Assembly: GCA_034670305.1 (NCBI GenBank)
Contig: JAXMNT010000014.1
Coordinates: 64,001-128,000 of the forward strand
Direction: 5' to 3'
DNA: 64,000 nucleotides
Source: Deltaproteobacteria bacterium
GTDB taxonomy: Bacteria > Myxococcota_A > Polyangia > Polyangiales > Houyiibacteriaceae
Shown piece by piece: positions 1 to 64,000 of this stretch. Below the pieces are notes generated by a model, which ran no database searches, was not told the DNA's origin, and saw nothing but the letters and a program-made list of their open reading frames with translations. Made by a program: the position numbers and the translations under genes. How positions within the stretch are numbered: position 1 is the first letter of the stretch; every line of letters starts with the position of its first letter.

Positions 1-690
1 CGCCTGCGCACGACCGCACGCGACGGCTGGGCAACCGCGCAGCACGCGGACCGCACACCGCCGACCGAGTTCTGGGGCCGCAGCTTTCTGATGGGCCGTT
101 CCCACCTCGTGTTCGCGGCGCGCTCGGTGCTCTCGAAGGTCACCGGTCCGACGCCGCCTCGGGTCTCGACCGTCGACCAACTGCGCGAACGACTCGACGA
201 GCTCGGCCGGGCACCTGCCGCCCCAGACGCGGCACAGCATGCCGTGCGCAGTCGCCTCACCCGACACCTCGAGGCCACCCGCCGGATCTGCGCCGAGCAT
301 GGCTGCGAGGTGGTCGCCGCCGCGTTGCCGCTCGATGTGCAGGTCTACCACGGCGAGTGGGGCAAGTACCGGGCGACCCCGCGGGATCTGCGCCCGACCG
401 AACGGATCGCGGCCGACTTCGTCGCGGACGCACAAGACCTCGGGGTGCCGGCGGTGAACCTCCTCGGGCCACTGCGCGCCGCGTCGCCCGGCGCGTTCTT
501 GCCCGACGACTACCACCTCAGCCCGCGCGGGCACCAAGCGGTGGCGTCGGCGCTGCACGCCCTCCTCTCGACGCAGCACCACGCCGCTTCCGTTCCTCAC
601 TCGCCATCCGCGCCCATGGATCCCGTTCCTTCCGTTCCTTCCACCCCCGTCCCGACGTTGGCCAACACGTTGCCCTCGGAGCTCCCATGA
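1..690 (+). CDS. SGNH/GDSL hydrolase family protein, C-terminal part (5'-truncated by window edge)
   Basis: Frame is open from base 1; SGNH block V-like motif DDYHLSPRGHQAVA; stop overlaps next ATG (ATGA at 687-690). Confidence 0.7.
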   Translation, partial: RLRTTARDGWATAQHADRTPPTEFWGRSFLMGRSHLVFAARSVLSKVTGPTPPRVSTVDQLRERLDELGRAPAAPDAAQHAVRSRLTRHLEATRRICAEHGCEVVAAALPLDVQVYHGEWGKYRATPRDLRPTERIAADFVADAQDLGVPAVNLLGPLRAASPGAFLPDDYHLSPRGHQAVASALHALLSTQHHAASVPHSPSAPMDPVPSVPSTPVPTLANTLPSELP

Positions 691-1427
691 TCCCCTCCGC
701 CCAGTCGCCCTCCCTGCTCACCCGCCTCGCCCTCGCGATCTCTTGGAACGACGACGCCAAGATCGCGAAGCGCTTGGCCGGGTTCTCCGCCACCGAAGCG
801 GGCAGCGCGCTCGACATGTTGAAGGCCGCCGAGGAGTGCACGGAGCCGAAACTCCGGCGCCTCTTCTTCCGGCACGCGCTCGACGAAGCCCGGCACGCGG
901 ACATGTTCCACGCCGCGGCGATCGCCCTCGAGCCCGACACCCAGACCGACGGCTACGACCTCATCCACGCCACGCGGCAGAACCTCTGGGCGCAGTACGG
1001 ACTGATTCGTTTTCTCGCCTTCGTCTACGTGGCCGAAGCCAAGGCCGCGCAGCAGTTCGCGGTGCTCGTTCGCAAGTTCGAGGCCCGGCCGGAGATCGCT
1101 CAGCTGTTTCGCGACGTGCTCAAGGACGAGCGGTTCCACGTCGCCTACAGCCGGCACCTGCTCGACGAACTCATCGCCGAAGGCCACGGCCAAGCGGTGC
1201 GGCGCGCGCTCTGGCGCGTGCGGGTGAGCGGCGCGTGGGGTGCGTGGCGACGCGCCGGGCGCCGCATCGGAGACTTCGTCTCGCGCGGCATCCTCACGGT
1301 GCTCTACGCCACGGTGGTGCCGGTCTTCGCGCTCTTTCAGCGCGTCTCCGAACGCCGGCCGGCCACGGGTTGGCAAGCGGCCCCGGAGCCGCCCCGCACC
1401 CTTGAAGATGCACGGGGCCAGTCGTGA
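687..1427 (+). CDS. Ferritin-like (di-iron) domain protein with SxtJ-like C-terminal membrane segment
   Basis: ATG at 687 is coupled to the upstream stop; two ExxH motifs (DEARH, DERFH) plus E residues in helices 1 and 3; hydrophobic tail IGDFVSRGILTVLYATVVPVFALFQR. Confidence 0.7.
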   Translation: MIPSAQSPSLLTRLALAISWNDDAKIAKRLAGFSATEAGSALDMLKAAEECTEPKLRRLFFRHALDEARHADMFHAAAIALEPDTQTDGYDLIHATRQNLWAQYGLIRFLAFVYVAEAKAAQQFAVLVRKFEARPEIAQLFRDVLKDERFHVAYSRHLLDELIAEGHGQAVRRALWRVRVSGAWGAWRRAGRRIGDFVSRGILTVLYATVVPVFALFQRVSERRPATGWQAAPEPPRTLEDARGQS

Positions 1428-3250
1428 TCGTCCTTGGCATCAGCGCCTACTTTCACGACTCGGCCGCCGCCTTGGTCATCGACGGAGAGATCGTCGCAGC
1501 GGCTCAAGAGGAACGCTTCAGTCGGGTCAAACACGACGCGCGCCTCCCGATGGACGCGATCCGATTCTGCCTCGAGCAGGCCGGCATCACGCTCGACGAG
1601 GTCGACCAGGTCGTCTTCTACGAGAAGCCGCTCCGGAAGTTCGAACGCATCCTCGTGACCCAGTTGCGCGAGTTCCCGCGCGGGGCCGGCCAGTTCGCGC
1701 GCGCCCTCGGCACCTGGCTGACCAAACGGCTCTGGCTGAAGAGCGAACTCTGCGCGGAGCTCGGCTGCGCGCCGGAGCAACTGCTCTTCGTCGACCACCA
1801 CCTCTCGCACGCCGCCTCGAGCTTCTTGTGCGCGCCGTTCGAACACGCCGCGGTGGTCACGGCCGACGGAGTCGGTGAGTGGGCGTCCACCACGATCTAC
1901 GACGCGCACTCCTCGAAGGACTCAACCCGGATCGATCCGGTCGAAGAGATCCGGTTCCCCGATTCGATCGGGCTTCTGTACTCCGCGCTCACCGCGTACC
2001 TCGGGTTCCGGGTCAACGAAGGCGAGTACAAGGTCATGGGGCTCGCGTCCTATGGAGAGCCCCGGTTCGCGGCGCAGTTCGAGAAGCTCTGCATGCTGAA
2101 GGACGACGGCAGCTTCCGGCTCGACCCGACGTACTTCGCCTACCAACGCAGCGCCGAACACAGCTTCACGCCAGCCATGGTCGACTTGCTCGGACCGGCG
2201 CGAACGGCGGACGCACCCCTGCGGTTCGAACAGGGAACGGTCGGCATGGGCGGCGCAGAGGATCAGCGCTTCGCGGACATCGCCGCGTCGCTCCAGCACG
2301 TCACCGAACAAGCGATGCTCGGCCTGGCGCGGCGCGCCAAAGAACGCACCGGTGCCAGCGCGCTGTGTCTGGCGGGCGGGGTCGCGCTCAACTCGGTCGC
2401 CAACCGCAAGATCGCCGAGAGCGGGATCTTCGAACACGTCTTCGTCCAGCCGGCCGCCGGCGACGCGGGCGGCGCGCTCGGTGCCGCGCTCTACGTCGAC
2501 CACGTGCTCGGCGGCACGCCGCGCCGCGGCGGGATGGGCGCGCCGTTTTACGGGCAAGCGTTCGCCGACCAAGACGTGCGCTCGTTTCTGGCCGACTGCC
2601 GCGTGAAGCACACCCACCACGCCGACGACGCCGGCCTGCTCGGCGACGTCGCCTCGAGGCTCGCGGGCGGCGAAGTCGGCGCGTGGTTTCAGGGCCGCTT
2701 CGAGTGGGGCCCGCGCGCACTCGGCGCACGTTCGATCCTCGCCGACCCACGCGACCCCTCGATGGCCGATCGGGTCAACCGCAAGATCAAGTTCCGCGAA
2801 CCCTTCCGCCCGTTCGCGCCCGCGGTGCGCGCCGAAGAAGCGGGCCGCTGGTTCGACACCGGCAACGACGAACACCTCACGCGGTTCATGCTCTCGGTCG
2901 CGCCGGTGACCGCGGAAGGCCGCAAGACCTTGCCCGCCACAACCCACGTCGACGGCACCGCGCGGGTGCAGACGGTGCACGCCGACGAGAACCCGCGCTT
3001 TCACGGCTTGCTCGACGCCTTCCGGGCGGAGACCGGTGTCGGGGTGCTGCTCAACACGAGTCTGAACCTCAAGGGCGAGCCGCTCTGTGCATCGCCGGCG
3101 GAAGCCTACGGCGTGTTCCGCAGGTCGGCGCTCGACTTCCTCGCGATCGAGAACTGCGTGATCAGCAAAGCCGACATCCGCCGACGCGGCGAAGCCGAGC
3201 GAAGCGAGCGTTTGGGGGCTGTGCCCCCAAGATCGGAGAGACGACGATGA
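1424..3250 (+). CDS. O-carbamoyltransferase (NodU/CmcH/TobZ/SxtI family)
   Basis: ILGISAYFHDSAAAL, AAQEERFSR, HHLSHAAS, DGVGE, EYKVMGLASYG, AGGVALN, EWGPRALGARSIL, KFREPFRPFAP, LLNTSLN. Confidence 0.95.
   Translation: MIVLGISAYFHDSAAALVIDGEIVAAAQEERFSRVKHDARLPMDAIRFCLEQAGITLDEVDQVVFYEKPLRKFERILVTQLREFPRGAGQFARALGTWLTKRLWLKSELCAELGCAPEQLLFVDHHLSHAASSFLCAPFEHAAVVTADGVGEWASTTIYDAHSSKDSTRIDPVEEIRFPDSIGLLYSALTAYLGFRVNEGEYKVMGLASYGEPRFAAQFEKLCMLKDDGSFRLDPTYFAYQRSAEHSFTPAMVDLLGPARTADAPLRFEQGTVGMGGAEDQRFADIAASLQHVTEQAMLGLARRAKERTGASALCLAGGVALNSVANRKIAESGIFEHVFVQPAAGDAGGALGAALYVDHVLGGTPRRGGMGAPFYGQAFADQDVRSFLADCRVKHTHHADDAGLLGDVASRLAGGEVGAWFQGRFEWGPRALGARSILADPRDPSMADRVNRKIKFREPFRPFAPAVRAEEAGRWFDTGNDEHLTRFMLSVAPVTAEGRKTLPATTHVDGTARVQTVHADENPRFHGLLDAFRAETGVGVLLNTSLNLKGEPLCASPAEAYGVFRRSALDFLAIENCVISKADIRRRGEAERSERLGAVPPRSERRR
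3179..3232 (-). repeat. Internally deleted copy of modular palindromic repeat (module D), inside carbamoyltransferase 3' end
   Basis: Reverse complement reads TCTTGGGGGCACAGCCCCCAAAC-GCTCGCTTCGCTCGGCTTCGCCGCGTCGG, matching 4477-4602 and 19517-19588. Confidence 0.8.
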
Positions 3251-3393
3251 CTGTCGAACAGGTCCAAGGCCACCGACTCGGGCGCCCGCGCGCTGAGCGC
3301 CCATCCAAGCGGCGCGGCGGCCAACACCCGCTCACCGAACACCGAAAGCGGGCGCTGCCGCGACGTCGAGTGGGACGACTCGGTCGCATCGGC

Positions 3394-3552
3394 ATGCGCT
3401 TTCGAGTGCTCGGAGAACTCTTGCGTTCGTTCGTTCGGAACGGTCGCTACTGGCTCGCGCCGATGGTCGTGGTGTTCGTGCTGGCCGGGCTCTTGCTCGG
3501 TCTGGTGCAGGTCCTCGAGTACGTCGCGCCCTTTGTCTACACGATGTTTTGA
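3394..3552 (+). CDS. Small membrane protein, SxtK/DUF5989-like
   Basis: RYWLAPMVVVFVLAGLLL...VAPFVYTMF C-terminus, directly after the carbamoyltransferase; an alternative coupled ATG at 3247 would give 101 aa. Confidence 0.75.
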   Translation: MRFRVLGELLRSFVRNGRYWLAPMVVVFVLAGLLLGLVQVLEYVAPFVYTMF

Positions 3553-4415
3553 ACTTGGAGATTTCAGTGCGCACTCAATGGATACTTTTGCTCGCCTGTG
3601 CTGCTGCATGCAGCCAGGTACATACCGAACCCTCAACCGATGGGGCGATGGGAGACGCGGGCGCCGACGCCCCCCTGTGCGTGGCGCCGTTCGACGTCTG
3701 CCTGCTGGAGGGACTCGACTGCTGCGACGGCTACTGCGCCGACATCGGCTACGGAGACGCCACGTGTCTTCCGCGGCAGGCGGACGGCCAGTTCTGTCTG
3801 ACCGACGACGCCTGTCTGAGCGGCAACTGTCTGGAGAACGTGTGCGGCGGCCCCGACGCACCCGAGTGCTCCGCAGAGGGCAGTGCGTGTGGCGACCCCG
3901 GTGACGAGGCGTGTTGCGAAGCGCTCGTCTGCATCGTGCAGGAAGACGGCAGCGGCGCGTGTGAGGTCCAGCGCACGGATGGGGAGCCTTGTCGCGTCCG
4001 TGGACAATGCGCATCGCTTCAGTGCAACGACGGCACCTGCGGCCCGCCCACCGAATGTGTGTCGGAAGGCAACACCTGCGGGTTCGGATTCGGCGACACC
4101 TGCTGCGGCGAAGCCGAGTGCCGGATGATCTTCTACGGCAGCTCCGTGTGCACCGTGCCCAAAGCGGATGGCGCCGCCTGCAGCTACCGGCAGGAGTGTG
4201 CATCGAACCGTTGCTACGAAGGGCTCTGCCGGTCGGCCGAATGTGCCGAGCTGGAAGGCGCGTGCAGCTACGACCACCAGTGCTGTGCGGGGTACTGCAC
4301 GGGGCTCGGCGACTACGTACCTGGCGCGTGCGCGAACCGGCATCCCGAAGGCGAGCCGTGCATGCGCAACGAGTGGTGTGTCAGCGGAAGCTGCGTCGAC
4401 GGCGCCTGCGAGTAG
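3549..4415 (+). CDS. Cys-rich lipoprotein
   Basis: TTG start overlapping the previous stop; lipobox-like LLLACAAAC; repeated G..C....(D/Q)C.S..C..G.C modules. Confidence 0.75.
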   Translation: MNLEISVRTQWILLLACAAACSQVHTEPSTDGAMGDAGADAPLCVAPFDVCLLEGLDCCDGYCADIGYGDATCLPRQADGQFCLTDDACLSGNCLENVCGGPDAPECSAEGSACGDPGDEACCEALVCIVQEDGSGACEVQRTDGEPCRVRGQCASLQCNDGTCGPPTECVSEGNTCGFGFGDTCCGEAECRMIFYGSSVCTVPKADGAACSYRQECASNRCYEGLCRSAECAELEGACSYDHQCCAGYCTGLGDYVPGACANRHPEGEPCMRNEWCVSGSCVDGACE

Positions 4416-4476
4416 CCCAAGAGTTCGTGCGGCGGGCTCCCTTCCACACAAAGGGAGTCCGTCGCACAACGTTGTC

Positions 4477-4602
4477 TCTTGGGGGCACAGCCCCCAAACC
4501 CCGTCCCGGTGACACCCCTGGCTCGCTTCGCGAGACTGCACGCTGTCGAGTTCTCATGGCCACTGCGGGCCTGGCTCGCTTCGCTCGACTTCGCCGCGTC
4601 GG
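4477..4602 (+). repeat. Modular REP/BIME-like palindromic repeat cluster
   Basis: TTGGGGGCACAGCCCCCAAACCCCGTCCCGGTGACAC followed by CTGGCTCGCTTCGCGAGACTG and GGGCCTGGCTCGCTTCGCTCG; same modules at 19.3, 40.0, 45.2 and 63.5 kb. Confidence 0.85.
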
Positions 4603-4609
4603 TGCGGCC

Positions 4610-4840
4610 CTAGCAGGTCGCTGAAAAGCGACCTGCTCCCTTGCCGTTGCCCTTGCCCGTGCCCTTGCCCGCGTCGTGGACGCCGTGTGTTTCGCCGACG
4701 GCGAGGCCGCGAATCGGAGCCCGATCGTCGCGCTGATCAAGCGACCTGACCGCTGATCCGCGGGCAAGGGCAAAGGCAAGGGCAGGGGCAAGGGGCCGGC
4801 TGCGAGAACGCCCTGCGGGCGTTCTTCAGCAGCCTGCTAG
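4610..4840. mobile_element. MITE-like non-autonomous element bounded by CTAG
   Basis: Left end CTAGCAGGTCGCTGAAAA; right end (reverse complement) CTAGCAGGCTGCTGAAGAA; internal (CCTTGC/CCGTGC)n and complementary (GGGCAA)n arms; left ~85 bp recur at 42313-42398. Confidence 0.65.
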
Positions 4841-5340
4841 AACGCGCCGCCGTAGCCGAGCGCCAGCAATAGGAAACCGACGACGCCGGTGAGGATCGTG
4901 AGTCCCCGCGCGACCGGTCGGAGCAGCGCGCGCGCGGACCCGCCGGCCCCTGGTCGTTTGCCGAACCCGAGTCCGATGAGCGAGACCGCCAGGCAAAGGA
5001 GCCACGCGAGCGCCGCGCCGGGTGTGTCGGAGTCCGGCCGACTGTGTCCGACCGTCATCAACCCGACGATGTAGACCGCGGTGACGTTGCCCATCGCGGT
5101 CACGGTCGCGATCAATGTGGCGACGAGCGGCTTGAGCGAGAGGGTCTGGCCCGCGAGGTCTTCGCCGATCTGATCCCGAAGCCAGGCTTCCTTCTTCTCG
5201 GAGTCCGCGAGCGCACGTTTCGACGAGGCGAGCTTCGAGCGCAGCTGCGCGACCTCGGCTTCGAGCGACTCCGCTTGGCGCTGGAGGGCCTCGACCGGAG
5301 ACTCGCCCGGCGCTCCGCCTTCGGGAGCCGCGAGGCTCAT
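4837..5340 (-). CDS. Hypothetical membrane protein (N-terminal coiled coil, ~3 TM)
   Basis: MSLAAPEGG...LQRQAESLEAEVAQLRSKL followed by hydrophobic segments; start coupled to upstream stop. Confidence 0.7.
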   Translation of the reverse strand: MSLAAPEGGAPGESPVEALQRQAESLEAEVAQLRSKLASSKRALADSEKKEAWLRDQIGEDLAGQTLSLKPLVATLIATVTAMGNVTAVYIVGLMTVGHSRPDSDTPGAALAWLLCLAVSLIGLGFGKRPGAGGSARALLRPVARGLTILTGVVGFLLLALGYGGAF

Positions 5341-5786
5341 CGCACGCCCCCAAGCGCCAGGTTCACGACCGGCAGGATCGCCACGAGCAGTCCGACCGCG
5401 AACGCCAGCTGGAAGCGTCGTCCGGTGCCCGCGTAGGGCCAGGCCACCGCCATCGTGAGCAGGCCTGGCGCCCCGAGCCACAGAATCGCCGGGATGACCG
5501 TCGGGTCGCGGCTGATGTAGTGGTGCCACTCGATGTGAATGAGCGAGGCGAGCAAACCAACGGTGGCGAGCACCCACACCGCGACGTCCACCCGATCCTG
5601 CCGCCATCCGCTGGGGCCGCTCTTCGGGCCCGCGGTCGCCAAGCGGTCGGCGCTCTTCGCGGCCCGTGCTTTCGATGCGGTCAGCGCGTCGGTCGTCTCG
5701 AGCAACGCCGCGTCGAGCTTCGTGCGCGAGGCGACAAGGGCTTCCACCCGCACCCGCAGCGCGGCTTCTTGGTCCCGGTAGGCCAT
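5337..5786 (-). CDS. Hypothetical membrane protein (coiled coil plus 3 TM)
   Basis: MAYRDQEAALRVRVEALVASR coiled coil then three hydrophobic helices; same architecture as its neighbour. Confidence 0.7.
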   Translation of the reverse strand: MAYRDQEAALRVRVEALVASRTKLDAALLETTDALTASKARAAKSADRLATAGPKSGPSGWRQDRVDVAVWVLATVGLLASLIHIEWHHYISRDPTVIPAILWLGAPGLLTMAVAWPYAGTGRRFQLAFAVGLLVAILPVVNLALGGVR

Positions 5787-5788
5787 GA

Positions 5789-6511
5789 CTACTGGAAGTT
5801 CTGCACGCTCCACATGCTGCCGCCGGCGTCGTAGAAACCACAGGCGACGCGGGTGTGCGCGGTGTTCGACATGTTGATGTAGTGGCCGTGGGCGCTGAAC
5901 GGTTCGCCCGGGCCCTCGTCCCACATCGCTTGCAGACACCCGGTGATCACGTGTTCGTGGCTTCGCCAACCGGGGCACTCGTTCTGTGCGCGGCCGCCCG
6001 GCGAACAGATGCGATCGCGGAAGCCGCCATGCGCGCCGGCTCCGTTGGCGTCGTACTCCGCGTGTTGGTCGGCGCAGCCCTCCGCCTCGGTCCACCGCAT
6101 GAGCGGGGGCAGGCACTGGCACTCCCAGCGGAACTGGTTGATGCGGTTCACACAGTCTTGGTACGGGTCGCCGGTGGATGCGGGCGGCGTCGGCGCACAC
6201 GGTGTGATCGGCGCGGCGAGCGGGCCGCTGGCGCATTCGCCGGGCGGCGGTCCGCTGTCGGTGCCCATCGGACCGGTGTCGGTGCCCATCGGACCGGTGT
6301 CGGTGCTCATCGGACCGGCGTCGGTGCCCGTCGGTCCGGTGTCGGTGCCCATCGCGCCGCTGTCCACACCCGGTCCGCCATCGACCCGTGGGCCCGAGTC
6401 CCGCGGGCCCACGTCGGCGAGCACCAAGTCGCCCACGCGGGTGAGCTCGCCTTCGCATCCGACGAGCGCCATCAGCGCGATGCACTGCACGAGTGGGAGG
6501 CGGGTCGACAC
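5789..6511 (-). CDS. CAP (SCP/Tpx-1/Ag5/PR-1) domain lipoprotein
   Basis: Lipobox ALVGC; TDTGPMG repeats; INQFR, QNEC, MWDEG, GHYINM, VACG motifs. Confidence 0.8.
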   Translation of the reverse strand: MSTRLPLVQCIALMALVGCEGELTRVGDLVLADVGPRDSGPRVDGGPGVDSGAMGTDTGPTGTDAGPMSTDTGPMGTDTGPMGTDSGPPPGECASGPLAAPITPCAPTPPASTGDPYQDCVNRINQFRWECQCLPPLMRWTEAEGCADQHAEYDANGAGAHGGFRDRICSPGGRAQNECPGWRSHEHVITGCLQAMWDEGPGEPFSAHGHYINMSNTAHTRVACGFYDAGGSMWSVQNFQ

Positions 6512-6695
6512 GGCGGCAGGATAGCAAGGATGCCCAAACGACGCTCCCAGCGGCGCGTGCGTCAGCAGGTGGCCCAGACGAGCACCGCGAGCAGTGAGAT
6601 CGTCAGCGCCATCGAGGTCGCCAGGCCGAGCAACGGTCCCCGGACCGCGCGCGGCCCTTTGGCCGACGGGTTCGGCGGACCACCGGGCACACCAC

Positions 6696-7433
6696 TCACG
6701 ACGCGGACTCCGACTCGGGTGTCGAAGAAGCAGCCGCGGCGGCTTCGGCCAGCCGATCGGCGAAACGTTTGGGTGGACTCAGATGCCGGTTGGGCTCGAG
6801 CGCACCTTGGCACTTCGGACAACGCACCGCCTCGACCCGCGCCGGATGTCCGCACTTGACGCACGGACGGCGCAGGCTGCGATCGGCGACGAACGAGAGC
6901 GCGAACCCAGCGGTCGCCCCAAGGGACAGCACCAACAACAAGAGCAGCGGCACGATCGGGAAGAAGATGAGCAGTGTGCCCATCGTCACGAGGCCGCCCT
7001 CCTCGAACCGCGCAATCCACGCCGTCGCCGCGTCGTCCACGACCTCGCGCGCGCGCTCTCGGACGGTGGAGCGGATGAGCCCCATCATCATCGCGACGCC
7101 GCCACCGGAGGCGACTTCGAGCGAACCGAACTCTTGGTCGGTGAGACCCGCCATGGTCGCGGCCGCCGCGAGGGAAGCCGCCGCGGCGAGTCCCACGCGG
7201 ACGAAACGCAGGATGACGTCCGCGCTCGCGCTGGAGTCTCGTTCGTAGAACAACTCGAACACCGCGAAGCCGCACGCCAGCGTCATCGCGAGCGGGTGGC
7301 CCAGCATCTCGAACGCACCATTCATCTCGACCGCGCCGAAGCCGATCAGGAGCGAACACACCGCAATCGAGAGCGAGGGTCGGATGCCGGCCAACATGCC
7401 GGCTTCAATGATTCGTAGGCTGTCGTCGTTCAT
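6696..7433 (-). CDS. Membrane protein (DUF4126-like) with C-terminal zinc ribbon
   Basis: LAGIRPSL N-terminus, several TM segments, CVKCGH...CPKC. Confidence 0.65.
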   Translation of the reverse strand: MNDDSLRIIEAGMLAGIRPSLSIAVCSLLIGFGAVEMNGAFEMLGHPLAMTLACGFAVFELFYERDSSASADVILRFVRVGLAAAASLAAAATMAGLTDQEFGSLEVASGGGVAMMMGLIRSTVRERAREVVDDAATAWIARFEEGGLVTMGTLLIFFPIVPLLLLLVLSLGATAGFALSFVADRSLRRPCVKCGHPARVEAVRCPKCQGALEPNRHLSPPKRFADRLAEAAAAASSTPESESAS

Positions 7434-7490
7434 GGGTCAGGCGGTCAGGCGGATGCCGACGCGGCGAGGCAGAGCGCAGCATCCGCAAGG

Positions 7491-8168
7491 TCAGGCGGAC
7501 ATGCACATGTCCATCATCGAGGTGTATAGCTCGTAGACCAAGTCCACGACTGCGAGTGCGACGAACACACCAAAGAGCATCACGAAAAGCGACGCGACGA
7601 GCAACAACCACTCTCCCCCACTCACGGGTGTGCCGGCGCGCTCCCGCCCGACCTGCCACAAACAGTAGATGCGGCCGACCTGCCAGAGCAGCGTGATCAA
7701 GAGCACGGTCTCGACCGACGCGGCGCACGGCATGAAGAGCGCGAGGCTGCCGAGCGCGAGCAACCAGGTGGTGGTCAGCCGCAAGGTCCACCGGGCCACG
7801 AAACGCCGTTTGCCGGACGTCAGCGAAAGGCACGGGTTGGCCACCCAGAACCGGAACGCGATGAGCGCGCCGATCTGCGGCAGAAGCGAAAGCATCGGCA
7901 GCGGCGTCACGATCACGCTCACGAGCAGCGCCATGCCGAGCACGATCCAGAACCGTTCCTTGGTCAGCGCGGCGAGCTCCGCCTGGACCGTCTCCCCGAA
8001 CTTCTGATCCGGGAACACGCCACCACACACGTCACACGGCTCACTGCGCAGCACGCCCGGACGCGACGTCACCTCGGCACAGAACGGACACCGCCCCCGA
8101 AGCGCGAGCGCCAGCCCATGCTGCTGGATCAGAGCGCTCGGCGGCGCTTCTCGAAACGGCCCCCCCAT
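7491..8168 (-). CDS. Membrane protein with N-terminal zinc finger
   Basis: Probable start ATG 8168 (MGGPFRE); CPFC...CDVCG then 5-6 TM helices. The longer ORF runs into the RAYT inverted repeat. Confidence 0.65.
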   Translation of the reverse strand: MGGPFREAPPSALIQQHGLALALRGRCPFCAEVTSRPGVLRSEPCDVCGGVFPDQKFGETVQAELAALTKERFWIVLGMALLVSVIVTPLPMLSLLPQIGALIAFRFWVANPCLSLTSGKRRFVARWTLRLTTTWLLALGSLALFMPCAASVETVLLITLLWQVGRIYCLWQVGRERAGTPVSGGEWLLLVASLFVMLFGVFVALAVVDLVYELYTSMMDMCMSA

Positions 8169-8356
8169 GGGTGGGCGAAACCTACCCGCTTTCGGCCGCT
8201 GCGACACCCGGCTTGGCAGATGGCTGGTGGAACGGGCGCCAGGTCTGGGCCCAGGTCTGGGCCCGGAGTCCGGACGGGACTGCGGCCCAACATCAGCGCG
8301 GATCCAGGACTGCCCACGGCCAGCTGCGGCCGCTGGGACCGTCGCCCGCGGGGCTC

Positions 8357-8566
8357 TGTTGCTTAATAGGGCGGTGGGGTTCCGGCGCGGGGAGGCCTCT
8401 CGGGGGACTGAGGCGTGCGGACGGCGCGTGGGCGGGGCTGGTTTGCCAATGCAGCATGCTGCTGCACCGCTTGAACTGCCGTGTTCTCGTCGCCGCCGTT
8501 CGTTGCCCGGCTCAGGCCTTGAAGCGCAGCGCCAAGACTGCGTCACCGCGCTCGAAAAGTGGCTGC
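8357..8566 (+). repeat. Left long inverted repeat flanking RAYT
   Basis: Aligns along its length with the reverse complement of 9367-9574 (TGTTGCTTAATAGGGCGG, TTGCCAATGCAGCATGCTGCTGCACCGCTT, CGCCGTTCGTTGCCCGGCTCAGG). Confidence 0.9.
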
Positions 8567-8623
8567 GCGGAGCAAGAAGGCCTGGATGAGAACGTGGGAA
8601 TGTGCTATCTATGCTAAATCAAA

Positions 8624-9319
8624 ATGGCACGTCGCACCCGAAAACCCAGGCAGTTGAGTCTTCACTACCGCCGCCATGGTGGCCGCCGATCCGGTGCGGG
8701 TCGGAAGCCGAACGGCGAGCGTTCCGGGGTGTCGCACCTGCGTCGACCTCGGGTTCAGAACCGCCATCCGGTCCACGTGACCATCAAGGTCGCGAAGGGA
8801 CTCCCAAGTCTCCGCCGCCGCGATTTGTGTGCGGCTTGTTTCGCGGTGCTCGAGCAGGCAGCGGAGCGGAACGGGATGCGCATCGTTCACTTCTCGATTC
8901 AGAGCAACCACATCCATCTGATCGTCGAGGCGCAGGGCACAGCGGCGCTCTCGCTGGGCATGCAAGGGCTGTCGGTGCGCTTGGCCAAGCGGCTCAACAA
9001 ACATCTCGGACGACGCGGCAAGCTGTTCCCCGACCGTTACCACGCAGAAGCACTCAAGACGCCCACTCAGGTCCGCCACGCGCTGCGTTACGTGCTCAAC
9101 AACGCGCGCAAACATGCGGTGCGGCGGAAGTTCATGCAGCGGTGGGTCGACCCGTGCTCCACCGCGGGCACCTTTGACGGCTGGACCTCGACACCCCGGT
9201 GTCCTGACGACTCCGCGCCGGCGATGCCGCAGGCCGGCACCTGGCTCTTGAGGGTCGGATGGCGAAAACGAGGCCGGATCCCAATCGACGACACACCCGG
9301 CCCACGCCAGAGACGGTGA
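8624..9319 (+). CDS. REP-associated tyrosine transposase (RAYT; Y1 HUH, IS200/IS605 TnpA superfamily)
   Basis: PVHVT, HUH motif QSNHIHLIVEA, LFPDRYH, catalytic-Tyr helix ALRYVLNNARKH. Confidence 0.9.
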   Translation: MARRTRKPRQLSLHYRRHGGRRSGAGRKPNGERSGVSHLRRPRVQNRHPVHVTIKVAKGLPSLRRRDLCAACFAVLEQAAERNGMRIVHFSIQSNHIHLIVEAQGTAALSLGMQGLSVRLAKRLNKHLGRRGKLFPDRYHAEALKTPTQVRHALRYVLNNARKHAVRRKFMQRWVDPCSTAGTFDGWTSTPRCPDDSAPAMPQAGTWLLRVGWRKRGRIPIDDTPGPRQRR

Positions 9320-9366
9320 GACACTCCGTACGGATCAACGCAGCCGCGATTGGCGCTGCACGTTGA

Positions 9367-9574
9367 GCAGCCACCTTCTGACAGCGGTGGACGGCCCAGA
9401 GCGCTGCGCTTCAGCACCTGAGCCGGGCAACGAACGGCGGTCGCCGAACACGGCAGTCCAAAGCGGTGCAGCAGCATGCTGCATTGGCAAGCAAGCCCCG
9501 TCCGTGCGCCGCCCAACGGCCTCGGTCCGCCGCGACCTCCACACGCCGGATCCCCGCCGCCCTATTAAGCAACA
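9367..9574 (-). repeat. Right long inverted repeat flanking RAYT
   Basis: Imperfect reverse complement of 8357-8566; contains the palindrome GCAGCATGCTGC. Confidence 0.9.
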
Positions 9575-9778
9575 AGGGCCGCTGGCGGGGTCCTCAGGCA
9601 CTGCGGTTGCACGATTCGGTTCGCGTCCTCACGCGCACTGTCAGGGCGCGCGACTTCAGCGTGGGCGCGGTGGTAGGGGTCCAGGGCGTCCACTCAGATG
9701 CATGGCCGAGCCCCAGCGGAAAGCGGCTTCGGGCAACTCGCTTCTTCGATTCGGTGAGGGCTCGGTTATGCTCGCGCG

Positions 9779-10984
9779 GTGAGCGACGCGAAACCTGTGG
9801 ACCACACCGCTGCCGAGCTCAGACGCATGGGCGGCAACGGCATCGTGCTCGGAGGCGGAGGCGCCCGCGGCGCCTACGAAGCCGGCATCCTCGCGGGGCT
9901 GACCGAAGTCGCGCCGACCGACGCGTTGCACATCGGCGAACACGGGCTCTTCGACGTGGTCACCGGAACCTCCGTCGGCGCGATCAACGCCGCGTGGCTG
10001 GCCGCACATTCGGACACCCGCGACCACTGCATCGAAGGGCTGCTCGACCACTGGCGCTCGCTCAGCCTCGAGAAGCACCTGCGTCCGGATGTGCTCGGGT
10101 GGTTCGGGCGCCGCCGCACCGGCGTGCTCGGCAAAGCGATCCTCGACCCGCGGGAGCTCGAGAAGCTGGTGCAGGACGGCGTGCCGTGGGACCGCCTTCG
10201 CAAGAACGTAGACGCCGGGTACGTGCGCGCGCTCATCGTGACGGCGCTGCACGTCAAGTCGGGCAAGACGACGGTCTTCACCGACCTCGCTCCGGGCGCC
10301 GAGTACCCGGCCTCCCGTGATCCGCGACGATCGCACGTCGCGTCGCACGTGACCTCGGATCACGTGCTCGCTTCGGCGGCGGTGCCGCTGCTCTTTCCTT
10401 CGCGACGGATCGGCGAGAGCTACTACAGCGATGGCGGTCTGCGGTTCAACACACCGCTGGCGCCGGCGCTTCGCATGGGCGTCGATCGAGTCGTCGTCAT
10501 CCCGCTCCTGATGGAGAAGCCGAAGAGCCAGGAAGCCGAGGTCTATCCCGGAGCGGTGTTCTTGCTCGGCAAACTCTTCGACGCGCTCCTGCTCGACCCG
10601 ATCCGCTACGACCTCGCGGTGCTCGAGCGCTTCAACCGATTCTTGACCGTGCTCGACGACGCGCTCTCGCCCGCGGAGTTGAAACGGCTGGAGGCGGCGA
10701 TGATCGAAGCGCGCGGCGCGCCCTACCGCAAGGTCGACACGCTGGTGTTCCGACCGACCTCGGACATCGGTGCGCTGGCCCGGCGGCGCGGCGAACAGCT
10801 CATGCGCCGCGGGTGGCGCGGTCGTTTGATCCGCCAGCTCACCAAAGCAGGCGGCGGCGTGGACGCGGACTTCCTGAGTTTCATCCTGTTCGATCGCGAA
10901 CATGCCGAAGAGCTGATCGAACTCGGCCGCCGCGATGTGCATGCCCGCAAAGACGAAGTGCACGCGTTCTTCGGCGCCCGCTGA
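9779..10984 (+). CDS. Patatin-like phospholipase
   Basis: GGGGARGAY, GTSVG nucleophile elbow, ASAAVP, DGG. Confidence 0.92.
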   Translation: MSDAKPVDHTAAELRRMGGNGIVLGGGGARGAYEAGILAGLTEVAPTDALHIGEHGLFDVVTGTSVGAINAAWLAAHSDTRDHCIEGLLDHWRSLSLEKHLRPDVLGWFGRRRTGVLGKAILDPRELEKLVQDGVPWDRLRKNVDAGYVRALIVTALHVKSGKTTVFTDLAPGAEYPASRDPRRSHVASHVTSDHVLASAAVPLLFPSRRIGESYYSDGGLRFNTPLAPALRMGVDRVVVIPLLMEKPKSQEAEVYPGAVFLLGKLFDALLLDPIRYDLAVLERFNRFLTVLDDALSPAELKRLEAAMIEARGAPYRKVDTLVFRPTSDIGALARRRGEQLMRRGWRGRLIRQLTKAGGGVDADFLSFILFDREHAEELIELGRRDVHARKDEVHAFFGAR

Positions 10985-11005
10985 AGCGCTTCGTACCACG
11001 CGCCG

Positions 11006-12610
11006 TCAGTAGTGGTTCATTTGGTTCTCCATCTCTTCCCGCTGGCGGCGGATCCGCTCGCGACGCGCAGCGCGTGACTCGACCTCGAGTTCGAGTTCCA
11101 CCTCGACGTCGGCGTCGATGCGCGCGAACGGTTCGAGGGTCCCGTCCGGCATTCGGCGACGACCGGAGACGGTCTGCATCAACGGTTCCGCGAGCGCGGC
11201 CTCCACGCACTGGTTCATCTCAGGACTGCCGCCTGTGACCTGGACCTCGAAGGCTGGCGCATCCATGACGCCCCGGACTTCGATGCGAAGCTGGGTCGCG
11301 GGCGTGTCCGGGTCGACGACCTCGGGTTCGTCTTCGGCGAGGCACTCGGTGGCGAAGTTGCGCGCGTAGGAACCGAGGTGCTGGGAGAGCAGCGCGGGGG
11401 TGGCGATCGGTCCGAGCGGACGTCGAGTCGAGGCGCGCAACCGCCACTGCCCGGCGGCGAACTGTGAGACGCGCTGCAAGACGAGCTCCGCCAAACACTG
11501 CGCCACCTCGTCGTTGCGCGGCGCGGTCTTCACGACGACCCGAAGTTCCTCCGGGCTGGTCTGCACCCGGACGTAGGCGTACTCGGGCACGGCGCCGGGC
11601 CGAGGCAAGCAGCCGGTCGCGTTGGACTCGAGGTACAGCCCTTCGAGGGCCTGCTGGAGCAACTGCGCGGGCGGGGTGACCTCGACCCTCAGCCGGGCTC
11701 GAAAGCGCGAAGGAGATCCGTCGTAGGCGCCGCCGCCGCGGAAGTTGGACTCGGCGTGCTCCAGGAAACACGCGACGAAGTCGGAGCCGTCGCGGGACGA
11801 GAGATGGGCTCGGCCGCTGCTGTCTCCGCGGACTCGAATGGTGAACGACTCGGGCGGCGGCGCGCGGCGGGCACACGCGAGGGTCAGTGGGTCTTTCATG
11901 CCCTCGAGCGCCCGCAGGACCGATGCTTCGGTTGGCGGCGGCTCGTACCCGGGCTGGATCATCGCAAGCTCGCGGACCGTGAAGCCATGGACGCTGGCCC
12001 ACTGCCGCACGCCGGTGCTTACCTCGGGAACCGCAGTGCTGGCTTCGGGAACCGCAGTGCTGGCTTCGGGAACCGCAGTGCTGGCCTTGGGAATCGCAGT
12101 GCTGGCCTTGGGAATCGCAGTGCTGGCCGCTGACTCGTTGGTCAGGACGGTCTGGATCTCGGGCACCAGCGCATACGGCTCGCGTTCGTTGATCGCCTGA
12201 GCGAGCGCACCGTGGCCACTGACCGCCATCAAGTGGCCGACCGCGCAGTGCACGCCACGGTCGTCGATGAACCTCGGGCGGCGGCCCGCGTAGTTGTCTT
12301 GAGTGCGCCGCGGGAACACCCCGGCATCCACATACGCTGCGAGTGCTCGAAGCGCGGCGCTCCGCCGCTGAAGCTGCGCTTCGTTCCACCGGTCGGAGGT
12401 CTTGTGGACCAGAAGGTCGTGCACGTAGCGCAGGTGGACCTGAAGGCGCTCTTGTTCCGGCGCTGCGCTCGGGTCGGTCCCCCGCAGTCGGTGCCAACTC
12501 GCATCTCCCAGGACGCTGTTGACCGTACGATCCAGGGGGTCGGCCGAGGCGGTTTGGGCGGTCGACAGAAGCGAACCGAGAACGGCGAGCACGCAATACA
12601 ATCGAAGCAT
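11006..12610 (-). CDS. Secreted hypothetical protein with three Cys-paired C-terminal repeats (AgmX/PglI-C-like)
   Basis: Signal peptide MLRLYCVLAVLGSLLSTAQTASA; RRPRFIDDRGVHCAVGHLM; three C...C domains (LACARR/VACFLE, TGCLPR/AQCLAE, TECLAE/NQCVEA). Confidence 0.65.
   Translation of the reverse strand: MLRLYCVLAVLGSLLSTAQTASADPLDRTVNSVLGDASWHRLRGTDPSAAPEQERLQVHLRYVHDLLVHKTSDRWNEAQLQRRSAALRALAAYVDAGVFPRRTQDNYAGRRPRFIDDRGVHCAVGHLMAVSGHGALAQAINEREPYALVPEIQTVLTNESAASTAIPKASTAIPKASTAVPEASTAVPEASTAVPEVSTGVRQWASVHGFTVRELAMIQPGYEPPPTEASVLRALEGMKDPLTLACARRAPPPESFTIRVRGDSSGRAHLSSRDGSDFVACFLEHAESNFRGGGAYDGSPSRFRARLRVEVTPPAQLLQQALEGLYLESNATGCLPRPGAVPEYAYVRVQTSPEELRVVVKTAPRNDEVAQCLAELVLQRVSQFAAGQWRLRASTRRPLGPIATPALLSQHLGSYARNFATECLAEDEPEVVDPDTPATQLRIEVRGVMDAPAFEVQVTGGSPEMNQCVEAALAEPLMQTVSGRRRMPDGTLEPFARIDADVEVELELEVESRAARRERIRRQREEMENQMNHY
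12024..12128. repeat. 21-bp tandem repeat x5, in frame (ASTA[I/V]P[K/E])
   Basis: T(C/T)GGGAA(C/T)CGCAGTGCTGGC(T/C) units seen directly. Confidence 0.9.
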
Positions 12611-12663
12611 GGGCGTCCAGACGGTCGAGATGGGCTCAGGATCTCGAAAAAGAGGTGGAGCGT

Positions 12664-13899
12664 TCAGAGCCTTGACTCCCAGTCCTCGGCGAGCACATCG
12701 GCGAACGCAGGGTCGGAGGTGAGCACCTTCCGCGCATACGAACAGTGCGGCAGAATTTTCAGGTCGTTCTCTCGGACGTAGGCGACGCCGCGATGGACGA
12801 GCTTTCGGGCCCAGCCGCCCCCTCGGAGCGTCTCGCGTACGCCGGTGTGCACGATGTCGATCGTCTCCTCGTCGGGTCGCAGAAACGTCATCTCGCCGAG
12901 CGTCTCGCCGTGCTGGAAGATCACCCACTCACCGCCAGCCTTCGAGGGCACGAGTTCGATGTGGGGCTCTTCGTCCGGCAAAGGAATGCGCTCCTCCGTG
13001 TCCCCCGGCACCTCGCCGAATGCGTCGTGCGCCCATTCTCGTTTGGCTTGTTCAAGCCGGATCTTGGAGCTCGAGACGAAGTTCCACCACAGGTGGCGTG
13101 GTCCATCGAGCGGCGCGCCACCCACCACGACCACGTGCGCGTCGGACGACGCGGTCAGCGTGGGTGTCATGCCTTCGCGCACGACCAGAAGATCGCCGGA
13201 GGGGTGGGTGCGGCCGGCGCAGACCACTTCGCCGCGCACGACGTAGACGCCGCGCTCGACGTAGTCCGCGGGCACCTCGAACGATGCCCCCGCGCAGAGG
13301 GGCACATCGAGGTAGAGCGTCGGTGCGAAGGTGGCGACCGGGGAGGTCGCGCCAAACGCGGATCCGATCAGGACCCGCGCGGTCACCCCGCCTCCGACCT
13401 CGACCGAAGGCAGGCTGTCCGGCCCGTGGTGATGGAACGCGGGCTCGACCTCTTCGTGCGTCTTCGGGAGCGCCAACCACAACTGAAGGCCGTGGGTGCG
13501 CAGGCCGTCGCCGACCAGGGCCGGGGTCTGACGTTCCGAATGGCTGATGCCGCGACCGGCGGTCATCCAGTTGATCGCGCCCGGCCGAATGGTCTGGATC
13601 GACCCGACGCTGTCGCGGTGTTCGACGGCGCCTTCGAAGAGGTAGCTCACCGTGGCCAGGCCGATGTGCGGATGTGGCCGAACCTGCATGCCTTGGCCGG
13701 GCGCGACGACGACCGGGCCGAAGTGATCGAAGAAGACGAACGGCCCGACGGCGCGCTGCTTCGCCTGCGGAAGCACCCGCCGCACCGCGAACCCGCCGAG
13801 GTCCCGCTCCGCCGCATGCACGGTCCGAACACACGCCGCGTCCTCGCCATGTTCAGTGCAGCGCGCCTCGCCCTCGGGGACCTTCTCGTCGTGACTCAT
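12664..13899 (-). CDS. Pirin family protein fused to C-terminal GNAT (YjdJ/Acetyltransf_CG-like) domain
   Basis: GPFVFFDHFGP, PHPHIGLATVSY, WMTAGRGISHSE, WWNFVSS; then IVHTGVRETLRGGGWARKLV...PHCSY. Confidence 0.9.
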   Translation of the reverse strand: MSHDEKVPEGEARCTEHGEDAACVRTVHAAERDLGGFAVRRVLPQAKQRAVGPFVFFDHFGPVVVAPGQGMQVRPHPHIGLATVSYLFEGAVEHRDSVGSIQTIRPGAINWMTAGRGISHSERQTPALVGDGLRTHGLQLWLALPKTHEEVEPAFHHHGPDSLPSVEVGGGVTARVLIGSAFGATSPVATFAPTLYLDVPLCAGASFEVPADYVERGVYVVRGEVVCAGRTHPSGDLLVVREGMTPTLTASSDAHVVVVGGAPLDGPRHLWWNFVSSSKIRLEQAKREWAHDAFGEVPGDTEERIPLPDEEPHIELVPSKAGGEWVIFQHGETLGEMTFLRPDEETIDIVHTGVRETLRGGGWARKLVHRGVAYVRENDLKILPHCSYARKVLTSDPAFADVLAEDWESRL

Positions 13900-13962
13900 G
13901 CCCCCGATGTCCCACACAATACGTCCGCCTGACAACGTTGGTCTGGGCCGACGACGTGGTGG

Positions 13963-15162
13963 CTACCGCGCGGGTTCGCCGACCAGCGCGCGGACCACGT
14001 CCACGTCGCTGAAGACGTGTTCGGTCGTCCCGATCGTCTGGGTCTTCTCGTGGCCCTTGCCCGCGACGACCACGACGTCTTCTTGGCTGGCGGTCTCCAG
14101 CGCCGCCTGAATGGCGCGGCGTCGGTCGGGCTCCTCGACGAACGCGGCGCGGCCCTCGGCCCCCGCCCGGACCATCGCTGCGATGCGTTCGGGCGGTTCG
14201 CGGCGCGGGTTGTCGCTGGTGAGGATCGCCACGTCGGCGAGCTCGTCGGCGGTCGCACCCATCAAGGGCCGCTTGCCTTCGTCGCGCTCGCCACCACAGC
14301 CGAAGACGCAGATCACCCTGCCCTGGCCTCGAAGCAGGCGCGCGGTTTCGAGCGTGGTGCGCAGGCCGTCGGGGGTGTGCGCGTAGTCGACCACCACGAA
14401 GGGCTGTCGCAACACCACCTCGAAGCGTCCGGGAACGCCGGCGAAGGATTCCAGGCCGCGCACGATCGCCTGGTGGTGCACGCCGAGCACATGCATCGCG
14501 AGCGCCGCGGCCAGCGCGTTGCTGACGTGCACCGTTCCGAAGAGCTTCAGCTGCACCTCGGCGTCGAAGACGCCTCGGAACGTGGCCGACGTGCCCTCCC
14601 GCGTGACCTGCACCGCCTCGGCGCAGAGGTTCGCACCGGCTGCCTCGTGCCCGTAGCGCAGCACCGTCGCGTGGGGCGGCACGATCTCCGTGAGCAGCGC
14701 GCTCGACGGGTCGTCGGTGTTGAGGATCGCGGAGCCCCCCGGCAAGAGCGCGAGAAAGAGCTGCGCTTTGGCGGCGAGGTAGGCCTCCGGGGTCCCGTGC
14801 ATGTCGAGGTGATCGCGGGTGAGGTTCGTGAACACCGCCACCTTCGGTCGCCACCGACCGGCCAGACCGCCGGCGAGCGCTTTGGAGGTGGTCTCGAGGG
14901 CCAGCGTCTGACACCCGACCCGGACCGCTTCTTCCACGCAGCCGAGGAACACCTGCGCGGGCTGGTCGCCTTCGATCGGGCGCTCGCCCACCTGGGCGCC
15001 GAGCGTCGTCAGGCGGGCGCCCGGTTCACCGTGGGCGCGCGCGATCGCATCGACGAGCGAGGTCGTGGTGGTCTTTCCGTTGGTGCCGGTGACACACACG
15101 CTCCGGAGCTTGGCGTGCGCCGCCGCGAACCGCCCTGCGAGTGGATCCTGTTTGGGAGTCAT
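13963..15162 (-). CDS. murE: MurE-like Mur ligase lacking the N-terminal domain
   Basis: GTNGKTTT, LETTS, FTNLTRDHLD.H, PGRFE, DYAHTPD, FGCGGERD, DNPR, AGKGHE. Confidence 0.8.
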   Translation of the reverse strand: MTPKQDPLAGRFAAAHAKLRSVCVTGTNGKTTTTSLVDAIARAHGEPGARLTTLGAQVGERPIEGDQPAQVFLGCVEEAVRVGCQTLALETTSKALAGGLAGRWRPKVAVFTNLTRDHLDMHGTPEAYLAAKAQLFLALLPGGSAILNTDDPSSALLTEIVPPHATVLRYGHEAAGANLCAEAVQVTREGTSATFRGVFDAEVQLKLFGTVHVSNALAAALAMHVLGVHHQAIVRGLESFAGVPGRFEVVLRQPFVVVDYAHTPDGLRTTLETARLLRGQGRVICVFGCGGERDEGKRPLMGATADELADVAILTSDNPRREPPERIAAMVRAGAEGRAAFVEEPDRRRAIQAALETASQEDVVVVAGKGHEKTQTIGTTEHVFSDVDVVRALVGEPAR

Positions 15163-15380
15163 CGGGGAATCTGGCCAATGCCGCGGCAGAGCAGACAGCG
15201 CCGTTGTCCGTGGCAATTGAGGCAGCGCTTGCCTTTGTCTACGCCAGTGCCTTGGCAGACGTAGCAAAGACCGTCGCCATCACATTCGTAGCATTCCTCG
15301 TGGCCATCGGAGAGCTCGCGGAAACGCTTCAATCCCGGGCCCCAAGGTCGTTCCGGCTTCTCTTCTGGTCTGCGCATCAC
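15159..15380 (-). CDS. Small DnaJ-type CxxCxGxG zinc-finger protein
   Basis: CYECDGDG, CYVCQGTG, CLNCHGQR, CLLCRGIG; stop overlaps the MurE-like ATG. Confidence 0.7.
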   Translation of the reverse strand: MMRRPEEKPERPWGPGLKRFRELSDGHEECYECDGDGLCYVCQGTGVDKGKRCLNCHGQRRCLLCRGIGQIPR

Positions 15381-15455
15381 GTAGCCCTGCTGCTGCCCGT
15401 CCGCCGATGTGTGCCACCGGTGTTCCGGCAGTGGTGGGCGCGCGGGCGCGGAGTC

Positions 15456-15878
15456 TCAGACTTCCGAGATCGTGTCCCAGCGAATGCACTCTCCGCTGGG
15501 ATCGTAGTCGGCGCACTGCACCTCATCCCACCGGATGCACTCGCCGGTCGGGTCCCGTTCGGCGCAGCCATCGTCGCTGCCATACGCTTCGTCGGCGCTC
15601 GCCCAGCCGATGCACTCGCCGACCGCATCCCAGTCCACGCACTCGCTCGCGGGTTCGTACCCAGCTTCTTCCGCCGGCCCACCGTTCCACGCAATGCACT
15701 CGCCGCTGGCATCCCACTCGGCGCAGCTGCCGTCTTGGGTGGCGGCGACCTCTTGCCCGCTCGTCTGTTCGCTCGAGTACTCGGTGGGCTGATCGTCGAC
15801 GACGATGCAACCGGTCACGCTCTTGCCGAGCCCCATGGACAACGCGATGAGGAGGAACTGCTTCCGATCGATCTTCAT
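15456..15878 (-). CDS. Small lipoprotein with four CxxxDxxGECIxW repeats
   Basis: MKIDRKQFLLIALSMGLGKSVTGC; CAEWDASGECIAW, CVDWDAVGECIGW, CAERDPTGECIRW, CADYDPSGECIRW. Confidence 0.75.
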   Translation of the reverse strand: MKIDRKQFLLIALSMGLGKSVTGCIVVDDQPTEYSSEQTSGQEVAATQDGSCAEWDASGECIAWNGGPAEEAGYEPASECVDWDAVGECIGWASADEAYGSDDGCAERDPTGECIRWDEVQCADYDPSGECIRWDTISEV

Positions 15879-15950
15879 GGCGGGTGAGACTACCGGGCTC
15901 TGAGGGACCTTGGAACCCAAGGATGAGCCTGGGCGTGTAGTCTCCTCGGC

Positions 15951-16376
15951 ATGCCGATTCTTCGCATCCTGTTTGCCTCCGCGCTCGCCACCTTCGTTGC
16001 GTGTGGAGGTTCTGAGTCCCCGTCCACCGAGACCGAACCGGAATCGGTCGGATCGGGCGGCGAAGCCGAAGAGGTCTCACCGGCCCCCGCGTCCGAACTG
16101 TCGGTGACGGGATGCAACTCGTACACGTACACCCCCGACGACTGCACCGGTTCGCCCGAGAACCCGAGCTGTTCGCAGAACTTCGAGCTCCACGGCGATG
16201 GGACCGGAGAGATCACCTTCGACGACATCATCGTGAGCGCGACCTACGAGGTCGAGGGTTCCACGTTGACACTCCGAGCCCCGCGCTTCGAAGCCACCTA
16301 CACCATCGAAGATGGGGGTCAGGTGATCGTCGGCGATGGCGGCGAACGCTACGACCGCACCGACTGCGGAAGCTGA
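15951..16376 (+). CDS. Hypothetical lipoprotein
   Basis: Lipobox FVAC; small beta-rich domain. Confidence 0.75.
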   Translation: MPILRILFASALATFVACGGSESPSTETEPESVGSGGEAEEVSPAPASELSVTGCNSYTYTPDDCTGSPENPSCSQNFELHGDGTGEITFDDIIVSATYEVEGSTLTLRAPRFEATYTIEDGGQVIVGDGGERYDRTDCGS

Positions 16377-16382
16377 ACTCGG

Positions 16383-18017
16383 TCAGCTGCGTCGCGCGCG
16401 GAGCTCGGCCGCAAATGTCCGGGCGGCCTTGAGCGCGTGGCCTGCCTTGGCGCGCACACCCGGGGCGTAGATCAGGCCGCTGACCTGCTGAACCAAGGCG
16501 TAGGTCGTCTCCTGAATCGGGTACACCGAGACCCCGCCGCGGCTTGGCAGGCGCGAGAGCGGCCAGCGGTCGGCGACCACTGCTTTCACATGGCAGCAGC
16601 CGCGAAGGCCTTCGCGGCCGTTGATGCGGCCGACGCCGCTGATGCCTTCACCGCCGAACGGGAGGGCCTGGATCATGTAGGCGATGCCGTAGTCGTTGAT
16701 CACCGTCATGCCGGTCCGGAGCTGGCGCGCGATGCGGTCTCCGCGGGCGGCGTCGCGGGTGAAGACGCTCGAGCCGAGGCCGTACTCGGTGTCGTTCGCG
16801 CACTCGATCGCGTGTTCGTCTGAGGTCACGCGGAAGATGACCATGATCGGTCCGAACTGCTCTTCGCGGGCGACGCGCATCTCGTGGGTGACGTCGACCA
16901 GGATCGTCGGCGCGAAGAACTGCGGTCCCGCTTCGCTCGCGCGGCCGCCACCCACGAGCACGCGGGCGCCCTTCTTCACTGCGTCGGCGACGAGCTCGTC
17001 GAGGATGTCGAGCTGGCGCGGCATGGTCATCGCGCCGCAGTCGACCGTCTCGGTCGTGCGGGCTTTGCCGGTGCGGCCCGGGTGCGGGGGCACCCCCTGG
17101 CGGAGCTTCTGGGCGCCGGCGGTCACCTTCGCGACGAACGCGTCGTACACCGCGTCGTGCACGTAGATGCGTTCGACGCCGACGCACATCTGACCGCACG
17201 CCGTGAACACGCCGAGCATCGCTTGTTCGGCGGCGTGTTCGAGGTCCGCGTCGTCGCACACGATCATCGGATCTTTGCCGCCGAGCTCGAGCACGACTTC
17301 CGTCGGCGCCGCGCTCGCCGCTTCCATCACCTTGCGACCGTTCTGCGGTGAGCCCGTGAAGAAGATCTTCTCCACGCCGCTCGTGACCAAGTAGTTGCCG
17401 GTGGCGCCGTAGCCGGTGACGACCTGGACGAGTTCCGGATCGTGACCGTGCCGGACCAGCGCATCGCGCACGAGCGCCAGGTAGGGCTCGGCCGACCAGG
17501 AGGTGTGTTCGGACACCTTGGAGACCACGCCGTTGCCGGCGAAGAGCGCGGGCACGAGCGGACAGAGCAGGTTGTGGAACGGGAAGTTCCACGGACAGAT
17601 CACACCGACGACGCCGAGCGGCAGGTACTCCACCCGGGCGGACTTGTGGGCGAGGATCCCAGACGAACGTTTCTCGGTGCGGAGGTCGCGCTCGCCGTGG
17701 CGGAGCACGTAGCGGATCTTCTCGAGCACCGGGAAAACTTCTCCGAGGGCCGCGTCGACCATGGTCTTGCCGGAGTCGCGGACCGCGATCTCGCAGATGG
17801 ATTCGTGTCGCTCGACGATCAGTTCCGCGAGGGTCCGAAGCACCCGCCGTCGCTCGCGGAAGCTCGTGCTGCCCCACGCCACCTGGGCGGCCCGGGCGCG
17901 CGACACCGCGGCGCCGACCTCGGCTCGATCCATGGAGCGCAACTCGCCGAGGCGTTCTCCGTTGGCGGGGTCGACCGCCGGGATCGTCTCGTGGTTCTGT
18001 CGCTGCGTCGTCTGCAT
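16383..18017 (-). CDS. Aldehyde dehydrogenase family protein
   Basis: PWNFP, FTGS, LELGGKDP, GQMC catalytic Cys, EEQFGP, PFGG; start at MQTTQRQ. Confidence 0.93.
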   Translation of the reverse strand: MQTTQRQNHETIPAVDPANGERLGELRSMDRAEVGAAVSRARAAQVAWGSTSFRERRRVLRTLAELIVERHESICEIAVRDSGKTMVDAALGEVFPVLEKIRYVLRHGERDLRTEKRSSGILAHKSARVEYLPLGVVGVICPWNFPFHNLLCPLVPALFAGNGVVSKVSEHTSWSAEPYLALVRDALVRHGHDPELVQVVTGYGATGNYLVTSGVEKIFFTGSPQNGRKVMEAASAAPTEVVLELGGKDPMIVCDDADLEHAAEQAMLGVFTACGQMCVGVERIYVHDAVYDAFVAKVTAGAQKLRQGVPPHPGRTGKARTTETVDCGAMTMPRQLDILDELVADAVKKGARVLVGGGRASEAGPQFFAPTILVDVTHEMRVAREEQFGPIMVIFRVTSDEHAIECANDTEYGLGSSVFTRDAARGDRIARQLRTGMTVINDYGIAYMIQALPFGGEGISGVGRINGREGLRGCCHVKAVVADRWPLSRLPSRGGVSVYPIQETTYALVQQVSGLIYAPGVRAKAGHALKAARTFAAELRARRS

Positions 18018-18239
18018 GGCTGTCCCTGTCTCCGGTGTGGTGCCGGCGGGGCACCATAGACAAGGTGCGGGGAGACTCCAGCCCCGATTCGCCAACCGTC
18101 GACAGTGGCCGGGAGCCGGTCTGGAACCGACGCGGACGGTCGGCGGGTGGTCCCGAGGGATCGATGGAGGCGCCGGCGAGGGCCATCCGCCACGGTCGAA
18201 GGTTGCCCTCGGGGTGGGTTCGGGCGACGATTGGCCGGC

Positions 18240-19283
18240 ATGGACCTCGCTGAAGTCGATCTCGCCCTCGAAGCCCTCGGAACGCCCCGTTCCTCCCCCG
18301 CGTACGAGGCCGGACTCGATCTCGAGGAAGTGGACGCGGCACTCGAAGCGCTCTCCGAAGGAGTCGGAGAAGTCCACGTACAAGGGCTTGGGGTGGCGCC
18401 AGTCGAGCGCCCCGCGTCGGAAGCGCCCGCCTCGGAAGCACCCGCCTCGGAACCGCCCGCGCCCCAAGCGGAAGCGGCTCTGGAAGCCGAAGGTCCGATC
18501 ACCCAGGAAGTCGGCACCGACGAACTCGCGGCCATGGAAGAGAGCGCGGCGCAGTCCAGCCCGCCCCCGCCCGCCGCGAAGCTCTCCGCGAGCACCCTCG
18601 AAGACATGTTCCAGGGCATGGACCTGGACGACGAGGACGACTCCCTGATGGTCGCGCCGCCGCCCAAACTCGGACTCAACGAGGACTCGCTGTTCGGCGA
18701 TCTCGACGGCGCCTCCGTCGCGCCTCTCGTCCTCGACGACGAGCCAGCAGCGGAGGAACCGGCCGCCGCCGACGGGTTCGAGGAGTTCGGGGAGTTTCAG
18801 GAAGAAGAACACACCGCGCTCTTCAGCGCGGCGGATGTGCAGGCGATTCGGCGTTCTTCGGCGCCGCCCCCGCAAACCGCGAAACCCTCCGTTCCCCCGC
18901 CCGTGCCCGGCGGCGAGAAGGCCGTTCAGGCGGCGCTCGACGACATGGTGATCGGCGACGCATCCGAGGACGAAGAGTTCGAGCTGTTGATCGACGACTT
19001 GGTCGAAGAGGTCGAGGAAGACGAAGACGAAGGCGAAGGCGAGGACGCGACCTTCGTGGGCACGATGGAGGACTTCGAAGGAGGCTTCGAGGACTTCGAC
19101 GACATGACGCAGCTCGAATCGCCCCTCGCGGCCGAAGCCGCCGCGCCGGTCGAAGGCGCGCCCGAGGGCCAAGGCGCCGCCGAAGCCGCCGAAGCCGCCG
19201 ACGGCGAAGCCGCCGAAGGCGAAGAAGGCGAAGACGGCGACGGCTCCGGCCGCAAGAGCTTCTTCAAGAAACTCTTCGGCTGA
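18240..19283 (+). CDS. Very acidic low-complexity protein with C-terminal amphipathic helix
   Basis: E/D/A/P-rich throughout; ends RKSFFKKLFG. Confidence 0.7.
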   Translation: MDLAEVDLALEALGTPRSSPAYEAGLDLEEVDAALEALSEGVGEVHVQGLGVAPVERPASEAPASEAPASEPPAPQAEAALEAEGPITQEVGTDELAAMEESAAQSSPPPPAAKLSASTLEDMFQGMDLDDEDDSLMVAPPPKLGLNEDSLFGDLDGASVAPLVLDDEPAAEEPAAADGFEEFGEFQEEEHTALFSAADVQAIRRSSAPPPQTAKPSVPPPVPGGEKAVQAALDDMVIGDASEDEEFELLIDDLVEEVEEDEDEGEGEDATFVGTMEDFEGGFEDFDDMTQLESPLAAEAAAPVEGAPEGQGAAEAAEAADGEAAEGEEGEDGDGSGRKSFFKKLFG

Positions 19284-19664
19284 CTTATTGCCGCCTACGG
19301 GCCTGGCTCGCTTCGCGAGACTGGCGGCCCTAATTCGCGCCCGTCGCCGCCTGCACGTGCTCGCCGCCACTGCACTTGATGGAATGAAGAAGCATCTGGG
19401 GCGATTGGCGGCTGCGCGCGTCCAGGCGCTCCTATCGGCGCTCTCGGGGCTCGATTGGGGAGTGCACCAGTTGCTCGGCCTGCGGCCTGCGCAGGTGCAC
19501 GTGTGGGCGACAATATTCTTGGGGGCACGGCCCCCAAACCCCGTCCCGGTGACACGGCTTGCTCGCTTCGCTCGGCTTCGCCGCGTCGAATACTTATTGC
19601 CGCTACGGGCCTGGCTCGCTTCGCGAGACTGGCGGCCCTAATTCGCGCCCGTCGCCGCCTGCAC
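19284..19664 (+). repeat. Modular REP/BIME-like mosaic (modules A-B-C-D-A)
   Basis: Direct repeat CTACGGGCCTGGCTCGCTTCGCGAGACTGGCGGCCCTAATTCGCGCCCGTCGCCGCCTGCAC at 19295 and 19603; internal modules shared with 63423-63852. Confidence 0.9.
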
Positions 19665-19666
19665 TT

Positions 19667-20758
19667 TCAGCCGCCGACGGCGCAGCCGACGTCGATGTCG
19701 ACGCGGCCTTCGACGGCTTCGATCTCGGCGCAGGTGTCTGGGCAGAGCACGATCCGTTCGCTGCCCTCGAAGTACCACCAGCCGTCGCCACACGCGTCTT
19801 CGGTGGGCTGCCGGTCGACGAAGGTCGGGGTCGGATCGTCGCCCGAGGTGTACGAGATCCGGAACATGCGTTCGTCGTAGACGATGCCCGAGGGGGGCGG
19901 CTGCGGCAGCGTGTAGCCGCACCGGATCGGAATCCGGACCGCGATGCGCTCGGAGAGCAACTCGAAGAGCTCGGACCAGTCTTCGTTGCAGATCGAGAGC
20001 TTGATGCCGCCGGTCTCGTCCGAGAGCGCGTAGTATTCGTGGCCCGGTCGGCTCGCGGCGCTGGTAGGCGTGGAGCAGGCGCCGGTGGGGTTCTCGATCG
20101 TGGGCGTCACGCGCTCGGAGGCGACCGAGTGGAACGTGTAGGGTTTGCCGAGCATCTCGCTCATCTCGGCGTGAAAGTCCTCCCAGGGGAGGGCCCGGCT
20201 GTCGTCGTCGGTGACGGCCACGAAGTGCGTGATGGCGTCTTCGCGGAGGTACCGCTCGTACCGGCTGAAGTTCGAGAGCAGCTTGAGCAGCAGGTCCCAG
20301 GAGTTCACCCGGTCGTTGATCTCGTAGTAGCGGCGCGCGAACTCGATCGGTGCGCCGGGTGCGAACCCACTCTGGCTGACGAAGATCACCCGCGCGTCGA
20401 CGTTCGCGTCCAGGAGCGCGTCCCAGAACACGTTCACGTTCGAGCGCATGCGCTCGACGTCGTCGATCATGCTGCCCGAGTTGTCGATGACCCAGATGAT
20501 GTCCACCGGGATGCTGGCTTCGCGGCCGGCCACACTGACCGGATCGGGGCACATCGGAATGAAGGTGTCGGGGTCTACGAACGCGTCGGTGCCGGCGTCG
20601 ATCGACAGTGGCGCATCCACGCCCGCGTCCAGGCTCCGTGCATCCATTCCACCGGCGTCCGGAAGCTCGACTTCATCCGGCAACGGCAATCCCGTCCGCG
20701 CGCCGCAGGCGACGACCAACAAGAAGCAGGGACCGAACGAGGAGAGGAGGGGTTTCAT
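19667..20758 (-). CDS. vWA-domain lipoprotein
   Basis: Lipobox VVAC; MIDAS DNSGSM; VTDD; C-terminal LCPDTC. Confidence 0.85.
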   Translation of the reverse strand: MKPLLSSFGPCFLLVVACGARTGLPLPDEVELPDAGGMDARSLDAGVDAPLSIDAGTDAFVDPDTFIPMCPDPVSVAGREASIPVDIIWVIDNSGSMIDDVERMRSNVNVFWDALLDANVDARVIFVSQSGFAPGAPIEFARRYYEINDRVNSWDLLLKLLSNFSRYERYLREDAITHFVAVTDDDSRALPWEDFHAEMSEMLGKPYTFHSVASERVTPTIENPTGACSTPTSAASRPGHEYYALSDETGGIKLSICNEDWSELFELLSERIAVRIPIRCGYTLPQPPPSGIVYDERMFRISYTSGDDPTPTFVDRQPTEDACGDGWWYFEGSERIVLCPDTCAEIEAVEGRVDIDVGCAVGG

Positions 20759-20854
20759 GGATGGTGACCGGCGCCTACGGGGGCGGGCCTTCACGACGCG
20801 TTCAACAGGCGCTACGGGCAACAGGCCCAGAGGCTCAACAGGCTCAACACGGAC

Positions 20855-20870
20855 AGCAAGAGCGATGCCA
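20855..20870 (-). promoter_or_regulatory. Putative sigma-54 (-24/-12) promoter for the vWA lipoprotein gene
   Basis: Minus strand TGGCATCGCTCTTGCT, about 100 bp upstream of the ATG. Confidence 0.65.
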
Positions 20871-20940
20871 GCACTTTGACTCGGGTTTTGGCCTCCCGCC
20901 ATCGGCGACTTGCCACCCGCGTGCAATTGCTGACGCATCC

Positions 20941-21531
20941 TTAGGCGCGCTCGAGTTCGTAGAGGATGGCGCCGCCGTTGCGGGGCACGAAGAGCCCGCC
21001 CCCACAAGAGACGAAGTGGGGGTCGAGCCGCTCGCGGTACCAGGTCCCTTCGCGGAGAAACACGTCGCCGTCGGTCACCGTCTGCGAAACCGATTGTTCC
21101 CAGTCCAATCGGGTCAGCGCTTCGAGGTAGAGCGCGCCACCGGTCAACGTCGCCAAGTTGTGGATGGCTTGGTCGCAGGTGTTGTCGTCCAGGTATTGGA
21201 GCACGCCCTGACAGATCACGAAGTCGGCCTGATGTGGCTGCTGGTAGGTCGCGACCGAGCCCTGGATCCAGCCCAGCCGCTCGCAGACGTACGGGCTGAT
21301 CTCGACCCCGGTGTAGGAGCAGCCGGCGAAGTGCCTCTGGACCACGTCCCGCCAGAGCCCGATGCCACACCCGAGGTCCAACACCGACTCCACCTCGACG
21401 TCGAGGTAGTGCACGTAGTGGCAGACGAAGTCGCTCAGAACGCGGAGCGACTCCGCATCGGCGACCGCCGTGTCGGGATCGAAGTAGTGGCGCTCGTAGT
21501 ACGCCTCGTCGAACCGGTCCGGGTCGCCCAT
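20941..21531 (-). CDS. Class I SAM-dependent methyltransferase
   Basis: VLDLGCGIG, GVEIS, DFVICQGVLQY. Confidence 0.9.
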   Translation of the reverse strand: MGDPDRFDEAYYERHYFDPDTAVADAESLRVLSDFVCHYVHYLDVEVESVLDLGCGIGLWRDVVQRHFAGCSYTGVEISPYVCERLGWIQGSVATYQQPHQADFVICQGVLQYLDDNTCDQAIHNLATLTGGALYLEALTRLDWEQSVSQTVTDGDVFLREGTWYRERLDPHFVSCGGGLFVPRNGGAILYELERA

Positions 21532-21596
21532 CGCGACCCCCTATGACACGGAACGAGCGCGGTTTGAAGGACTCACCGTGGTCGGAACCCCAACGC

Positions 21597-21627
21597 AAAA
21601 CGCCGCGTCCCGTAGGAACGCGGCGTT
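21597..21627 (-). terminator. Intrinsic terminator
   Basis: AACGCCGCGT...ACGCGGCGTT stem followed by a T-run on the minus strand, just downstream of the 21646 stop. Confidence 0.7.
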
Positions 21628-21645
21628 CGGCGAGGTCGCCTCCAC

Positions 21646-22518
21646 TCAGAAGTAGAAGTGGGCTCCGAGGGTGGCGCGGGCGCCGGCGCTGGTGTCGGTC
21701 GAGCGGTTGTTCGCCGGGTCGTAGAACTCGGGGCGGGGGTCGTCGTCGCGGTCTTCGCCGACGCGGGTCCGGATGAAGCCGCGGATGTCGGCGCTCAGGG
21801 CGAAGCGGGGCTTGATGCGCCACTCGACGCCGACACCGATCTGGCCACCGAAGTAGCTGAAGTCACGCTCCATGAACGTGCCGTAGCCGTCGTGAAAACC
21901 CTCGGTCTGCGCGAACGACATGCCGAAGCCCGCCAAGAGGTACGCCTGGAACCGGGAGGCGCGGGGCAGGAAGAACATGAAGTCGAGCGTGATCGGCACC
22001 TCGGTGCGGTCCATGTTGTTGTAGTCGGTGCCTGCGTACATGCCGGCGGCGAGCTCCATCGCGAACATGCGGGAGGGACGCAGCCGGAAGCCGACCTGCG
22101 CGCCGCCCATGCGGACGTTGTCGCCGACCATCGCGCCGACTCGGCCGGTGACGCCGAACTTGCGGTTCTGCCAGACCGGCCGCAGGCGGTACTGCCGCTG
22201 CTCCTGCTCGACGACCACCACCGTCTGGGTCTGCTGGGGGGGCTGCTGTTGGACGTAGACCTGTTGGGGCGGCGGGGCTTGTGGCGCCGGCTGCACGACC
22301 ACGACCCGACCGCGGTGGCGGCGTTGCCGCTGGACGTAGACCGTCTGGGGCGGGGGCGGCGGCGGAGGCGGGGCGGCCTCCGTTTCCACCGAGACGCTGC
22401 CCGAGACTTCGATCTCGGCGCAGAAAATCGCGTTGTCGTCGCATTGGGCCTCCGCGGGAGTCGCCCAAGACAGGGCGATCGCGGGGACGAGGAGGGACAG
22501 CAGGGCAACTCGGTTCAT
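21646..22518 (-). CDS. Outer-membrane beta-barrel protein with Pro/Gln-rich linker
   Basis: Signal peptide; PPPPPPPP/QQQ linker; about 8 amphipathic strands; C-terminal AHFYF. Confidence 0.85.
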   Translation of the reverse strand: MNRVALLSLLVPAIALSWATPAEAQCDDNAIFCAEIEVSGSVSVETEAAPPPPPPPPQTVYVQRQRRHRGRVVVVQPAPQAPPPQQVYVQQQPPQQTQTVVVVEQEQRQYRLRPVWQNRKFGVTGRVGAMVGDNVRMGGAQVGFRLRPSRMFAMELAAGMYAGTDYNNMDRTEVPITLDFMFFLPRASRFQAYLLAGFGMSFAQTEGFHDGYGTFMERDFSYFGGQIGVGVEWRIKPRFALSADIRGFIRTRVGEDRDDDPRPEFYDPANNRSTDTSAGARATLGAHFYF

Positions 22519-22572
22519 GGGTGTATCTCAGAAGAGTGGGAACGCGGTGGGCGTCGGTACGGGTGGTACTAG

Positions 22573-22588
22573 AGCAAGAGCAGTGCCA
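22573..22588 (-). promoter_or_regulatory. Sigma-54 (-24/-12) promoter
   Basis: Minus strand TGGCACTGCTCTTGCT fits TGGCAC-N5-TTGC, 55 bp upstream of the ATG at 22518. Confidence 0.75.
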
Positions 22589-22812
22589 ACCGGTCTTCCT
22601 TTGGTGACCCACGAGATCATTGAACAATTTCCCGGAACGGGTTCGATGGGCCGTGCACTACGGTCCACTTCGCCAAGCGGTCGTGAACGGTTCTTCACAA
22701 GTGGATCGCAGATGATTCGTCCGCGGTGCCTCGATCCCGCTGAACGAGAAACGCCGCGCGTGCAGGGCAGGCGCGGCGTCTCGGGTCGAGCCGAAGCTCG
22801 TTCGAACCAGGC

Positions 22813-24357
22813 TCAGAAGACGATCGGGTTCGCGCGGCGGCTGGCGGAGTCGCCTTCTTCGCCCTCTTCTTCGGCGTCCTCTTCTTCGTCGCGCGTCACG
22901 TGGACGTAGAAGGCCGAGGGGCGGAACTGGAGCCCGAGGCTGAAGGTCGAGAACTCGTTGAAGAACATCTTCTCGATCGAGCCATCGGAGTCCGGGTGAA
23001 TCGCCGTCGTGCTGTAGCCAAGCGACAGCGTCATGTACGGCGCGACGTCGTAGCCGACGCTCATGGAGTAGGACGTGGTCCAGTTCCAGTGGTTGTCGTT
23101 GTTCTCTTCGAGGCAGAGCTGCTCGCCGTTGGCGGTCACGACATCTCCACCCAAACATGCCTCGGCGAGGTCGTAGTTGCGGGCCGGGAGCGCCACGAAG
23201 CTGAGGTTGATCTGCCAGCCATCGGCGGGGATCAGGGTCCCGAAAATCGCCAGCGTCAGGGTGTGCTTGTTGGCGAGGGCGTCGCCCGCGTCCGGGTTGC
23301 ACTGCCGGCCGAGTTCGGTCGCACCAGTCGAGTTCGCACCGCGGCAGTTGACGGGCGCGCCGTTTTCACCGTCCTCCCGAATCGTCGGGGTGTTGCTGCC
23401 GCCGGCCCACCCGAGGTAGCCGAGCTGGATGCCAGTGATGAAGCCGTTGAGCACCGGGTTGGCGCGCATGATGAGCATCGTCGCACCCATGCCCGCGTAG
23501 CGGTTCATCACCCGACTGAACTTGGAGCTCGGGACCCACAGGTTGAGCGAGGGGATGAGGAGGAGCCCGCCGGGCTTCCACGGGAGCTGGTAGGTGAGGT
23601 CGAAGCGGCTGTCGCCCCACTGCATTTCACGCCGGTTGTGCGTGATCTCGGACGCGGTGAGCTGAACGCTCAGGTCCTGGCGGAAGCCGAGGGAGAGCGC
23701 GGGGGTGAAGTTCCAGCGTGGGCGAATCGAGTACCACGTGCTGACGTTGGGGTTGTAGGTGAGCTGGCCTTCGGGCGTGAGGGTTCGAACCGTGAGGCTC
23801 GGGCTGAACGTGAAGGGTGCGGACCACGGGAGACCGGCGGTCGGGTTGGCGCTCGCGAGTCGACTCGAGGTGCTGAGTTCTTCTTCGCCGTCGCTCGCGG
23901 GTCCGCCACGGCGTCGACGCGGTGTGGGCGTCGCCGCTTCTTCGCCTTCGCCCTCGGCGGCGCGAAGGTCGTCCTCGACGCGGGTCTCGGCGACGCCGAG
24001 TTCGTCGGCGCTCTCGCCAGCCGGCGCGGTGACCGGAGCGGAGACCTCGGGTTCCGGTTCGGAGACTTCGGGCTCGGGATCGGCGGCCGCTTCGGCCTCC
24101 TCCTCGAGTTCTTCCTCGATCTCGCTCGGGACCGCCGGCGGTGCCTCTGCGGGGACGGTGGGCGCGCCGGGCGCACCGACGTTGTTGCCGGGATCGGCGC
24201 CTTCGTCCTGCGCGGACGCCTGCTGCGCCGTCGCCATCGAAAGCGTGGCGATGAGCACGCCAAGCAAAATGCGCAAAGATGCGTTTCTCAAGATCGACTC
24301 CACCGAAAATCCAAATCCCAACCCAAACCGAGGATGCGAGGGGCGTTTCTCCCACAT
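22813..24357 (-). CDS. Secreted, probable outer-membrane barrel protein with acidic N-terminal linker
   Basis: Signal ILLGVLIATLSMATAQQASA (true start possibly TTG ~24291); alternating beta strands with aromatic residues. Confidence 0.65.
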   Translation of the reverse strand: MWEKRPSHPRFGLGFGFSVESILRNASLRILLGVLIATLSMATAQQASAQDEGADPGNNVGAPGAPTVPAEAPPAVPSEIEEELEEEAEAAADPEPEVSEPEPEVSAPVTAPAGESADELGVAETRVEDDLRAAEGEGEEAATPTPRRRRGGPASDGEEELSTSSRLASANPTAGLPWSAPFTFSPSLTVRTLTPEGQLTYNPNVSTWYSIRPRWNFTPALSLGFRQDLSVQLTASEITHNRREMQWGDSRFDLTYQLPWKPGGLLLIPSLNLWVPSSKFSRVMNRYAGMGATMLIMRANPVLNGFITGIQLGYLGWAGGSNTPTIREDGENGAPVNCRGANSTGATELGRQCNPDAGDALANKHTLTLAIFGTLIPADGWQINLSFVALPARNYDLAEACLGGDVVTANGEQLCLEENNDNHWNWTTSYSMSVGYDVAPYMTLSLGYSTTAIHPDSDGSIEKMFFNEFSTFSLGLQFRPSAFYVHVTRDEEEDAEEEGEEGDSASRRANPIVF

Positions 24358-24642
24358 GCCCTAGGCTTGTCAACGCTCGCCCGTCACGTGACGCACGATC
24401 CGGTGGCCTGAGCAGGCCCCCAGGCGCTGTTACTCAAGATGCGTGCCTACCGCTTCGAAGGGGCCCGATCGCCCTGATCTCGGGGGTTTAGACCGTGGCC
24501 GGCTTGGGAAGACGGGGCCATTCAGGCGCCCCATCGCGGACTGAGATGGATCGCACGGTCCAACCGGAGAGAAAGCCGCGTGATTCCAGATATTTGGGGT
24601 TCGTGCGATCTTTGACGCCTCACCCGTTGGGGTCGGTACGCG

Positions 24643-25149
24643 TCAGCCGTTCGGGTCGGTCGGGTCGTCGAACTGGGGCAAGCCCTTGGTGGCTTCCTCG
24701 TAGTCGTCGAGGTGGGTCATGACGGTCGCCTCCTCGAGCACGACCGGTGCGAGGACCGAAGGCACGGCGGTCGCGTCGTCGAGGATGGCCGCCGGCGCGG
24801 GGACCATCGTGGCGTCGTCGTCTTGGTACGCGGGGATCGCAGCGGGCGGCGGAACGGGGGCCACCGGTGGAACGGGTGCTGGGGGCGTGGGGTCTGGATG
24901 TGCCGTTGCTGCCCCGCCCTGCTCCGGGTGAAACCCGTGGTGCTCCGGTTCGATCGGCGGCTCCTCCTGGCGACGGATCAAGACCCGCACCCCGAGTTGC
25001 CACGTGAGGCCGATCGCCAGGAACCCCAAACCGAACCGTTCCCCGATCGGCGAGTACCGAATGCCGTACGCGTAGGTCAGGAAAAAGATGCCGATCCCGA
25101 TGAACCACAACGGCCACACCGCCGCGTACTTGTCGTGCTCCGAGGCCAC
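24643..25149 (-). CDS. Hypothetical membrane protein (2 TM plus Pro-rich tail)
   Basis: GTG start estimated; WPLWFIGIGIFF, FGLGFLAIGLTW; DDAT repeats in the tail. Confidence 0.6.
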   Translation of the reverse strand: MASEHDKYAAVWPLWFIGIGIFFLTYAYGIRYSPIGERFGLGFLAIGLTWQLGVRVLIRRQEEPPIEPEHHGFHPEQGGAATAHPDPTPPAPVPPVAPVPPPAAIPAYQDDDATMVPAPAAILDDATAVPSVLAPVVLEEATVMTHLDDYEEATKGLPQFDDPTDPNG

Positions 25150-25225
25150 TGCGCGGGAGCATAGCGTGTCGTCCGCACTTCCGGCCCAGCGGTTGACGTA
25201 TCCTGGCTCCGTGACCGCGCCCGCC

Positions 25226-25867
25226 ATGAAGAAGTTGGACTTTGTCCGCCGCCCTCCCGAAGAGATGCGCAAACGCGCCGCCGGGTTCCACACCGATCTG
25301 GTTCGCCGCCGTTCGGTCCGACACTTCTCTACGGAGCCGGTGCCGCTCGACGTGCTCGAGCGCTGCATCGAAACCGCCGGGCAGGCCCCGAGCGGCGCCA
25401 ACAAACAGCCGTGGCGTTTCGTGCTGGTGACCGACCCGGCGGTGAAGACGAAGATCCGGGAAGCGGCGGAGAAAGAAGAGCGCGAGTTCTATGGAGGGCG
25501 CGCGCCGGACAAGTGGATCGACGACCTGCGGGCGCTCGACACCGGACCGGACAAACCGTTTCTCGAGGAGGCGCCCGCGCTGATCGTCGTACTGGCCCAG
25601 CGCCATGGCGAGACCCGCGAAGAGCGGCACTACTACGTGAACGAATCGGTCGGCATCGCGACCGGCTTCTTGTTGGCCGCGCTTCACCACGCCGGCCTCG
25701 CGACCCTCACCCACACGCCGAGCCCGATGGGGTTTTTGGCCGAGGTGCTGGAACGTCCCGACCGCGAGCGCCCCTACTTGTTGATCCCGGTTGGGTACGC
25801 GCACCCGGAGTGCGAGGTGCCGGACATCTCCCGCAAGCCGCTCGAAGAAATTCTGGTTCGCCGCTGA
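25226..25867 (+). CDS. Iodotyrosine deiodinase-like flavoprotein (nitroreductase superfamily)
   Basis: RRRSVR, APSGANKQPW, IREAAEKEEREFY lid, KPFLEEAP, YYVNES, LTHTPSPMGFL. Confidence 0.85.
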   Translation: MKKLDFVRRPPEEMRKRAAGFHTDLVRRRSVRHFSTEPVPLDVLERCIETAGQAPSGANKQPWRFVLVTDPAVKTKIREAAEKEEREFYGGRAPDKWIDDLRALDTGPDKPFLEEAPALIVVLAQRHGETREERHYYVNESVGIATGFLLAALHHAGLATLTHTPSPMGFLAEVLERPDRERPYLLIPVGYAHPECEVPDISRKPLEEILVRR

Positions 25868-26505
25868 CCCACGCACGGCACGTTCTGGTGGTTGACGACG
25901 ACCCCGACATTCGGGAGCTGATCGCGCTCACGCTCGCGGAGCTCTACGGCTGCACGGTCACGGTGTCGCAGAGCGGAGACGACGCCCTGACGCGGCTTCG
26001 TTCAGGCGCCGTCCGGCCGGACCTGATCCTGCTCGATCTGCAGATGCCGGGCATGGGCGGGGCGGAGGTGCTGCGGGAACTGAAGTCGCGCGGCGCGAGC
26101 CGGCACATCCCGGTCGTGCTGTTGACTGGGAGCCAGGACCCACACGGTCTGCGGGTTGCACGCACCCTTCTCAAACCGATCGACATCGAGCAACTCGGGG
26201 AGCTGCTCGAGTCGGTGGCGGCCGCCAAACCCCCGAGCCTCGACGACAAGGTCTCTGCGATCCGGGCGCGGTTCCTTCGTGGCGCTCGGGAAACTGTGGC
26301 GGGCTGGGCAGAGCGCTCCGAGGAAGACATCCGGGCGGACGCCCACCGGCTCGCGGGCACCGCCGGACAGCTCGACCTGCAAGAGATGGCCGATCTGTTT
26401 CAGGCGATCGAACGCGACGTGGGGACCCGTTCGGTGGCGGCGGAGATCGAGGCGCTCCGAACGCAGCTGTCGGACGACGCCCCGATCGAACCCTCACCGT
26501 TCTGA
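25864..26505 (+). CDS. Response regulator receiver plus Hpt domain
   Basis: VLVVDDD, ILLDLQMP, LTG, KP; C-terminal AHRLAGTAG. Start codon uncertain. Confidence 0.85.
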   Translation: MTHARHVLVVDDDPDIRELIALTLAELYGCTVTVSQSGDDALTRLRSGAVRPDLILLDLQMPGMGGAEVLRELKSRGASRHIPVVLLTGSQDPHGLRVARTLLKPIDIEQLGELLESVAAAKPPSLDDKVSAIRARFLRGARETVAGWAERSEEDIRADAHRLAGTAGQLDLQEMADLFQAIERDVGTRSVAAEIEALRTQLSDDAPIEPSPF

Positions 26506-26509
26506 CCGC

Positions 26510-28498
26510 TCAGGGCACGGCAGCCGCGGCGGCTTCTTTGTCCGCCGAGCGAAGCACCCGTCGAAGCGTCGCCGCCAACGCGTCGGGCCGGATGGGCTTC
26601 AAGAGGAACGCCTTGACCCCGAGCCGGGACAAGACGAGCCAATCGGCCGCGGTTCCCGTACCAGTCAGAACCACGAGCGGCGGTGGAGAGGCGAAGTCGG
26701 AACGCACGAGGGCGGCCACCTCCATGCCGTTCTGATCGGGCAGCTGCAGATCCAACAGCACCACGTCGTACGTGGATTGTGCGAGCGCGTTGAAACACGC
26801 CTCCGCGGTACGAACCGAGTCGATCTCTCCGCGCGGAAACGCCGCCTCCAAATACACCGTCATCAGGTCGGCGAACTCCGGGTCGTCTTCGACGATGAGG
26901 ATGCGGCGCCGGTCGAGTTCCACCCGCTTGAGCTTCGCGATGGCGTCGTCGAGCAGCGTTCGGAACTCGATGCAGCTGGCCGGTCGCTTCGCCGGGTCCT
27001 TCTCGAGCGCCGCGCGGAGGGGCGCATCGAGAAGCGGATCGACCCCGGGCACCGAACTCGCCCGGGGCACCGGGTCGTTCACGTGCATCGCCGCCAGCCG
27101 CTCCGGCACCTGATGGCTGAACGGCAGTCGGCCCGTGAACAGCTCGTAGGCCACCACACCGAGGGAGTACACGTCGACCCGGTCGGCGAGCTTGGCCTGC
27201 ACCTGTCGCCGGACCCGCTCGGGCGCCAGGTAGGCGGGGGTGCCGACGAGCCGGGACACCCGCGCGAAGTCGTCGTTCGGCCGCACGACCCCGAAGTCCG
27301 TCACGCACACTCGAAACGAAGGACCGACCAAGAGGTTGGCGGGTTTGACGTCGCCGTGGACCAGCCCGCACTGATGCACGGCGTCGATCCCCGCCGCGGC
27401 CTGCTGGATGATGGAATGGGCGACATCGAAATCGGGGCGGCCGCTCTCGCGCACGAACTCGGCGACCGAATGCCCCTCGACCATTTCCATCACCAGGTAG
27501 GGCGAGCCGTCGTGCTCCCCAAGCGCGAAGACGCGCGCGACGTTCGGGTGTTGCACCTGCGCCATCGCACGGGCTTCCCGCTGAAGATCCACGCTCATCC
27601 GATCATGCAGCAACTTGATGGCGACGGGGCGCTCGAGCCGCATGTCGAACCCGGACAGCACCGCACCGAACCCTCCGCGTCCGAGACTGCCGCGGACCTC
27701 ATAGACGTCCCCGAGCAACGTGCCGTACGGGATCTCGAGCGGTGGCGGAGCGACCGAGACTCGGAACTGCTTCCACTCGGCGATGAGGTCCTGGAGCGAG
27801 CCACGATCGGCGGGATCGGGCTCCAAGCAGTGTCGAAGCACCGGACCGAGCCCAGGAAAGTGATCGACCTCGATCTGGGAGACATCGGCCGGTGGCGGCG
27901 ACCCGGTGGCAAAGAAGTGCGCCACCGCCGCGAGGCTGAAGACATCGGTGCGGGGGTCCAGGTGGTCGGTCGCAGGTGCCGCGTAGTTCGGGTCTCTCTC
28001 CCCCGACCTCCCCGCGAGGAGCGCCCCCTCCGTACCGATGCTTCCGAAGCCGAGCAGTTTCACGCTCCGTTCGGTCTGATGGTGTTGCACGAACACGTGC
28101 CGAGGCTCGACCGAGCCGTGGACGAATCCGAGTTCGTGGGCGGACCGAAGCGCCTGCGCGAGCTCTCCCACCCAGCCCACCATCTCGTCCATGCTCGGCG
28201 GCGCGACCCCGACCTCCTCGGTGGCGAGCGCCCCGATCAATGGCTCCATGACCACGTAGGCGCGGTCCGACGAGAGGACCAGATCGTACACGCGCATCAG
28301 GGCGGGTTCGTTGCCGGCGCCGCCGAGAATGCGCACTTCGCGCTCGAGCGCGGTGCGCCGGGCGGGCTCTACTTCGCCTTCCAGCAGCTGCACGCTGACC
28401 GCCCGATCGAGTCGGGTGTCCTTTGCGTGAAACCATACCGATCCACGATCCCGCGCGAACGACTCGCCGAGTTCATACCGTCCCCCGAGTGGCATCAT
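26510..28498 (-). CDS. Ser/Thr kinase: pseudokinase + active kinase + receiver domain
   Basis: Domain 1 HGSVEPRH/LLGFG; domain 2 GRGGFG, AIK, HGDVKPAN, DFG, APE; receiver ILIVEDD, LLDLQLP, KP. Confidence 0.9.
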   Translation of the reverse strand: MMPLGGRYELGESFARDRGSVWFHAKDTRLDRAVSVQLLEGEVEPARRTALEREVRILGGAGNEPALMRVYDLVLSSDRAYVVMEPLIGALATEEVGVAPPSMDEMVGWVGELAQALRSAHELGFVHGSVEPRHVFVQHHQTERSVKLLGFGSIGTEGALLAGRSGERDPNYAAPATDHLDPRTDVFSLAAVAHFFATGSPPPADVSQIEVDHFPGLGPVLRHCLEPDPADRGSLQDLIAEWKQFRVSVAPPPLEIPYGTLLGDVYEVRGSLGRGGFGAVLSGFDMRLERPVAIKLLHDRMSVDLQREARAMAQVQHPNVARVFALGEHDGSPYLVMEMVEGHSVAEFVRESGRPDFDVAHSIIQQAAAGIDAVHQCGLVHGDVKPANLLVGPSFRVCVTDFGVVRPNDDFARVSRLVGTPAYLAPERVRRQVQAKLADRVDVYSLGVVAYELFTGRLPFSHQVPERLAAMHVNDPVPRASSVPGVDPLLDAPLRAALEKDPAKRPASCIEFRTLLDDAIAKLKRVELDRRRILIVEDDPEFADLMTVYLEAAFPRGEIDSVRTAEACFNALAQSTYDVVLLDLQLPDQNGMEVAALVRSDFASPPPLVVLTGTGTAADWLVLSRLGVKAFLLKPIRPDALAATLRRVLRSADKEAAAAAVP

Positions 28499-28565
28499 GC
28501 CGGCCTGAGCATGGCATCTTTCGCCGCCACAACGAACCAACCGGGTTCGTTGTGGTGGACCCTCC

Positions 28566-31500
28566 CTACCTAGGGACGCTCTGCGGACGGGCCGAGCCCC
28601 GAAGCCGCCGACGCCATCCCCACAGCCCTAGGAGCAGGAGCAGCGAAGCACTGCCCGCCGGGTGGCTTCCCCCAGCCGAACACGCGCCACCGCCGGCGTA
28701 CCCGCCAGGGCCGGTGGGTGTGTCGTCGGTGGGATCGAGGTAGTTCGGGATCCCGTCCCCGTCGGAGTCCTCACGCCCCTCTTCGAGGTCGGTCAGCCCG
28801 TCGTTGTCGCTGTCGGTGTCGAGCCGGTTGGGAATGCCGTCGTCGTCCACATCGTCGTCGGGACCACCAGGCAGCGCGTCGCCGTCTTCGACTTCGGTCC
28901 GGGTCGGGATGCCGTCGCCGTCGTCGTCCGTGTCCAGATGATCGGGCAGCCGGTCGCCGTCACTGTCGCGCGGCATGCCCGCGTCGAGTTCGTCGCGGGT
29001 GGGAATGGAGTCCCCGTCGTCGTCCGTGTCGAGGTAGTCGGGCATGCCGTCGCCGTCCGTGTCGGGACACGACACTTCAGGCGGACCGCCGCACTCCACG
29101 ATGTCCGGCAGCCCGTCGCCGTCGCTGTCGACGGGACCGGAGTCGCTGTCGAGGTAGTCGGGGGTGCCGTCGCCATCCGAGTCGGGACAGCCGGATGCCG
29201 GATCCGAGCACTCCATCATGTCGGGCATCGTGTCCCCGTCGGAGTCGAGGTCGAGCCAGCTCGGCAGTCCGTCGTCGTCGGGATCGTCGTTGCCCAGCGC
29301 CATCGAGTCGTTGCGTTCGGTCAACGTCGGGATGCCGTCGTTGTCGTCGTCCGGATCGAGGTAGTCGAGCCGGCCGTCCTCGTCGGAGTCTCTGGGCGAC
29401 GACGCGCCACCGGCACCGAGCTCGTCGATGGTCGGAATCGAGTCGCCGTCGTCGTCGGTGTCCAGGTGGTCCGGCGTGCCGTCACCGTCCGTGTCCTGGT
29501 CGCCCTCCGGTCGTTCCTCCCGGGTGGGGATCGAATCGCCGTCGTCGTCCGGGTCGAGGTAGTCCTCGGTGCCGTCGTCGTCGGTGTCGGGGCAGCCATC
29601 CGCTGGATCGCCGCCGCACTCCACCACGTCCGCGATTCCGTCACCGTCCGTGTCGACCACGACCGAGTCGGGGTCGAGGTAGTCCGGGATTCCGTCGTCG
29701 TCGAGGTCGAGGCGGCCTTCCACGAGGTCGCTCGCTCCGTCCCCGTCGCTGTCGGTGTCCAGGTAGGCCGGGATCCCGTCGTCGTCGGGGTCGCCGAACA
29801 TGGCGACGTCCATGACCTCTTGCGCGGTGTCGATTCCGTCCGCGTCGTCGTCGGTGTCCCGCCAGTCCGCCGGTTCGGTCATGTCGCGGTTCGGAAGGGG
29901 CGCCATGACGCCGCCGTCGTCCGGATCGAACGCATCGTCGAGTCCGTCCATGTCGGTGTCGTCGCCCGAAGGCTCCCGATCGGCCACTCCATCGGCGTCC
30001 GCGTCGTGGCCTTCGATCGCATCGGGGACCGTGTCCCCGTCGGTGTCGAGGTCGAGGTAGTCCGGGCTGTCGTCGCCGTCGATGTCGAAGCACGCGCCGA
30101 TCGCGCCGCACTCGATCGAGTCCACGATGCCGTCGTCGTCGGCGTCGATGTCGAGGTGGTCGCTGAAGCCGTCCGAGTCGAAGTCGGGCGGTGTCGGTGC
30201 CACGCCGCCATCGTCCAGGTCGTAGGCGTCGTCGAGTCCATCCATGTCGGTGTCGATGCCGAGCGCCGGCGTGTCGGCCGCGCCGTCGCCGTCCAGGTCG
30301 TGCGCTTCGATCGCGGTCGGGATGATGTCGCCGTCGTCGTCCGCGTCGCGGTAGTCCGGGTCGCCGTCGCCGTCGGTGTCGACGTCGCTCTCGTCCGCAG
30401 TGAGCAGCCCGTCGCCATCGTCGTCGACGTCGCGCCAGTCGGGTCGGCCGTCCTCGTCGGTGTCTTCGCAGGCGGTGAAGCCGCTGCACTCGTCGATGGT
30501 CGGGATGCCGTCGCCGTCGTCGTCCGGATCCATGTAGTCCGGATCGCCGTCGCCATCCGTGTCCGGGCAACCGTCGGCCGGGTCGCCGCCGCACTCGATC
30601 GAGTCGGGGATGCCGTCCAGGTCGGTGTCGACGGGGCTCGAGTCCGGGTCCAGGTAGTCCGGGATGCCATCCATGTCGAGATCGACGGTGCCTTCGGTCC
30701 GGTCGGGCACTCCGTCGCCGTCGCTGTCGTCGTCGTACCAAGCGTCGATGTCGTCGTCGTCCGGCGTACCGAACTCGGCCTGGTCTTCGATCTCAGTCGC
30801 GGTCGGGATCGCGTCGCCGTCGTCGTCCGCGTCGCGGAAGTCCGGCCGAGTGTCCGTGTCGGAGTTGCGGCAGGGCTGCGAGGGACACTCTTCGGTGTCG
30901 GCGAGCGTGTCGTCGTCGCTGTCCAGATCCAGGTAGTCCGGCATGCCGTCCATGTCGGTGTCTTCACAACCGGCGGGCGTCGTGCATTCGACCGCGCTCG
31001 GGATGCCGTCGTCGTCGTCGTCGTCGTCGAGGTAGTCCGGGCCCGGGGTACCGTCGCTGTCGCCGAGCGGGAACTCGGTCCGCGTCGGGATGCCGTCACC
31101 GTCGTCGTCCGCGTCCAGGAAGTCGGGCTCCGGATCGCTGTCGTGGTTCGGCGGGACCGCGCCTGGGTCGTACGCGTCGTCGAGTCCGTCCGCGTTCAGA
31201 TCGGTGCCGCTCGGAATGGTGTCCGGTTCGCCGTCGCCATCGACGTCGTGGCCTTCGGTCGCGTCGGGAACCGAGTCGTTGTCGCTGTCGAGGTCGAGGT
31301 ACGCCGGCATGCGATCCATGTCCGGGTCGGCCATGCCCTCGGTCTCGTCGGTCAGCCCGTCGCCGTCCGAGTCCAGGTCGAGGTAGCCCGGGTGTCCGTC
31401 CGCGTCGAAGTCACGACACATGGTGGGCATCGGACACTCTTCCGCGGTCGGGATGCCGTCGCCGTCGTCGTCGGTGTCTCGGTAGTCGGGTCGCGGCGCA

Positions 31501-34235
31501 CCGCCGGCGTTCGGGATCGCGGCCATCATGCCGCCCGCGTCGGGATCGTAGGCGTCGTCGAGTCCGTTGCCGTTGCGGTCTTCGCCGCTCGGCAACACGT
31601 CGGGCGCGCCGTCGCGGTTCACGTCGTGTCCCTCGATCGCGTCGAGGATGCCGTCGTTGTCGCTGTCGGTGTCGAGGTAGTCCGGGTCCGCGTCGCCGTC
31701 GCTGTTGCGTCGGCCTTCCACGCGGGTCGGGATGCCGTCGTTGTCGTCGTCGACGTCGAGGTAGTCCGGCCGCCCGTCCATGTCGGAGTCTCGGCAGGTG
31801 CGCATGACCATCGGACACTCGTCGGCGTCGTCGATGCCGTCGTTGTCGCTGTCGCTGTCGAGGTAGTTCGGCCGGCCATCGCCATCGAGGTCGCCCGGCT
31901 CTTCGATCACGGTGGGGATTCCGTCGCCGTCGTCGTCGGTGTCGAGCCAGTCGGCGATCGCACCGTCGGTGTCCTGAAGCGGCGCGCGGGTGCCGCCGTT
32001 GTCCGGGTCGTACGCGTTGTCCAGGCCGTCCCCGTCCGTGTCGACGCCGGCCGGCATGCGATCGGCTGCGCCGTCCATGTCCGCGTCGTGGCCTTCGATG
32101 GCGTCGAGCACACCGTCACCATCCGAGTCGGTGTCGCGCCAGTCGTCGGCGCCCATCATGTCGGTGTTCGGGGTGGGAAGGGGGCGTCCTTCGACCGCGT
32201 CGGCCAAGCCGTTCCCGTTCGTGTCCGCGCCGCCGTCGAGCCGGCCGTCGCCGTTTCCATCGCGGCCGCCCGCTTCGGTCGTGTCGGTGATGCCGTCTCC
32301 ATCGGAGTCGACGTCGAGGAAGTCGTCCGCGCCATCTCGATCGGTGTCGGGCGGGGTGGTGGTGACGGTGGCGATGAGCGGGTTCGCCGGCGCGGTGTCG
32401 ACCGAGTCGATCACCCCGTCGCCGTCGCGATCTGCCTGATCGTCTGGCAGGCCATCGTCGTTCGCGTCGAGTGCGCCGTTGTCGCTCTCGAAGACATCTG
32501 GGAGTCCGTCGCCGTCCGCGTCCAGATCCTGGTGGTTCGGCGTACCGTCTTGGTCCAGGTCGAAGCGGTCGTCGATGTTGTCGCCGTTCGAATCCACGAA
32601 CCCGGGCGTGCCTGGATCCCGCCAGTCGGGCGTTCCGTCCATGTCGATGTCCGCGTCGGGCAAGAGGCCCACACCGAGCTCGTCGGTGTCGAGGATGCCG
32701 TCGTTGTCGTCGTCCGGATCCATGTCGTCCGGAACGCCGTCGCCATCGAAGTCGGCGTTCGGCGGGCACTCGGAAGACAGGGGCGGAAGGGAGACGGTCT
32801 GGAAGCCGCCGATGCCACCGGTGCCGTTGCCGCCACCGCCGGTACCACCCGCGCCGCCCGCGATGTCGGGCGTTCCGGCGATCGTGCCGCTCGGGGTCGC
32901 GAGCACGACGAAACCGCCGCCGCCGCCACCACCCGCACCATCGTCCGCTTGGTCGGTGTCGCTTCCATCTCCGCCGACCGCCTGCACGGTGAGGGCGCCG
33001 AGCGTCGTGTCTTCGGTGTGGAGGAACAACGTGCCGCCGCCACCACCGCCGCCGCCACCTTCTTGGTCCTGGCGCTCGCCGCCATCGCCGTTCGCGGAGA
33101 GCACGCCACCGCCGGCCAACGACGCCGCGCGGATGTAGAGCACCCCACCGCCCGCCTGGCCACTGACGGCGGCCACTTCGGTGTCGTCGTCGAGTGAGCC
33201 GGAACCGCCGCCACCTCCAAGGAGGATGCGGTCGAGATCTCGATAGCCGGTGCCGGGACGCGCGACCGTTGCGGCGGTGTCTCCGCCTGGACCGACCGCG
33301 CCCGTGCCGCCGGGACCACCGCCGCCGCCGCCGCCGCCGCCCGAGTCGATGACGGTTCCCGGATGGGTCGCACCCGCGTTGCCTGGCGCGCCGCGCAAGT
33401 TCTCGGTGCCGAAGATGCCGGAGGTGGCCCGGGTGCGCACGCCGAGCGCGCGGCTGTAGACGCGCGTCGGCGTGCCGTGGATGCCCTCGCCTTTGACACC
33501 GTCGGTCTCGGTGTCGTTCACCAACGGAATGACCGGGCTGCCGCCGGAGAAGCCGAGCCCGTCCACGCTGATGCGGCCGGCCACTCGAAGTTCTCCCGTG
33601 ACGTCGAGCACCACGAAGCCACCCGAGCGTCCATCCCACGGCGCACCGGTGACGACGCCTGTGCCTGTGACGCGCAGGTCACCGAAGGTCGGTACACGAA
33701 CCACCTGGTACCGGTACACGCCGCCACCGAGGTTGCCGGCCACATCGGCGGTGTCGTCGCCGATGTAGAGGTTGCGGGTCGTGTTCACGAGGGGCAGCAC
33801 GCCGCCCGCCACGGGGCCCGCGGCGATGTTGAACTCGTACAAGCCGGCGACGAACTGAGCCTCGTCCAGCACGCCCTGTCGATCGTCGCCTCCCGGACCA
33901 TCTCCGTAGCGACCGTTCACCGTGCCCTCGGCTCGGCGGTCGATGCGCGCCCCCTGCACCTGCACGAGGAGGACCAGATCACCGGCGGCGATCACCCCCG
34001 AGCCGCGGCGGGCCGCGGCGTCGACCGGGACCACGCCGCTCCCCACCGGCACAGTCGTGAGACCAGCGGGGTTCGGATAGTACGCGTTGAGGATCGTTCC
34101 CGGTGCGGCCACGACCTGGTCGGGCCCGGTGGTGCCACAGGCGGTCTGCGCCTCGACCGGAGAGGACAGCCAGAGTCCAGCCGAAAGGAGCGCGATGGCC
34201 CCACAGATGCGGTTGCAAGAAAAGCTCGAAGTCAT
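28566..34235 (-). CDS. Large surface protein with thrombospondin type-3-like Ca-binding repeats and MYXO-CTERM-type tail
   Basis: Signal peptide; Gly-rich N-domain; dozens of DxDxDGxPDYLDxDxDxDG repeats; GGGACSA...LLLLLGLWGWRRR. Confidence 0.9.
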   Translation of the reverse strand: MTSSFSCNRICGAIALLSAGLWLSSPVEAQTACGTTGPDQVVAAPGTILNAYYPNPAGLTTVPVGSGVVPVDAAARRGSGVIAAGDLVLLVQVQGARIDRRAEGTVNGRYGDGPGGDDRQGVLDEAQFVAGLYEFNIAAGPVAGGVLPLVNTTRNLYIGDDTADVAGNLGGGVYRYQVVRVPTFGDLRVTGTGVVTGAPWDGRSGGFVVLDVTGELRVAGRISVDGLGFSGGSPVIPLVNDTETDGVKGEGIHGTPTRVYSRALGVRTRATSGIFGTENLRGAPGNAGATHPGTVIDSGGGGGGGGGPGGTGAVGPGGDTAATVARPGTGYRDLDRILLGGGGGSGSLDDDTEVAAVSGQAGGGVLYIRAASLAGGGVLSANGDGGERQDQEGGGGGGGGGTLFLHTEDTTLGALTVQAVGGDGSDTDQADDGAGGGGGGGFVVLATPSGTIAGTPDIAGGAGGTGGGGNGTGGIGGFQTVSLPPLSSECPPNADFDGDGVPDDMDPDDDNDGILDTDELGVGLLPDADIDMDGTPDWRDPGTPGFVDSNGDNIDDRFDLDQDGTPNHQDLDADGDGLPDVFESDNGALDANDDGLPDDQADRDGDGVIDSVDTAPANPLIATVTTTPPDTDRDGADDFLDVDSDGDGITDTTEAGGRDGNGDGRLDGGADTNGNGLADAVEGRPLPTPNTDMMGADDWRDTDSDGDGVLDAIEGHDADMDGAADRMPAGVDTDGDGLDNAYDPDNGGTRAPLQDTDGAIADWLDTDDDGDGIPTVIEEPGDLDGDGRPNYLDSDSDNDGIDDADECPMVMRTCRDSDMDGRPDYLDVDDDNDGIPTRVEGRRNSDGDADPDYLDTDSDNDGILDAIEGHDVNRDGAPDVLPSGEDRNGNGLDDAYDPDAGGMMAAIPNAGGAPRPDYRDTDDDGDGIPTAEECPMPTMCRDFDADGHPGYLDLDSDGDGLTDETEGMADPDMDRMPAYLDLDSDNDSVPDATEGHDVDGDGEPDTIPSGTDLNADGLDDAYDPGAVPPNHDSDPEPDFLDADDDGDGIPTRTEFPLGDSDGTPGPDYLDDDDDDDGIPSAVECTTPAGCEDTDMDGMPDYLDLDSDDDTLADTEECPSQPCRNSDTDTRPDFRDADDDGDAIPTATEIEDQAEFGTPDDDDIDAWYDDDSDGDGVPDRTEGTVDLDMDGIPDYLDPDSSPVDTDLDGIPDSIECGGDPADGCPDTDGDGDPDYMDPDDDGDGIPTIDECSGFTACEDTDEDGRPDWRDVDDDGDGLLTADESDVDTDGDGDPDYRDADDDGDIIPTAIEAHDLDGDGAADTPALGIDTDMDGLDDAYDLDDGGVAPTPPDFDSDGFSDHLDIDADDDGIVDSIECGAIGACFDIDGDDSPDYLDLDTDGDTVPDAIEGHDADADGVADREPSGDDTDMDGLDDAFDPDDGGVMAPLPNRDMTEPADWRDTDDDADGIDTAQEVMDVAMFGDPDDDGIPAYLDTDSDGDGASDLVEGRLDLDDDGIPDYLDPDSVVVDTDGDGIADVVECGGDPADGCPDTDDDGTEDYLDPDDDGDSIPTREERPEGDQDTDGDGTPDHLDTDDDGDSIPTIDELGAGGASSPRDSDEDGRLDYLDPDDDNDGIPTLTERNDSMALGNDDPDDDGLPSWLDLDSDGDTMPDMMECSDPASGCPDSDGDGTPDYLDSDSGPVDSDGDGLPDIVECGGPPEVSCPDTDGDGMPDYLDTDDDGDSIPTRDELDAGMPRDSDGDRLPDHLDTDDDGDGIPTRTEVEDGDALPGGPDDDVDDDGIPNRLDTDSDNDGLTDLEEGREDSDGDGIPNYLDPTDDTPTGPGGYAGGGACSAGGSHPAGSASLLLLLGLWGWRRRLRGSARPQSVPR

Positions 34236-34325
34236 CAGAGTTCCTTTGGCATCACCTAAATTTGACACGGCTGTAGAGCCGGCGATGCCTCACCTCAATG
34301 GGGTGCGTTTTCGGTCACGCGACAG

Positions 34326-34341
34326 TGCAAGCCACGTTCCG
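34326..34341 (-). promoter_or_regulatory. Possible sigma-54 promoter
   Basis: Minus strand CGGAACGTGGCTTGCA (GG-N10-GC) about 90 bp upstream of the TSP3 gene. Confidence 0.4.
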
Positions 34342-34427
34342 CCGAGTATGACAGAAAAACGTCCGACCGATCCGGCGGATCGACCTCACCACTGTGGGTG
34401 ATTTACATCAAGTGATGGACAGAACCA

Positions 34428-35843
34428 TCACCCGTTTGGGTCAACGGCCGGAAACGTGCCCGAGCTGCGGGTCGAGCCGATGGCTGGCGCGAGCGCGAGA
34501 CGGAGGGCGTCCGCGGCGGTCTTCGGTCGATCGAAGCCGTCGGCCGGCTCGACGAGCCGTAGCTCGTCCGCATCGACGTGGCCGTCGAGCAGCAAAAGCG
34601 TCTGCGCCGGGGCCAGGAACGCGCCGAGCCAGGGACGGAGGTTGTCGTCGGTCGGGAGTGCGAAGACCTCGACGTCGGTGCCACCCAGGCGAAGCCGACC
34701 GAGCGCACCGAGCATGCCGTTGCCGACCGCGGAGGGCCGCGCCGCCGCCACGAGGAACTCCTCGATGCCGCTCAGCGCTCGTGCGAAGCGGGTCAACGCA
34801 TCGAAGGAACCTGCCACCCCGAGTCGGACGGGGCCGTCGACCCCAGGACGGCGGAGGCGGAGCGCGGCGGTGCGCATCGCGGGGATCTCCTCTTCGTCGC
34901 AGAAGCGGGTGCGCGCGATGGCCTCGTGGGCGCGCAGCGCGTTCTGCCCCCAGAGCCCGACGAGCACCTCGAGGATGGCCACGTCCGAGTCGGCGACCAG
35001 ATCGAGCACCTCCTGCAGGGACCGAGGTTGCTCGAGGCGGCTCGCGATGGCCTCCGCGAGATGCCTCGGCACGTCGCGGATCGTGCTCGGCGCCACCGTG
35101 AGGTGGACCTGGGTGTCGAGGCTCGGCAACTCGTCCAACAGACGGGTGCGCTCGTCGCTGTGCCGCACCGCTTCCATGAGGAGGTGATCGGTCGCGCGGT
35201 CGATGCGCCGGCGGGTCGCGGGCCGGTCCGGCATGAAGATGAACTTGCCCTCCCGCTGTCCGAGCGCTCGAAAGAGCGCCTTCTCACCGGTGACCGCCCC
35301 GCAGCTCGCGTCGACGATCGCACCGGAGCGGATCCAGATCTCCGCTTCGATGCCGCCGCTCTCCACCCGCAAGAGGCCCGTGCGCCGGTTCTGTGCGAAC
35401 ACCTGCAAGAGATCGAAGAGCGCGACTTGCTGAAGATCGCCTTCGAGCTCCGCTGCCCGCGCCGGCTCGCGCCGCGCCCGGATGACATCGAGCACCCGCG
35501 CCGCGACCTCCTCGGCGTGAAACGGTTTGACGATCGGTTCGGCCCGCGCGTGCAGGGCGCCGAGCTCCGAGCGGTCGCCGCGACCGAGCACGAACACGTG
35601 CGCGTCGGCCGTGCGCGGGTTGTCGGTCAGCACGTCGAGAAAGGTGCGGATGTCGAGGATCGTGACGTTGCGATCGACGAGCACGACTTCGGCCGCGATC
35701 TCGACCGCACGTTTGAGTCCGCTCTGTCCGTCGGTCGCCAGCGCGACCTGATGGCCCTGCTCGCGCAGGATGCGGGCGAGTAGATCGAGCGTGTCCCAGT
35801 CTTCGTCGACGACGAGCACGCGCGCTTTGAGATCCACCGTCAT
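34428..35843 (-). CDS. Receiver + DUF4388 domain protein with degenerate C-terminal domain
   Basis: VLVVDED...VLVD...KPF; LEGDLQQVALFDLLQVFAQNRRTGLL; HLLMEAVRHSDE. Confidence 0.85.
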   Translation of the reverse strand: MTVDLKARVLVVDEDWDTLDLLARILREQGHQVALATDGQSGLKRAVEIAAEVVLVDRNVTILDIRTFLDVLTDNPRTADAHVFVLGRGDRSELGALHARAEPIVKPFHAEEVAARVLDVIRARREPARAAELEGDLQQVALFDLLQVFAQNRRTGLLRVESGGIEAEIWIRSGAIVDASCGAVTGEKALFRALGQREGKFIFMPDRPATRRRIDRATDHLLMEAVRHSDERTRLLDELPSLDTQVHLTVAPSTIRDVPRHLAEAIASRLEQPRSLQEVLDLVADSDVAILEVLVGLWGQNALRAHEAIARTRFCDEEEIPAMRTAALRLRRPGVDGPVRLGVAGSFDALTRFARALSGIEEFLVAAARPSAVGNGMLGALGRLRLGGTDVEVFALPTDDNLRPWLGAFLAPAQTLLLLDGHVDADELRLVEPADGFDRPKTAADALRLALAPAIGSTRSSGTFPAVDPNG

Positions 35844-37729
35844 CCGATCTCCGGCTGCAGGTGGTAGGTGCGCTGCAGGGACGCGACCAGACCATCGACG
35901 AGATCGAGATCGCTCGCGTGGTACGCGAGCACGCTCTCGGTCGGGAGCGATGCGCCCTCGAGTGGCCGGGCGATCAGCAGGTACCCGCCGAGCTCGGTGA
36001 GCGCGAGCAGGAGCACCCGGTCCCGGATGCGCGGATCGTCCACCCGCAAGGTCCGCGGAGAAGCGCCGGTCGGCGCGGCGTTGGGATCGAGGACCCAGCC
36101 ACGCACCGGCCCGGTCTCGGCGACGTCGAGCGCTGCTTGCATCGCAATCGTCATCGAGCCGTCGCCCATCGCGTAGAGCACGCCGGGTGCCTTGTGGCGC
36201 ACCGCATCTTCGGTGAGCAACGACGAGATGCGGGGGAGCAGTCCGCGCGGAACCACCGCGTGGCACGAGCGGTGTCCATGCGCGCCGACCAGGTCGCGGT
36301 GCAGGGAGACCTCACCGTTCGGCAACACGGCGACGTCGTCGTCGGAGCCTAGGATCCGGTCGAGCGCGTCCCAGAACCCGAGGCCCGAGAGCCCCATGCG
36401 GCGCCACACGCCTTCTCGGCTTCGTTCGCTTCGGCGCCTCGAGACCCGCAAGAGCCGGCCGAGATCGCGCCCGTCGAGTGGATACACGGCGACGCCGCAC
36501 ACCAGGTCGAGTTGCGCATCCAGGATGCCGACATCGGTCAACATGGATGGGAGTTCGGCCAGCGACTCGAACCGCGCGAGGATGCGGCGGCGGGCGGCGA
36601 GCGCACCGAGCAAGCCCGTCTCTGGAAGGAGCAGGTAGAACTCGTCGTCCTCGACGCGCGCGAGCACATCCGAGTCGCGGACGGCGCTGAGCACTGCGTC
36701 GGTCACCAGCCGGCGAAGGTTCAGCCGTAGGTCGGGGGAGACGCGTTCGGCGATCTCTCCGATGCCTTCGAGGCCGATCGTGAGCAGTGCGAAACGCCGG
36801 TTGTGGCGCGCGGCGCGGTCGATCTCTCGGCCAGCGACGTCGCCGAAGTAGGCGAACGTGTACGCGCTGGTCTCGGGATCTTTGAGCCCCGTGCGCGCGA
36901 TCGCGTCCACCTTGCGCGCGCTCGCAAGCGCCGCGGTTCCGAGCGACGCGACGATCGTCAACGCTTCACGGCCGAGATCGTCGAGCGGCGTCTCGGGCAC
37001 GAGCACCGCACACGCGGAGGCATCGCGATCTCCGAGAAACAGGATTCGAATGACGTGGTCGTCTTCTTGAACCGGCTGGGTCGGATCGAGCGTGGCGAGC
37101 ACGGCGCCGTCCAGGTTGTTCGGCAGCTCGTCGCCTGCCGCGACGACCGAGGTGCGCACGTAGGTCGTGGCATTCGGGAAGGGCGGCACGTAGATCGCGC
37201 CCGCGGCGAGCGCGATCTCTTCGCTGCAGGTCTGGAGAATGCGCTCGGCCACCGAACGTGGATCGATCTCCGCGACGAACGCGGCGCAGCGTGCGTAGGT
37301 GGCCGTGCGCAGCCGACCCCATCGCGCTTCTTCACCGAGCTGCTTGCGCTGCTCCAGCAAGATGCGCCGCTCCCGGGCCCGCCCGACCGCCACGAGCAGT
37401 GCGTCTCCGGTGAGCGGACGCATCACCGTCTGCAACACGCCGAGCGCCATGGCATGAGAGGCCTCTTCGAGGTCCTGGGGCGTGGTGAGGACGATGACGT
37501 CTACGAGCGGATAGAGCGCGCGCAAGTGGTGCACGAGTGCGAGTCCGTCGCCCCGCGGCAGCGAGAGCGAGACGAGCGCGACGTCCACGTCTCCACGGCT
37601 GAGACGCTCGAGCGCATGGGGCACCTCGAGCACGACCTCGACCAGGTCGCCTCGGTCCTCCAGCACACTGGCCGCGAAACGTGCGTCTTGTCGCTCGGCG
37701 GCGACCACCAGGATGCGCAGCTGACTCAC
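35840..37729 (-). CDS. Pseudo-receiver + GAF-like + degenerate GGDEF domain protein
   Basis: GTG overlaps the dapF stop; KDPETSAY, RAARHNR, RDSD, ARVEDDEFYLLLPET, GVAVYP. Confidence 0.8.
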   Translation of the reverse strand: MSQLRILVVAAERQDARFAASVLEDRGDLVEVVLEVPHALERLSRGDVDVALVSLSLPRGDGLALVHHLRALYPLVDVIVLTTPQDLEEASHAMALGVLQTVMRPLTGDALLVAVGRARERRILLEQRKQLGEEARWGRLRTATYARCAAFVAEIDPRSVAERILQTCSEEIALAAGAIYVPPFPNATTYVRTSVVAAGDELPNNLDGAVLATLDPTQPVQEDDHVIRILFLGDRDASACAVLVPETPLDDLGREALTIVASLGTAALASARKVDAIARTGLKDPETSAYTFAYFGDVAGREIDRAARHNRRFALLTIGLEGIGEIAERVSPDLRLNLRRLVTDAVLSAVRDSDVLARVEDDEFYLLLPETGLLGALAARRRILARFESLAELPSMLTDVGILDAQLDLVCGVAVYPLDGRDLGRLLRVSRRRSERSREGVWRRMGLSGLGFWDALDRILGSDDDVAVLPNGEVSLHRDLVGAHGHRSCHAVVPRGLLPRISSLLTEDAVRHKAPGVLYAMGDGSMTIAMQAALDVAETGPVRGWVLDPNAAPTGASPRTLRVDDPRIRDRVLLLALTELGGYLLIARPLEGASLPTESVLAYHASDLDLVDGLVASLQRTYHLQPEIG

Positions 37730-38580
37730 GGGCTCCCGGTCGATTCGCGCGAAGCCCGAACGTAGGTTCCATCGAAGACGTGCCGCGCAGGTCCCCGCAT
37801 CACGATGGGGGCACCGGGCGCATCCACCCGCACCGTCAGCGCGCCGCCCGGCAGCCGAATGGTCAGGTCGGTTCCCCGTTCGGCGCGTCCGGTCTCCACC
37901 GCTGCCACCGCTGCCGCGCATGCACCGGTGCCGCACGCGCGGGTCCACCCGGCGCCGCGCTCGAGCACGTTGAGATCGATGTGACCAGCGGCCATCTGGG
38001 CGAAGCCGACGTTGACCCCCGCGGGGAACATCGGGTCGGTTTGCAGCTGGGGTCCGAGTGCGAGCCGGGCGTCGGTCTCGATCGGATCGAAGGTCACCGC
38101 GTGGGGGTTGCCCATGCCGACGGTCGTCCAGTGCAGCCCGAGCAGGTTGTCGTCGCGCAGGGCGCGTTTGCAAGGGATCGCCTCCGCCTCGAGCGTGGCG
38201 GGGCGCATGGCGATCTCGACCCACGCTGTCGCGTCGTCGTTGTCTTTGGACGCACCGTCGTACAGCTGGAGAACTTGGCCGCGGTGGGGTCCCGCATCGG
38301 TCGTCAGATCGACGGTCTCACCCATCGGCAAGACCCCGGTGCGGACCAGGTGCCAGACCACGCACCGCAGTCCGTTGCCACACATCTCGGCGACCGAACC
38401 GTCCGCGTTGAGCACCGTCATCGATGCGGGATCGGCGCCGACGCTCAGCACACCGTCGGCGCCTACGCCGAGGTTTCGGTCGCAGATCCGGATGGCCTCG
38501 TCGGGTGTGATCTCTTCGGCGGCGTCCACGACGACGAAATCGTTGCCCAGGCCTTCGTACTTCGAAAAGCGCAGCCCCAC
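37726..38580 (-). CDS. dapF: Diaminopimelate epimerase
   Basis: KYEGLGNDF, NADGSVAEMCGNGLRC, GNPHAV, ERGAGWTRACGTGAC. Confidence 0.96.
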   Translation of the reverse strand: MGLRFSKYEGLGNDFVVVDAAEEITPDEAIRICDRNLGVGADGVLSVGADPASMTVLNADGSVAEMCGNGLRCVVWHLVRTGVLPMGETVDLTTDAGPHRGQVLQLYDGASKDNDDATAWVEIAMRPATLEAEAIPCKRALRDDNLLGLHWTTVGMGNPHAVTFDPIETDARLALGPQLQTDPMFPAGVNVGFAQMAAGHIDLNVLERGAGWTRACGTGACAAAVAAVETGRAERGTDLTIRLPGGALTVRVDAPGAPIVMRGPARHVFDGTYVRASRESTGSP

Positions 38581-38631
38581 CCGAGGGTCGTACCATGGGC
38601 TCCCTCAGGCGTCCGCCGAAACCTGCGGGGA

Positions 38632-39900
38632 CTAGCGCACGGAGACGTAGGTGGTCCGTTCGTCCGGTGTCGGGAAGATCGCCGTCCAGCCCGGCGGCAG
38701 CGCCGGCTCGGTGAAATCGAACAGGACGCGCGCGTCGCGTGGGGCGAGGTTCACACACCCGTGGCTCTTCCGGCGGCCGAAGTCGTCGTGCCAGAACGCG
38801 GCGTGCAGCCCGTTCGCACCTTCGAAGTACTGAACCCAGGGCACCCGCTCGAGCGCGTAGTTGGACTCGAGGTCTTCGCGTTCGAGGTTGTCCATGTCCG
38901 AGAAAGCGAGCTTCACCCAGAGCCGGTGCACGCCTTCCGGCGTCGCGTGGCTCGGACGGTTCTTCCCGGTGCTGACCAACGTGGCGTAGACCGGTTGGTC
39001 CCCGCGGTACGCAACCGCGGTCTGCGCGTCGACGTCGACGTCGATCCAGGTCCCGTCTTCGGCCACGCCTTCGGGGCGTTCGGCCGGTGCGGCGACGACG
39101 ATGTCGCGGGTCCGCACGAAGGTGCCATCGGTGAGTTCGGTCCAACCGCGCTCGGTGGCCCGCACGTGGAGCACTTCACGGGCGCCCGCCCGACGCACGA
39201 CCCGGCCTCCCCGCCGTTCGTGCATGCGGGCACCGCGTCGACCGACCCACGCGATGTCGAGCGGGGTGCCAGGCTCGATGGCGACTCCGCCGAAGTCGCT
39301 TCCGCGGGCGCGGCGGAGCGCGTCGGACTCCACGTAGAGCCCGCGCCGGGTGCGCGCGAACGGCACGCCGCGGTGCATCTCGTGACGCCGGACGATCACC
39401 CCGAAACCGGCACCCATCGCCTCGACGTACTCGTCGGTGAAGTAGTCCTCCGGGCGGGCGAAGGCGCGCGTCCCGTCGACCGCAACGAACGCGTATTCGT
39501 GGGGGAGCAGTTCGCCCTCCGGCATGTTCGGGTGCGTGTGGGTGTGCGGCCGCGCGGAGGTGTACCGGACGTGCTGCTCGCACACATAGGTGGACGGCGC
39601 GATCTCCGCCCACGCGCTGTCGCACCCATCGGACGCGATGCGCCGGCCGACCGGGAAGCGGGCGCCGCGGGCCAACGTGCCGCGTCGGGTGGCCCCTCTG
39701 CGTGGGGCCAAAAAGACGGGCGCGTCCGCGTTGATGATCTCGAGGCTGTGGGTGCCCGAAGGCGGCGGCGGCAGGACCAGCTGCCTCGCACCAGCCGACT
39801 GCGCCGGCGCCTCGGTCGGCTGGAGCAGCACAGCACACAGCGCGCACAACACCGCCAGCGTGCCCGCTGCAGAAGGTCCACTCGTCCGGCTCGATCGCAT
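38632..39900 (-). CDS. L,D-transpeptidase (YkuD family)
   Basis: LVSTG, TPEG, GLHAAFWHDDFGRRKSHGCVNL; signal peptide. Confidence 0.92.
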   Translation of the reverse strand: MRSSRTSGPSAAGTLAVLCALCAVLLQPTEAPAQSAGARQLVLPPPPSGTHSLEIINADAPVFLAPRRGATRRGTLARGARFPVGRRIASDGCDSAWAEIAPSTYVCEQHVRYTSARPHTHTHPNMPEGELLPHEYAFVAVDGTRAFARPEDYFTDEYVEAMGAGFGVIVRRHEMHRGVPFARTRRGLYVESDALRRARGSDFGGVAIEPGTPLDIAWVGRRGARMHERRGGRVVRRAGAREVLHVRATERGWTELTDGTFVRTRDIVVAAPAERPEGVAEDGTWIDVDVDAQTAVAYRGDQPVYATLVSTGKNRPSHATPEGVHRLWVKLAFSDMDNLEREDLESNYALERVPWVQYFEGANGLHAAFWHDDFGRRKSHGCVNLAPRDARVLFDFTEPALPPGWTAIFPTPDERTTYVSVR

Positions 39901-39955
39901 CCGCCCGCAGTATAGGAACCGATCTCCCAGCCCCCAACTTCCGATCTTTTCTTGC

Positions 39956-40037
39956 CACTACGGGCCTGGCTCGCTTCGCGAGACTGGCGGCCCTATGTTC
40001 GCGCCGCACCACCGAGGGCAAGGGCAAGGGCAAGGGG
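39956..40037 (+). repeat. Repeat module A plus (AGGGCA)n hexamers
   Basis: CACTACGGGCCTGGCTCGCTTCGCGAGACTGGCGGCCCTATGTTCGCGCC followed by AGGGCAAGGGCAAGGGCAAGGGG. Confidence 0.85.
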
Positions 40038-40041
40038 TGTG

Positions 40042-40968
40042 TCAGGGGTCGGTGTGGGCGCCGCGGGCTTCGGCCGCCGGTCCACCGGACCGCACGCCGA
40101 GCCGCTCCGCCCACGCTCGGTCGACATCGATGTCGAGGGCGCGGAGCTTGGGAAAGATCTCGGCCTCCAACGTCGCGTAGAAGATCGCGGCGAACTGCTC
40201 GGTCGTGAGCGTGCCGAGGTTGGGTTCTTCGCTGGCCTCGATCACCACTTCACGCCCCGCGAGATCTTCGATGCGGAGCTCGCCGCAGGTCGTGTGCTCG
40301 AAGCCGGCGAGCGCCCGGCTCAACCGCGTGTGGGCGGAGGCGCGCTCCTCTGCATCCAGTGTCGGCCACAACACCTCGAGTGCCTCCCAGCCGAAGCTCG
40401 CGTGAAACTGCTCGTCCTTGAGGATCTGCTCGGCACAGAGGATCGCGACCGGGTCGGTCGACACCAGCGCGACCGCATCCAGCATCGGGCGGCTCAACGA
40501 CTCCCCGATGCAACATGCGGTCAGCACGGCGCGCGCGGCCCACCCCCGCACGGCGTGCTCGTGCGCTGGGTCGGGGGTGACCTCCGACCCGAGCTGCGGT
40601 GCGCCTGGCCAGGGTGCGCGCGGGGTTCGCCAGTTGAAGAAGCCAGGCTCGTCCGCACCCTCGGGATAGAACGTCTTCGCGGCGGTCGCGCACAACTCGA
40701 TGTGGCGGACCTCGTCGGTGATCAGTCGGGAGAGCCCGCCGAGCATCTCCATCGGCGCCCGCGCTTCGCAGAGCGCGTGCAGCAGCGCGGAGAACTGGTG
40801 CACCGATCCATGTTCCGCTTGGGCACGGCTGACCCAGTGCCAGCCCGCATGTCGACGCAGTTTGACGTCGTAGCGCGAAGGATCGAACGCCTCGAACTCC
40901 GGCCAGGGGTCGCGGTGCACCTGGAAGCGGTGCATCGCACCAAGCGCCCGCGTGGTCGGCGCGAGCAT
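40042..40968 (-). CDS. Ferritin-like di-iron domain protein
   Basis: RAQAEHGS, DEVRH, CCIGES, DEQFH: four-helix E/ExxH/E/ExxH pattern; start 40968 or 40935. Confidence 0.8.
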   Translation of the reverse strand: MLAPTTRALGAMHRFQVHRDPWPEFEAFDPSRYDVKLRRHAGWHWVSRAQAEHGSVHQFSALLHALCEARAPMEMLGGLSRLITDEVRHIELCATAAKTFYPEGADEPGFFNWRTPRAPWPGAPQLGSEVTPDPAHEHAVRGWAARAVLTACCIGESLSRPMLDAVALVSTDPVAILCAEQILKDEQFHASFGWEALEVLWPTLDAEERASAHTRLSRALAGFEHTTCGELRIEDLAGREVVIEASEEPNLGTLTTEQFAAIFYATLEAEIFPKLRALDIDVDRAWAERLGVRSGGPAAEARGAHTDP

Positions 40969-40982
40969 GCTGTCGAGGTCGG

Positions 40983-41420
40983 TCAGGGCGGACCTGGCGC
41001 GTAGGGCATCAACAGGAGGTTGGGGTCGGTCACTTCTTGGGTGGCCGTCGGTTCGGTTGCACCGGCTTCTGCACCTGCGGGCGCCGGCGGGGGTTCCTGC
41101 CTGGCCGGGGTGTTCACGGTCGGCATCTCCTCGGGCGCGGGTGGGGTCTCTCCGATCGGGGGCGGCGGCTCGACCACGGGGTTGGAAGTCTCGACGGTCT
41201 CTGGCTCCGGGTCGGCCGGGACGTTGACGTGGGGAGGCGCGGGCGTGTTGACCATGTCCCGTTCGGTCGGACCACATCCGACCGCGAGCCCACCGGCAGG
41301 CGCGGCCACGAGAAGCGCCGTGCCGATCGCGAACCGGAGCCGCTTGCGCTTCTTCGCGCGGGCGGGCGCCCTGCGCGTCTGTTTCTTCTGCGATGGCTGC
41401 TTGCTGCGTGTCTTGTTCAT
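40983..41420 (-). CDS. Pro/Glu-rich lipoprotein with repeated Asn motifs (paralog 2)
   Basis: Basic N-region, KKRKRLRFAIGTALLVAAPAGGLAVGC; VNTP, VNVP, SNPV, VNTP; ends MPYAPGPP. Confidence 0.75.
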   Translation of the reverse strand: MNKTRSKQPSQKKQTRRAPARAKKRKRLRFAIGTALLVAAPAGGLAVGCGPTERDMVNTPAPPHVNVPADPEPETVETSNPVVEPPPPIGETPPAPEEMPTVNTPARQEPPPAPAGAEAGATEPTATQEVTDPNLLLMPYAPGPP

Positions 41421-41520
41421 GCGTCTTCCCATCCCAGCGGCGGTGAATTGGCCAAGAGTCCGGTGAAAGACCGCTCTCGACAACGCTTGGAGCCGACGCT
41501 CGCGCCTCCGGGATCGTCGC

Positions 41521-41997
41521 TCAAAGCTCGGGTTCGTCGCGCGACGGGCGCACGTTGGTGCGCTCCTGTGGCGGGGGCGGAAGGACCATCGGGACCGGGT
41601 TGCTCCTGTGCGTCGGGGTGGTGCCCCTCCCATCGTCCACGGGCTCTGTTTCGGGATCGGTCTCGGGCTCAGGCTCGGTCTCCGGCTCCACCACGGGCGG
41701 CGGTTCCTCGCCGGTTGGGTTGGCCGTCTCCATGGGCTCGATCGGCACGACCGGGTTGGAGGTCTCCACGCTCTCCGGTTCCGGATCCGGCGGCACGTTG
41801 ATGTTCTCCGGCGCAGGCGTATTGACCATGTCCCCCTCGTCGGGGCCACAGCCCACCGCGAACCCGCCGGCCGGCGCCGCCACGAGGAGCGCGGTGCCGA
41901 TCGCGAAGCGGAGGCGCTTGCGCTTCTTCGGCCGAGCCGCCGCCTCGCGGGTCTGCTTCTTCTTCTGCGATGGCTTCTTGGTGCGTGTCTCGCTCAT
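41521..41997 (-). CDS. Pro/Glu-rich lipoprotein with repeated Asn motifs (paralog 1)
   Basis: Nearly the same leader KKRKRLRFAIGTALLVAAPAGGFAVGC; VNTP, INVP, SNPV, ANPT, SNPV, TNVR. Confidence 0.75.
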   Translation of the reverse strand: MSETRTKKPSQKKKQTREAAARPKKRKRLRFAIGTALLVAAPAGGFAVGCGPDEGDMVNTPAPENINVPPDPEPESVETSNPVVPIEPMETANPTGEEPPPVVEPETEPEPETDPETEPVDDGRGTTPTHRSNPVPMVLPPPPQERTNVRPSRDEPEL

Positions 41998-42091
41998 GCG
42001 TGCTCCCCGATGACCCACGCGCGGTGGGTGTTGGTCGATGGTCCAGGGAAAGACCCTTCTCGGCAAGCATGTCTTGGGATAGACGGTCGCG

Positions 42092-42316
42092 ATGGAACTC
42101 TCAGACGACGAGCGTGAAGAGCTGCGCGAGATCTTCGACCACTTCGACACCGACTCGAACGGGGTCATCGACCGGGAAGAGTTCCGGAAGATGCTCCTGA
42201 GCATGGACGGCAAGTTTCCCGAGAGCGACATCGCGCAAGGGCTGATGGCGCTCGACGGAGACTCGAACGGCGTGATCGACTGGGACGAGTTCGTCGAATG
42301 GTGGTGCGGCCGCTAG
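42092..42316 (+). CDS. Two-EF-hand calcium-binding protein (half-calmodulin-like)
   Basis: DTDSNGVIDREE and DGDSNGVIDWDE canonical loops. Confidence 0.9.
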   Translation: MELSDDEREELREIFDHFDTDSNGVIDREEFRKMLLSMDGKFPESDIAQGLMALDGDSNGVIDWDEFVEWWCGR

Positions 42317-42408
42317 CAGGTCGCTGAAGAGCGACCTGCTCCCTTGCCGTTGCCCGTGCCCGTGCCCTTGCCCGCGTCGTGGACGCCGTGTGTTTCGCGA
42401 CGGCCTAG
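42313..42408 (+). mobile_element. Truncated copy of the CTAG-bounded MITE-like element
   Basis: CTAGCAGGTCGCTGAAGAGCGACCTGCTCCCTTGCCGTTGCCC...GCGTCGTGGACGCCGTGTGTTTCGC nearly identical to 4610-4695; CTAG at both ends. Confidence 0.7.
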
Positions 42409-43919
42409 AAGCCGGCGTCGCCGGGCTGGCCTTCGACCGGCTCCGAACCCGCGGCATCTTCGACGGGCTCCGAACCCATGCCGCCCTCGACCGGTTCCGA
42501 ACCCGCGCCGCCTTCGACCGGGCCCGTGCCCGTGTCGCCGAATGCCGGTGCGGCCTCGGGCTGCGCGACTTCGGGCTCCGGCTCCGGTGTGATGTCGGGC
42601 TCCGGCTCGACTTCGGGCTCCGGCTCCACGAACGCCGACGATCGGTACTCCACGCCGCCCTCGCCTTCGCGGGTTTCACCGCGGCCGAAGTGGTAGGAGA
42701 AGTCGACGTAGATGCCGCTGAGCTTGATGGAGTACTCGCCGGCTTCACCGCACGACAGGCACCCATCGCGTCCATCGATGTCCTCCGGCGTGATCGTCGT
42801 GCTGCCGGTTCGGAAGGCGTACGCCACGTTCAGCTGCCAGGGGCCGGCGTTGTAGCCGAGTCCTGCCGTCGCGACGTAGGTCGGCGCAGGCGGGGTGCCG
42901 AACGCGGTCGGGTACGCGCGGTTCGACGTCTGCTGGTCCCAGATGAAGCCGAGCCGAATCGGCAGCTTGCCTTCGAGCAACCGGTACTCGGCGCCGAGGC
43001 GCACGGTCCAGGCGTTGGTCCAGTCCGAGATCTGCGTCACGTCGATGACGCCGCGGCCGCCCGCCTCTTCGAGTTGGCCGCGCGGGTTCTGCGACTGCAG
43101 CCCGTACTCGGCGTCCACGGCCACGCCGAACGCGCCGTAGTCCATGCGGCCGCCCATGCTCAAACGACTCGGCAGGGTGAAACTCCCGACCCAGGCGGTC
43201 TCGGCGCTCTCGTCGAAGAGGAAACCCTGCCCCTCCACGTCGGTGGTGGTCTTGTGGCGGTACGCGAGACCGACCGAGAAGTGGTCGAGGAACTTGTACT
43301 GGGCGCCGACCCGAAAGCCGGCGTAGCTCAGCCCGGACAGATCGAACGCGGCCGCGGTGCCCTGGTCTCTCGACCGGTCAAGGCTCGCGTAAGTCACGCG
43401 GTAGCCCGCACCAAAGCTGAGCCCGGTGTCCGGGATCTCGACCGCGACGCCCGGAGAGATCTCCAGGAAGAAGAGCGTCGTCTGGTCGATGCCTCCGTCG
43501 TACTCGTACGTCGCGCCAGCCGACGCGACCGGATACACCGCGAGCCCGACCGTGAGCCAGTCGGTGATGCGACCGGAACCACCCACGAGGAAGAACGGAC
43601 CGACCGTCGTGTTCGACGTGAGGTTCTGGTTGTCCTCGGCCGGGTTGCCCGTGATGGTCCCGACGAGGAGCGAGAAGTCGCCCATCAACGTCAGCCGATC
43701 GGTGCCGCTGAGCCCTGCCGGGTTGTGAAAGAGCGCCGAAGGATCGTCGACGTACGAAACCGCGGTGCCACCCATGCCCATGTGGCGCGCGGAGTAGAGC
43801 ATCGGGGTGTCGTACCCGCCCGCCTTCGCCTGCGAGGGCGCGAGCAGTCCCACCGTGGTGAGTGCGAAGAGGGCCGCGGCCATCCACCGGGCCGGCGTCG
43901 CGGCTGTTGCGTTCATCAT
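42405..43919 (-). CDS. FadL/OmpP1/TodX family outer-membrane transporter
   Basis: AKA|GGY, SARHMGMGG, DDPSALFHNPAGL; barrel strands; acidic C-terminal extension. Start may be 43946. Confidence 0.85.
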   Translation of the reverse strand: MMNATAATPARWMAAALFALTTVGLLAPSQAKAGGYDTPMLYSARHMGMGGTAVSYVDDPSALFHNPAGLSGTDRLTLMGDFSLLVGTITGNPAEDNQNLTSNTTVGPFFLVGGSGRITDWLTVGLAVYPVASAGATYEYDGGIDQTTLFFLEISPGVAVEIPDTGLSFGAGYRVTYASLDRSRDQGTAAAFDLSGLSYAGFRVGAQYKFLDHFSVGLAYRHKTTTDVEGQGFLFDESAETAWVGSFTLPSRLSMGGRMDYGAFGVAVDAEYGLQSQNPRGQLEEAGGRGVIDVTQISDWTNAWTVRLGAEYRLLEGKLPIRLGFIWDQQTSNRAYPTAFGTPPAPTYVATAGLGYNAGPWQLNVAYAFRTGSTTITPEDIDGRDGCLSCGEAGEYSIKLSGIYVDFSYHFGRGETREGEGGVEYRSSAFVEPEPEVEPEPDITPEPEPEVAQPEAAPAFGDTGTGPVEGGAGSEPVEGGMGSEPVEDAAGSEPVEGQPGDAGF

Positions 43920-43994
43920 GCGTTCATCCTCGGTGTCTCGGGTCATGGCCGCCCGAGCCTAGCACTGCCGACCGCCCACGCGATCCGCCAGCTT

Positions 43995-44138
43995 GGCTTC
44001 GGCTTCTTCGGCTTCGGCTCCGGCGTCGGCGTCGGCGTCCGCGTCGGCTTCGGCTTCGGCGTCGGCTTCGGCGTCGGCTTCGGCGTCGGCGTCGGCTTCG
44101 GCTTCGGCGTCGGGTTGCGGCTTCGGCGTCGGCTCCGG
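43995..44138. repeat. Intergenic hexamer array (GGCTTC/GGCGTC)n
   Basis: About 20 imperfect units between divergent genes. Confidence 0.9.
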
Positions 44139-44252
44139 CCGCCAACGGCGGCGCATCTGGGCCCGTCTGGTTGACCGTTGGCGGTTGAAAGGCGAGGTTG
44201 CGGCGGTCAATCCGGTCCGCACCGCACCAGGACCGCAGAGGGTGGAGTCGCC

Positions 44253-45197
44253 ATGATCAGGGTCTGCAAGTCGTCGTTCGTTCTCATTGCCGCCTTCGGG
44301 CTCGTCGCCTGTGGCGCGAACGATGGGCGCCGCCCGACCCGCGACGGCGGCGTTTCGGACGGAGCCGCCGGCGATGCGATGCGGCGGGACGTGGGTGAGT
44401 GCGAGCCGACCGGCAACGAGGGCACCGTCGAGACCTGCACGGACGGGCTCGACAACAACTGCGACGGCCGCCTGGACTGCAGTGATCTCGCCTGCTCCGG
44501 CGTCGGCGAATGTCCGGTGTGCGGCGAGGTCGAGACCCCGCTGGGCGCACCGCTCGCGCTGCCGGACGGGGTCGGCGGCACCGACTGCACCTCGGATGCG
44601 TCCTGCCCCGGCGAGCAGCGCTGCTTCACGACCGATGCCCCCGACATGGAGTGCCGCGAGTCGTACCGCTCGACGCTCGACTTCATCGGCTTCGGTCCCG
44701 CCATCTTCGACTCCGTGAACGACATCCGCTCGGTCTGCGTGACGATGGAGCACTCCTGGCTCCGCGACCTCGAGATCACGCTCGAAGCCCCGAACGGCCA
44801 GCGGGTCCGTCTGCAGGAGTTCCTCGGCCAAGAAGGCGGCGAGATCTACCTTGGCCAGGCCGACGACTGCGACGACAGCGGTTCCCCCACGCCGGGCACC
44901 GGCGCGCACTACTGCTGGACCCCGACCGCGACCCGCCAATCGATGCTCGACTACGCCAACGCGGGCGGCGCGATGGACTCCGCACCCGACTGCCTCTTCG
45001 GAGGCGACACCGACATGATGCCGCCGGGCGACTACTCGGCCGCCGACGACTGGTCCAACCTCATCGGCACTCCGCTGAACGGCAACTGGACCCTCTCGGT
45101 CACCGATCTCTGGGGCAGCGACAACGGCTACATCTTCGACTGGTCGATCTCGTTCGACCCCGTGACCGTCGAAGACTGCTCGTCACCGCTTATCTAA
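44253..45197 (+). CDS. Lipoprotein with proprotein-convertase P-like domain
   Basis: Lipobox LVAC; ETCTDGLDNNCDG motif; HSWLRDLEITLEAPNG, NGNWTLSVTD..DNG. Confidence 0.8.
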   Translation: MIRVCKSSFVLIAAFGLVACGANDGRRPTRDGGVSDGAAGDAMRRDVGECEPTGNEGTVETCTDGLDNNCDGRLDCSDLACSGVGECPVCGEVETPLGAPLALPDGVGGTDCTSDASCPGEQRCFTTDAPDMECRESYRSTLDFIGFGPAIFDSVNDIRSVCVTMEHSWLRDLEITLEAPNGQRVRLQEFLGQEGGEIYLGQADDCDDSGSPTPGTGAHYCWTPTATRQSMLDYANAGGAMDSAPDCLFGGDTDMMPPGDYSAADDWSNLIGTPLNGNWTLSVTDLWGSDNGYIFDWSISFDPVTVEDCSSPLI

Positions 45198-45209
45198 CTG
45201 CCAATACGC

Positions 45210-45280
45210 GCCTGGCTCGCTTCGCGAGTGGCGGCCCCATGTTCGCGCCCGTCTTTCTGAAGGGAAACGTGCTCGCCGCG
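45210..45280 (+). repeat. Degenerate repeat module A
   Basis: GCCTGGCTCGCTTCGCGAGTGGCGGCCCCATGTTCGCGCCCGTC...CGTGCTCGCCGC. Confidence 0.75.
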
Positions 45281-45388
45281 GAGGCGAAGGGCCTCCTTCA
45301 CCCAGTGCACCGAACGTTCCTGTGCATGACTCGTATGCACTTGTGGGAGACTCACCGAGTCGCGCATGAGCGCCTCCGTTCCTCCAAC

Positions 45389-46213
45389 ATGGATACCCCC
45401 ACCTTGACTCGATTGCTCTGCGTCAGCGCCCTCGCCCTCACCCTCTTTGCTTGCACAGACGACACACCCACATGCGGTGTCGTTGGTTCCACCCAGACTT
45501 GTGTCTGTCCCGGCGGGGCGTCGGGTGCCCAGACATGCCAAGCCGACGGCACGTTCGGCGTGTGCAGGTGTTCGGGGATGGACGCGGGAGGCAGCGTCGA
45601 TTCGGGTACGGATGCCGCGTGCATCCCCAGCTGTGGCGCACGTGTGTGTGGCGACGATGGCTGCGGTGGGGTGTGTGGTGAGTGCACGGCGCCCGAGACA
45701 TGCTCGCCGGGCGGCACCTGTGCGTGTGTCCCCAGCTGCGGCGGCGCCGCGTGTGGAGCGGACGATGGGTGTGGGGGCGTGTGCGAAGAGGGCACCTGCT
45801 CGGGCGACGCGACCTGCATGGCGGGTGCGTGCATGATCGAACGCTGCTTGACCGAGTGCATGGATGCAATCCACTGCGACGCCGCCCTCGAAGATTCCTA
45901 CTCGTGCCTCTACTACCCAGACGGAGTTCAGGGAGGCTGCACAGGGTTCATGCGGGATCCATCGAACCCGAGCTGCGAGTTCGAAGCTTGTCCAGAGGGC
46001 TTCACGTGCCGCGGCTTTGCGTGCAACCGCAACTGTGAGACCGCGGCGGACTGCGGTCCCGGCCAGACGTGTGTGGGCGTCAACGGCCCACCCACCCCTT
46101 CGGTCCCGAGACACTGCGCGGTCCGGCTGACGGTCCCGCCCGAGAGTGGCCCGTGTGGACCGGACGGGAGCTGCGCCGACGGCACCCAGTGCCAGGCCGT
46201 CCCCGCGCCTTAA
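45389..46213 (+). CDS. Cys-rich lipoprotein
   Basis: Lipobox LFAC; CIPSCGARVCGDDGCGGVCGEC repeats. Confidence 0.8.
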   Translation: MDTPTLTRLLCVSALALTLFACTDDTPTCGVVGSTQTCVCPGGASGAQTCQADGTFGVCRCSGMDAGGSVDSGTDAACIPSCGARVCGDDGCGGVCGECTAPETCSPGGTCACVPSCGGAACGADDGCGGVCEEGTCSGDATCMAGACMIERCLTECMDAIHCDAALEDSYSCLYYPDGVQGGCTGFMRDPSNPSCEFEACPEGFTCRGFACNRNCETAADCGPGQTCVGVNGPPTPSVPRHCAVRLTVPPESGPCGPDGSCADGTQCQAVPAP

Positions 46214-47268
46214 GCCTCGCGCGCTTCGGCCGCCGGTTGGGTCACGCCGTCGCGGCTGGCCCACCAGTCGGCGAGCACCGGCCAGAGCTTGCGGTGCGCG
46301 CTCGAGCTCACGACCGCGCCGACGTGCCCGCCCGGCAGGTGGGTGTGGGTGAGGTCTTCGCTGGATGCGCGTTCCACGAGCGGCAGCGCGCTCTTCTTCG
46401 GCACGATGGTGTCGTGTTCGAACGTGAGCACGTGCATCGGCATCGCCAGCGTTTCCAGATGCACCGGGTGCCCGTCGAGTTCGAGGGTGCCGCGCATGAG
46501 CGCGTCCTCGCGGTAGAACTTCTGCACCCACGCGCGGAAGAGTTCGCCGGGCAAGGACACGTTGTCGTTCGCCCAGCGCTCCTTCGCGAAGAAGCCATCG
46601 AGCATGTCGTCGGTCCACTCCGCGTCGTGGCGCGCGCGGCCGAGCAAGAACATCGCCTTCGAAGGCGAGAGTAGAGGCTGCGCCAAGGTGAACGCGGTCT
46701 GCAGGAGCGTGGACGGAGCGTTGCCGAGCCCGCCGACGAACGCATCCACGTCGAAGTCCGGGTGTCGGGTCCAGCGCGCGAGCACCGTGTCGTCGTCCTC
46801 GAACGCGACCGGTGCCGCGAGCGTGGTCAAAGACGCGATGCGCTCCGGATGCACCGCGGCGTGCACCGTGGTCAGCGTGCCGCCCATGCAGTAGCCGAGA
46901 AGGTGTGCCTTCGGTGCCCCGCTGTGTTTGCACGCGCGGCGGAGCACACGGCCGATCGCCGTGCCGACCAGATCGTCGAACGAGGTGAACCGGTCCTCCG
47001 GCGCGGGCTGGCCCCAGTCGACCACGTAGACCTCGTGGCCGCGCGCGACGAGCCACTCGACCAGGCTGCGTCCGGGCGCGAGGTCGAGCACGTACCAGCG
47101 GTTGATGAGCGAAGGCACCATGACGATCGGCGTCTGGTACCGGCGCTCGGTCGGCACGAAACGCAGGAGGCGCCAGCGGCGCTCGGCGTGCACGACCTCG
47201 TGACGGGTCTGCGCGACCTCGGGCTTCGGCCGGCGCAAGAGCCCGGCGAGGTTCTTCCACATCGCCAT
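46210..47268 (-). CDS. phaC: PHA synthase, class III/IV PhaC subunit
   Basis: TPIVMVPSLINRWYVLDLAPGRSLV, DWG, GYCMGG (catalytic Cys), EHDTIV, GGHVG. Confidence 0.88.
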   Translation of the reverse strand: MAMWKNLAGLLRRPKPEVAQTRHEVVHAERRWRLLRFVPTERRYQTPIVMVPSLINRWYVLDLAPGRSLVEWLVARGHEVYVVDWGQPAPEDRFTSFDDLVGTAIGRVLRRACKHSGAPKAHLLGYCMGGTLTTVHAAVHPERIASLTTLAAPVAFEDDDTVLARWTRHPDFDVDAFVGGLGNAPSTLLQTAFTLAQPLLSPSKAMFLLGRARHDAEWTDDMLDGFFAKERWANDNVSLPGELFRAWVQKFYREDALMRGTLELDGHPVHLETLAMPMHVLTFEHDTIVPKKSALPLVERASSEDLTHTHLPGGHVGAVVSSSAHRKLWPVLADWWASRDGVTQPAAEAREA

Positions 47269-47270
47269 GG

Positions 47271-48965
47271 TCAGCCCGGCTCCTCGTAGAGCGCCGCGAG
47301 CCGCTCCCCGAAGCGTTCGTAGATCGCCTTGCGACGGATCTTCAACGTCGGGGTGAGCAGCCCGTCTTCGACCGTGAGCGGCTCGTCGATCACCGCGAAC
47401 TTCTTGATCGTCTCGAACCGCGCGAGCTGTGCGTTGACCCGATCGATGCGGGACTGAACGAGCGCGTCCCGCGCGGCCAGCCGTTCGTCCGCCGCGACGC
47501 CGTCGAGCTTCTTGGCGATCGCGGCCTCGTCGATCCAGACCCCCGCCACGAGGTACTTGCGCGCGTCGCCGTAGACGACGACCTGGGTGACGTAGGGGTC
47601 GGCGGCGAAGCGGGTCTCGATGTTGGTCGGGGCCACGTTCTTGCCACCCGCGGTCACGAGAATGTCCTTCTTGCGGCCGATGATCTGAAGGAAGCCGTCT
47701 TCGGTGAACCGGCCGAGGTCGCCGGTGCGAAAGAAGCCGTCTTCGTCGAACGCGGCCGCGGTGGCTTCGGGGTTGTCGTGGTAGCCGCCGAAGATGCTCG
47801 GCCCGCGCGCGAGGATCTCTCCGTCGTCTCCGAGTTTGAGCTCGACCGAAGGAAACGGCTTGCCGACCGAGTCGAAACGAAACGCGCCCGGCCGGTTGAG
47901 CGTGAGCGTGGGCGAACATTCGGTGAGGCCATAGCCCTCGAGCAGGAGCACATCCTGCGTGAAGAAGAAGTCCTTCACCCCGCGGTCGAGCCCCGCGCCG
48001 CCGCTCAGACAGAACCGCAGCCGGCCGCCCGTCACCCGCGCGAACTCGGTCGCGGCGTCCGGCGCCTTCTGGGACCACGTCGCGAGCTTCTCCCATACAC
48101 TCGGCACACTCATGAAGACGTGCGGGCGCACCCGCGGAAGGTCGTCCATCACTTGCTTCGGATCGCTCAAGTAGCTGACCCAGCCGAGCTGGTTGCCGGC
48201 GCCCGCTTCTCCGTAGCCGAAGATGTGGCTCATCGGCAGCCAGAGCAAATCCACCGCGCCTTCGTCGAGTCGCTCGGCGTTGTTCTCGAGCCAGTCGCGC
48301 CCGTTGACGCCGACGTTGCGGTGGGTGAGCGGCACCCCCTTCGGTGGTCCGCTCGTGCCGCTGGTGTAGAGCATGATCGCCGGCTGATCGAGGTCGATCG
48401 CCGCGAGCTTCGCGTCGAGCGCGCCCGGATCCTCCGCCGCGACGGCCGCGCCTTTGGCACGCAGCATCGACCAGGTGAGCACCCGCTTCGCAAGCGCCGG
48501 CACCCGCTCTTCGAACCCGGCCCGAAGCCGCCCGGCGAGCCCGTCCTCGAAGACGACGAACGCGTCCACGTCGGCGCAATGCTCAGCCGCTTCGACGATG
48601 CGGTCGATGAGCGGCGCGGTGTCGACGAAGAGCACCTTGGCGCCGCTGTGCCCCACCACATACGCCGCCTGTTCGGCGGTGCTCGACCCGTAGATCGGCA
48701 CCATCACGCCGCCGGCGGCCTGGATGCCGAGCGCGGCCGAGAGCCACTCGACGCGGTTGGGCGCGAAGATGCACGCGCGGGCACCCGGTGCGATCGGCAG
48801 GCCGAGCGCGACGTCGCGGATCTGTTCGGCGAACGTGCGCCAGGTCACCGGCTGCCAGGCGTCGCCGTCGGGCACCATGAACCGCGCCTGCTCGCCGCGC
48901 GCTTCGAGGTGGTCGAAGATCACCGCGGGGGCGGGACGGATCGCGAGGTAAGGAGAGACGTCCAT
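47271..48965 (-). CDS. Long-chain fatty acid-CoA ligase (AMP-binding)
   Basis: [52 protein letters not shown]. Confidence 0.92.
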
Positions 48966-48966
48966 C

Positions 48967-49308
48967 TCACGCTCCGTCGGTGGAGGCGCCGCGCGCGGCT
49001 TCGAGATCCTCGAGCTTCTCTTCGAGGTCGATGAGCCGGCTCTGCAGCTCGTCGATCGCACGCAGGGTGCGGACTTGGTCTTGCTGTGTCGCCAGCCCGA
49101 AGCCGCCCCACCAATCGCGCAGGAAACGCTGCTGCTTGCGCTGCGCCCGCGTGACCAAACCAAGCACTTTGCCGGCCGGTGCGAACGTCGAAGCACTGCC
49201 GAGCATGGACTCGAAGAGGGGGGCCGCGGCGGTTTCCCAGGCGCGGTAGGTCTGCTCGAAGAGCGACCAGGGATCGGGGGTCTCGTGCGGGTCGTTGGGC
49301 TGGGTCAT
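48967..49308 (-). CDS. phaE: Short PhaE-like PHA synthase subunit
   Basis: [23 protein letters not shown], coiled coil [15 protein letters not shown]; sits upstream of phaC. Confidence 0.65.
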
Positions 49309-49331
49309 GGGTCTCGTACCTGGTTGGCGAA

Positions 49332-50171
49332 TCACTCGAGGGAGAGGCGGCGCAGCTCGCTGGCCACGTCGAAGTCGGGGTTGGTCTCGTCGGGGCGGCT
49401 GGTGGCACGCGCGACCTCGCCGAAGCACTCGAAGAGCCAGCTCACCTGGCGGCGGCTGGTCGGTGCGCCGACGGTCGGTTCCACGGTGACGCGGGTGTCG
49501 ACGCGGTGCGCTTGGTCGAAGCTCAGGTCGGGCAGCTCGAGCCGCCCGGTGCCGACCACGCGCACTTCGTAGACGTCGCGTCCCGCGTAGGGCAGACCGA
49601 GCAGGGTGCCGCCCGACACCTCGCCAACCGACACGTGTTCCGAGCCGGCTTCGATCGGGAAGCGGTAGAGCAGCACCGGCGCGGTGTAGACGAGCAAGGT
49701 CTGTCCGGAAGCCGGCGCCTCTTCGCGGCTCGCGACACCGTGCAAACGCAAACCGTCCGGGTCGTGGGTGTAGACCCCGAGCGTGTTGCCCGCCGCGTCC
49801 ACCGGCGCGGCGAACTCACCAGCCGGGAACGAGTCCGCGAACCAGTGATCGCCGAGCGCACTGGCTTCGATGCGGGCGATTCCGTCGTCGGCGAAGTCGA
49901 GTGAGAGGTCCCAGACCCGCTGCTCGTCGATCACCGTGCCGACCACGTTCACGGCGCGCTCGGTGCCAGGCGGGTTGACGACCAGCCCGACCGGGATGCC
50001 GAGCGCCGGTTGGATCTCGACCGCGTCGATGCGGCCGTCGAGGTTCGGGATGCACTCGAGCCCGCCCGCGTCCGGACCGACGAATGCGTCGCGGATGGGG
50101 AAGGTCTGGTTGGTATTGCAGGCGAGCAAGAGCAGCCCGGCGAGCGCGACCGTGGGGGTTCGGAACGTCAT
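49332..50171 (-). CDS. Lipoprotein (paralog of 52959-53915)
   Basis: Lipobox LLAC; CIPNLDGRID, RVWDLS, ECFGEV, ELRRL. Confidence 0.8.
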   Translation of the reverse strand: MTFRTPTVALAGLLLLACNTNQTFPIRDAFVGPDAGGLECIPNLDGRIDAVEIQPALGIPVGLVVNPPGTERAVNVVGTVIDEQRVWDLSLDFADDGIARIEASALGDHWFADSFPAGEFAAPVDAAGNTLGVYTHDPDGLRLHGVASREEAPASGQTLLVYTAPVLLYRFPIEAGSEHVSVGEVSGGTLLGLPYAGRDVYEVRVVGTGRLELPDLSFDQAHRVDTRVTVEPTVGAPTSRRQVSWLFECFGEVARATSRPDETNPDFDVASELRRLSLE

Positions 50172-51844
50172 CAGTAGTGCAGTCCCAGTCGGAAGCGGAG
50201 CAGCTGCGCGGGTTTCGCGTCGAGGCCCGCGCTCGGGTTGTCAAAGGCAGCGAATGGAAAGAACGCCGCGTACTCGATCGCGGCGACGAAGCCGTTCGTG
50301 GTGGTGTAGGCGAGCGTCGGGTCGAGCTCGATGCCGAGCGGGCGCGCACCGCTCGGCGTGCTGGAGGCCTGCGCCGCAAACGACGCGATGACGGCGAGGG
50401 AGAGATCGAGGCGGCCGGGTCCGACCTCGGCCAGGCGGATGCGGCCGTGCGGCCTCAGGTAGATGGTGTCGGTGACGGTGCCGAGGATCTCTCGGAAGAG
50501 GATCCGGTCGATGCGGTAGTCGGGATGAAACCGGAAGTTGTCGACGCGGGTGTCGAAGGGCGCGGACGCCTGCGGTCCGTCGATGTCGCCGGCCACCGGC
50601 GCGGGTGCGTTCGGACCGCCGTTGCGTGCGCCGAGCTGCGCACCGAATCCGGGCGAGGGATCGCCGCTCGCGTAGCCCGCGTCGAAGCCGGCTGCGACGC
50701 CGCCGGTCTGCACGCCGTGATCGGGACCGAACTCGGACTCGAACGCGAGCCCGAACTGGCGACTCGTGAACGCGTCCCGCAACTCCACGCCCGGAATGAG
50801 CGAAGGCTGACCGATGCGGGCGCCGAGGTACGCCGCTTCGAGTTCGATGCGCCCGGTCGGAAGCGTGAGCCGCGCCCAGACGTCCACCGCGGTGGCCCGG
50901 AAGTCGCGCGGGGTGACCTGCGCGCCGTCGATGGCGACGGGGCTCGCGACCGGGAGGTAGTGCGCCGGCACGTCGCGGTCCTGCCAGCGGTGCGACACGT
51001 ACGCGCCGTACTCGAAGCTCGGCTTGCCGGCGCGCGCGCGGCGCCGGCGCGCGACATCGGAGTGGAAGTCGAGCACCGCGAAGGTCACCGTGCGCACATC
51101 GTCCCACGGGTCGAGGTCGACGGCGCGGCGGGGGTGGTTGCGCGGGGTGCTCGGACCGGTCGCGGTGAAGTCGTAGCTGATCGCCCACACGTGGCCGAGC
51201 AGCGGCGTGAGGAAGGCGATGCGATCGGCGGCGTCGCCGCTGTCGCAGCTCGCGCAGTCTCCGCCGTTGGCGAGCATGCCGAGGCCCCAGTGGTTGCCCA
51301 TGCGCCCGAACGCGAGCAACCCGAACGGGGTCAACACCTCGCCGTACGCGCGTTTGATCCGGATGGGCTCGCGCGCATCGCGTTGCGACACCGCGACCGA
51401 AGGCACCCCGTCCGGTTGGGAACCGAGCGAGAGGTTGTCGAGTCCGTCGAGGCGGATTTTGATCGCCACCGACGCGGCCGGCACGATGAGCGCGATGTCG
51501 GTGCGCAAGCGCATGTCCGCGTGGGTCAGCGTCTGCGCGTTCGGGTCGGAGAGCGGCACCGGGAAGAGCGCCTGACCGCTCGGGCTCAGCCCGCGGTCGA
51601 GGTCGAGGTTGTAGAGCAACTCGAAGCGCGCCCGAAGCGCGCCCGAGAAGTGCACGGTGGTCTCGGCTTCGGACTCGATGTCTTGGCCGATGTCGGTGAA
51701 GCCGGACGCCTCCGCGGGCGACGCAGCCGCCAGCACGAGGAGCACGGAGAGCACGGCCCACGGGCACGCGGTCCTTGCGGTCCGTGCGGTCCGCATGGGG
51801 CGCGCGCGCCGCGGCTGCGCGAACGATGGACGCAGATCGATCAT
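50171..51844 (-). CDS. Outer-membrane beta-barrel, TIGR04551-like
   Basis: RFELLYNLDL, ADMRLR, IKRAYGEVLTPFG, GRMGNHWGLGMLANGGD, FRFHPDYRIDRILFREILG; C-terminal GLHY. Confidence 0.8.
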   Translation of the reverse strand: MIDLRPSFAQPRRARPMRTARTARTACPWAVLSVLLVLAAASPAEASGFTDIGQDIESEAETTVHFSGALRARFELLYNLDLDRGLSPSGQALFPVPLSDPNAQTLTHADMRLRTDIALIVPAASVAIKIRLDGLDNLSLGSQPDGVPSVAVSQRDAREPIRIKRAYGEVLTPFGLLAFGRMGNHWGLGMLANGGDCASCDSGDAADRIAFLTPLLGHVWAISYDFTATGPSTPRNHPRRAVDLDPWDDVRTVTFAVLDFHSDVARRRRARAGKPSFEYGAYVSHRWQDRDVPAHYLPVASPVAIDGAQVTPRDFRATAVDVWARLTLPTGRIELEAAYLGARIGQPSLIPGVELRDAFTSRQFGLAFESEFGPDHGVQTGGVAAGFDAGYASGDPSPGFGAQLGARNGGPNAPAPVAGDIDGPQASAPFDTRVDNFRFHPDYRIDRILFREILGTVTDTIYLRPHGRIRLAEVGPGRLDLSLAVIASFAAQASSTPSGARPLGIELDPTLAYTTTNGFVAAIEYAAFFPFAAFDNPSAGLDAKPAQLLRFRLGLHY

Positions 51845-52962
51845 CGCGTGCCCCACGGGTTGCGGCCGGTGTCGCTCGGTTCGTTCGCGGGGGCATCCGA
51901 TGTTGGGTCCGATGGATCCGCAGTGTCCGGGTCGGCGGTCGGGCCGTCGCCCAGGTCGGGCCGCGGAGCCGGAACCGTCTGCGCCTGCGGCGGTTCGGTG
52001 GAACGCGCGGTCGAAGTTTCGGTGGCTTCGCCCGGCTGCAGGAACGCCAGCAGGTCGCGGGTCGAAGGACGGGCCGCTTCGATCATCGGGAAGTGTCCGC
52101 AGAGCGGATAGACCTCGAGCCGCGCGTTCGCCAGATCGTTGGAGAGCCGTTCGCCCACCTCGAGGGTGGTCACCGCGTCTTCGCGTCCCCAGAGCAGCAG
52201 CACCGGCTGTTCGATCTCCCGGTAGTGCGTTTGCTGGGTCTCGAAACGCATCGCCCGAACCGACGCCAGCGCCGCGGCGCGGGTGCCCGGCCGCCGAACT
52301 TGCGCCTCGACTTCCTCGACGAGCGCCTGCGGGATGATCTCCGGGTCGTGGAACGCGAGCGCGATCTTGTCCTCGGTCCGCTCCGCGTAGAAGCCCGCGA
52401 AGATCATCTCGCCGACACCGCGCGCACGGGCCCAGTGAAACGTGGTCGGCAGCTGCTCGGCGTACACCCACGCGTCGTAGAGTGCGATGCGCTCGACCCG
52501 TTCGGGCGCGACGAGCGCGACCTTGAGCGCGATGGACGACCCGTAGGAGTGGGCGACGAACGCGGCGCGATCCACGCTGCGGGCGTCCATGAGCGCGAGC
52601 ACGATGCGCGCCTGCTCTTCGGGGGAGTAGTCGCCCGCAGGCCGGCCGCTGTGGCCGAACCCTTTGAGATCGAGCGCGAGCACCCGGTAGTCGTCTCGCA
52701 GCGCTTGCCGCACGCCGGTCCAGACGCCGATGGAGCTCGCGAAGCCGTGGACGAGCACGACGACCGGCGCGTCCCGCGGGCCCTCGTCGACGTAGCGGAT
52801 CGAAGTGCCGCGCAACGTCAGGAAGGTCGCCTCGTCCGGCGACTCGGGCAGCGTGCCCGCGTGGTAGGGCAGACAGCCGCTCAAACTCACCAGCGTGGTG
52901 AGAGCGGCGAGTCCGAACCGGACCGACCTCCCTCTCCGAGCACGCGTCGCGGCACCGGTCAC
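51841..52962 (-). CDS. Lipoprotein alpha/beta hydrolase
   Basis: LSGC lipobox; HGF, DLKGFG, AHSYG nucleophile, WGRED, GHFP. Confidence 0.88.
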   Translation of the reverse strand: MTGAATRARRGRSVRFGLAALTTLVSLSGCLPYHAGTLPESPDEATFLTLRGTSIRYVDEGPRDAPVVVLVHGFASSIGVWTGVRQALRDDYRVLALDLKGFGHSGRPAGDYSPEEQARIVLALMDARSVDRAAFVAHSYGSSIALKVALVAPERVERIALYDAWVYAEQLPTTFHWARARGVGEMIFAGFYAERTEDKIALAFHDPEIIPQALVEEVEAQVRRPGTRAAALASVRAMRFETQQTHYREIEQPVLLLWGREDAVTTLEVGERLSNDLANARLEVYPLCGHFPMIEAARPSTRDLLAFLQPGEATETSTARSTEPPQAQTVPAPRPDLGDGPTADPDTADPSDPTSDAPANEPSDTGRNPWGTR

Positions 52963-53915
52963 GGCGCGAGCCTGCGGACTTCGGCGAGCTCGATGAGCTC
53001 GTCGCCGTCGTCGTTGTCGTTGCCGGTGAGCACTGCGACCGTTCCGAAACACTCGGTGACGAGCGCGAAGCTGACTTTGGTGGTCACCGCGAAGCCCACG
53101 GTGCGGCGAAGCTCGGTGCGGACCCGCAGCACATCGAAGCGGCCGAACGGCGTGACGAGCGTGCCCTCCGCATCGACCTCGCTCGAGTACGTCTCGGTGT
53201 AGTTGCTGAAGATCCCAAGCGCGAGGCCACTGACCGTCACGTCGCTCTCCCAAGAGGCGCCGAGCGAGAGCGGAAACTGCAGCACCGAGACCGCCGGGTC
53301 GTTCTCGAGGTTGGTCCGGTCGAACCCTTCGTCGGGCGAGACCACCCCACGCAACGAGAGCGTGCTGCCGTCGACTTCGAAGACGCCGAGCAGGTCGCTC
53401 TCGAGGCTGAGCGGGGTCACGTACGTCGCGCCGGGATAGTCCGAGTCGAACCACTCCCCGCTCGGGTCCGCGGTCTCGACGAGCACCATGCGGTCGCCGG
53501 TGAAGTCGGCGCTCAGATCCCAAGTGCGCACGCCCTCGACCATCGTGCCGGCGGTGTTGAACGCGACGTCGGTGGCGCCCCGAAAGGTGGCCCGCAGGCC
53601 GGCGCGGATCGGGACCTCGGCGCGTTCGATGATCCCGTCGCGGTTGGGCGCGCAGACGATGCCGCCGCCGTCGCCGGCGTCCATCGCCGGCGCGTCGGCT
53701 GCCGGTGCGTCGACCGCCGCGTCGACGGCTTCGGGGGCGTCGGGCTGGAACGCGTCGCCGGCGCCAGCGTCGGCGTCGACCGGCACGCAGCGACCATCGG
53801 CCATGCAGATGCCGGACGCGCAGTCGGCGCCGACGGTGCACTGGCGCCCACTGTTCGCGGCGCACGCGCCCACGACCAAGCCCAGCACCACCCCGATCCA
53901 CCCGTGCACGTTCAC
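52959..53915 (-). CDS. Lipoprotein (paralog of 49332-50171) with N-terminal Cys motif
   Basis: VVGAC lipobox; CAPNRDGIIE, RTWDLS, ECFGTV, EVRRL; GTG start estimated. Confidence 0.78.
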   Translation of the reverse strand: MNVHGWIGVVLGLVVGACAANSGRQCTVGADCASGICMADGRCVPVDADAGAGDAFQPDAPEAVDAAVDAPAADAPAMDAGDGGGIVCAPNRDGIIERAEVPIRAGLRATFRGATDVAFNTAGTMVEGVRTWDLSADFTGDRMVLVETADPSGEWFDSDYPGATYVTPLSLESDLLGVFEVDGSTLSLRGVVSPDEGFDRTNLENDPAVSVLQFPLSLGASWESDVTVSGLALGIFSNYTETYSSEVDAEGTLVTPFGRFDVLRVRTELRRTVGFAVTTKVSFALVTECFGTVAVLTGNDNDDGDELIELAEVRRLAP

Positions 53916-54018
53916 CCGACACCTCCATCGACCTTCGCACGTGCAGGAGAATCTCTTGCGCAGTGCAGCGAGGCCGAACGCCGACGAAATACGGGACGTT
54001 CCGAGCACTGTCAACCAG

Positions 54019-54057
54019 ATTGTTGCAACGCACAATGCTCGACCTTGCAGCGCAGCA
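54019..54057. promoter_or_regulatory. PhaR-like TGC-N3-GCA boxes in the divergent promoter
   Basis: ATTGTTGCAACGCACAAT and TTGCAGCGCAGCA upstream of phaR. Confidence 0.7.
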
Positions 54058-54080
54058 CGAATCCCGCTATCACCCTCCCC

Positions 54081-54623
54081 GTGATCATCGTCAAGAAGTA
54101 CAGCAACCGGCGCCTCTACGACACCGACCAGAGCCGCTACATCACCCTGGACGAGCTGGCCGAGCGCATCCGCGCCGGAGACGACGTGCGGGTGGTCGAC
54201 GCGAAGACCGGCGACGACCTCACCCAGCCGGTCCTTGCGCAGATCATCCTCGAGAGCCGCGGCGCGGCGAAGCTCTTGCCCGCCACGCTGCTCGCGCAGC
54301 TCATCCGCATGAACGACGAGGATCTCTCGAATTTCATGGGACGCTACATGTCGTGGGCGCTGGAGATCTACTTCCAGGCGAAACGCGGCGCCTCCCATCT
54401 CGGACCGCTCGGAGGACTCGCGCAAGCACCGTTTCAAGCGACGAGCGCGATGGCGCGCATGCTTCAGGGCATGGGCCCGTGGAACATGCCGGGCATGCGG
54501 CCGCCTGGGGTGACGCCGACCCCACCGGTCGCACCCGAACCGCCCGCCGATCAGGTCGACGACCTGGCGACCCTGCGGCGCGAGATCGAAGCCCTCAAAG
54601 AAGCGATGGGGACCAAGAAGTGA
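54081..54623 (+). CDS. phaR: PHA synthesis repressor PhaR
   Basis: IIVKKYSNRRLYDT.QSRYITL, VVDAKTGDDLT..VLAQIILE, LAQLIR. Confidence 0.92.
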   Translation: MIIVKKYSNRRLYDTDQSRYITLDELAERIRAGDDVRVVDAKTGDDLTQPVLAQIILESRGAAKLLPATLLAQLIRMNDEDLSNFMGRYMSWALEIYFQAKRGASHLGPLGGLAQAPFQATSAMARMLQGMGPWNMPGMRPPGVTPTPPVAPEPPADQVDDLATLRREIEALKEAMGTKK

Positions 54624-54638
54624 GCGCACGCACAAGAG

Positions 54639-54657
54639 TTTGTGCACCGCAACATTT
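54639..54657. promoter_or_regulatory. PhaR-like box upstream of the phasin-like gene
   Basis: TTTGTGCACCGCAACATTT. Confidence 0.7.
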
Positions 54658-54750
54658 CTGTCTTGACGGGAGGCCTTCCGCGACCCAACTTCGGCTCGCC
54701 GCGACAGCGAACTAACGATTTTCACGAACAAAGCGCGGCAAGGAGACCTC

Positions 54751-55029
54751 ATGGACCCGATGACGCAGATGCAGCAGAACATGGCCGCTCAGGCCCAGGC
54801 GATGATGACCGACACGGTCACGAAGTGGTGGAAGACCGCGCTCGAGACCCAGGTCGCGCAGATGAACGCGATGCTCGTGGAGCTCGGCAAAGTGGAGACG
54901 AAGGGCGTCGAGCAGGCCGGCACAGCGATCGACGAAGTCGCGCGGCTTGGCAAAGCGGGCCTCGAAGCCAGCGCACAGCTGCAAGCGGCTTGGCGCCGCA
55001 TCGGGCAGCAGGTGATCGAGAAGGTCTGA
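54751..55029 (+). CDS. Phasin-like small helical protein
   Basis: AGGAG RBS; Ala/Gln-rich amphipathic helices; PhaR-like box upstream. Confidence 0.65.
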   Translation: MDPMTQMQQNMAAQAQAMMTDTVTKWWKTALETQVAQMNAMLVELGKVETKGVEQAGTAIDEVARLGKAGLEASAQLQAAWRRIGQQVIEKV

Positions 55030-55135
55030 GCGAAGACCGGGTCGCCTCTCGAGGCCGCCCGGAAACCCACCGCCGACGCGGGCCGGTCAGCGGTCCGCGT
55101 TCGTGCGTTCCATGTGTTGCGAGAGGAGAGACGTC

Positions 55136-55882
55136 GTGCAGTTGAAAGACCTGAGAGTGATCGTGACCGGCGGTGCGTCGGGCATGGGCCGCCACTTCGC
55201 CGAGCAGCTTCACGCCGCGGGCGCGAAGGTCGCCGTCGGTGACGTGGACGAGGCGAAGCTCGCCACCTTGCCCGAAGGCATCCACCGCGAACGCCTGGAC
55301 GTCTCGAACGAAGACGAGGTCGTGCGTTTCGTGAAGTCGGCGGCCGACGCGATGGGCGGACTCAACGCGCTCATCAACAACGCCGGCATCCTGCGCGACG
55401 GCTTGCTCGTGAAGAAGTCGCGCAAGACCGGCGCGATCGAGAAGATGTCGCGCGCGGATCTGGAGAAGGTCTTCGACGTGAACCTGACCGGCGCGATCTT
55501 GATGGTCCGCGAAGTCGTCGGCCACATGCTCGAACACGACGCCCAGGGTGTGATCGTGAACATCTCTTCGATCGCGCGGCACGGTTCACGCGGTCAGACG
55601 AACTACGTCGCGGCGAAGGCCGCGCTCGCCGCGAACACAGTGACCTGGATGCGCGAGTTCAGCCGCCACGGCATCCGGGTCGGCGCCGTCGCCCCCGGCA
55701 TGGTCGAGACCCCGATGACCGACGGCATGCGGGACGACGCGCGCGATCGCATCGTCGCGTCGATCCCCCTCGGCCGCATCGGCACCCCCGAAGACATCTG
55801 GATGGCTGTGCGTTTCATCTTCGAATGCGACTATTTCACCGGGCGAACCATCGACGTCGACGGTGGCGGTGCGATGGGGTGA
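55136..55882 (+). CDS. SDR oxidoreductase (FabG/PhaB-like ketoacyl-CoA reductase)
   Basis: TGGASGMG, NNAG, NISS, YVAAK; GAGGAG RBS. Confidence 0.9.
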   Translation: MQLKDLRVIVTGGASGMGRHFAEQLHAAGAKVAVGDVDEAKLATLPEGIHRERLDVSNEDEVVRFVKSAADAMGGLNALINNAGILRDGLLVKKSRKTGAIEKMSRADLEKVFDVNLTGAILMVREVVGHMLEHDAQGVIVNISSIARHGSRGQTNYVAAKAALAANTVTWMREFSRHGIRVGAVAPGMVETPMTDGMRDDARDRIVASIPLGRIGTPEDIWMAVRFIFECDYFTGRTIDVDGGGAMG

Positions 55883-56820
55883 CCGAGACTCCTTCCCCAC
55901 GAATCCGCCGGACCGCGGCGACGCCTGAGACATCGCCGGCTTCGAGCCAACCCACCTTGGCCAGCCTGGCCCACCTGACGCGCGGGCTCCCGCCGCTGCA
56001 ACAGATCACGCTCGGCAAGTTCCGGATCGCGTACCGCGCCAACCTCACCGGCCGGGGCGAACCGCTCCTGTTCGTGCACGGGCTCGGCAGCTCGCACCTG
56101 GTGTGGGCACGCGCGCTGCCGCTCCTCGGTCGCCCTTACGTGGCAGTCGACCTCCCCGGCTACGGCGAGAGCGACAAACCACGCTACGGCTACACGCTGC
56201 CGTTCTACATGCGGCGGCTGACGCGCTTGCTCGATGCGCTCTGCATCGAGCAAGCGACGTGGGTCGGTCATTCGATGGGCGCCCAGATCGCGGTGCTCGC
56301 CGCACTGGAAGCGCCCGCCCGAGTGCGCGCGCTGCGGCTCTTCTCCCCGGCCGGCTTCGAGACCTTCGATGCGTCGCAGGCCGACGTGCTGCGCGCGCTG
56401 ACCACCGTCGGCAAGGTGCGGAACGCGCGCCGCGCCCAGGTCGAGAACGCGATGACCATGGGGTTCTTTCGCCGCCCCGCCGAAGCCGATGCGCTCGTCG
56501 CCAGACGGATGGCATTCCAGGGCGCGGAACTCGATGGCTACGCGCACGCGTTCAGTCGATCGGTCCGCGCGATGCTGGAGGCGCCGGTGCTGCACCGCTT
56601 GAGCGAACTCGAGGCGCGAACCCCGACTGTGCCCATGTCGATTCGGCTCGGCGCCGAGGACCAGCTGGTCCCGAGCCGACTCTTCGGTGCCGCTTCGCCC
56701 GCGACACTGCTCGAGTCCATCCGAGACGAGCTCCCCGACGCCGAAGCGGCCTTGGTTCCGGAGGCGGGCCACCTGCTCCCGTTCGAGCGGCCCGAGATCG
56801 TGGCAGAGCTTTTGGCGTGA
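55879..56820 (+). CDS. Alpha/beta hydrolase (possible intracellular PHA depolymerase)
   Basis: HGLG, DLPGYG, GHSMG, GAED, AGHL. Confidence 0.85.
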   Translation: MTETPSPRIRRTAATPETSPASSQPTLASLAHLTRGLPPLQQITLGKFRIAYRANLTGRGEPLLFVHGLGSSHLVWARALPLLGRPYVAVDLPGYGESDKPRYGYTLPFYMRRLTRLLDALCIEQATWVGHSMGAQIAVLAALEAPARVRALRLFSPAGFETFDASQADVLRALTTVGKVRNARRAQVENAMTMGFFRRPAEADALVARRMAFQGAELDGYAHAFSRSVRAMLEAPVLHRLSELEARTPTVPMSIRLGAEDQLVPSRLFGAASPATLLESIRDELPDAEAALVPEAGHLLPFERPEIVAELLA

Positions 56821-56829
56821 CCCGGGTCG

Positions 56830-56866
56830 TGCTGCAACGCACAATAGATTGTTGCGGCGCACAAAT
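56830..56866. promoter_or_regulatory. Tandem PhaR-like boxes upstream of the symporter
   Basis: TGCTGCAACGCACAAT-AG-ATTGTTGCGGCGCACAAAT. Confidence 0.72.
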
Positions 56867-56901
56867 CGACGCGCTACACCCTTTTTCGGAACGGAGACGG
56901 C

Positions 56902-58395
56902 ATGGACAACTCGATCGCATGGGGGGCGTTTGGCCTCTACCTCCTGGTGACCACCGGCCTCGCGGTGCGCGGCATGATGAAGACCACCAGTGGCAGCATC
57001 GAGAGTTTCGCGCTCGGCAACCGCGACATGGGCCCGCTCTTGGTCGGGGTGACGCTCGCCGCCGCGATCGCCAGCACCGCGACCTTCGTCATCAACCCGG
57101 GCTTCGTGTGGAAGGACGGCCTCTCGTCGCTCCTGCACTTCGGGGTGGCCGGCACCCTCGGCGTCGTGGTCGGGCTCGTGCTCTTGAGCCGCGGCTTTCG
57201 CCGGCTCGGTGAGAAGCACCGCGCGCTCACGCTGCCGCACTGGGTCGGCGCACGCTTTGGCAGCCGCGGCATGCGCACCTACTTCGCGGGTTTGAACCTC
57301 GTGCTCGCGATCGCGTTCGTGGTGCTCATCGTGAAGGGCTCCGCGCTCGTGATGTCGAGCACCCTCGGCCTCTCCTACGCGACCAGCGTCTTCGTCGTCA
57401 TCGGCTTCGTCTTCTCGTACATCCTGCTCGGCGGCACCTACGCGCACGCCTACACGAACGCGCTGCAGGGTTCGATCATGCTGGTGGTCGCGCTCGCGCT
57501 CATCGGCAGCGGCGTGCACCTCTTCGCCGACGGCGGGGTCTCCGGTTTCTTCGCCGCGCTCGAAGCGCAGGACCCGGCGCTCGTCGCGATGACGAACCCG
57601 AACAGCCCGGTCGCAGGCAGCTTCTTCGAGGTATTCGTCTGCGGCTTCGTCGTGAGCTTCGGCCTCGTCTGTCAGCCGCACATCTTGATGAAGTCGCTCT
57701 ACCTGCGGAGCGAGAAAGACCTGAACCGCTACCTCGTGGTCGCAGCCCTCGTCGGCGTCGGTTTCGCGCTCGTGCTGCTCGTCGGTTTGTTCGCGCGGGT
57801 CGCCTACCCCGAGCTCGCGGTCGGACCGGAAGCGATCACCCAGGACGCGGTGGTCCCGGTCTACATCCAGCACGCGTTCGGCAGCACCGCCGGCGCGCTC
57901 ATCAGCGTCGCGCTCTTGGCCGCCGGCATGAGCACCATGGACGGCATCCTCGTCTCGGCCTCGACCATCGCCGGCAACGACCTGGTCCTCGGTCTCGTCG
58001 GAAGCCGCGTCGCAGAAGAAGAGCGCCCCGCCCTCGCCCTGCGCGCAAGCCGCGTGCTGCTCGTGCTCATGGGCGTCGTCTCCTTGGTCATCGCGCTCGA
58101 CCCGCCGGCCGTCGTCGGCCTCTTCGCGTTCGCCGGCATCTATGGCCTCGTCGCGGCATCGGTCGCGCCGGTGGTCTTCGGCATCTTCGTCGACCGCACC
58201 CCACCCCGCTGGGCATTCGCCGCGTCGATCGTCGGCCCCGCCGTGCACTTCGTCCTCTACCTCGGCGTCGGCGTGACCAACCCCGCCGTCACCGGCACCT
58301 TCGGCGTCGTCGCCGGCTGCGCCGTCCTCGGCCTCGGCGTCCTCCTGCAACCCCAGCCCCTCACCGAATCCGCCGCGGTCGCCGAAGGCGCCTGA
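56902..58395 (+). CDS. Sodium:solute symporter (PanF-like)
   Basis: About 13 TM; FALGNR, ASTATF..PG, TNALQG, QPHI, AAGMSTMDG. Confidence 0.88.
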   Translation: MDNSIAWGAFGLYLLVTTGLAVRGMMKTTSGSIESFALGNRDMGPLLVGVTLAAAIASTATFVINPGFVWKDGLSSLLHFGVAGTLGVVVGLVLLSRGFRRLGEKHRALTLPHWVGARFGSRGMRTYFAGLNLVLAIAFVVLIVKGSALVMSSTLGLSYATSVFVVIGFVFSYILLGGTYAHAYTNALQGSIMLVVALALIGSGVHLFADGGVSGFFAALEAQDPALVAMTNPNSPVAGSFFEVFVCGFVVSFGLVCQPHILMKSLYLRSEKDLNRYLVVAALVGVGFALVLLVGLFARVAYPELAVGPEAITQDAVVPVYIQHAFGSTAGALISVALLAAGMSTMDGILVSASTIAGNDLVLGLVGSRVAEEERPALALRASRVLLVLMGVVSLVIALDPPAVVGLFAFAGIYGLVAASVAPVVFGIFVDRTPPRWAFAASIVGPAVHFVLYLGVGVTNPAVTGTFGVVAGCAVLGLGVLLQPQPLTESAAVAEGA

Positions 58396-58405
58396 CCCAG
58401 GTCGT

Positions 58406-59389
58406 TCAGCCGAACGGCGAGCGCTGGTAGTTCGGCCCCACCCACACCGGCTGCGCCTGCGCCAAGACGCGCACAGAGAACTCCGCTGCTTCGGCGATGG
58501 TCTCGCCATCCAGCGTGGCGCCGAGCGGCTCGCCGATGACTCGGACCCGCAGCGACCGCACGGCACGGCGCTCTATCTCGGGATGGTCGACGAGCTGACC
58601 GAGCCGGGCCTCGCCCGCGATGCGCGCGAGCGACGCCATCGAGGTCGCGTTCACGACCAACACATCCAAGAGGCCGTCTTCGGCGTCCGCTGTGGTGGCG
58701 AGTTCGAAACCGCCACCCGCGAACCGACCATTCAACACGGTGAGGGCCGCGACCTCGAACCGTTCCTCGGCACCTTCGTCGAACCCGAGTTCGATCACCC
58801 ACTGCGCGTCGGAGGCGGCCTTCGCGCTGCCGACGAGGTACGCGAGCGGGCCGAGCGTCTTCTTCAGCGAACCGTCGATCGCTTCGCCGATGCGGTGCGC
58901 CACCCCGAAGTTGAGCACGTTGATGCCGACCCGTTCGCCGCTTGGGGTCTGCACTGCGATCAAATCCAGCGCATGCGTCCGGTCCGACGACTGACGGCCG
59001 AGGTTCTCGGCCAGCGCGACCAGCGCCTGAACCGCCTCGCCGGTCTCGAGGGGCAGACCCAAGGTCCGGGCGAAGTCGTTGCCGGTCCCGAGCGGAAGCA
59101 CACCGAGCACGCTCGACGAGCCCGTCTCACCCGAGCCCGCGCGCAACCCAGACAGGACGTCGTGCACGCTGCCGTCTCCGCCACCGGCGACCACCACCGG
59201 GACCCCGGCGGCCGAGGCGTCCGCCGCGGCCTGCGTCATCGCGCCGCTGGAGTCTGGGCGCGCGACGTCGAAGTGCGCCTCGAGCGCGGACAGATGGGGC
59301 GCGAGCGTCTCGAACCCGCTGGCGTGATCGTTCAGCAGCACCAGCGGGCGCGATGGGCCCGATCCGGAACTCGAAGAAGCCGAGGTCAA
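58406..59389 (-). CDS. Diacylglycerol/lipid kinase family protein (YegS-like)
   Basis: GGGDGSV, LPLGTGNDFAR, LGPLAY, NGRFAGGG, DGLLDV, LDGE; TTG start overlapping the upstream stop. Confidence 0.88.
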   Translation of the reverse strand: MTSASSSSGSGPSRPLVLLNDHASGFETLAPHLSALEAHFDVARPDSSGAMTQAAADASAAGVPVVVAGGGDGSVHDVLSGLRAGSGETGSSSVLGVLPLGTGNDFARTLGLPLETGEAVQALVALAENLGRQSSDRTHALDLIAVQTPSGERVGINVLNFGVAHRIGEAIDGSLKKTLGPLAYLVGSAKAASDAQWVIELGFDEGAEERFEVAALTVLNGRFAGGGFELATTADAEDGLLDVLVVNATSMASLARIAGEARLGQLVDHPEIERRAVRSLRVRVIGEPLGATLDGETIAEAAEFSVRVLAQAQPVWVGPNYQRSPFG

Positions 59390-61791
59390 CTGGCGGAGAG
59401 GCTCACGTTCAAGGGGATGCTGCCGCCGTCGGTGACCGTGACCATGCGGGTCATCGGTACGAACCCCTCGGCGGAGACTTCCACTTCCCAGGTGCCCGCG
59501 GGCACGCCCATGAAATTGTAGTTGCCGGTGCCGTTCGTGAGCTGGTCGGACACGATGCCGCGGTTGATGCGCACCCGCGCGCCGGAGATGGCCGCACCAC
59601 CCGCCGCGTTGACGACCTGACCGACCACACCCCCTGCGCCCGGGTCGTCGCCGATGCGTACCTGCCGGTGTCCGCCAAGACGGGTGAGGTACCCGCGCGT
59701 GTCGATCGCGACGACGTGCAGGACCCAGAGGCCGTCGGCCAGACCGCTGCGCAAGAGTGTGGTCTGCGTCACGGGCAGGTAGGTGTCGGCCGCGGTCGGC
59801 ACGGTGTCGCCGTAGTGATCGAGCACGTAGTAGAACCCGGTGTAGTTCTCGGGACCGTTGGGCGTCGTCCACGCGAAGAACGCGTCGCGGTTGGCAGACC
59901 ACGCGGTCTCGGACGGATGGCTCGACGAGCTCATGCCGGGCGGCGCAGTGTTCAGCCGGATTCGAAAGCCGGTCTCGACGGTGCCGACCATCGAACTGGG
60001 ATCGACCGACGCGACGTGGAAGTAGTTGTCGCCGGACACGAGCTCGTCGCGGTCGACGCTCACGGTGTCGGTGCTCGCGAACGTGCCGATCGCCGGCGTC
60101 GGCACCCGGTGCTGTTCGTTGCTCAGCAGCCAGTAGTAGCCGAGGCGTCCGGGGAACGCGCGGTCCCAGGCCACCGTGACGAAGGGGAAGTCGTCGTTGT
60201 AGTAGAGGTCCGAATCGGGATGGGTGCTCGAGCTCGGGTCGAGCGGCGGCAGGAGGCCTTGGGTTTCCACTGCACCGGCCAGCGTGCCGGTCACCGACCG
60301 GGACTCGCCGGAGAGGATCTTGATCCGGCCCTGTCCACCGGTGCCCCCGTACGTGCCGGAACTGATGCCGGCGCCAGCCGCGCTCACCGAACCACTGACC
60401 TCCACGATGTTGGCCGCGAGCAAGACGCCGCCCCCCGCGCCGCCTCCGGTGGAGAGCCCGCTCGAGCCCTCTGCGCGAACACCCGGCACACCATCCGCGG
60501 TGATCTGCCCCGACACGTCGATGGTGCCCGTGGCGATCAACCGAAGCCGGCCACCGCCCGGTGAACGAGGCGACGTGCTTCCGCGCACATCGCCGCCCGG
60601 ACCGCCTTGGGCGACGGCGGAGTCTTGGGCGGAGCCGAACGGGCGCCCACCGCTGCTGCACGCGCGTCCACTGCTGCCGATCGGTCCCCGCGTCCCCGCG
60701 GTGCCGTACCCACCCCCGGTGCCGCCGTGGAATCCGCCCGTGCAGAACTGGCCTTGTTCGCCCATGCCGTCCGGCCCGAGCCCGGACGCGCTGACCCCAA
60801 TGGATGCGCCGCTCTCGACCGTGATGCTGCCGGCGCGAATGGTCAGGTCGCCCAGAGAGGAACTGAGCGTGACGCCGCTGCGCACGAGCACGTCCCCGTC
60901 GACGTAGATCTCGCCGTTCAGATCCATGTTGGTCGCGATGTCGAGCCCGTCCAGCGCGCAGGTCCCGTAGGCGCAGAAGGTGCCGCAGGTTTCCGTCGCG
61001 CTCCACGACGCGCCGCCCGCGTCGCAGGTCTCGACCATGTCGCCATTGCAGCGCCGGTCGCCGGGTTCGCACGCGCCGGTGCAGAGCCCGGCCGCGCAGC
61101 CCGTGCCGCAGGTGCGCACGTGCAGCCATGCGGTGCCAGCGCTGTTGCACGCCTCGGACACGCTGCCGTTGCAGCGGTATTCGCTCGGGGTGCAGGTGAC
61201 TTCGGTCACGCACTCCCCCGCCGCGCAATCGATCGCGCAGGCCTCGTCGAAGACGAAGGTGCCGCCACTGCAGACCTCGGCCGTGCTCCCCACGCAGCGG
61301 CGTGCGGTCCCAGTGCAGGTGTCGCCGCCGCCGTCCACACCGCCGCCGTCCACGCCGCCGCCGTCCACGCCGCCGCCGTCCACGCCGCCGCCGTCCACGC
61401 CGCCGCCGTCCACGCCGCCGCCGTCCACGCCGCCGCCGTCCACGCCGCCGCCGTCCACGCCGCCGCCGTCCACGCCGCCGCCGTCCACGCCGCCGCCGTC
61501 CACGCCGCCGCCGTCCACGCCGCCGCCGTCGGTGTCACCCACGCATCCCATGCCGACCTGGCAGGTGAGCTCTCCACCACAGACGGCGTCGACCGGCGTC
61601 CAGTTGCAGAAGCTGTCCACCCCGCAGGTGTCGACCGTGCACTCGAAGCCATCGTCGCAGTGCGCATCGGTCGTGCACGGCTCCCGATCCGGCGGCACGT
61701 CGTCGTCGCCACACGCGATCAGAAGCACGCCGGCCAACAGGGTGGAGGCGACACGGGGAAGACGGGAGAGAAGTGGCAGAAACCGGTTCAT
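59386..61791 (-). CDS. Multi-domain Cys-rich lipoprotein with VDGGG repeats and C-terminal carboxypeptidase-regulatory-like domain
   Basis: LIAC lipobox; Cys repeats; Gly-rich region; two SSSHP repeats; GNYNF..VPAGTWEVEVSAEGF. Confidence 0.8.
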   Translation of the reverse strand: MNRFLPLLSRLPRVASTLLAGVLLIACGDDDVPPDREPCTTDAHCDDGFECTVDTCGVDSFCNWTPVDAVCGGELTCQVGMGCVGDTDGGGVDGGGVDGGGVDGGGVDGGGVDGGGVDGGGVDGGGVDGGGVDGGGVDGGGVDGGGVDGGGVDGGGDTCTGTARRCVGSTAEVCSGGTFVFDEACAIDCAAGECVTEVTCTPSEYRCNGSVSEACNSAGTAWLHVRTCGTGCAAGLCTGACEPGDRRCNGDMVETCDAGGASWSATETCGTFCAYGTCALDGLDIATNMDLNGEIYVDGDVLVRSGVTLSSSLGDLTIRAGSITVESGASIGVSASGLGPDGMGEQGQFCTGGFHGGTGGGYGTAGTRGPIGSSGRACSSGGRPFGSAQDSAVAQGGPGGDVRGSTSPRSPGGGRLRLIATGTIDVSGQITADGVPGVRAEGSSGLSTGGGAGGGVLLAANIVEVSGSVSAAGAGISSGTYGGTGGQGRIKILSGESRSVTGTLAGAVETQGLLPPLDPSSSTHPDSDLYYNDDFPFVTVAWDRAFPGRLGYYWLLSNEQHRVPTPAIGTFASTDTVSVDRDELVSGDNYFHVASVDPSSMVGTVETGFRIRLNTAPPGMSSSSHPSETAWSANRDAFFAWTTPNGPENYTGFYYVLDHYGDTVPTAADTYLPVTQTTLLRSGLADGLWVLHVVAIDTRGYLTRLGGHRQVRIGDDPGAGGVVGQVVNAAGGAAISGARVRINRGIVSDQLTNGTGNYNFMGVPAGTWEVEVSAEGFVPMTRMVTVTDGGSIPLNVSLSAS
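61323..61531. repeat. 15-bp tandem repeat x~14 (VDGGG)
   Basis: CACGCCGCCGCCGTC repeated almost perfectly. Confidence 0.95.
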
Positions 61792-61948
61792 GGATGGGTC
61801 CTCGGGGCGGGGCGCGGGTCCGAGAAGGGACCCCGACGTGGCGTCATACGACCGCAGCCGCGTCTTCATACCCTGGGCGGAGTCGGCGGGGTAGAGGCGG
61901 CAGCGGCAGCGACAGAACCAGCGACAGCTTCAACGGCAGCGCGGCTTC

Positions 61949-62803
61949 TTACTCGAGCAGCACGCAGCGGAGCGGGCTCGAGGATTCCTGCAACAGATCG
62001 CGGACCATCTCGGTCACCCGGAAGGCTTTGTCCGGGGGGAAGTGGGTGCGGTCGTCCGGCATCGCGTAGAGGCGCAGCGTCTCCTCTTCGCCGAGCGCCG
62101 TGAAGGTCTCGTAGCTGCGTTGTTCGAGGTCCAGCAAGGTCAGGTCGTGGTCGCTGGCGACCCGCCGCACCGCATGGGCGTAGTCGCCGTGGGTGCGCGA
62201 GATCTCGTCGCCAGAGAAGACCATGCGGCTGACCGGCGTCATGAGGATGGGCGTCGCGCCGGCGGCTTCGATCTCCGAGATGTAGGTCTCCAGATAGTCG
62301 CGAAAGGTCCCGAGAAACTCTGGTGCGTCGCCGGGCTCGGTGCGGCGGTAGGCCTCCGGCTTCGAATCGTTGTGCCCGAACTGGATGAGGACATAGTCGC
62401 CGGGCACGAGCGCGCTCCGAACCGCGTCGAACGCGCCTTCGTCGTAGAAGGACTTGCTGCTGCGGCCCGAGCGGGCGGCGTTGGTGACCGAGACCGCCGC
62501 ATCGACGTAGTCCTCGAGGAAGTCCCCCCACCCCGATCCACTGGCCACGGTCGAGTCGCCGATCAGGTGGACCGAGGGCGCTTCGACCGCTTCGCACTCG
62601 TCCACCGCCGCGTCCTCTCCCGCATCGTCGCCGCCCGAGTCCGGCGCGCCCGCATCCCCAGCCGCCGCATCGTCGGCGCCCGCGTCCTGCGCATCCACGA
62701 CCGAACCATCGCGCGCCACCGCATCCACCGACGCGTCCGCAGCCTCGCCGCCATCGCCGCATCCGATCGCCATCACCAGAACGAAACCTAGCCAAGTCTT
62801 CAC
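61949..62803 (-). CDS. Rhamnogalacturonan acetylesterase-like SGNH lipoprotein
   Basis: IGDSTV, GWG, NAARSGRSSKSF, IQFGHND, DRTH; lipobox AIGC; GTG start estimated. Confidence 0.87.
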   Translation of the reverse strand: MKTWLGFVLVMAIGCGDGGEAADASVDAVARDGSVVDAQDAGADDAAAGDAGAPDSGGDDAGEDAAVDECEAVEAPSVHLIGDSTVASGSGWGDFLEDYVDAAVSVTNAARSGRSSKSFYDEGAFDAVRSALVPGDYVLIQFGHNDSKPEAYRRTEPGDAPEFLGTFRDYLETYISEIEAAGATPILMTPVSRMVFSGDEISRTHGDYAHAVRRVASDHDLTLLDLEQRSYETFTALGEEETLRLYAMPDDRTHFPPDKAFRVTEMVRDLLQESSSPLRCVLLE

Positions 62804-62918
62804 GCCCAACGCCTTCCAGGTTCGAGTACAGGCGCAGCTTCTCACAGCTTCGACGGCGCCTCCGCCGAATCGGCAACCGGCTCGCGTGGGCTGCGCCGCT
62901 CTGCTAGGCGGTGCGGCC

Positions 62919-63422
62919 ATGAGCCAGACCATCAGCGACAAAAAGGTCGTCACGATCGACTACGTCCTCCGCAACGCCGCCGGCGAGGAACTCGACAAGT
63001 CGGATCCGGACGCCCCGATGCTCTACCTCCACGGTGGGCACAACATCGTCCCCGGCCTCGAGCGCCAGCTCGTGGGCAAGACCATTGGCGACGAAGTCGT
63101 TGCGGTGGTCCCTCCGGCCGAGGGCTACGGCGAACCCGACCCGCGCCTCAAGCCGATGCGCGTGCCGAAGTCGTCCTTCCCGAAGGACGCCGCCCTCCGC
63201 AAGGGCATGCAGTTCATGACCAAGACCGAGCAGGGCATGGTCCCGCTCTGGGTGATCAAGGTGCAGGGCCCGACGGTCATCGTCAGCGGCGAACACCCCC
63301 TCACCGGCGTCGAGCTCCACTTCACCGTGAAGGTCATCGACATTCGCGACGCCACCGAAGTCGAGCTCGCCCACGGGCACGTCCACGGCCCCGGCGGCCA
63401 CCACCACGGCGAAGAAGAGTAG
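62919..63422 (+). CDS. slyD: FKBP-type peptidyl-prolyl isomerase SlyD
   Basis: YLHGGHNIVPGLE, PAEGYG, HPLTG..LHF.V, RDATEVELAHGHVHGPGGHHH. Confidence 0.93.
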   Translation: MSQTISDKKVVTIDYVLRNAAGEELDKSDPDAPMLYLHGGHNIVPGLERQLVGKTIGDEVVAVVPPAEGYGEPDPRLKPMRVPKSSFPKDAALRKGMQFMTKTEQGMVPLWVIKVQGPTVIVSGEHPLTGVELHFTVKVIDIRDATEVELAHGHVHGPGGHHHGEEE

Positions 63423-63852
63423 CGAGCACGTGCAGGTGCCCAGGTGGGGAGGAGGCCGAAGGCCGGAGGGGGAATCCTTCCCCCTCAGAAAAGACGGGCG
63501 CGACTTAGGGCCGCCAGTCTCGCGAAGCGGGCCAGGCCTCGAACAGCGCCAAAGGTCAGGCGGCTCAGAGTCGTGCACCTGCGCAGGCCGTAGGCCGAGC
63601 AACTGGTGCACTCCCCAAGTGATCACAGAGCGCCGAACCGACCCGGTGCAGCCGAGCGAAGCGAGCCAGCCGTGTCACCGGGACGGGGTTTGGGGGCCGT
63701 GCCCCCAAGCAAAAGGAGCGCCTGGACGCGCGCAGCCGCCAATCACATCAAGCGGTTCTCCAATGGACCCATCGAATGGCGGCGAGCACGTGCAGGCAGC
63801 GACGGGCGCGACTTAGGGCCGCCAGTCCCGCGAAGCGGGCCAGGCCCGTAGT
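63423..63852 (-). repeat. Modular REP/BIME-like mosaic (minus strand order A-B-D-C-A'-F)
   Basis: Reverse complement contains the same modules as 19284-19664 in a different order. Confidence 0.9.
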
Positions 63853-63862
63853 GCAGAAGAAA

Positions 63863-64000
63863 TCAGAGATCGAGCGCGCGCAGGCGGGCGTACCAGTCTT
63901 GGTGCAGCTCGACCTCTTCGGCTTCGAGCGAGACGATCGCGCGGGTCGCCGCGTCGACGGTTCGCACGCCTTCCGCGACGCTCTGACCGAGCTGCCGGCG
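63863..64000 (-). CDS. 3' end of a CDS running off the window
   Basis: Open frame ...EAEEVELHQDWYARLRALDL-stop; no function assignable. Confidence 0.5.
   Translation of the reverse strand, partial: RRQLGQSVAEGVRTVDAATRAIVSLEAEEVELHQDWYARLRALDL

Follow-up and report, generated by a model that had tools for sequence, protein, structure and literature searches.

An outer-membrane and lipoprotein module linked to PHA synthase genes in Myxococcota, and its possible part in turning outside acyl esters into storage polyester

Seven minus-strand genes occupy positions 46210-53915 of the window, the 64,000-nucleotide stretch of DNA that we analysed, as judged from third-codon-position GC and from reading of the open reading frames. 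They follow each other in the order lipoA, hyd, TIGR04551 barrel, lipoA', mini PhaE-like gene, acyl-CoA ligase and PhaC (Table 1), and their junctions, in the same order, are overlaps of 4, 4 and 1 nt followed by gaps of 23, 1 and 2 nt. The initial annotation had described a tightly packed minus-strand run from lipoA to PhaC, which these distances bear out, and its gene calls proved correct. The overlaps are of the translational-coupling type within a tight operon, and from spacing and synteny we infer that all seven genes are co-transcribed. The 6 terminator-like sites within the operon do not exceed the chance expectation of 3.9 +/- 2.7, and no sigma-70-like promoter was detected. A region of 130 bp separates the operon from the divergent phaR. 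No membrane-spanning protein of the inner membrane is encoded in the seven-gene core.

Table 1. Positions of the operon genes, the divergent neighbours and the predicted PhaR sites in the window
Feature	Position	Strand	Details and basis
Lipoprotein A (lipoA)	52959-53915	-	316-318 aa; GTG start at 53915 or 53909
Lipoprotein alpha/beta-hydrolase (hyd)	51841-52962	-	373 aa; Abhydrolase_1
Outer-membrane beta-barrel	50171-51844	-	557 aa; TIGR04551; signal peptide
Lipoprotein A' (lipoA')	49332-50171	-	279 aa; lipoA paralog
Small coiled-coil protein, mini PhaE/PhaR(class IV)-like	48967-49308	-	113 aa; family matches of orthologs
AMP-forming acyl-CoA ligase	47271-48965	-	564 aa; AMP-binding and AMP-binding_C_3
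Class III-like PHA synthase PhaC	46210-47268	-	352 aa; TIGR01836 below cut-off, PhaC_N
Two exact predicted PhaR operator sites	54024-54035, 54046-54057	.	lipoA/phaR intergenic; consensus match
PhaR, PHB-responsive repressor	54045-54623	+	PHB_acc_N 5e-27, PHB_acc
Predicted PhaR box	54640-54651	.	consensus match, before p92
p92, small helical protein	54751-55029	+	phasin-like by position only
FabG/PhaB-like short-chain dehydrogenase/reductase (SDR)	55103-55882	+	family profile
Second alpha/beta-hydrolase	55957-56820	+	family profile
Three overlapping PhaR consensus sites	56830-56864	.	consensus match, ahead of SSF gene
Sodium:solute symporter (SSF)	56902-58395	+	family profile

The two outer-membrane lipoproteins are paralogs that align over 246 aa with 32% identity (E 5e-21). 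LipoA starts with a lipobox ending in Cys and a short Cys-rich stretch; about 60 aa of low-complexity Asp/Ala/Pro linker then lead into the conserved domain that it has in common with lipoA'. In lipoA' the cysteine pair C40/C249 is invariant, and residues 42-52 form a near-invariant EF-hand-like loop. Neither Pfam nor NCBIfam gave a match for lipoA, and no Pfam match was found in 104 scanned members of the lipoA/lipoA' family. Searching with lipoA' returned 1561 representative proteins at E<=1e-3; its relatives numbered 587, and of the 120 listed, all that carried a name from their source were called 'hypothetical protein'. An automatic cluster name calls the family LolA-like, which is unsupported since the LolA-like carrier HMM (PF17131) misses the genome and hhalign gave a probability of 0.2%. 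One database protein fuses an MFS transporter with the lipoA domain.

The hydrolase matches Abhydrolase_1 at 1.2e-31 and carries a Ser139/Asp262/His290 triad, kept in 69/69 aligned orthologs, and a low-complexity C-terminal tail. Among solved structures it comes closest to meta-cleavage-product (MCP) hydrolases, PlaF (6i8w) and the PHB depolymerase 8ynv, the last matching the N-terminal half only and no better than many other alpha/beta-hydrolases. Assignment by model as a PHA depolymerase or 3HB-oligomer hydrolase was rejected (NF050089, 74.5 bits against a cut-off of 300), as was TIGR02240 (28.5 bits against 250.6).

The barrel exceeds the cut-off of TIGR04551 (353.4 versus 300 bits over model positions 3-518 of 519, and 351 bits when the genome was searched) and contains many invariant arginines. 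The Pfam Alginate_exp HMM (PF13372) matched neither the 84 barrel orthologs at E<=1 nor the genome at E<=10. A profile-profile comparison by hhalign against a Myxococcota Alginate_exp alignment, gave a probability of 89% (E 2.4e-6, 362 columns), with negative controls at 0.1%, and the Alginate_exp feature look-alike reached 0.97. The nearest detectable family appears to be the AlgE type, at a remote distance. The barrel resembles AlgE-type barrels in its colinear full-length profile match, its conserved arginines and a lipoprotein partner encoded next door; it differs in being missed by the Pfam HMM, in belonging to the Myxococcota-centred TIGR04551 and in the absence of polysaccharide synthesis genes here. 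FadL/TodX membership was rejected, as a Toluene_X match is absent from the barrel and its 84 orthologs. A separate FadL-like gene lies in the window at 42405-43946 and was not found in the related loci examined.

PhaC scored 242 bits on the class III model TIGR01836, below the cut-off of 365.3, and also matched PhaC_N; seven other Myxococcota PhaC-type proteins scored 195-282 bits on TIGR01836. The Cys127/Asp286/His315 triad in its lipase-box context is kept in 77/77 orthologs and falls in register with the catalytic domain of Cupriavidus PhaC (5hz2). The best PHA synthase candidate of the genome, which is 96% complete, is this protein. The window copy of the small protein had no family match at E<=1; among 19 orthologs, 15 matched PhaE PF09712 (best 7.8e-9), 16 matched TIGR01834 (best 7.1e-10) and 7 matched the class IV PhaR model TIGR02132. 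A typical PhaE is much longer than 113 aa. Together with PhaC, this mini PhaE would make up a heteromeric class III-like synthase. In the ligase, AMP-binding (2e-61) and AMP-binding_C_3 were recognised, and the best NCBIfam match was FadD11 (247 bits, far under its cut-off). The solved structures closest to it are those of carboxylic-acid-reductase adenylation domains, FadD13 and FadD5. By family, the ligases look more like medium-/long-chain fatty-acid ligases than like known short hydroxyacid ligases.

The locus shares several traits with class III/IV PHA synthase loci, which combine phaE-phaC or phaR-phaC with the PhaR/phasin regulatory pair: its PhaC has about 350 aa and a Cys-Asp-His triad, the small coiled-coil protein beside it matches PhaE and class IV PhaR models in orthologs, consensus operators accompany a PhaR repressor, and a PhaB-like reductase gene is close by. 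Unlike such loci, it has a PhaC under the curated class III cut-off and a partner no longer than 113 aa; the two synthase genes are separated by an acyl-CoA ligase gene, and four envelope genes stand at the head of the operon.

PhaR passes the Pfam cut-off of PHB_acc_N (94.2 versus 25 bits) and stays under the equivalog cut-off of TIGR01848 (99.6 versus 109.45 bits). The accessible text of PMC6201568 gives TGCRNYGCASMA as the footprinted PhaR operator consensus. We found 7 exact sites in the window against 0.65 expected, a number reached in 0/100 shuffles, and 6 of the 7 lie within this locus. PhaR-like boxes had been proposed for the promoter region of the operon, and two exact consensus sites are indeed present between lipoA and phaR. 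In relatives, an exact consensus occurs within 600 bp upstream of lipoA in 43/74 loci, phaR is divergent in 56/57 loci, and a related motif, TGTTGC-N3-GCA-MMA, lies above the shuffled 95th percentile in 56/58 orthologous intergenic regions when scored with a matrix trained on the same sequences. A PhaR box is found near p92 in 13/20 loci; p92 itself has no phasin family match. The boxes ahead of the SSF gene are not conserved: of 13 relatives checked they occur only in L003, besides the window.

A gene-neighbourhood search in relatives, named beforehand as a check, showed that linkage of the envelope genes to phaC is kept across many Myxococcota families, through rearrangement and paralog replacement; a lack of such linkage, which the initial annotation had named as a refutation, was clearly not borne out. 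Gene order around PhaC orthologs is colinear in 18/20 loci, which come from more than 10 families. Of 401 sampled Myxococcota genomes, 71 encode a PhaC with 44% identity or more; among these, the barrel gene is upstream on the same strand at a distance of 1.4-4.1 kb in 55, on the opposite strand of the same contig in 4 and on another contig in 7, and was not found in 5. When only lipoA' was used for the search, small protein, ligase and PhaC followed downstream in 58/61 loci, and barrel, hyd and lipoA preceded in all 57 loci with enough sequence. We also fetched 10 loci from 16 genomes with distant 'barrel-only' loci; a PhaC-like and/or ligase-like gene adjoins the module in 9, in permuted order. 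Their PhaCs fall outside the clade of the window PhaC in a quick tree, and of the distant ligases, the two that were scanned (L152, L154) come from a different, PRK06187/MenE-like family, so that the activity rather than the ortholog seems to have been kept. The module adjoins PhaC-like and ligase genes even where phaR is not adjacent (L146, L150, L152, L154, L155). The association of envelope module and PHA synthase operon is thus conserved and survives rearrangement. Each half also occurs alone: the PhaE-ligase-PhaC half in L012/L158, L159 and L160, and the envelope module in L148, which has no PhaC within 10 kb. Inner-membrane carriers of the MFS or SSF type are present at 31/110 loci, with an MFS directly ahead of lipoA in 8/110, another MFS directly behind PhaC in 9/110 and an SSF nearby in 14/110. 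The MFS type behind PhaC also matches the exporter-type Pfam family MFS_3. All 80 named carriers of the cluster are metagenome-derived (79 titled MAG, one a 'metagenome' chromosome).

The route of capture, hydrolysis, import, activation and repolymerisation put forward in the initial annotation is partly supported and remains the most coherent reading, here as a pathway under control of PhaR for which we infer direction, substrate and hydrolase specificity; we put its probability at roughly 0.5. Lipoproteins and hyd would capture (hydroxy)acyl material bound in esters, either in the periplasm or outside the cell, and cleave it, and the freed acid would pass through the barrel. It may then cross the inner membrane unaided, with the ligase trapping it in the manner of FadL/FadD vectorial acylation, or use the MFS or SSF carriers added in some lineages. 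The ligase would form the CoA thioester, the adjacent PhaEC would polymerise it into granules, and PhaR would open the operon at the onset of polyester formation. As substrate we prefer a 3-hydroxyalkanoate or oligomers of it, which foreign PHA or other 3-hydroxyacyl esters would supply. In that case PhaC could directly use what the ligase makes, and the conserved core would lack none of the enzymes needed; plain fatty acids entering via beta-oxidation are our second choice. The tight operon, the synteny and its survival of paralog replacement, the intact triads of PhaC and hyd, the rank of this PhaC as best synthase candidate of the genome and the enrichment of exact PhaR operator matches support this route. 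It is favoured also because the core lacks an inner-membrane protein while SSF and MFS carriers recur at the locus, and because two unrelated acyl-CoA ligase families were recruited beside the module. Against it count the export function for which the nearest detectable barrel family, the AlgE type, is known, the MFS_3 match, the fatty-acid-like ligases, a hydrolase profile closest to MCP hydrolases, and the scores of PhaC and PhaR below curated cut-offs. The separate occurrence of each half, the unconserved boxes ahead of the SSF gene and the metagenomic origin of all carriers weigh in the same direction.

Alternatively, the envelope genes could serve nutrient uptake or envelope maintenance and have nothing but the PhaR-controlled promoter in common with the synthase genes, both responding to carbon excess. 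Bradyrhizobium PhaR regulates many genes beyond PHB metabolism, according to the accessible text of PMC6201568, and the halves that stand alone fit such an arrangement. In deep lineages, however, the module adjoins PhaC-like and ligase genes despite permuted order, replacement by paralogs and a non-adjacent phaR, and because the linkage outlasts all three, promoter sharing alone is a hard fit. We regard this explanation as unlikely, if the least so of the alternatives.

A second alternative takes PHA out of the picture: the PhaC-type enzyme would be a neutral-lipid acyltransferase or lipase, like the fused PhaC-like/acyl-CoA synthetase proteins, and the operon would turn scavenged fatty acids into lipid esters, either for storage or by remodelling. 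The acyl-CoA synthetase model NF005898 (994 positions) matches the window PhaC at model positions 37-364 with 66 bits, and the same genome encodes a full fused PhaC-like/acyl-CoA synthetase (C43:51792-54674, 905 bits). The mycobacterial fused protein of this type sits on lipid droplets, and the ligases here resemble fatty-acid ligases. As in the fused NF005898/PRK07868 proteins, both activities are physically coupled at our locus, with PhaC corresponding to the N-terminal third of the model; unlike them, the window has separate genes with the ligase before PhaC, and the window ligase is absent among NF005898 matches at E<=1e-8. This explanation is improbable in view of the 242 bits of PhaC on the class III model versus 66 on NF005898, the synthase-type Cys nucleophile in 77/77 orthologs and the pairing with a PhaE-like subunit and PhaR.

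SSF carriers are uptake systems, and the founding member of Alginate_exp exports a polymer. In an export model, ligase and PhaC-type enzyme would produce a short oligoester of hydroxyacyl units, or a comparable amphiphile, for which the AlgE-like barrel would be the exit; the lipoproteins would serve as carriers in the periplasm, and the hydrolase would have a trimming role. This model draws on the apparent remote Alginate_exp relationship and on MFS_3, but we rate it the most improbable of the three, as an inner-membrane exporter is absent from the conserved core, SSF carriers recur at the locus, and the PhaE-like subunit and PhaR with its operators point to intracellular granules.

For the scavenging route, the E. 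coli FadL/FadD system, the paradigm of vectorial acylation of exogenous fatty acids, offers a close comparison in its outer-membrane channel, cytoplasmic AMP-forming ligase and core without a dedicated inner-membrane carrier. The window operon differs from it in a barrel without Toluene_X match, in combining lipoproteins, hydrolase and polymerase in one operon, and in the proposed fate, which is storage and not beta-oxidation. The route is further favoured because a Myxococcota predator, Bradymonas sediminis, is reported in the accessible text of PMC7460792 to store PHA while preying; according to its authors' proposal, the fatty acids are collected from the surroundings. The cluster is present in Bradymonadales MAGs (L058, L070, L100). 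The words phaC, lipoprotein and acyl-CoA do not occur in the main text of that paper, nor TIGR04551 in its text-form supplements. The initial annotation knew of no description of such an arrangement, and our literature search likewise found none.

In a group of Myxococcota, mostly uncultured and from soil and marine habitats, an outer-membrane channel, two related lipoproteins and a lipoprotein esterase are thus co-operonic with enzymes of storage-polyester synthesis. This suggests a previously undescribed route by which material scavenged from outside the cell would pass directly into storage granules.

PHA synthesis is usually described as an entirely cytoplasmic process fed by acetyl-CoA or beta-oxidation. 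Here a conserved envelope module and a ligase lie inside a PHA operon. The initial annotation knew of no description of this arrangement, and none was found in the full-text literature, subscription-only papers lying outside that search; the same search, with the same scope, returned no mention of TIGR04551. Owing to the high G+C content of the window (~69%), genes were called from third-position GC together with open reading frames. Seven minus-strand genes occupy 46210–53915, four encoding envelope proteins (lipoA, hyd, barrel and lipoA', referred to as the module) and three forming the synthase half (small, ligase and PhaC). From lipoA to PhaC the junctions consist of overlaps of 4, 4 and 1 nt followed by gaps of 23, 1 and 2 nt, in agreement with the tightly packed layout described earlier. 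Terminator-like hairpins within the run showed no excess over chance (6 versus 3.9 ± 2.7 expected).

Genes of the PHA operon (window positions)
Gene	Position	Strand	Features
lipoA	52959–53915	-	start GTG at 53915 or 53909; lipobox
hyd	51841–52962	-	373 aa; lipobox
barrel	50171–51844	-	557 aa; signal peptide
lipoA'	49332–50171	-	279 aa; lipobox
small	48967–49308	-	113 aa
ligase	47271–48965	-	564 aa
PhaC	46210–47268	-	352 aa

On the class III model the window PhaC reaches 242 bits, under the cut-off of 365. Set against a solved class I synthase, its Cys, Asp and His align in register with the catalytic domain, and they are retained in all 77 orthologs. It is the best synthase candidate of the 96%-complete genome. 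Only one other clear candidate was found, on a different contig: the N-terminal portion of a gene in which PhaC-like and acyl-CoA-synthetase parts are fused (G000:C43:51792-54674, G000 being the window's own genome; ~960 aa, NF005898 positions 7–954, 905 bits at a cut-off of 925). The window copy of the small protein is without a family match; among 19 orthologs scanned, 15 matched Pfam PhaE, 16 TIGR01834 and seven the class IV PhaR subunit, which justifies its previous labelling as short PhaE-like. The ligase consists of AMP-binding and AMP-binding_C_3 domains, and the closest solved structures are carboxylic-acid-reductase adenylation domains and FadD13/FadD5.

Two Cys-rich secreted protein genes (44253–46213, plus strand) adjoin the 3' end of phaC. 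Near the same end lies a minus-strand gene for a FadL/TodX- and PorV-like outer-membrane protein (42405–43946), for which a search of the related loci found no counterpart. Four runs from one study labelled plastic metagenome are the sole runs containing all of 46210–55900 and may have given rise to the assembly; in three marine runs, less than 10% of the sampled words from this region were present.

The initial annotation had let its proposal stand or fall with linkage of the envelope genes to phaC in related genomes. This linkage held up. In 18 of 20 genomes with PhaC orthologs the locus is colinear from lipoA to PhaC with a divergent phaR. In one of the exceptions the module is relocated behind phaR and a second PhaC, and in the other it is missing. 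Of 401 sampled Myxococcota genomes, 71 encode a PhaC with 44% identity or more. The barrel ortholog was located on the same strand 1.4–4.1 kb upstream in 55 of these and on the opposite strand of the same contig in four; in the remainder it was on another contig (7) or not found (5). When the lipoA' alignment was the only query, all species genomes together yielded 234 relatives. The best 80 loci are all from Myxococcota and all from metagenome-derived records, with labels including Sandaracinus, Polyangiaceae, Archangium-labelled, Labilithrix, Bradymonadales and Persicimonas; four of the 80 duplicate contigs already included, and gene starts in the relatives are approximate. With 3.4 kb or more of downstream sequence available, small, ligase and PhaC were present in 58 of 61 loci. 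Where at least 4.3 kb lies upstream, barrel, hyd and lipoA were found in 57 of 57 loci and a divergent phaR in 56 of 57.

LipoA and lipoA' are paralogs sharing 32% identity (E 5e-21), and neither matched a Pfam or NCBIfam family. At E ≤ 1e-3 their family has 1561 representative members, with tandem two- and three-domain forms among the database proteins P0001, P0241, P0242 and P0272. A word-indexed search returned 587 proteins; the 120 listed are all named 'hypothetical protein' by their source and have no Pfam domain on record. The family shows an invariant Cys pair. In lipoA' P42, N43, D45, G46 and E52 are near-invariant within residues 40–52 (Cys-x-Pro-Asn-x-Asp-Gly-x-Ile...Glu), and a matching part is present in lipoA. 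This loop resembles a calcium-binding EF-hand loop, with weak PDB and Pfam signals (E ~0.04–0.13). The PDB profile search with the lipoprotein alignment gave nothing meaningful but EF-hand-type matches (E ~0.1, profile residues 18–47). A LolA-like nature of lipoA', the one lead on what these lipoproteins resemble and suggested by an automatic cluster name (lipoprotein-sorting, LolA-like), was rejected: there was no Pfam match, the family HMM was silent and hhalign gave 0.2%. In Myxococcus a Lys at lipobox position +2 bears on inner- versus outer-membrane placement of lipoproteins. None of 170 detected lipoboxes carries Lys at +2, which under this rule argues for outer- rather than inner-membrane lipoproteins.

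Hyd belongs to the alpha/beta-hydrolases (Abhydrolase_1, 1.2e-31), and its Ser139/Asp262/His290 are retained in 69 of 69 orthologs. Nearest to its profile are meta-cleavage-product hydrolases, the membrane phospholipase PlaF and a PHB depolymerase, the latter over half its length; family models and PDB profile comparison gave no support for an assignment as PHB depolymerase.

The barrel is a TIGR04551 member (353 bits, cut-off 300). Its profile aligned end to end with that of 19 Myxococcota Alginate_exp proteins (hhalign probability 89%, E 2.4e-6, 362 columns), compared with 0.1–0.2% for unrelated control pairings, and a language-model look-alike search likewise indicates Alginate_exp. Since the Pfam Alginate_exp HMM itself did not match the barrel, this points to remote relatedness and not to family membership. 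The PDB profile search with the barrel alignment returned nothing meaningful. Invariant arginines are numerous in the alignment and would be compatible with an anion-selective pore. A second, higher-scoring TIGR04551 barrel of the same genome (G000:C4:119826-121439, 446 bits) stands alone amid housekeeping genes, and at a third locus (G000:C47:44234-50936) two weaker barrel-like genes lie on either side of two unrelated lipoproteins. Given these other loci the PHA-linked barrel is a specialised paralog.

The divergent regulator was identified as PhaR by PHB_acc_N. It is followed by p92 (92 aa, helical), a FabG/PhaB-like reductase, a second alpha/beta-hydrolase and a sodium:solute symporter; p92 as a phasin found no phasin-family support. 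In most other carriers (L005–L020 and many of L030–L099 among the related loci) a second class III-like PhaC, 35–39% identical, lies beside the reductase; it is missing there in the window genome and its closest relatives. Footprinting in Bradyrhizobium defined the PhaR operator consensus TGCRNYGCASMA (PMC6201568). Seven exact sites occur in the 64-kb window versus 0.65 expected, a number attained in none of 100 shuffles. Two of the predicted sites lie between lipoA and phaR, where PhaR-like boxes had already been noticed, and one ahead of p92. Three overlapping sites (56830–56864) precede the symporter gene (56902–58395); as a general feature these were rejected, exact or one-mismatch sites being present in two of 13 relatives (L003, L027) and exact ones in L003 only. 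The seventh site (40931–40942), at a distance of 13 kb from this locus, falls on the 5' end of 40042–40968 (minus strand), a possible further PhaR target whose 308-aa product had no Pfam match. Of 74 related loci, 43 have the exact consensus in the 600 bp upstream of lipoA. Among orthologous intergenic regions between lipoA and phaR, a related palindrome was detected in 56 of 58, a generous count because these very sequences had served to train the scoring matrix.

No membrane-spanning segments were found in the seven core proteins except the signal peptide of the barrel. Among 110 loci, eight have an MFS carrier directly ahead of lipoA, the two genes often overlapping by 4 nt; nine have a second MFS type directly behind PhaC, and 14 an SSF symporter nearby. 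Neither MFS type has PDB relatives. One database protein joins an N-terminal MFS transporter to a lipoA domain. The 14 largest neighbour clusters contain no PhaJ, thiolase or beta-oxidation genes; the largest, covering 22 of the 110 loci, is a 91-aa protein without family. Beyond the carriers, no family of neighbours is widespread.

With composition, conservation and regulatory sites of the operon established, we infer the likeliest functional route. The lipoproteins and the esterase would capture and cleave ester-bound (hydroxy)acyl material, and the freed acid would cross the outer membrane via the barrel. In the FadL/FadD paradigm a fatty acid crosses and is trapped by the ligase. The inner membrane could be crossed similarly, unaided with trapping by the ligase, or via the added MFS/SSF carriers. 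The ligase would then make the CoA ester and PhaEC would polymerise it. In the classical model PhaR is titrated by nascent polyester, and the operon would be derepressed once this occurs.

Hydroxyalkanoates are favoured over plain fatty acids as substrate because the ligase adjoins PhaC, the same activities being fused in the paralog elsewhere in the genome, and because the core lacks an enzyme converting acyl-CoA to 3-hydroxyacyl-CoA. Against this preference, the ligases belong to fatty-acid-type families. One rival reading is a non-PHA lipid role. Another, export of an oligoester, would run through the same envelope proteins in the opposite direction; we favour import because the core is without an exporter, SSF carriers are uptake systems and the ligase serves incoming free acids rather than outgoing products.

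A last rival, that module and synthase are co-regulated only, has to be set against the deep lineages. Sixteen genomes carry the barrel and no close PhaC, and 10 of these loci were examined. In nine a PhaC-like (31–33% identity) and/or ligase-like gene (25–38%) lies directly beside the module, ahead of or behind it and in either order; L148 alone has neither within 10 kb. Two distant ligases scanned are of a different family (PRK06187/MenE-like). In a quick unrooted tree the window-type PhaCs form one well-supported group (26 rows, SH-aLRT 99), the PhaCs accompanying the reductase form another, and the distant module-linked PhaCs fall outside both. The partnership of module, ligase and PhaC has therefore survived rearrangement and non-orthologous replacement, which we regard as strong comparative evidence for a common function of the three. 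The module is missing at L012/L158, L159 and L160. Each half is thus able to exist alone, so that the module is an accessory and not an obligatory part of the synthase.

A physiological precedent is offered by Bradymonas sediminis: it accumulates PHA during predation, and the authors of that report proposed that fatty acids are collected from outside (PMC7460792); in its supplements PHA terms occur in a KEGG presence table only, with no expression data on the cluster. A synthase operon headed by an outer-membrane channel, lipoproteins and an esterase, and kept across a phylum of predators and degraders, points to uptake-coupled storage. Tentatively, at a probability of about 0.3, we propose that Myxococcota possess a dedicated trans-envelope feeding line leading from an outer-membrane complex via a coupled ligase to a specialised PhaEC, by which prey carbon is banked as PHA. 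In this complex an AlgE-like anion channel would be joined by a tethered esterase and by two paralogous lipoproteins that represent a new fold family and bear a loop of calcium-binding type. Its task would be to release hydroxyacyl units from polyesters and lipids of prey or environmental origin, and in predators prey carbon would bypass central metabolism. If true, this would account for predatory Myxococcota filling PHA granules during feeding and would provide the first functional context for TIGR04551 barrels and a large family of 'hypothetical' lipoproteins. Channel, esterase, ligase and synthase would then also be parts of interest for converting products of polyester breakdown to new polymer.
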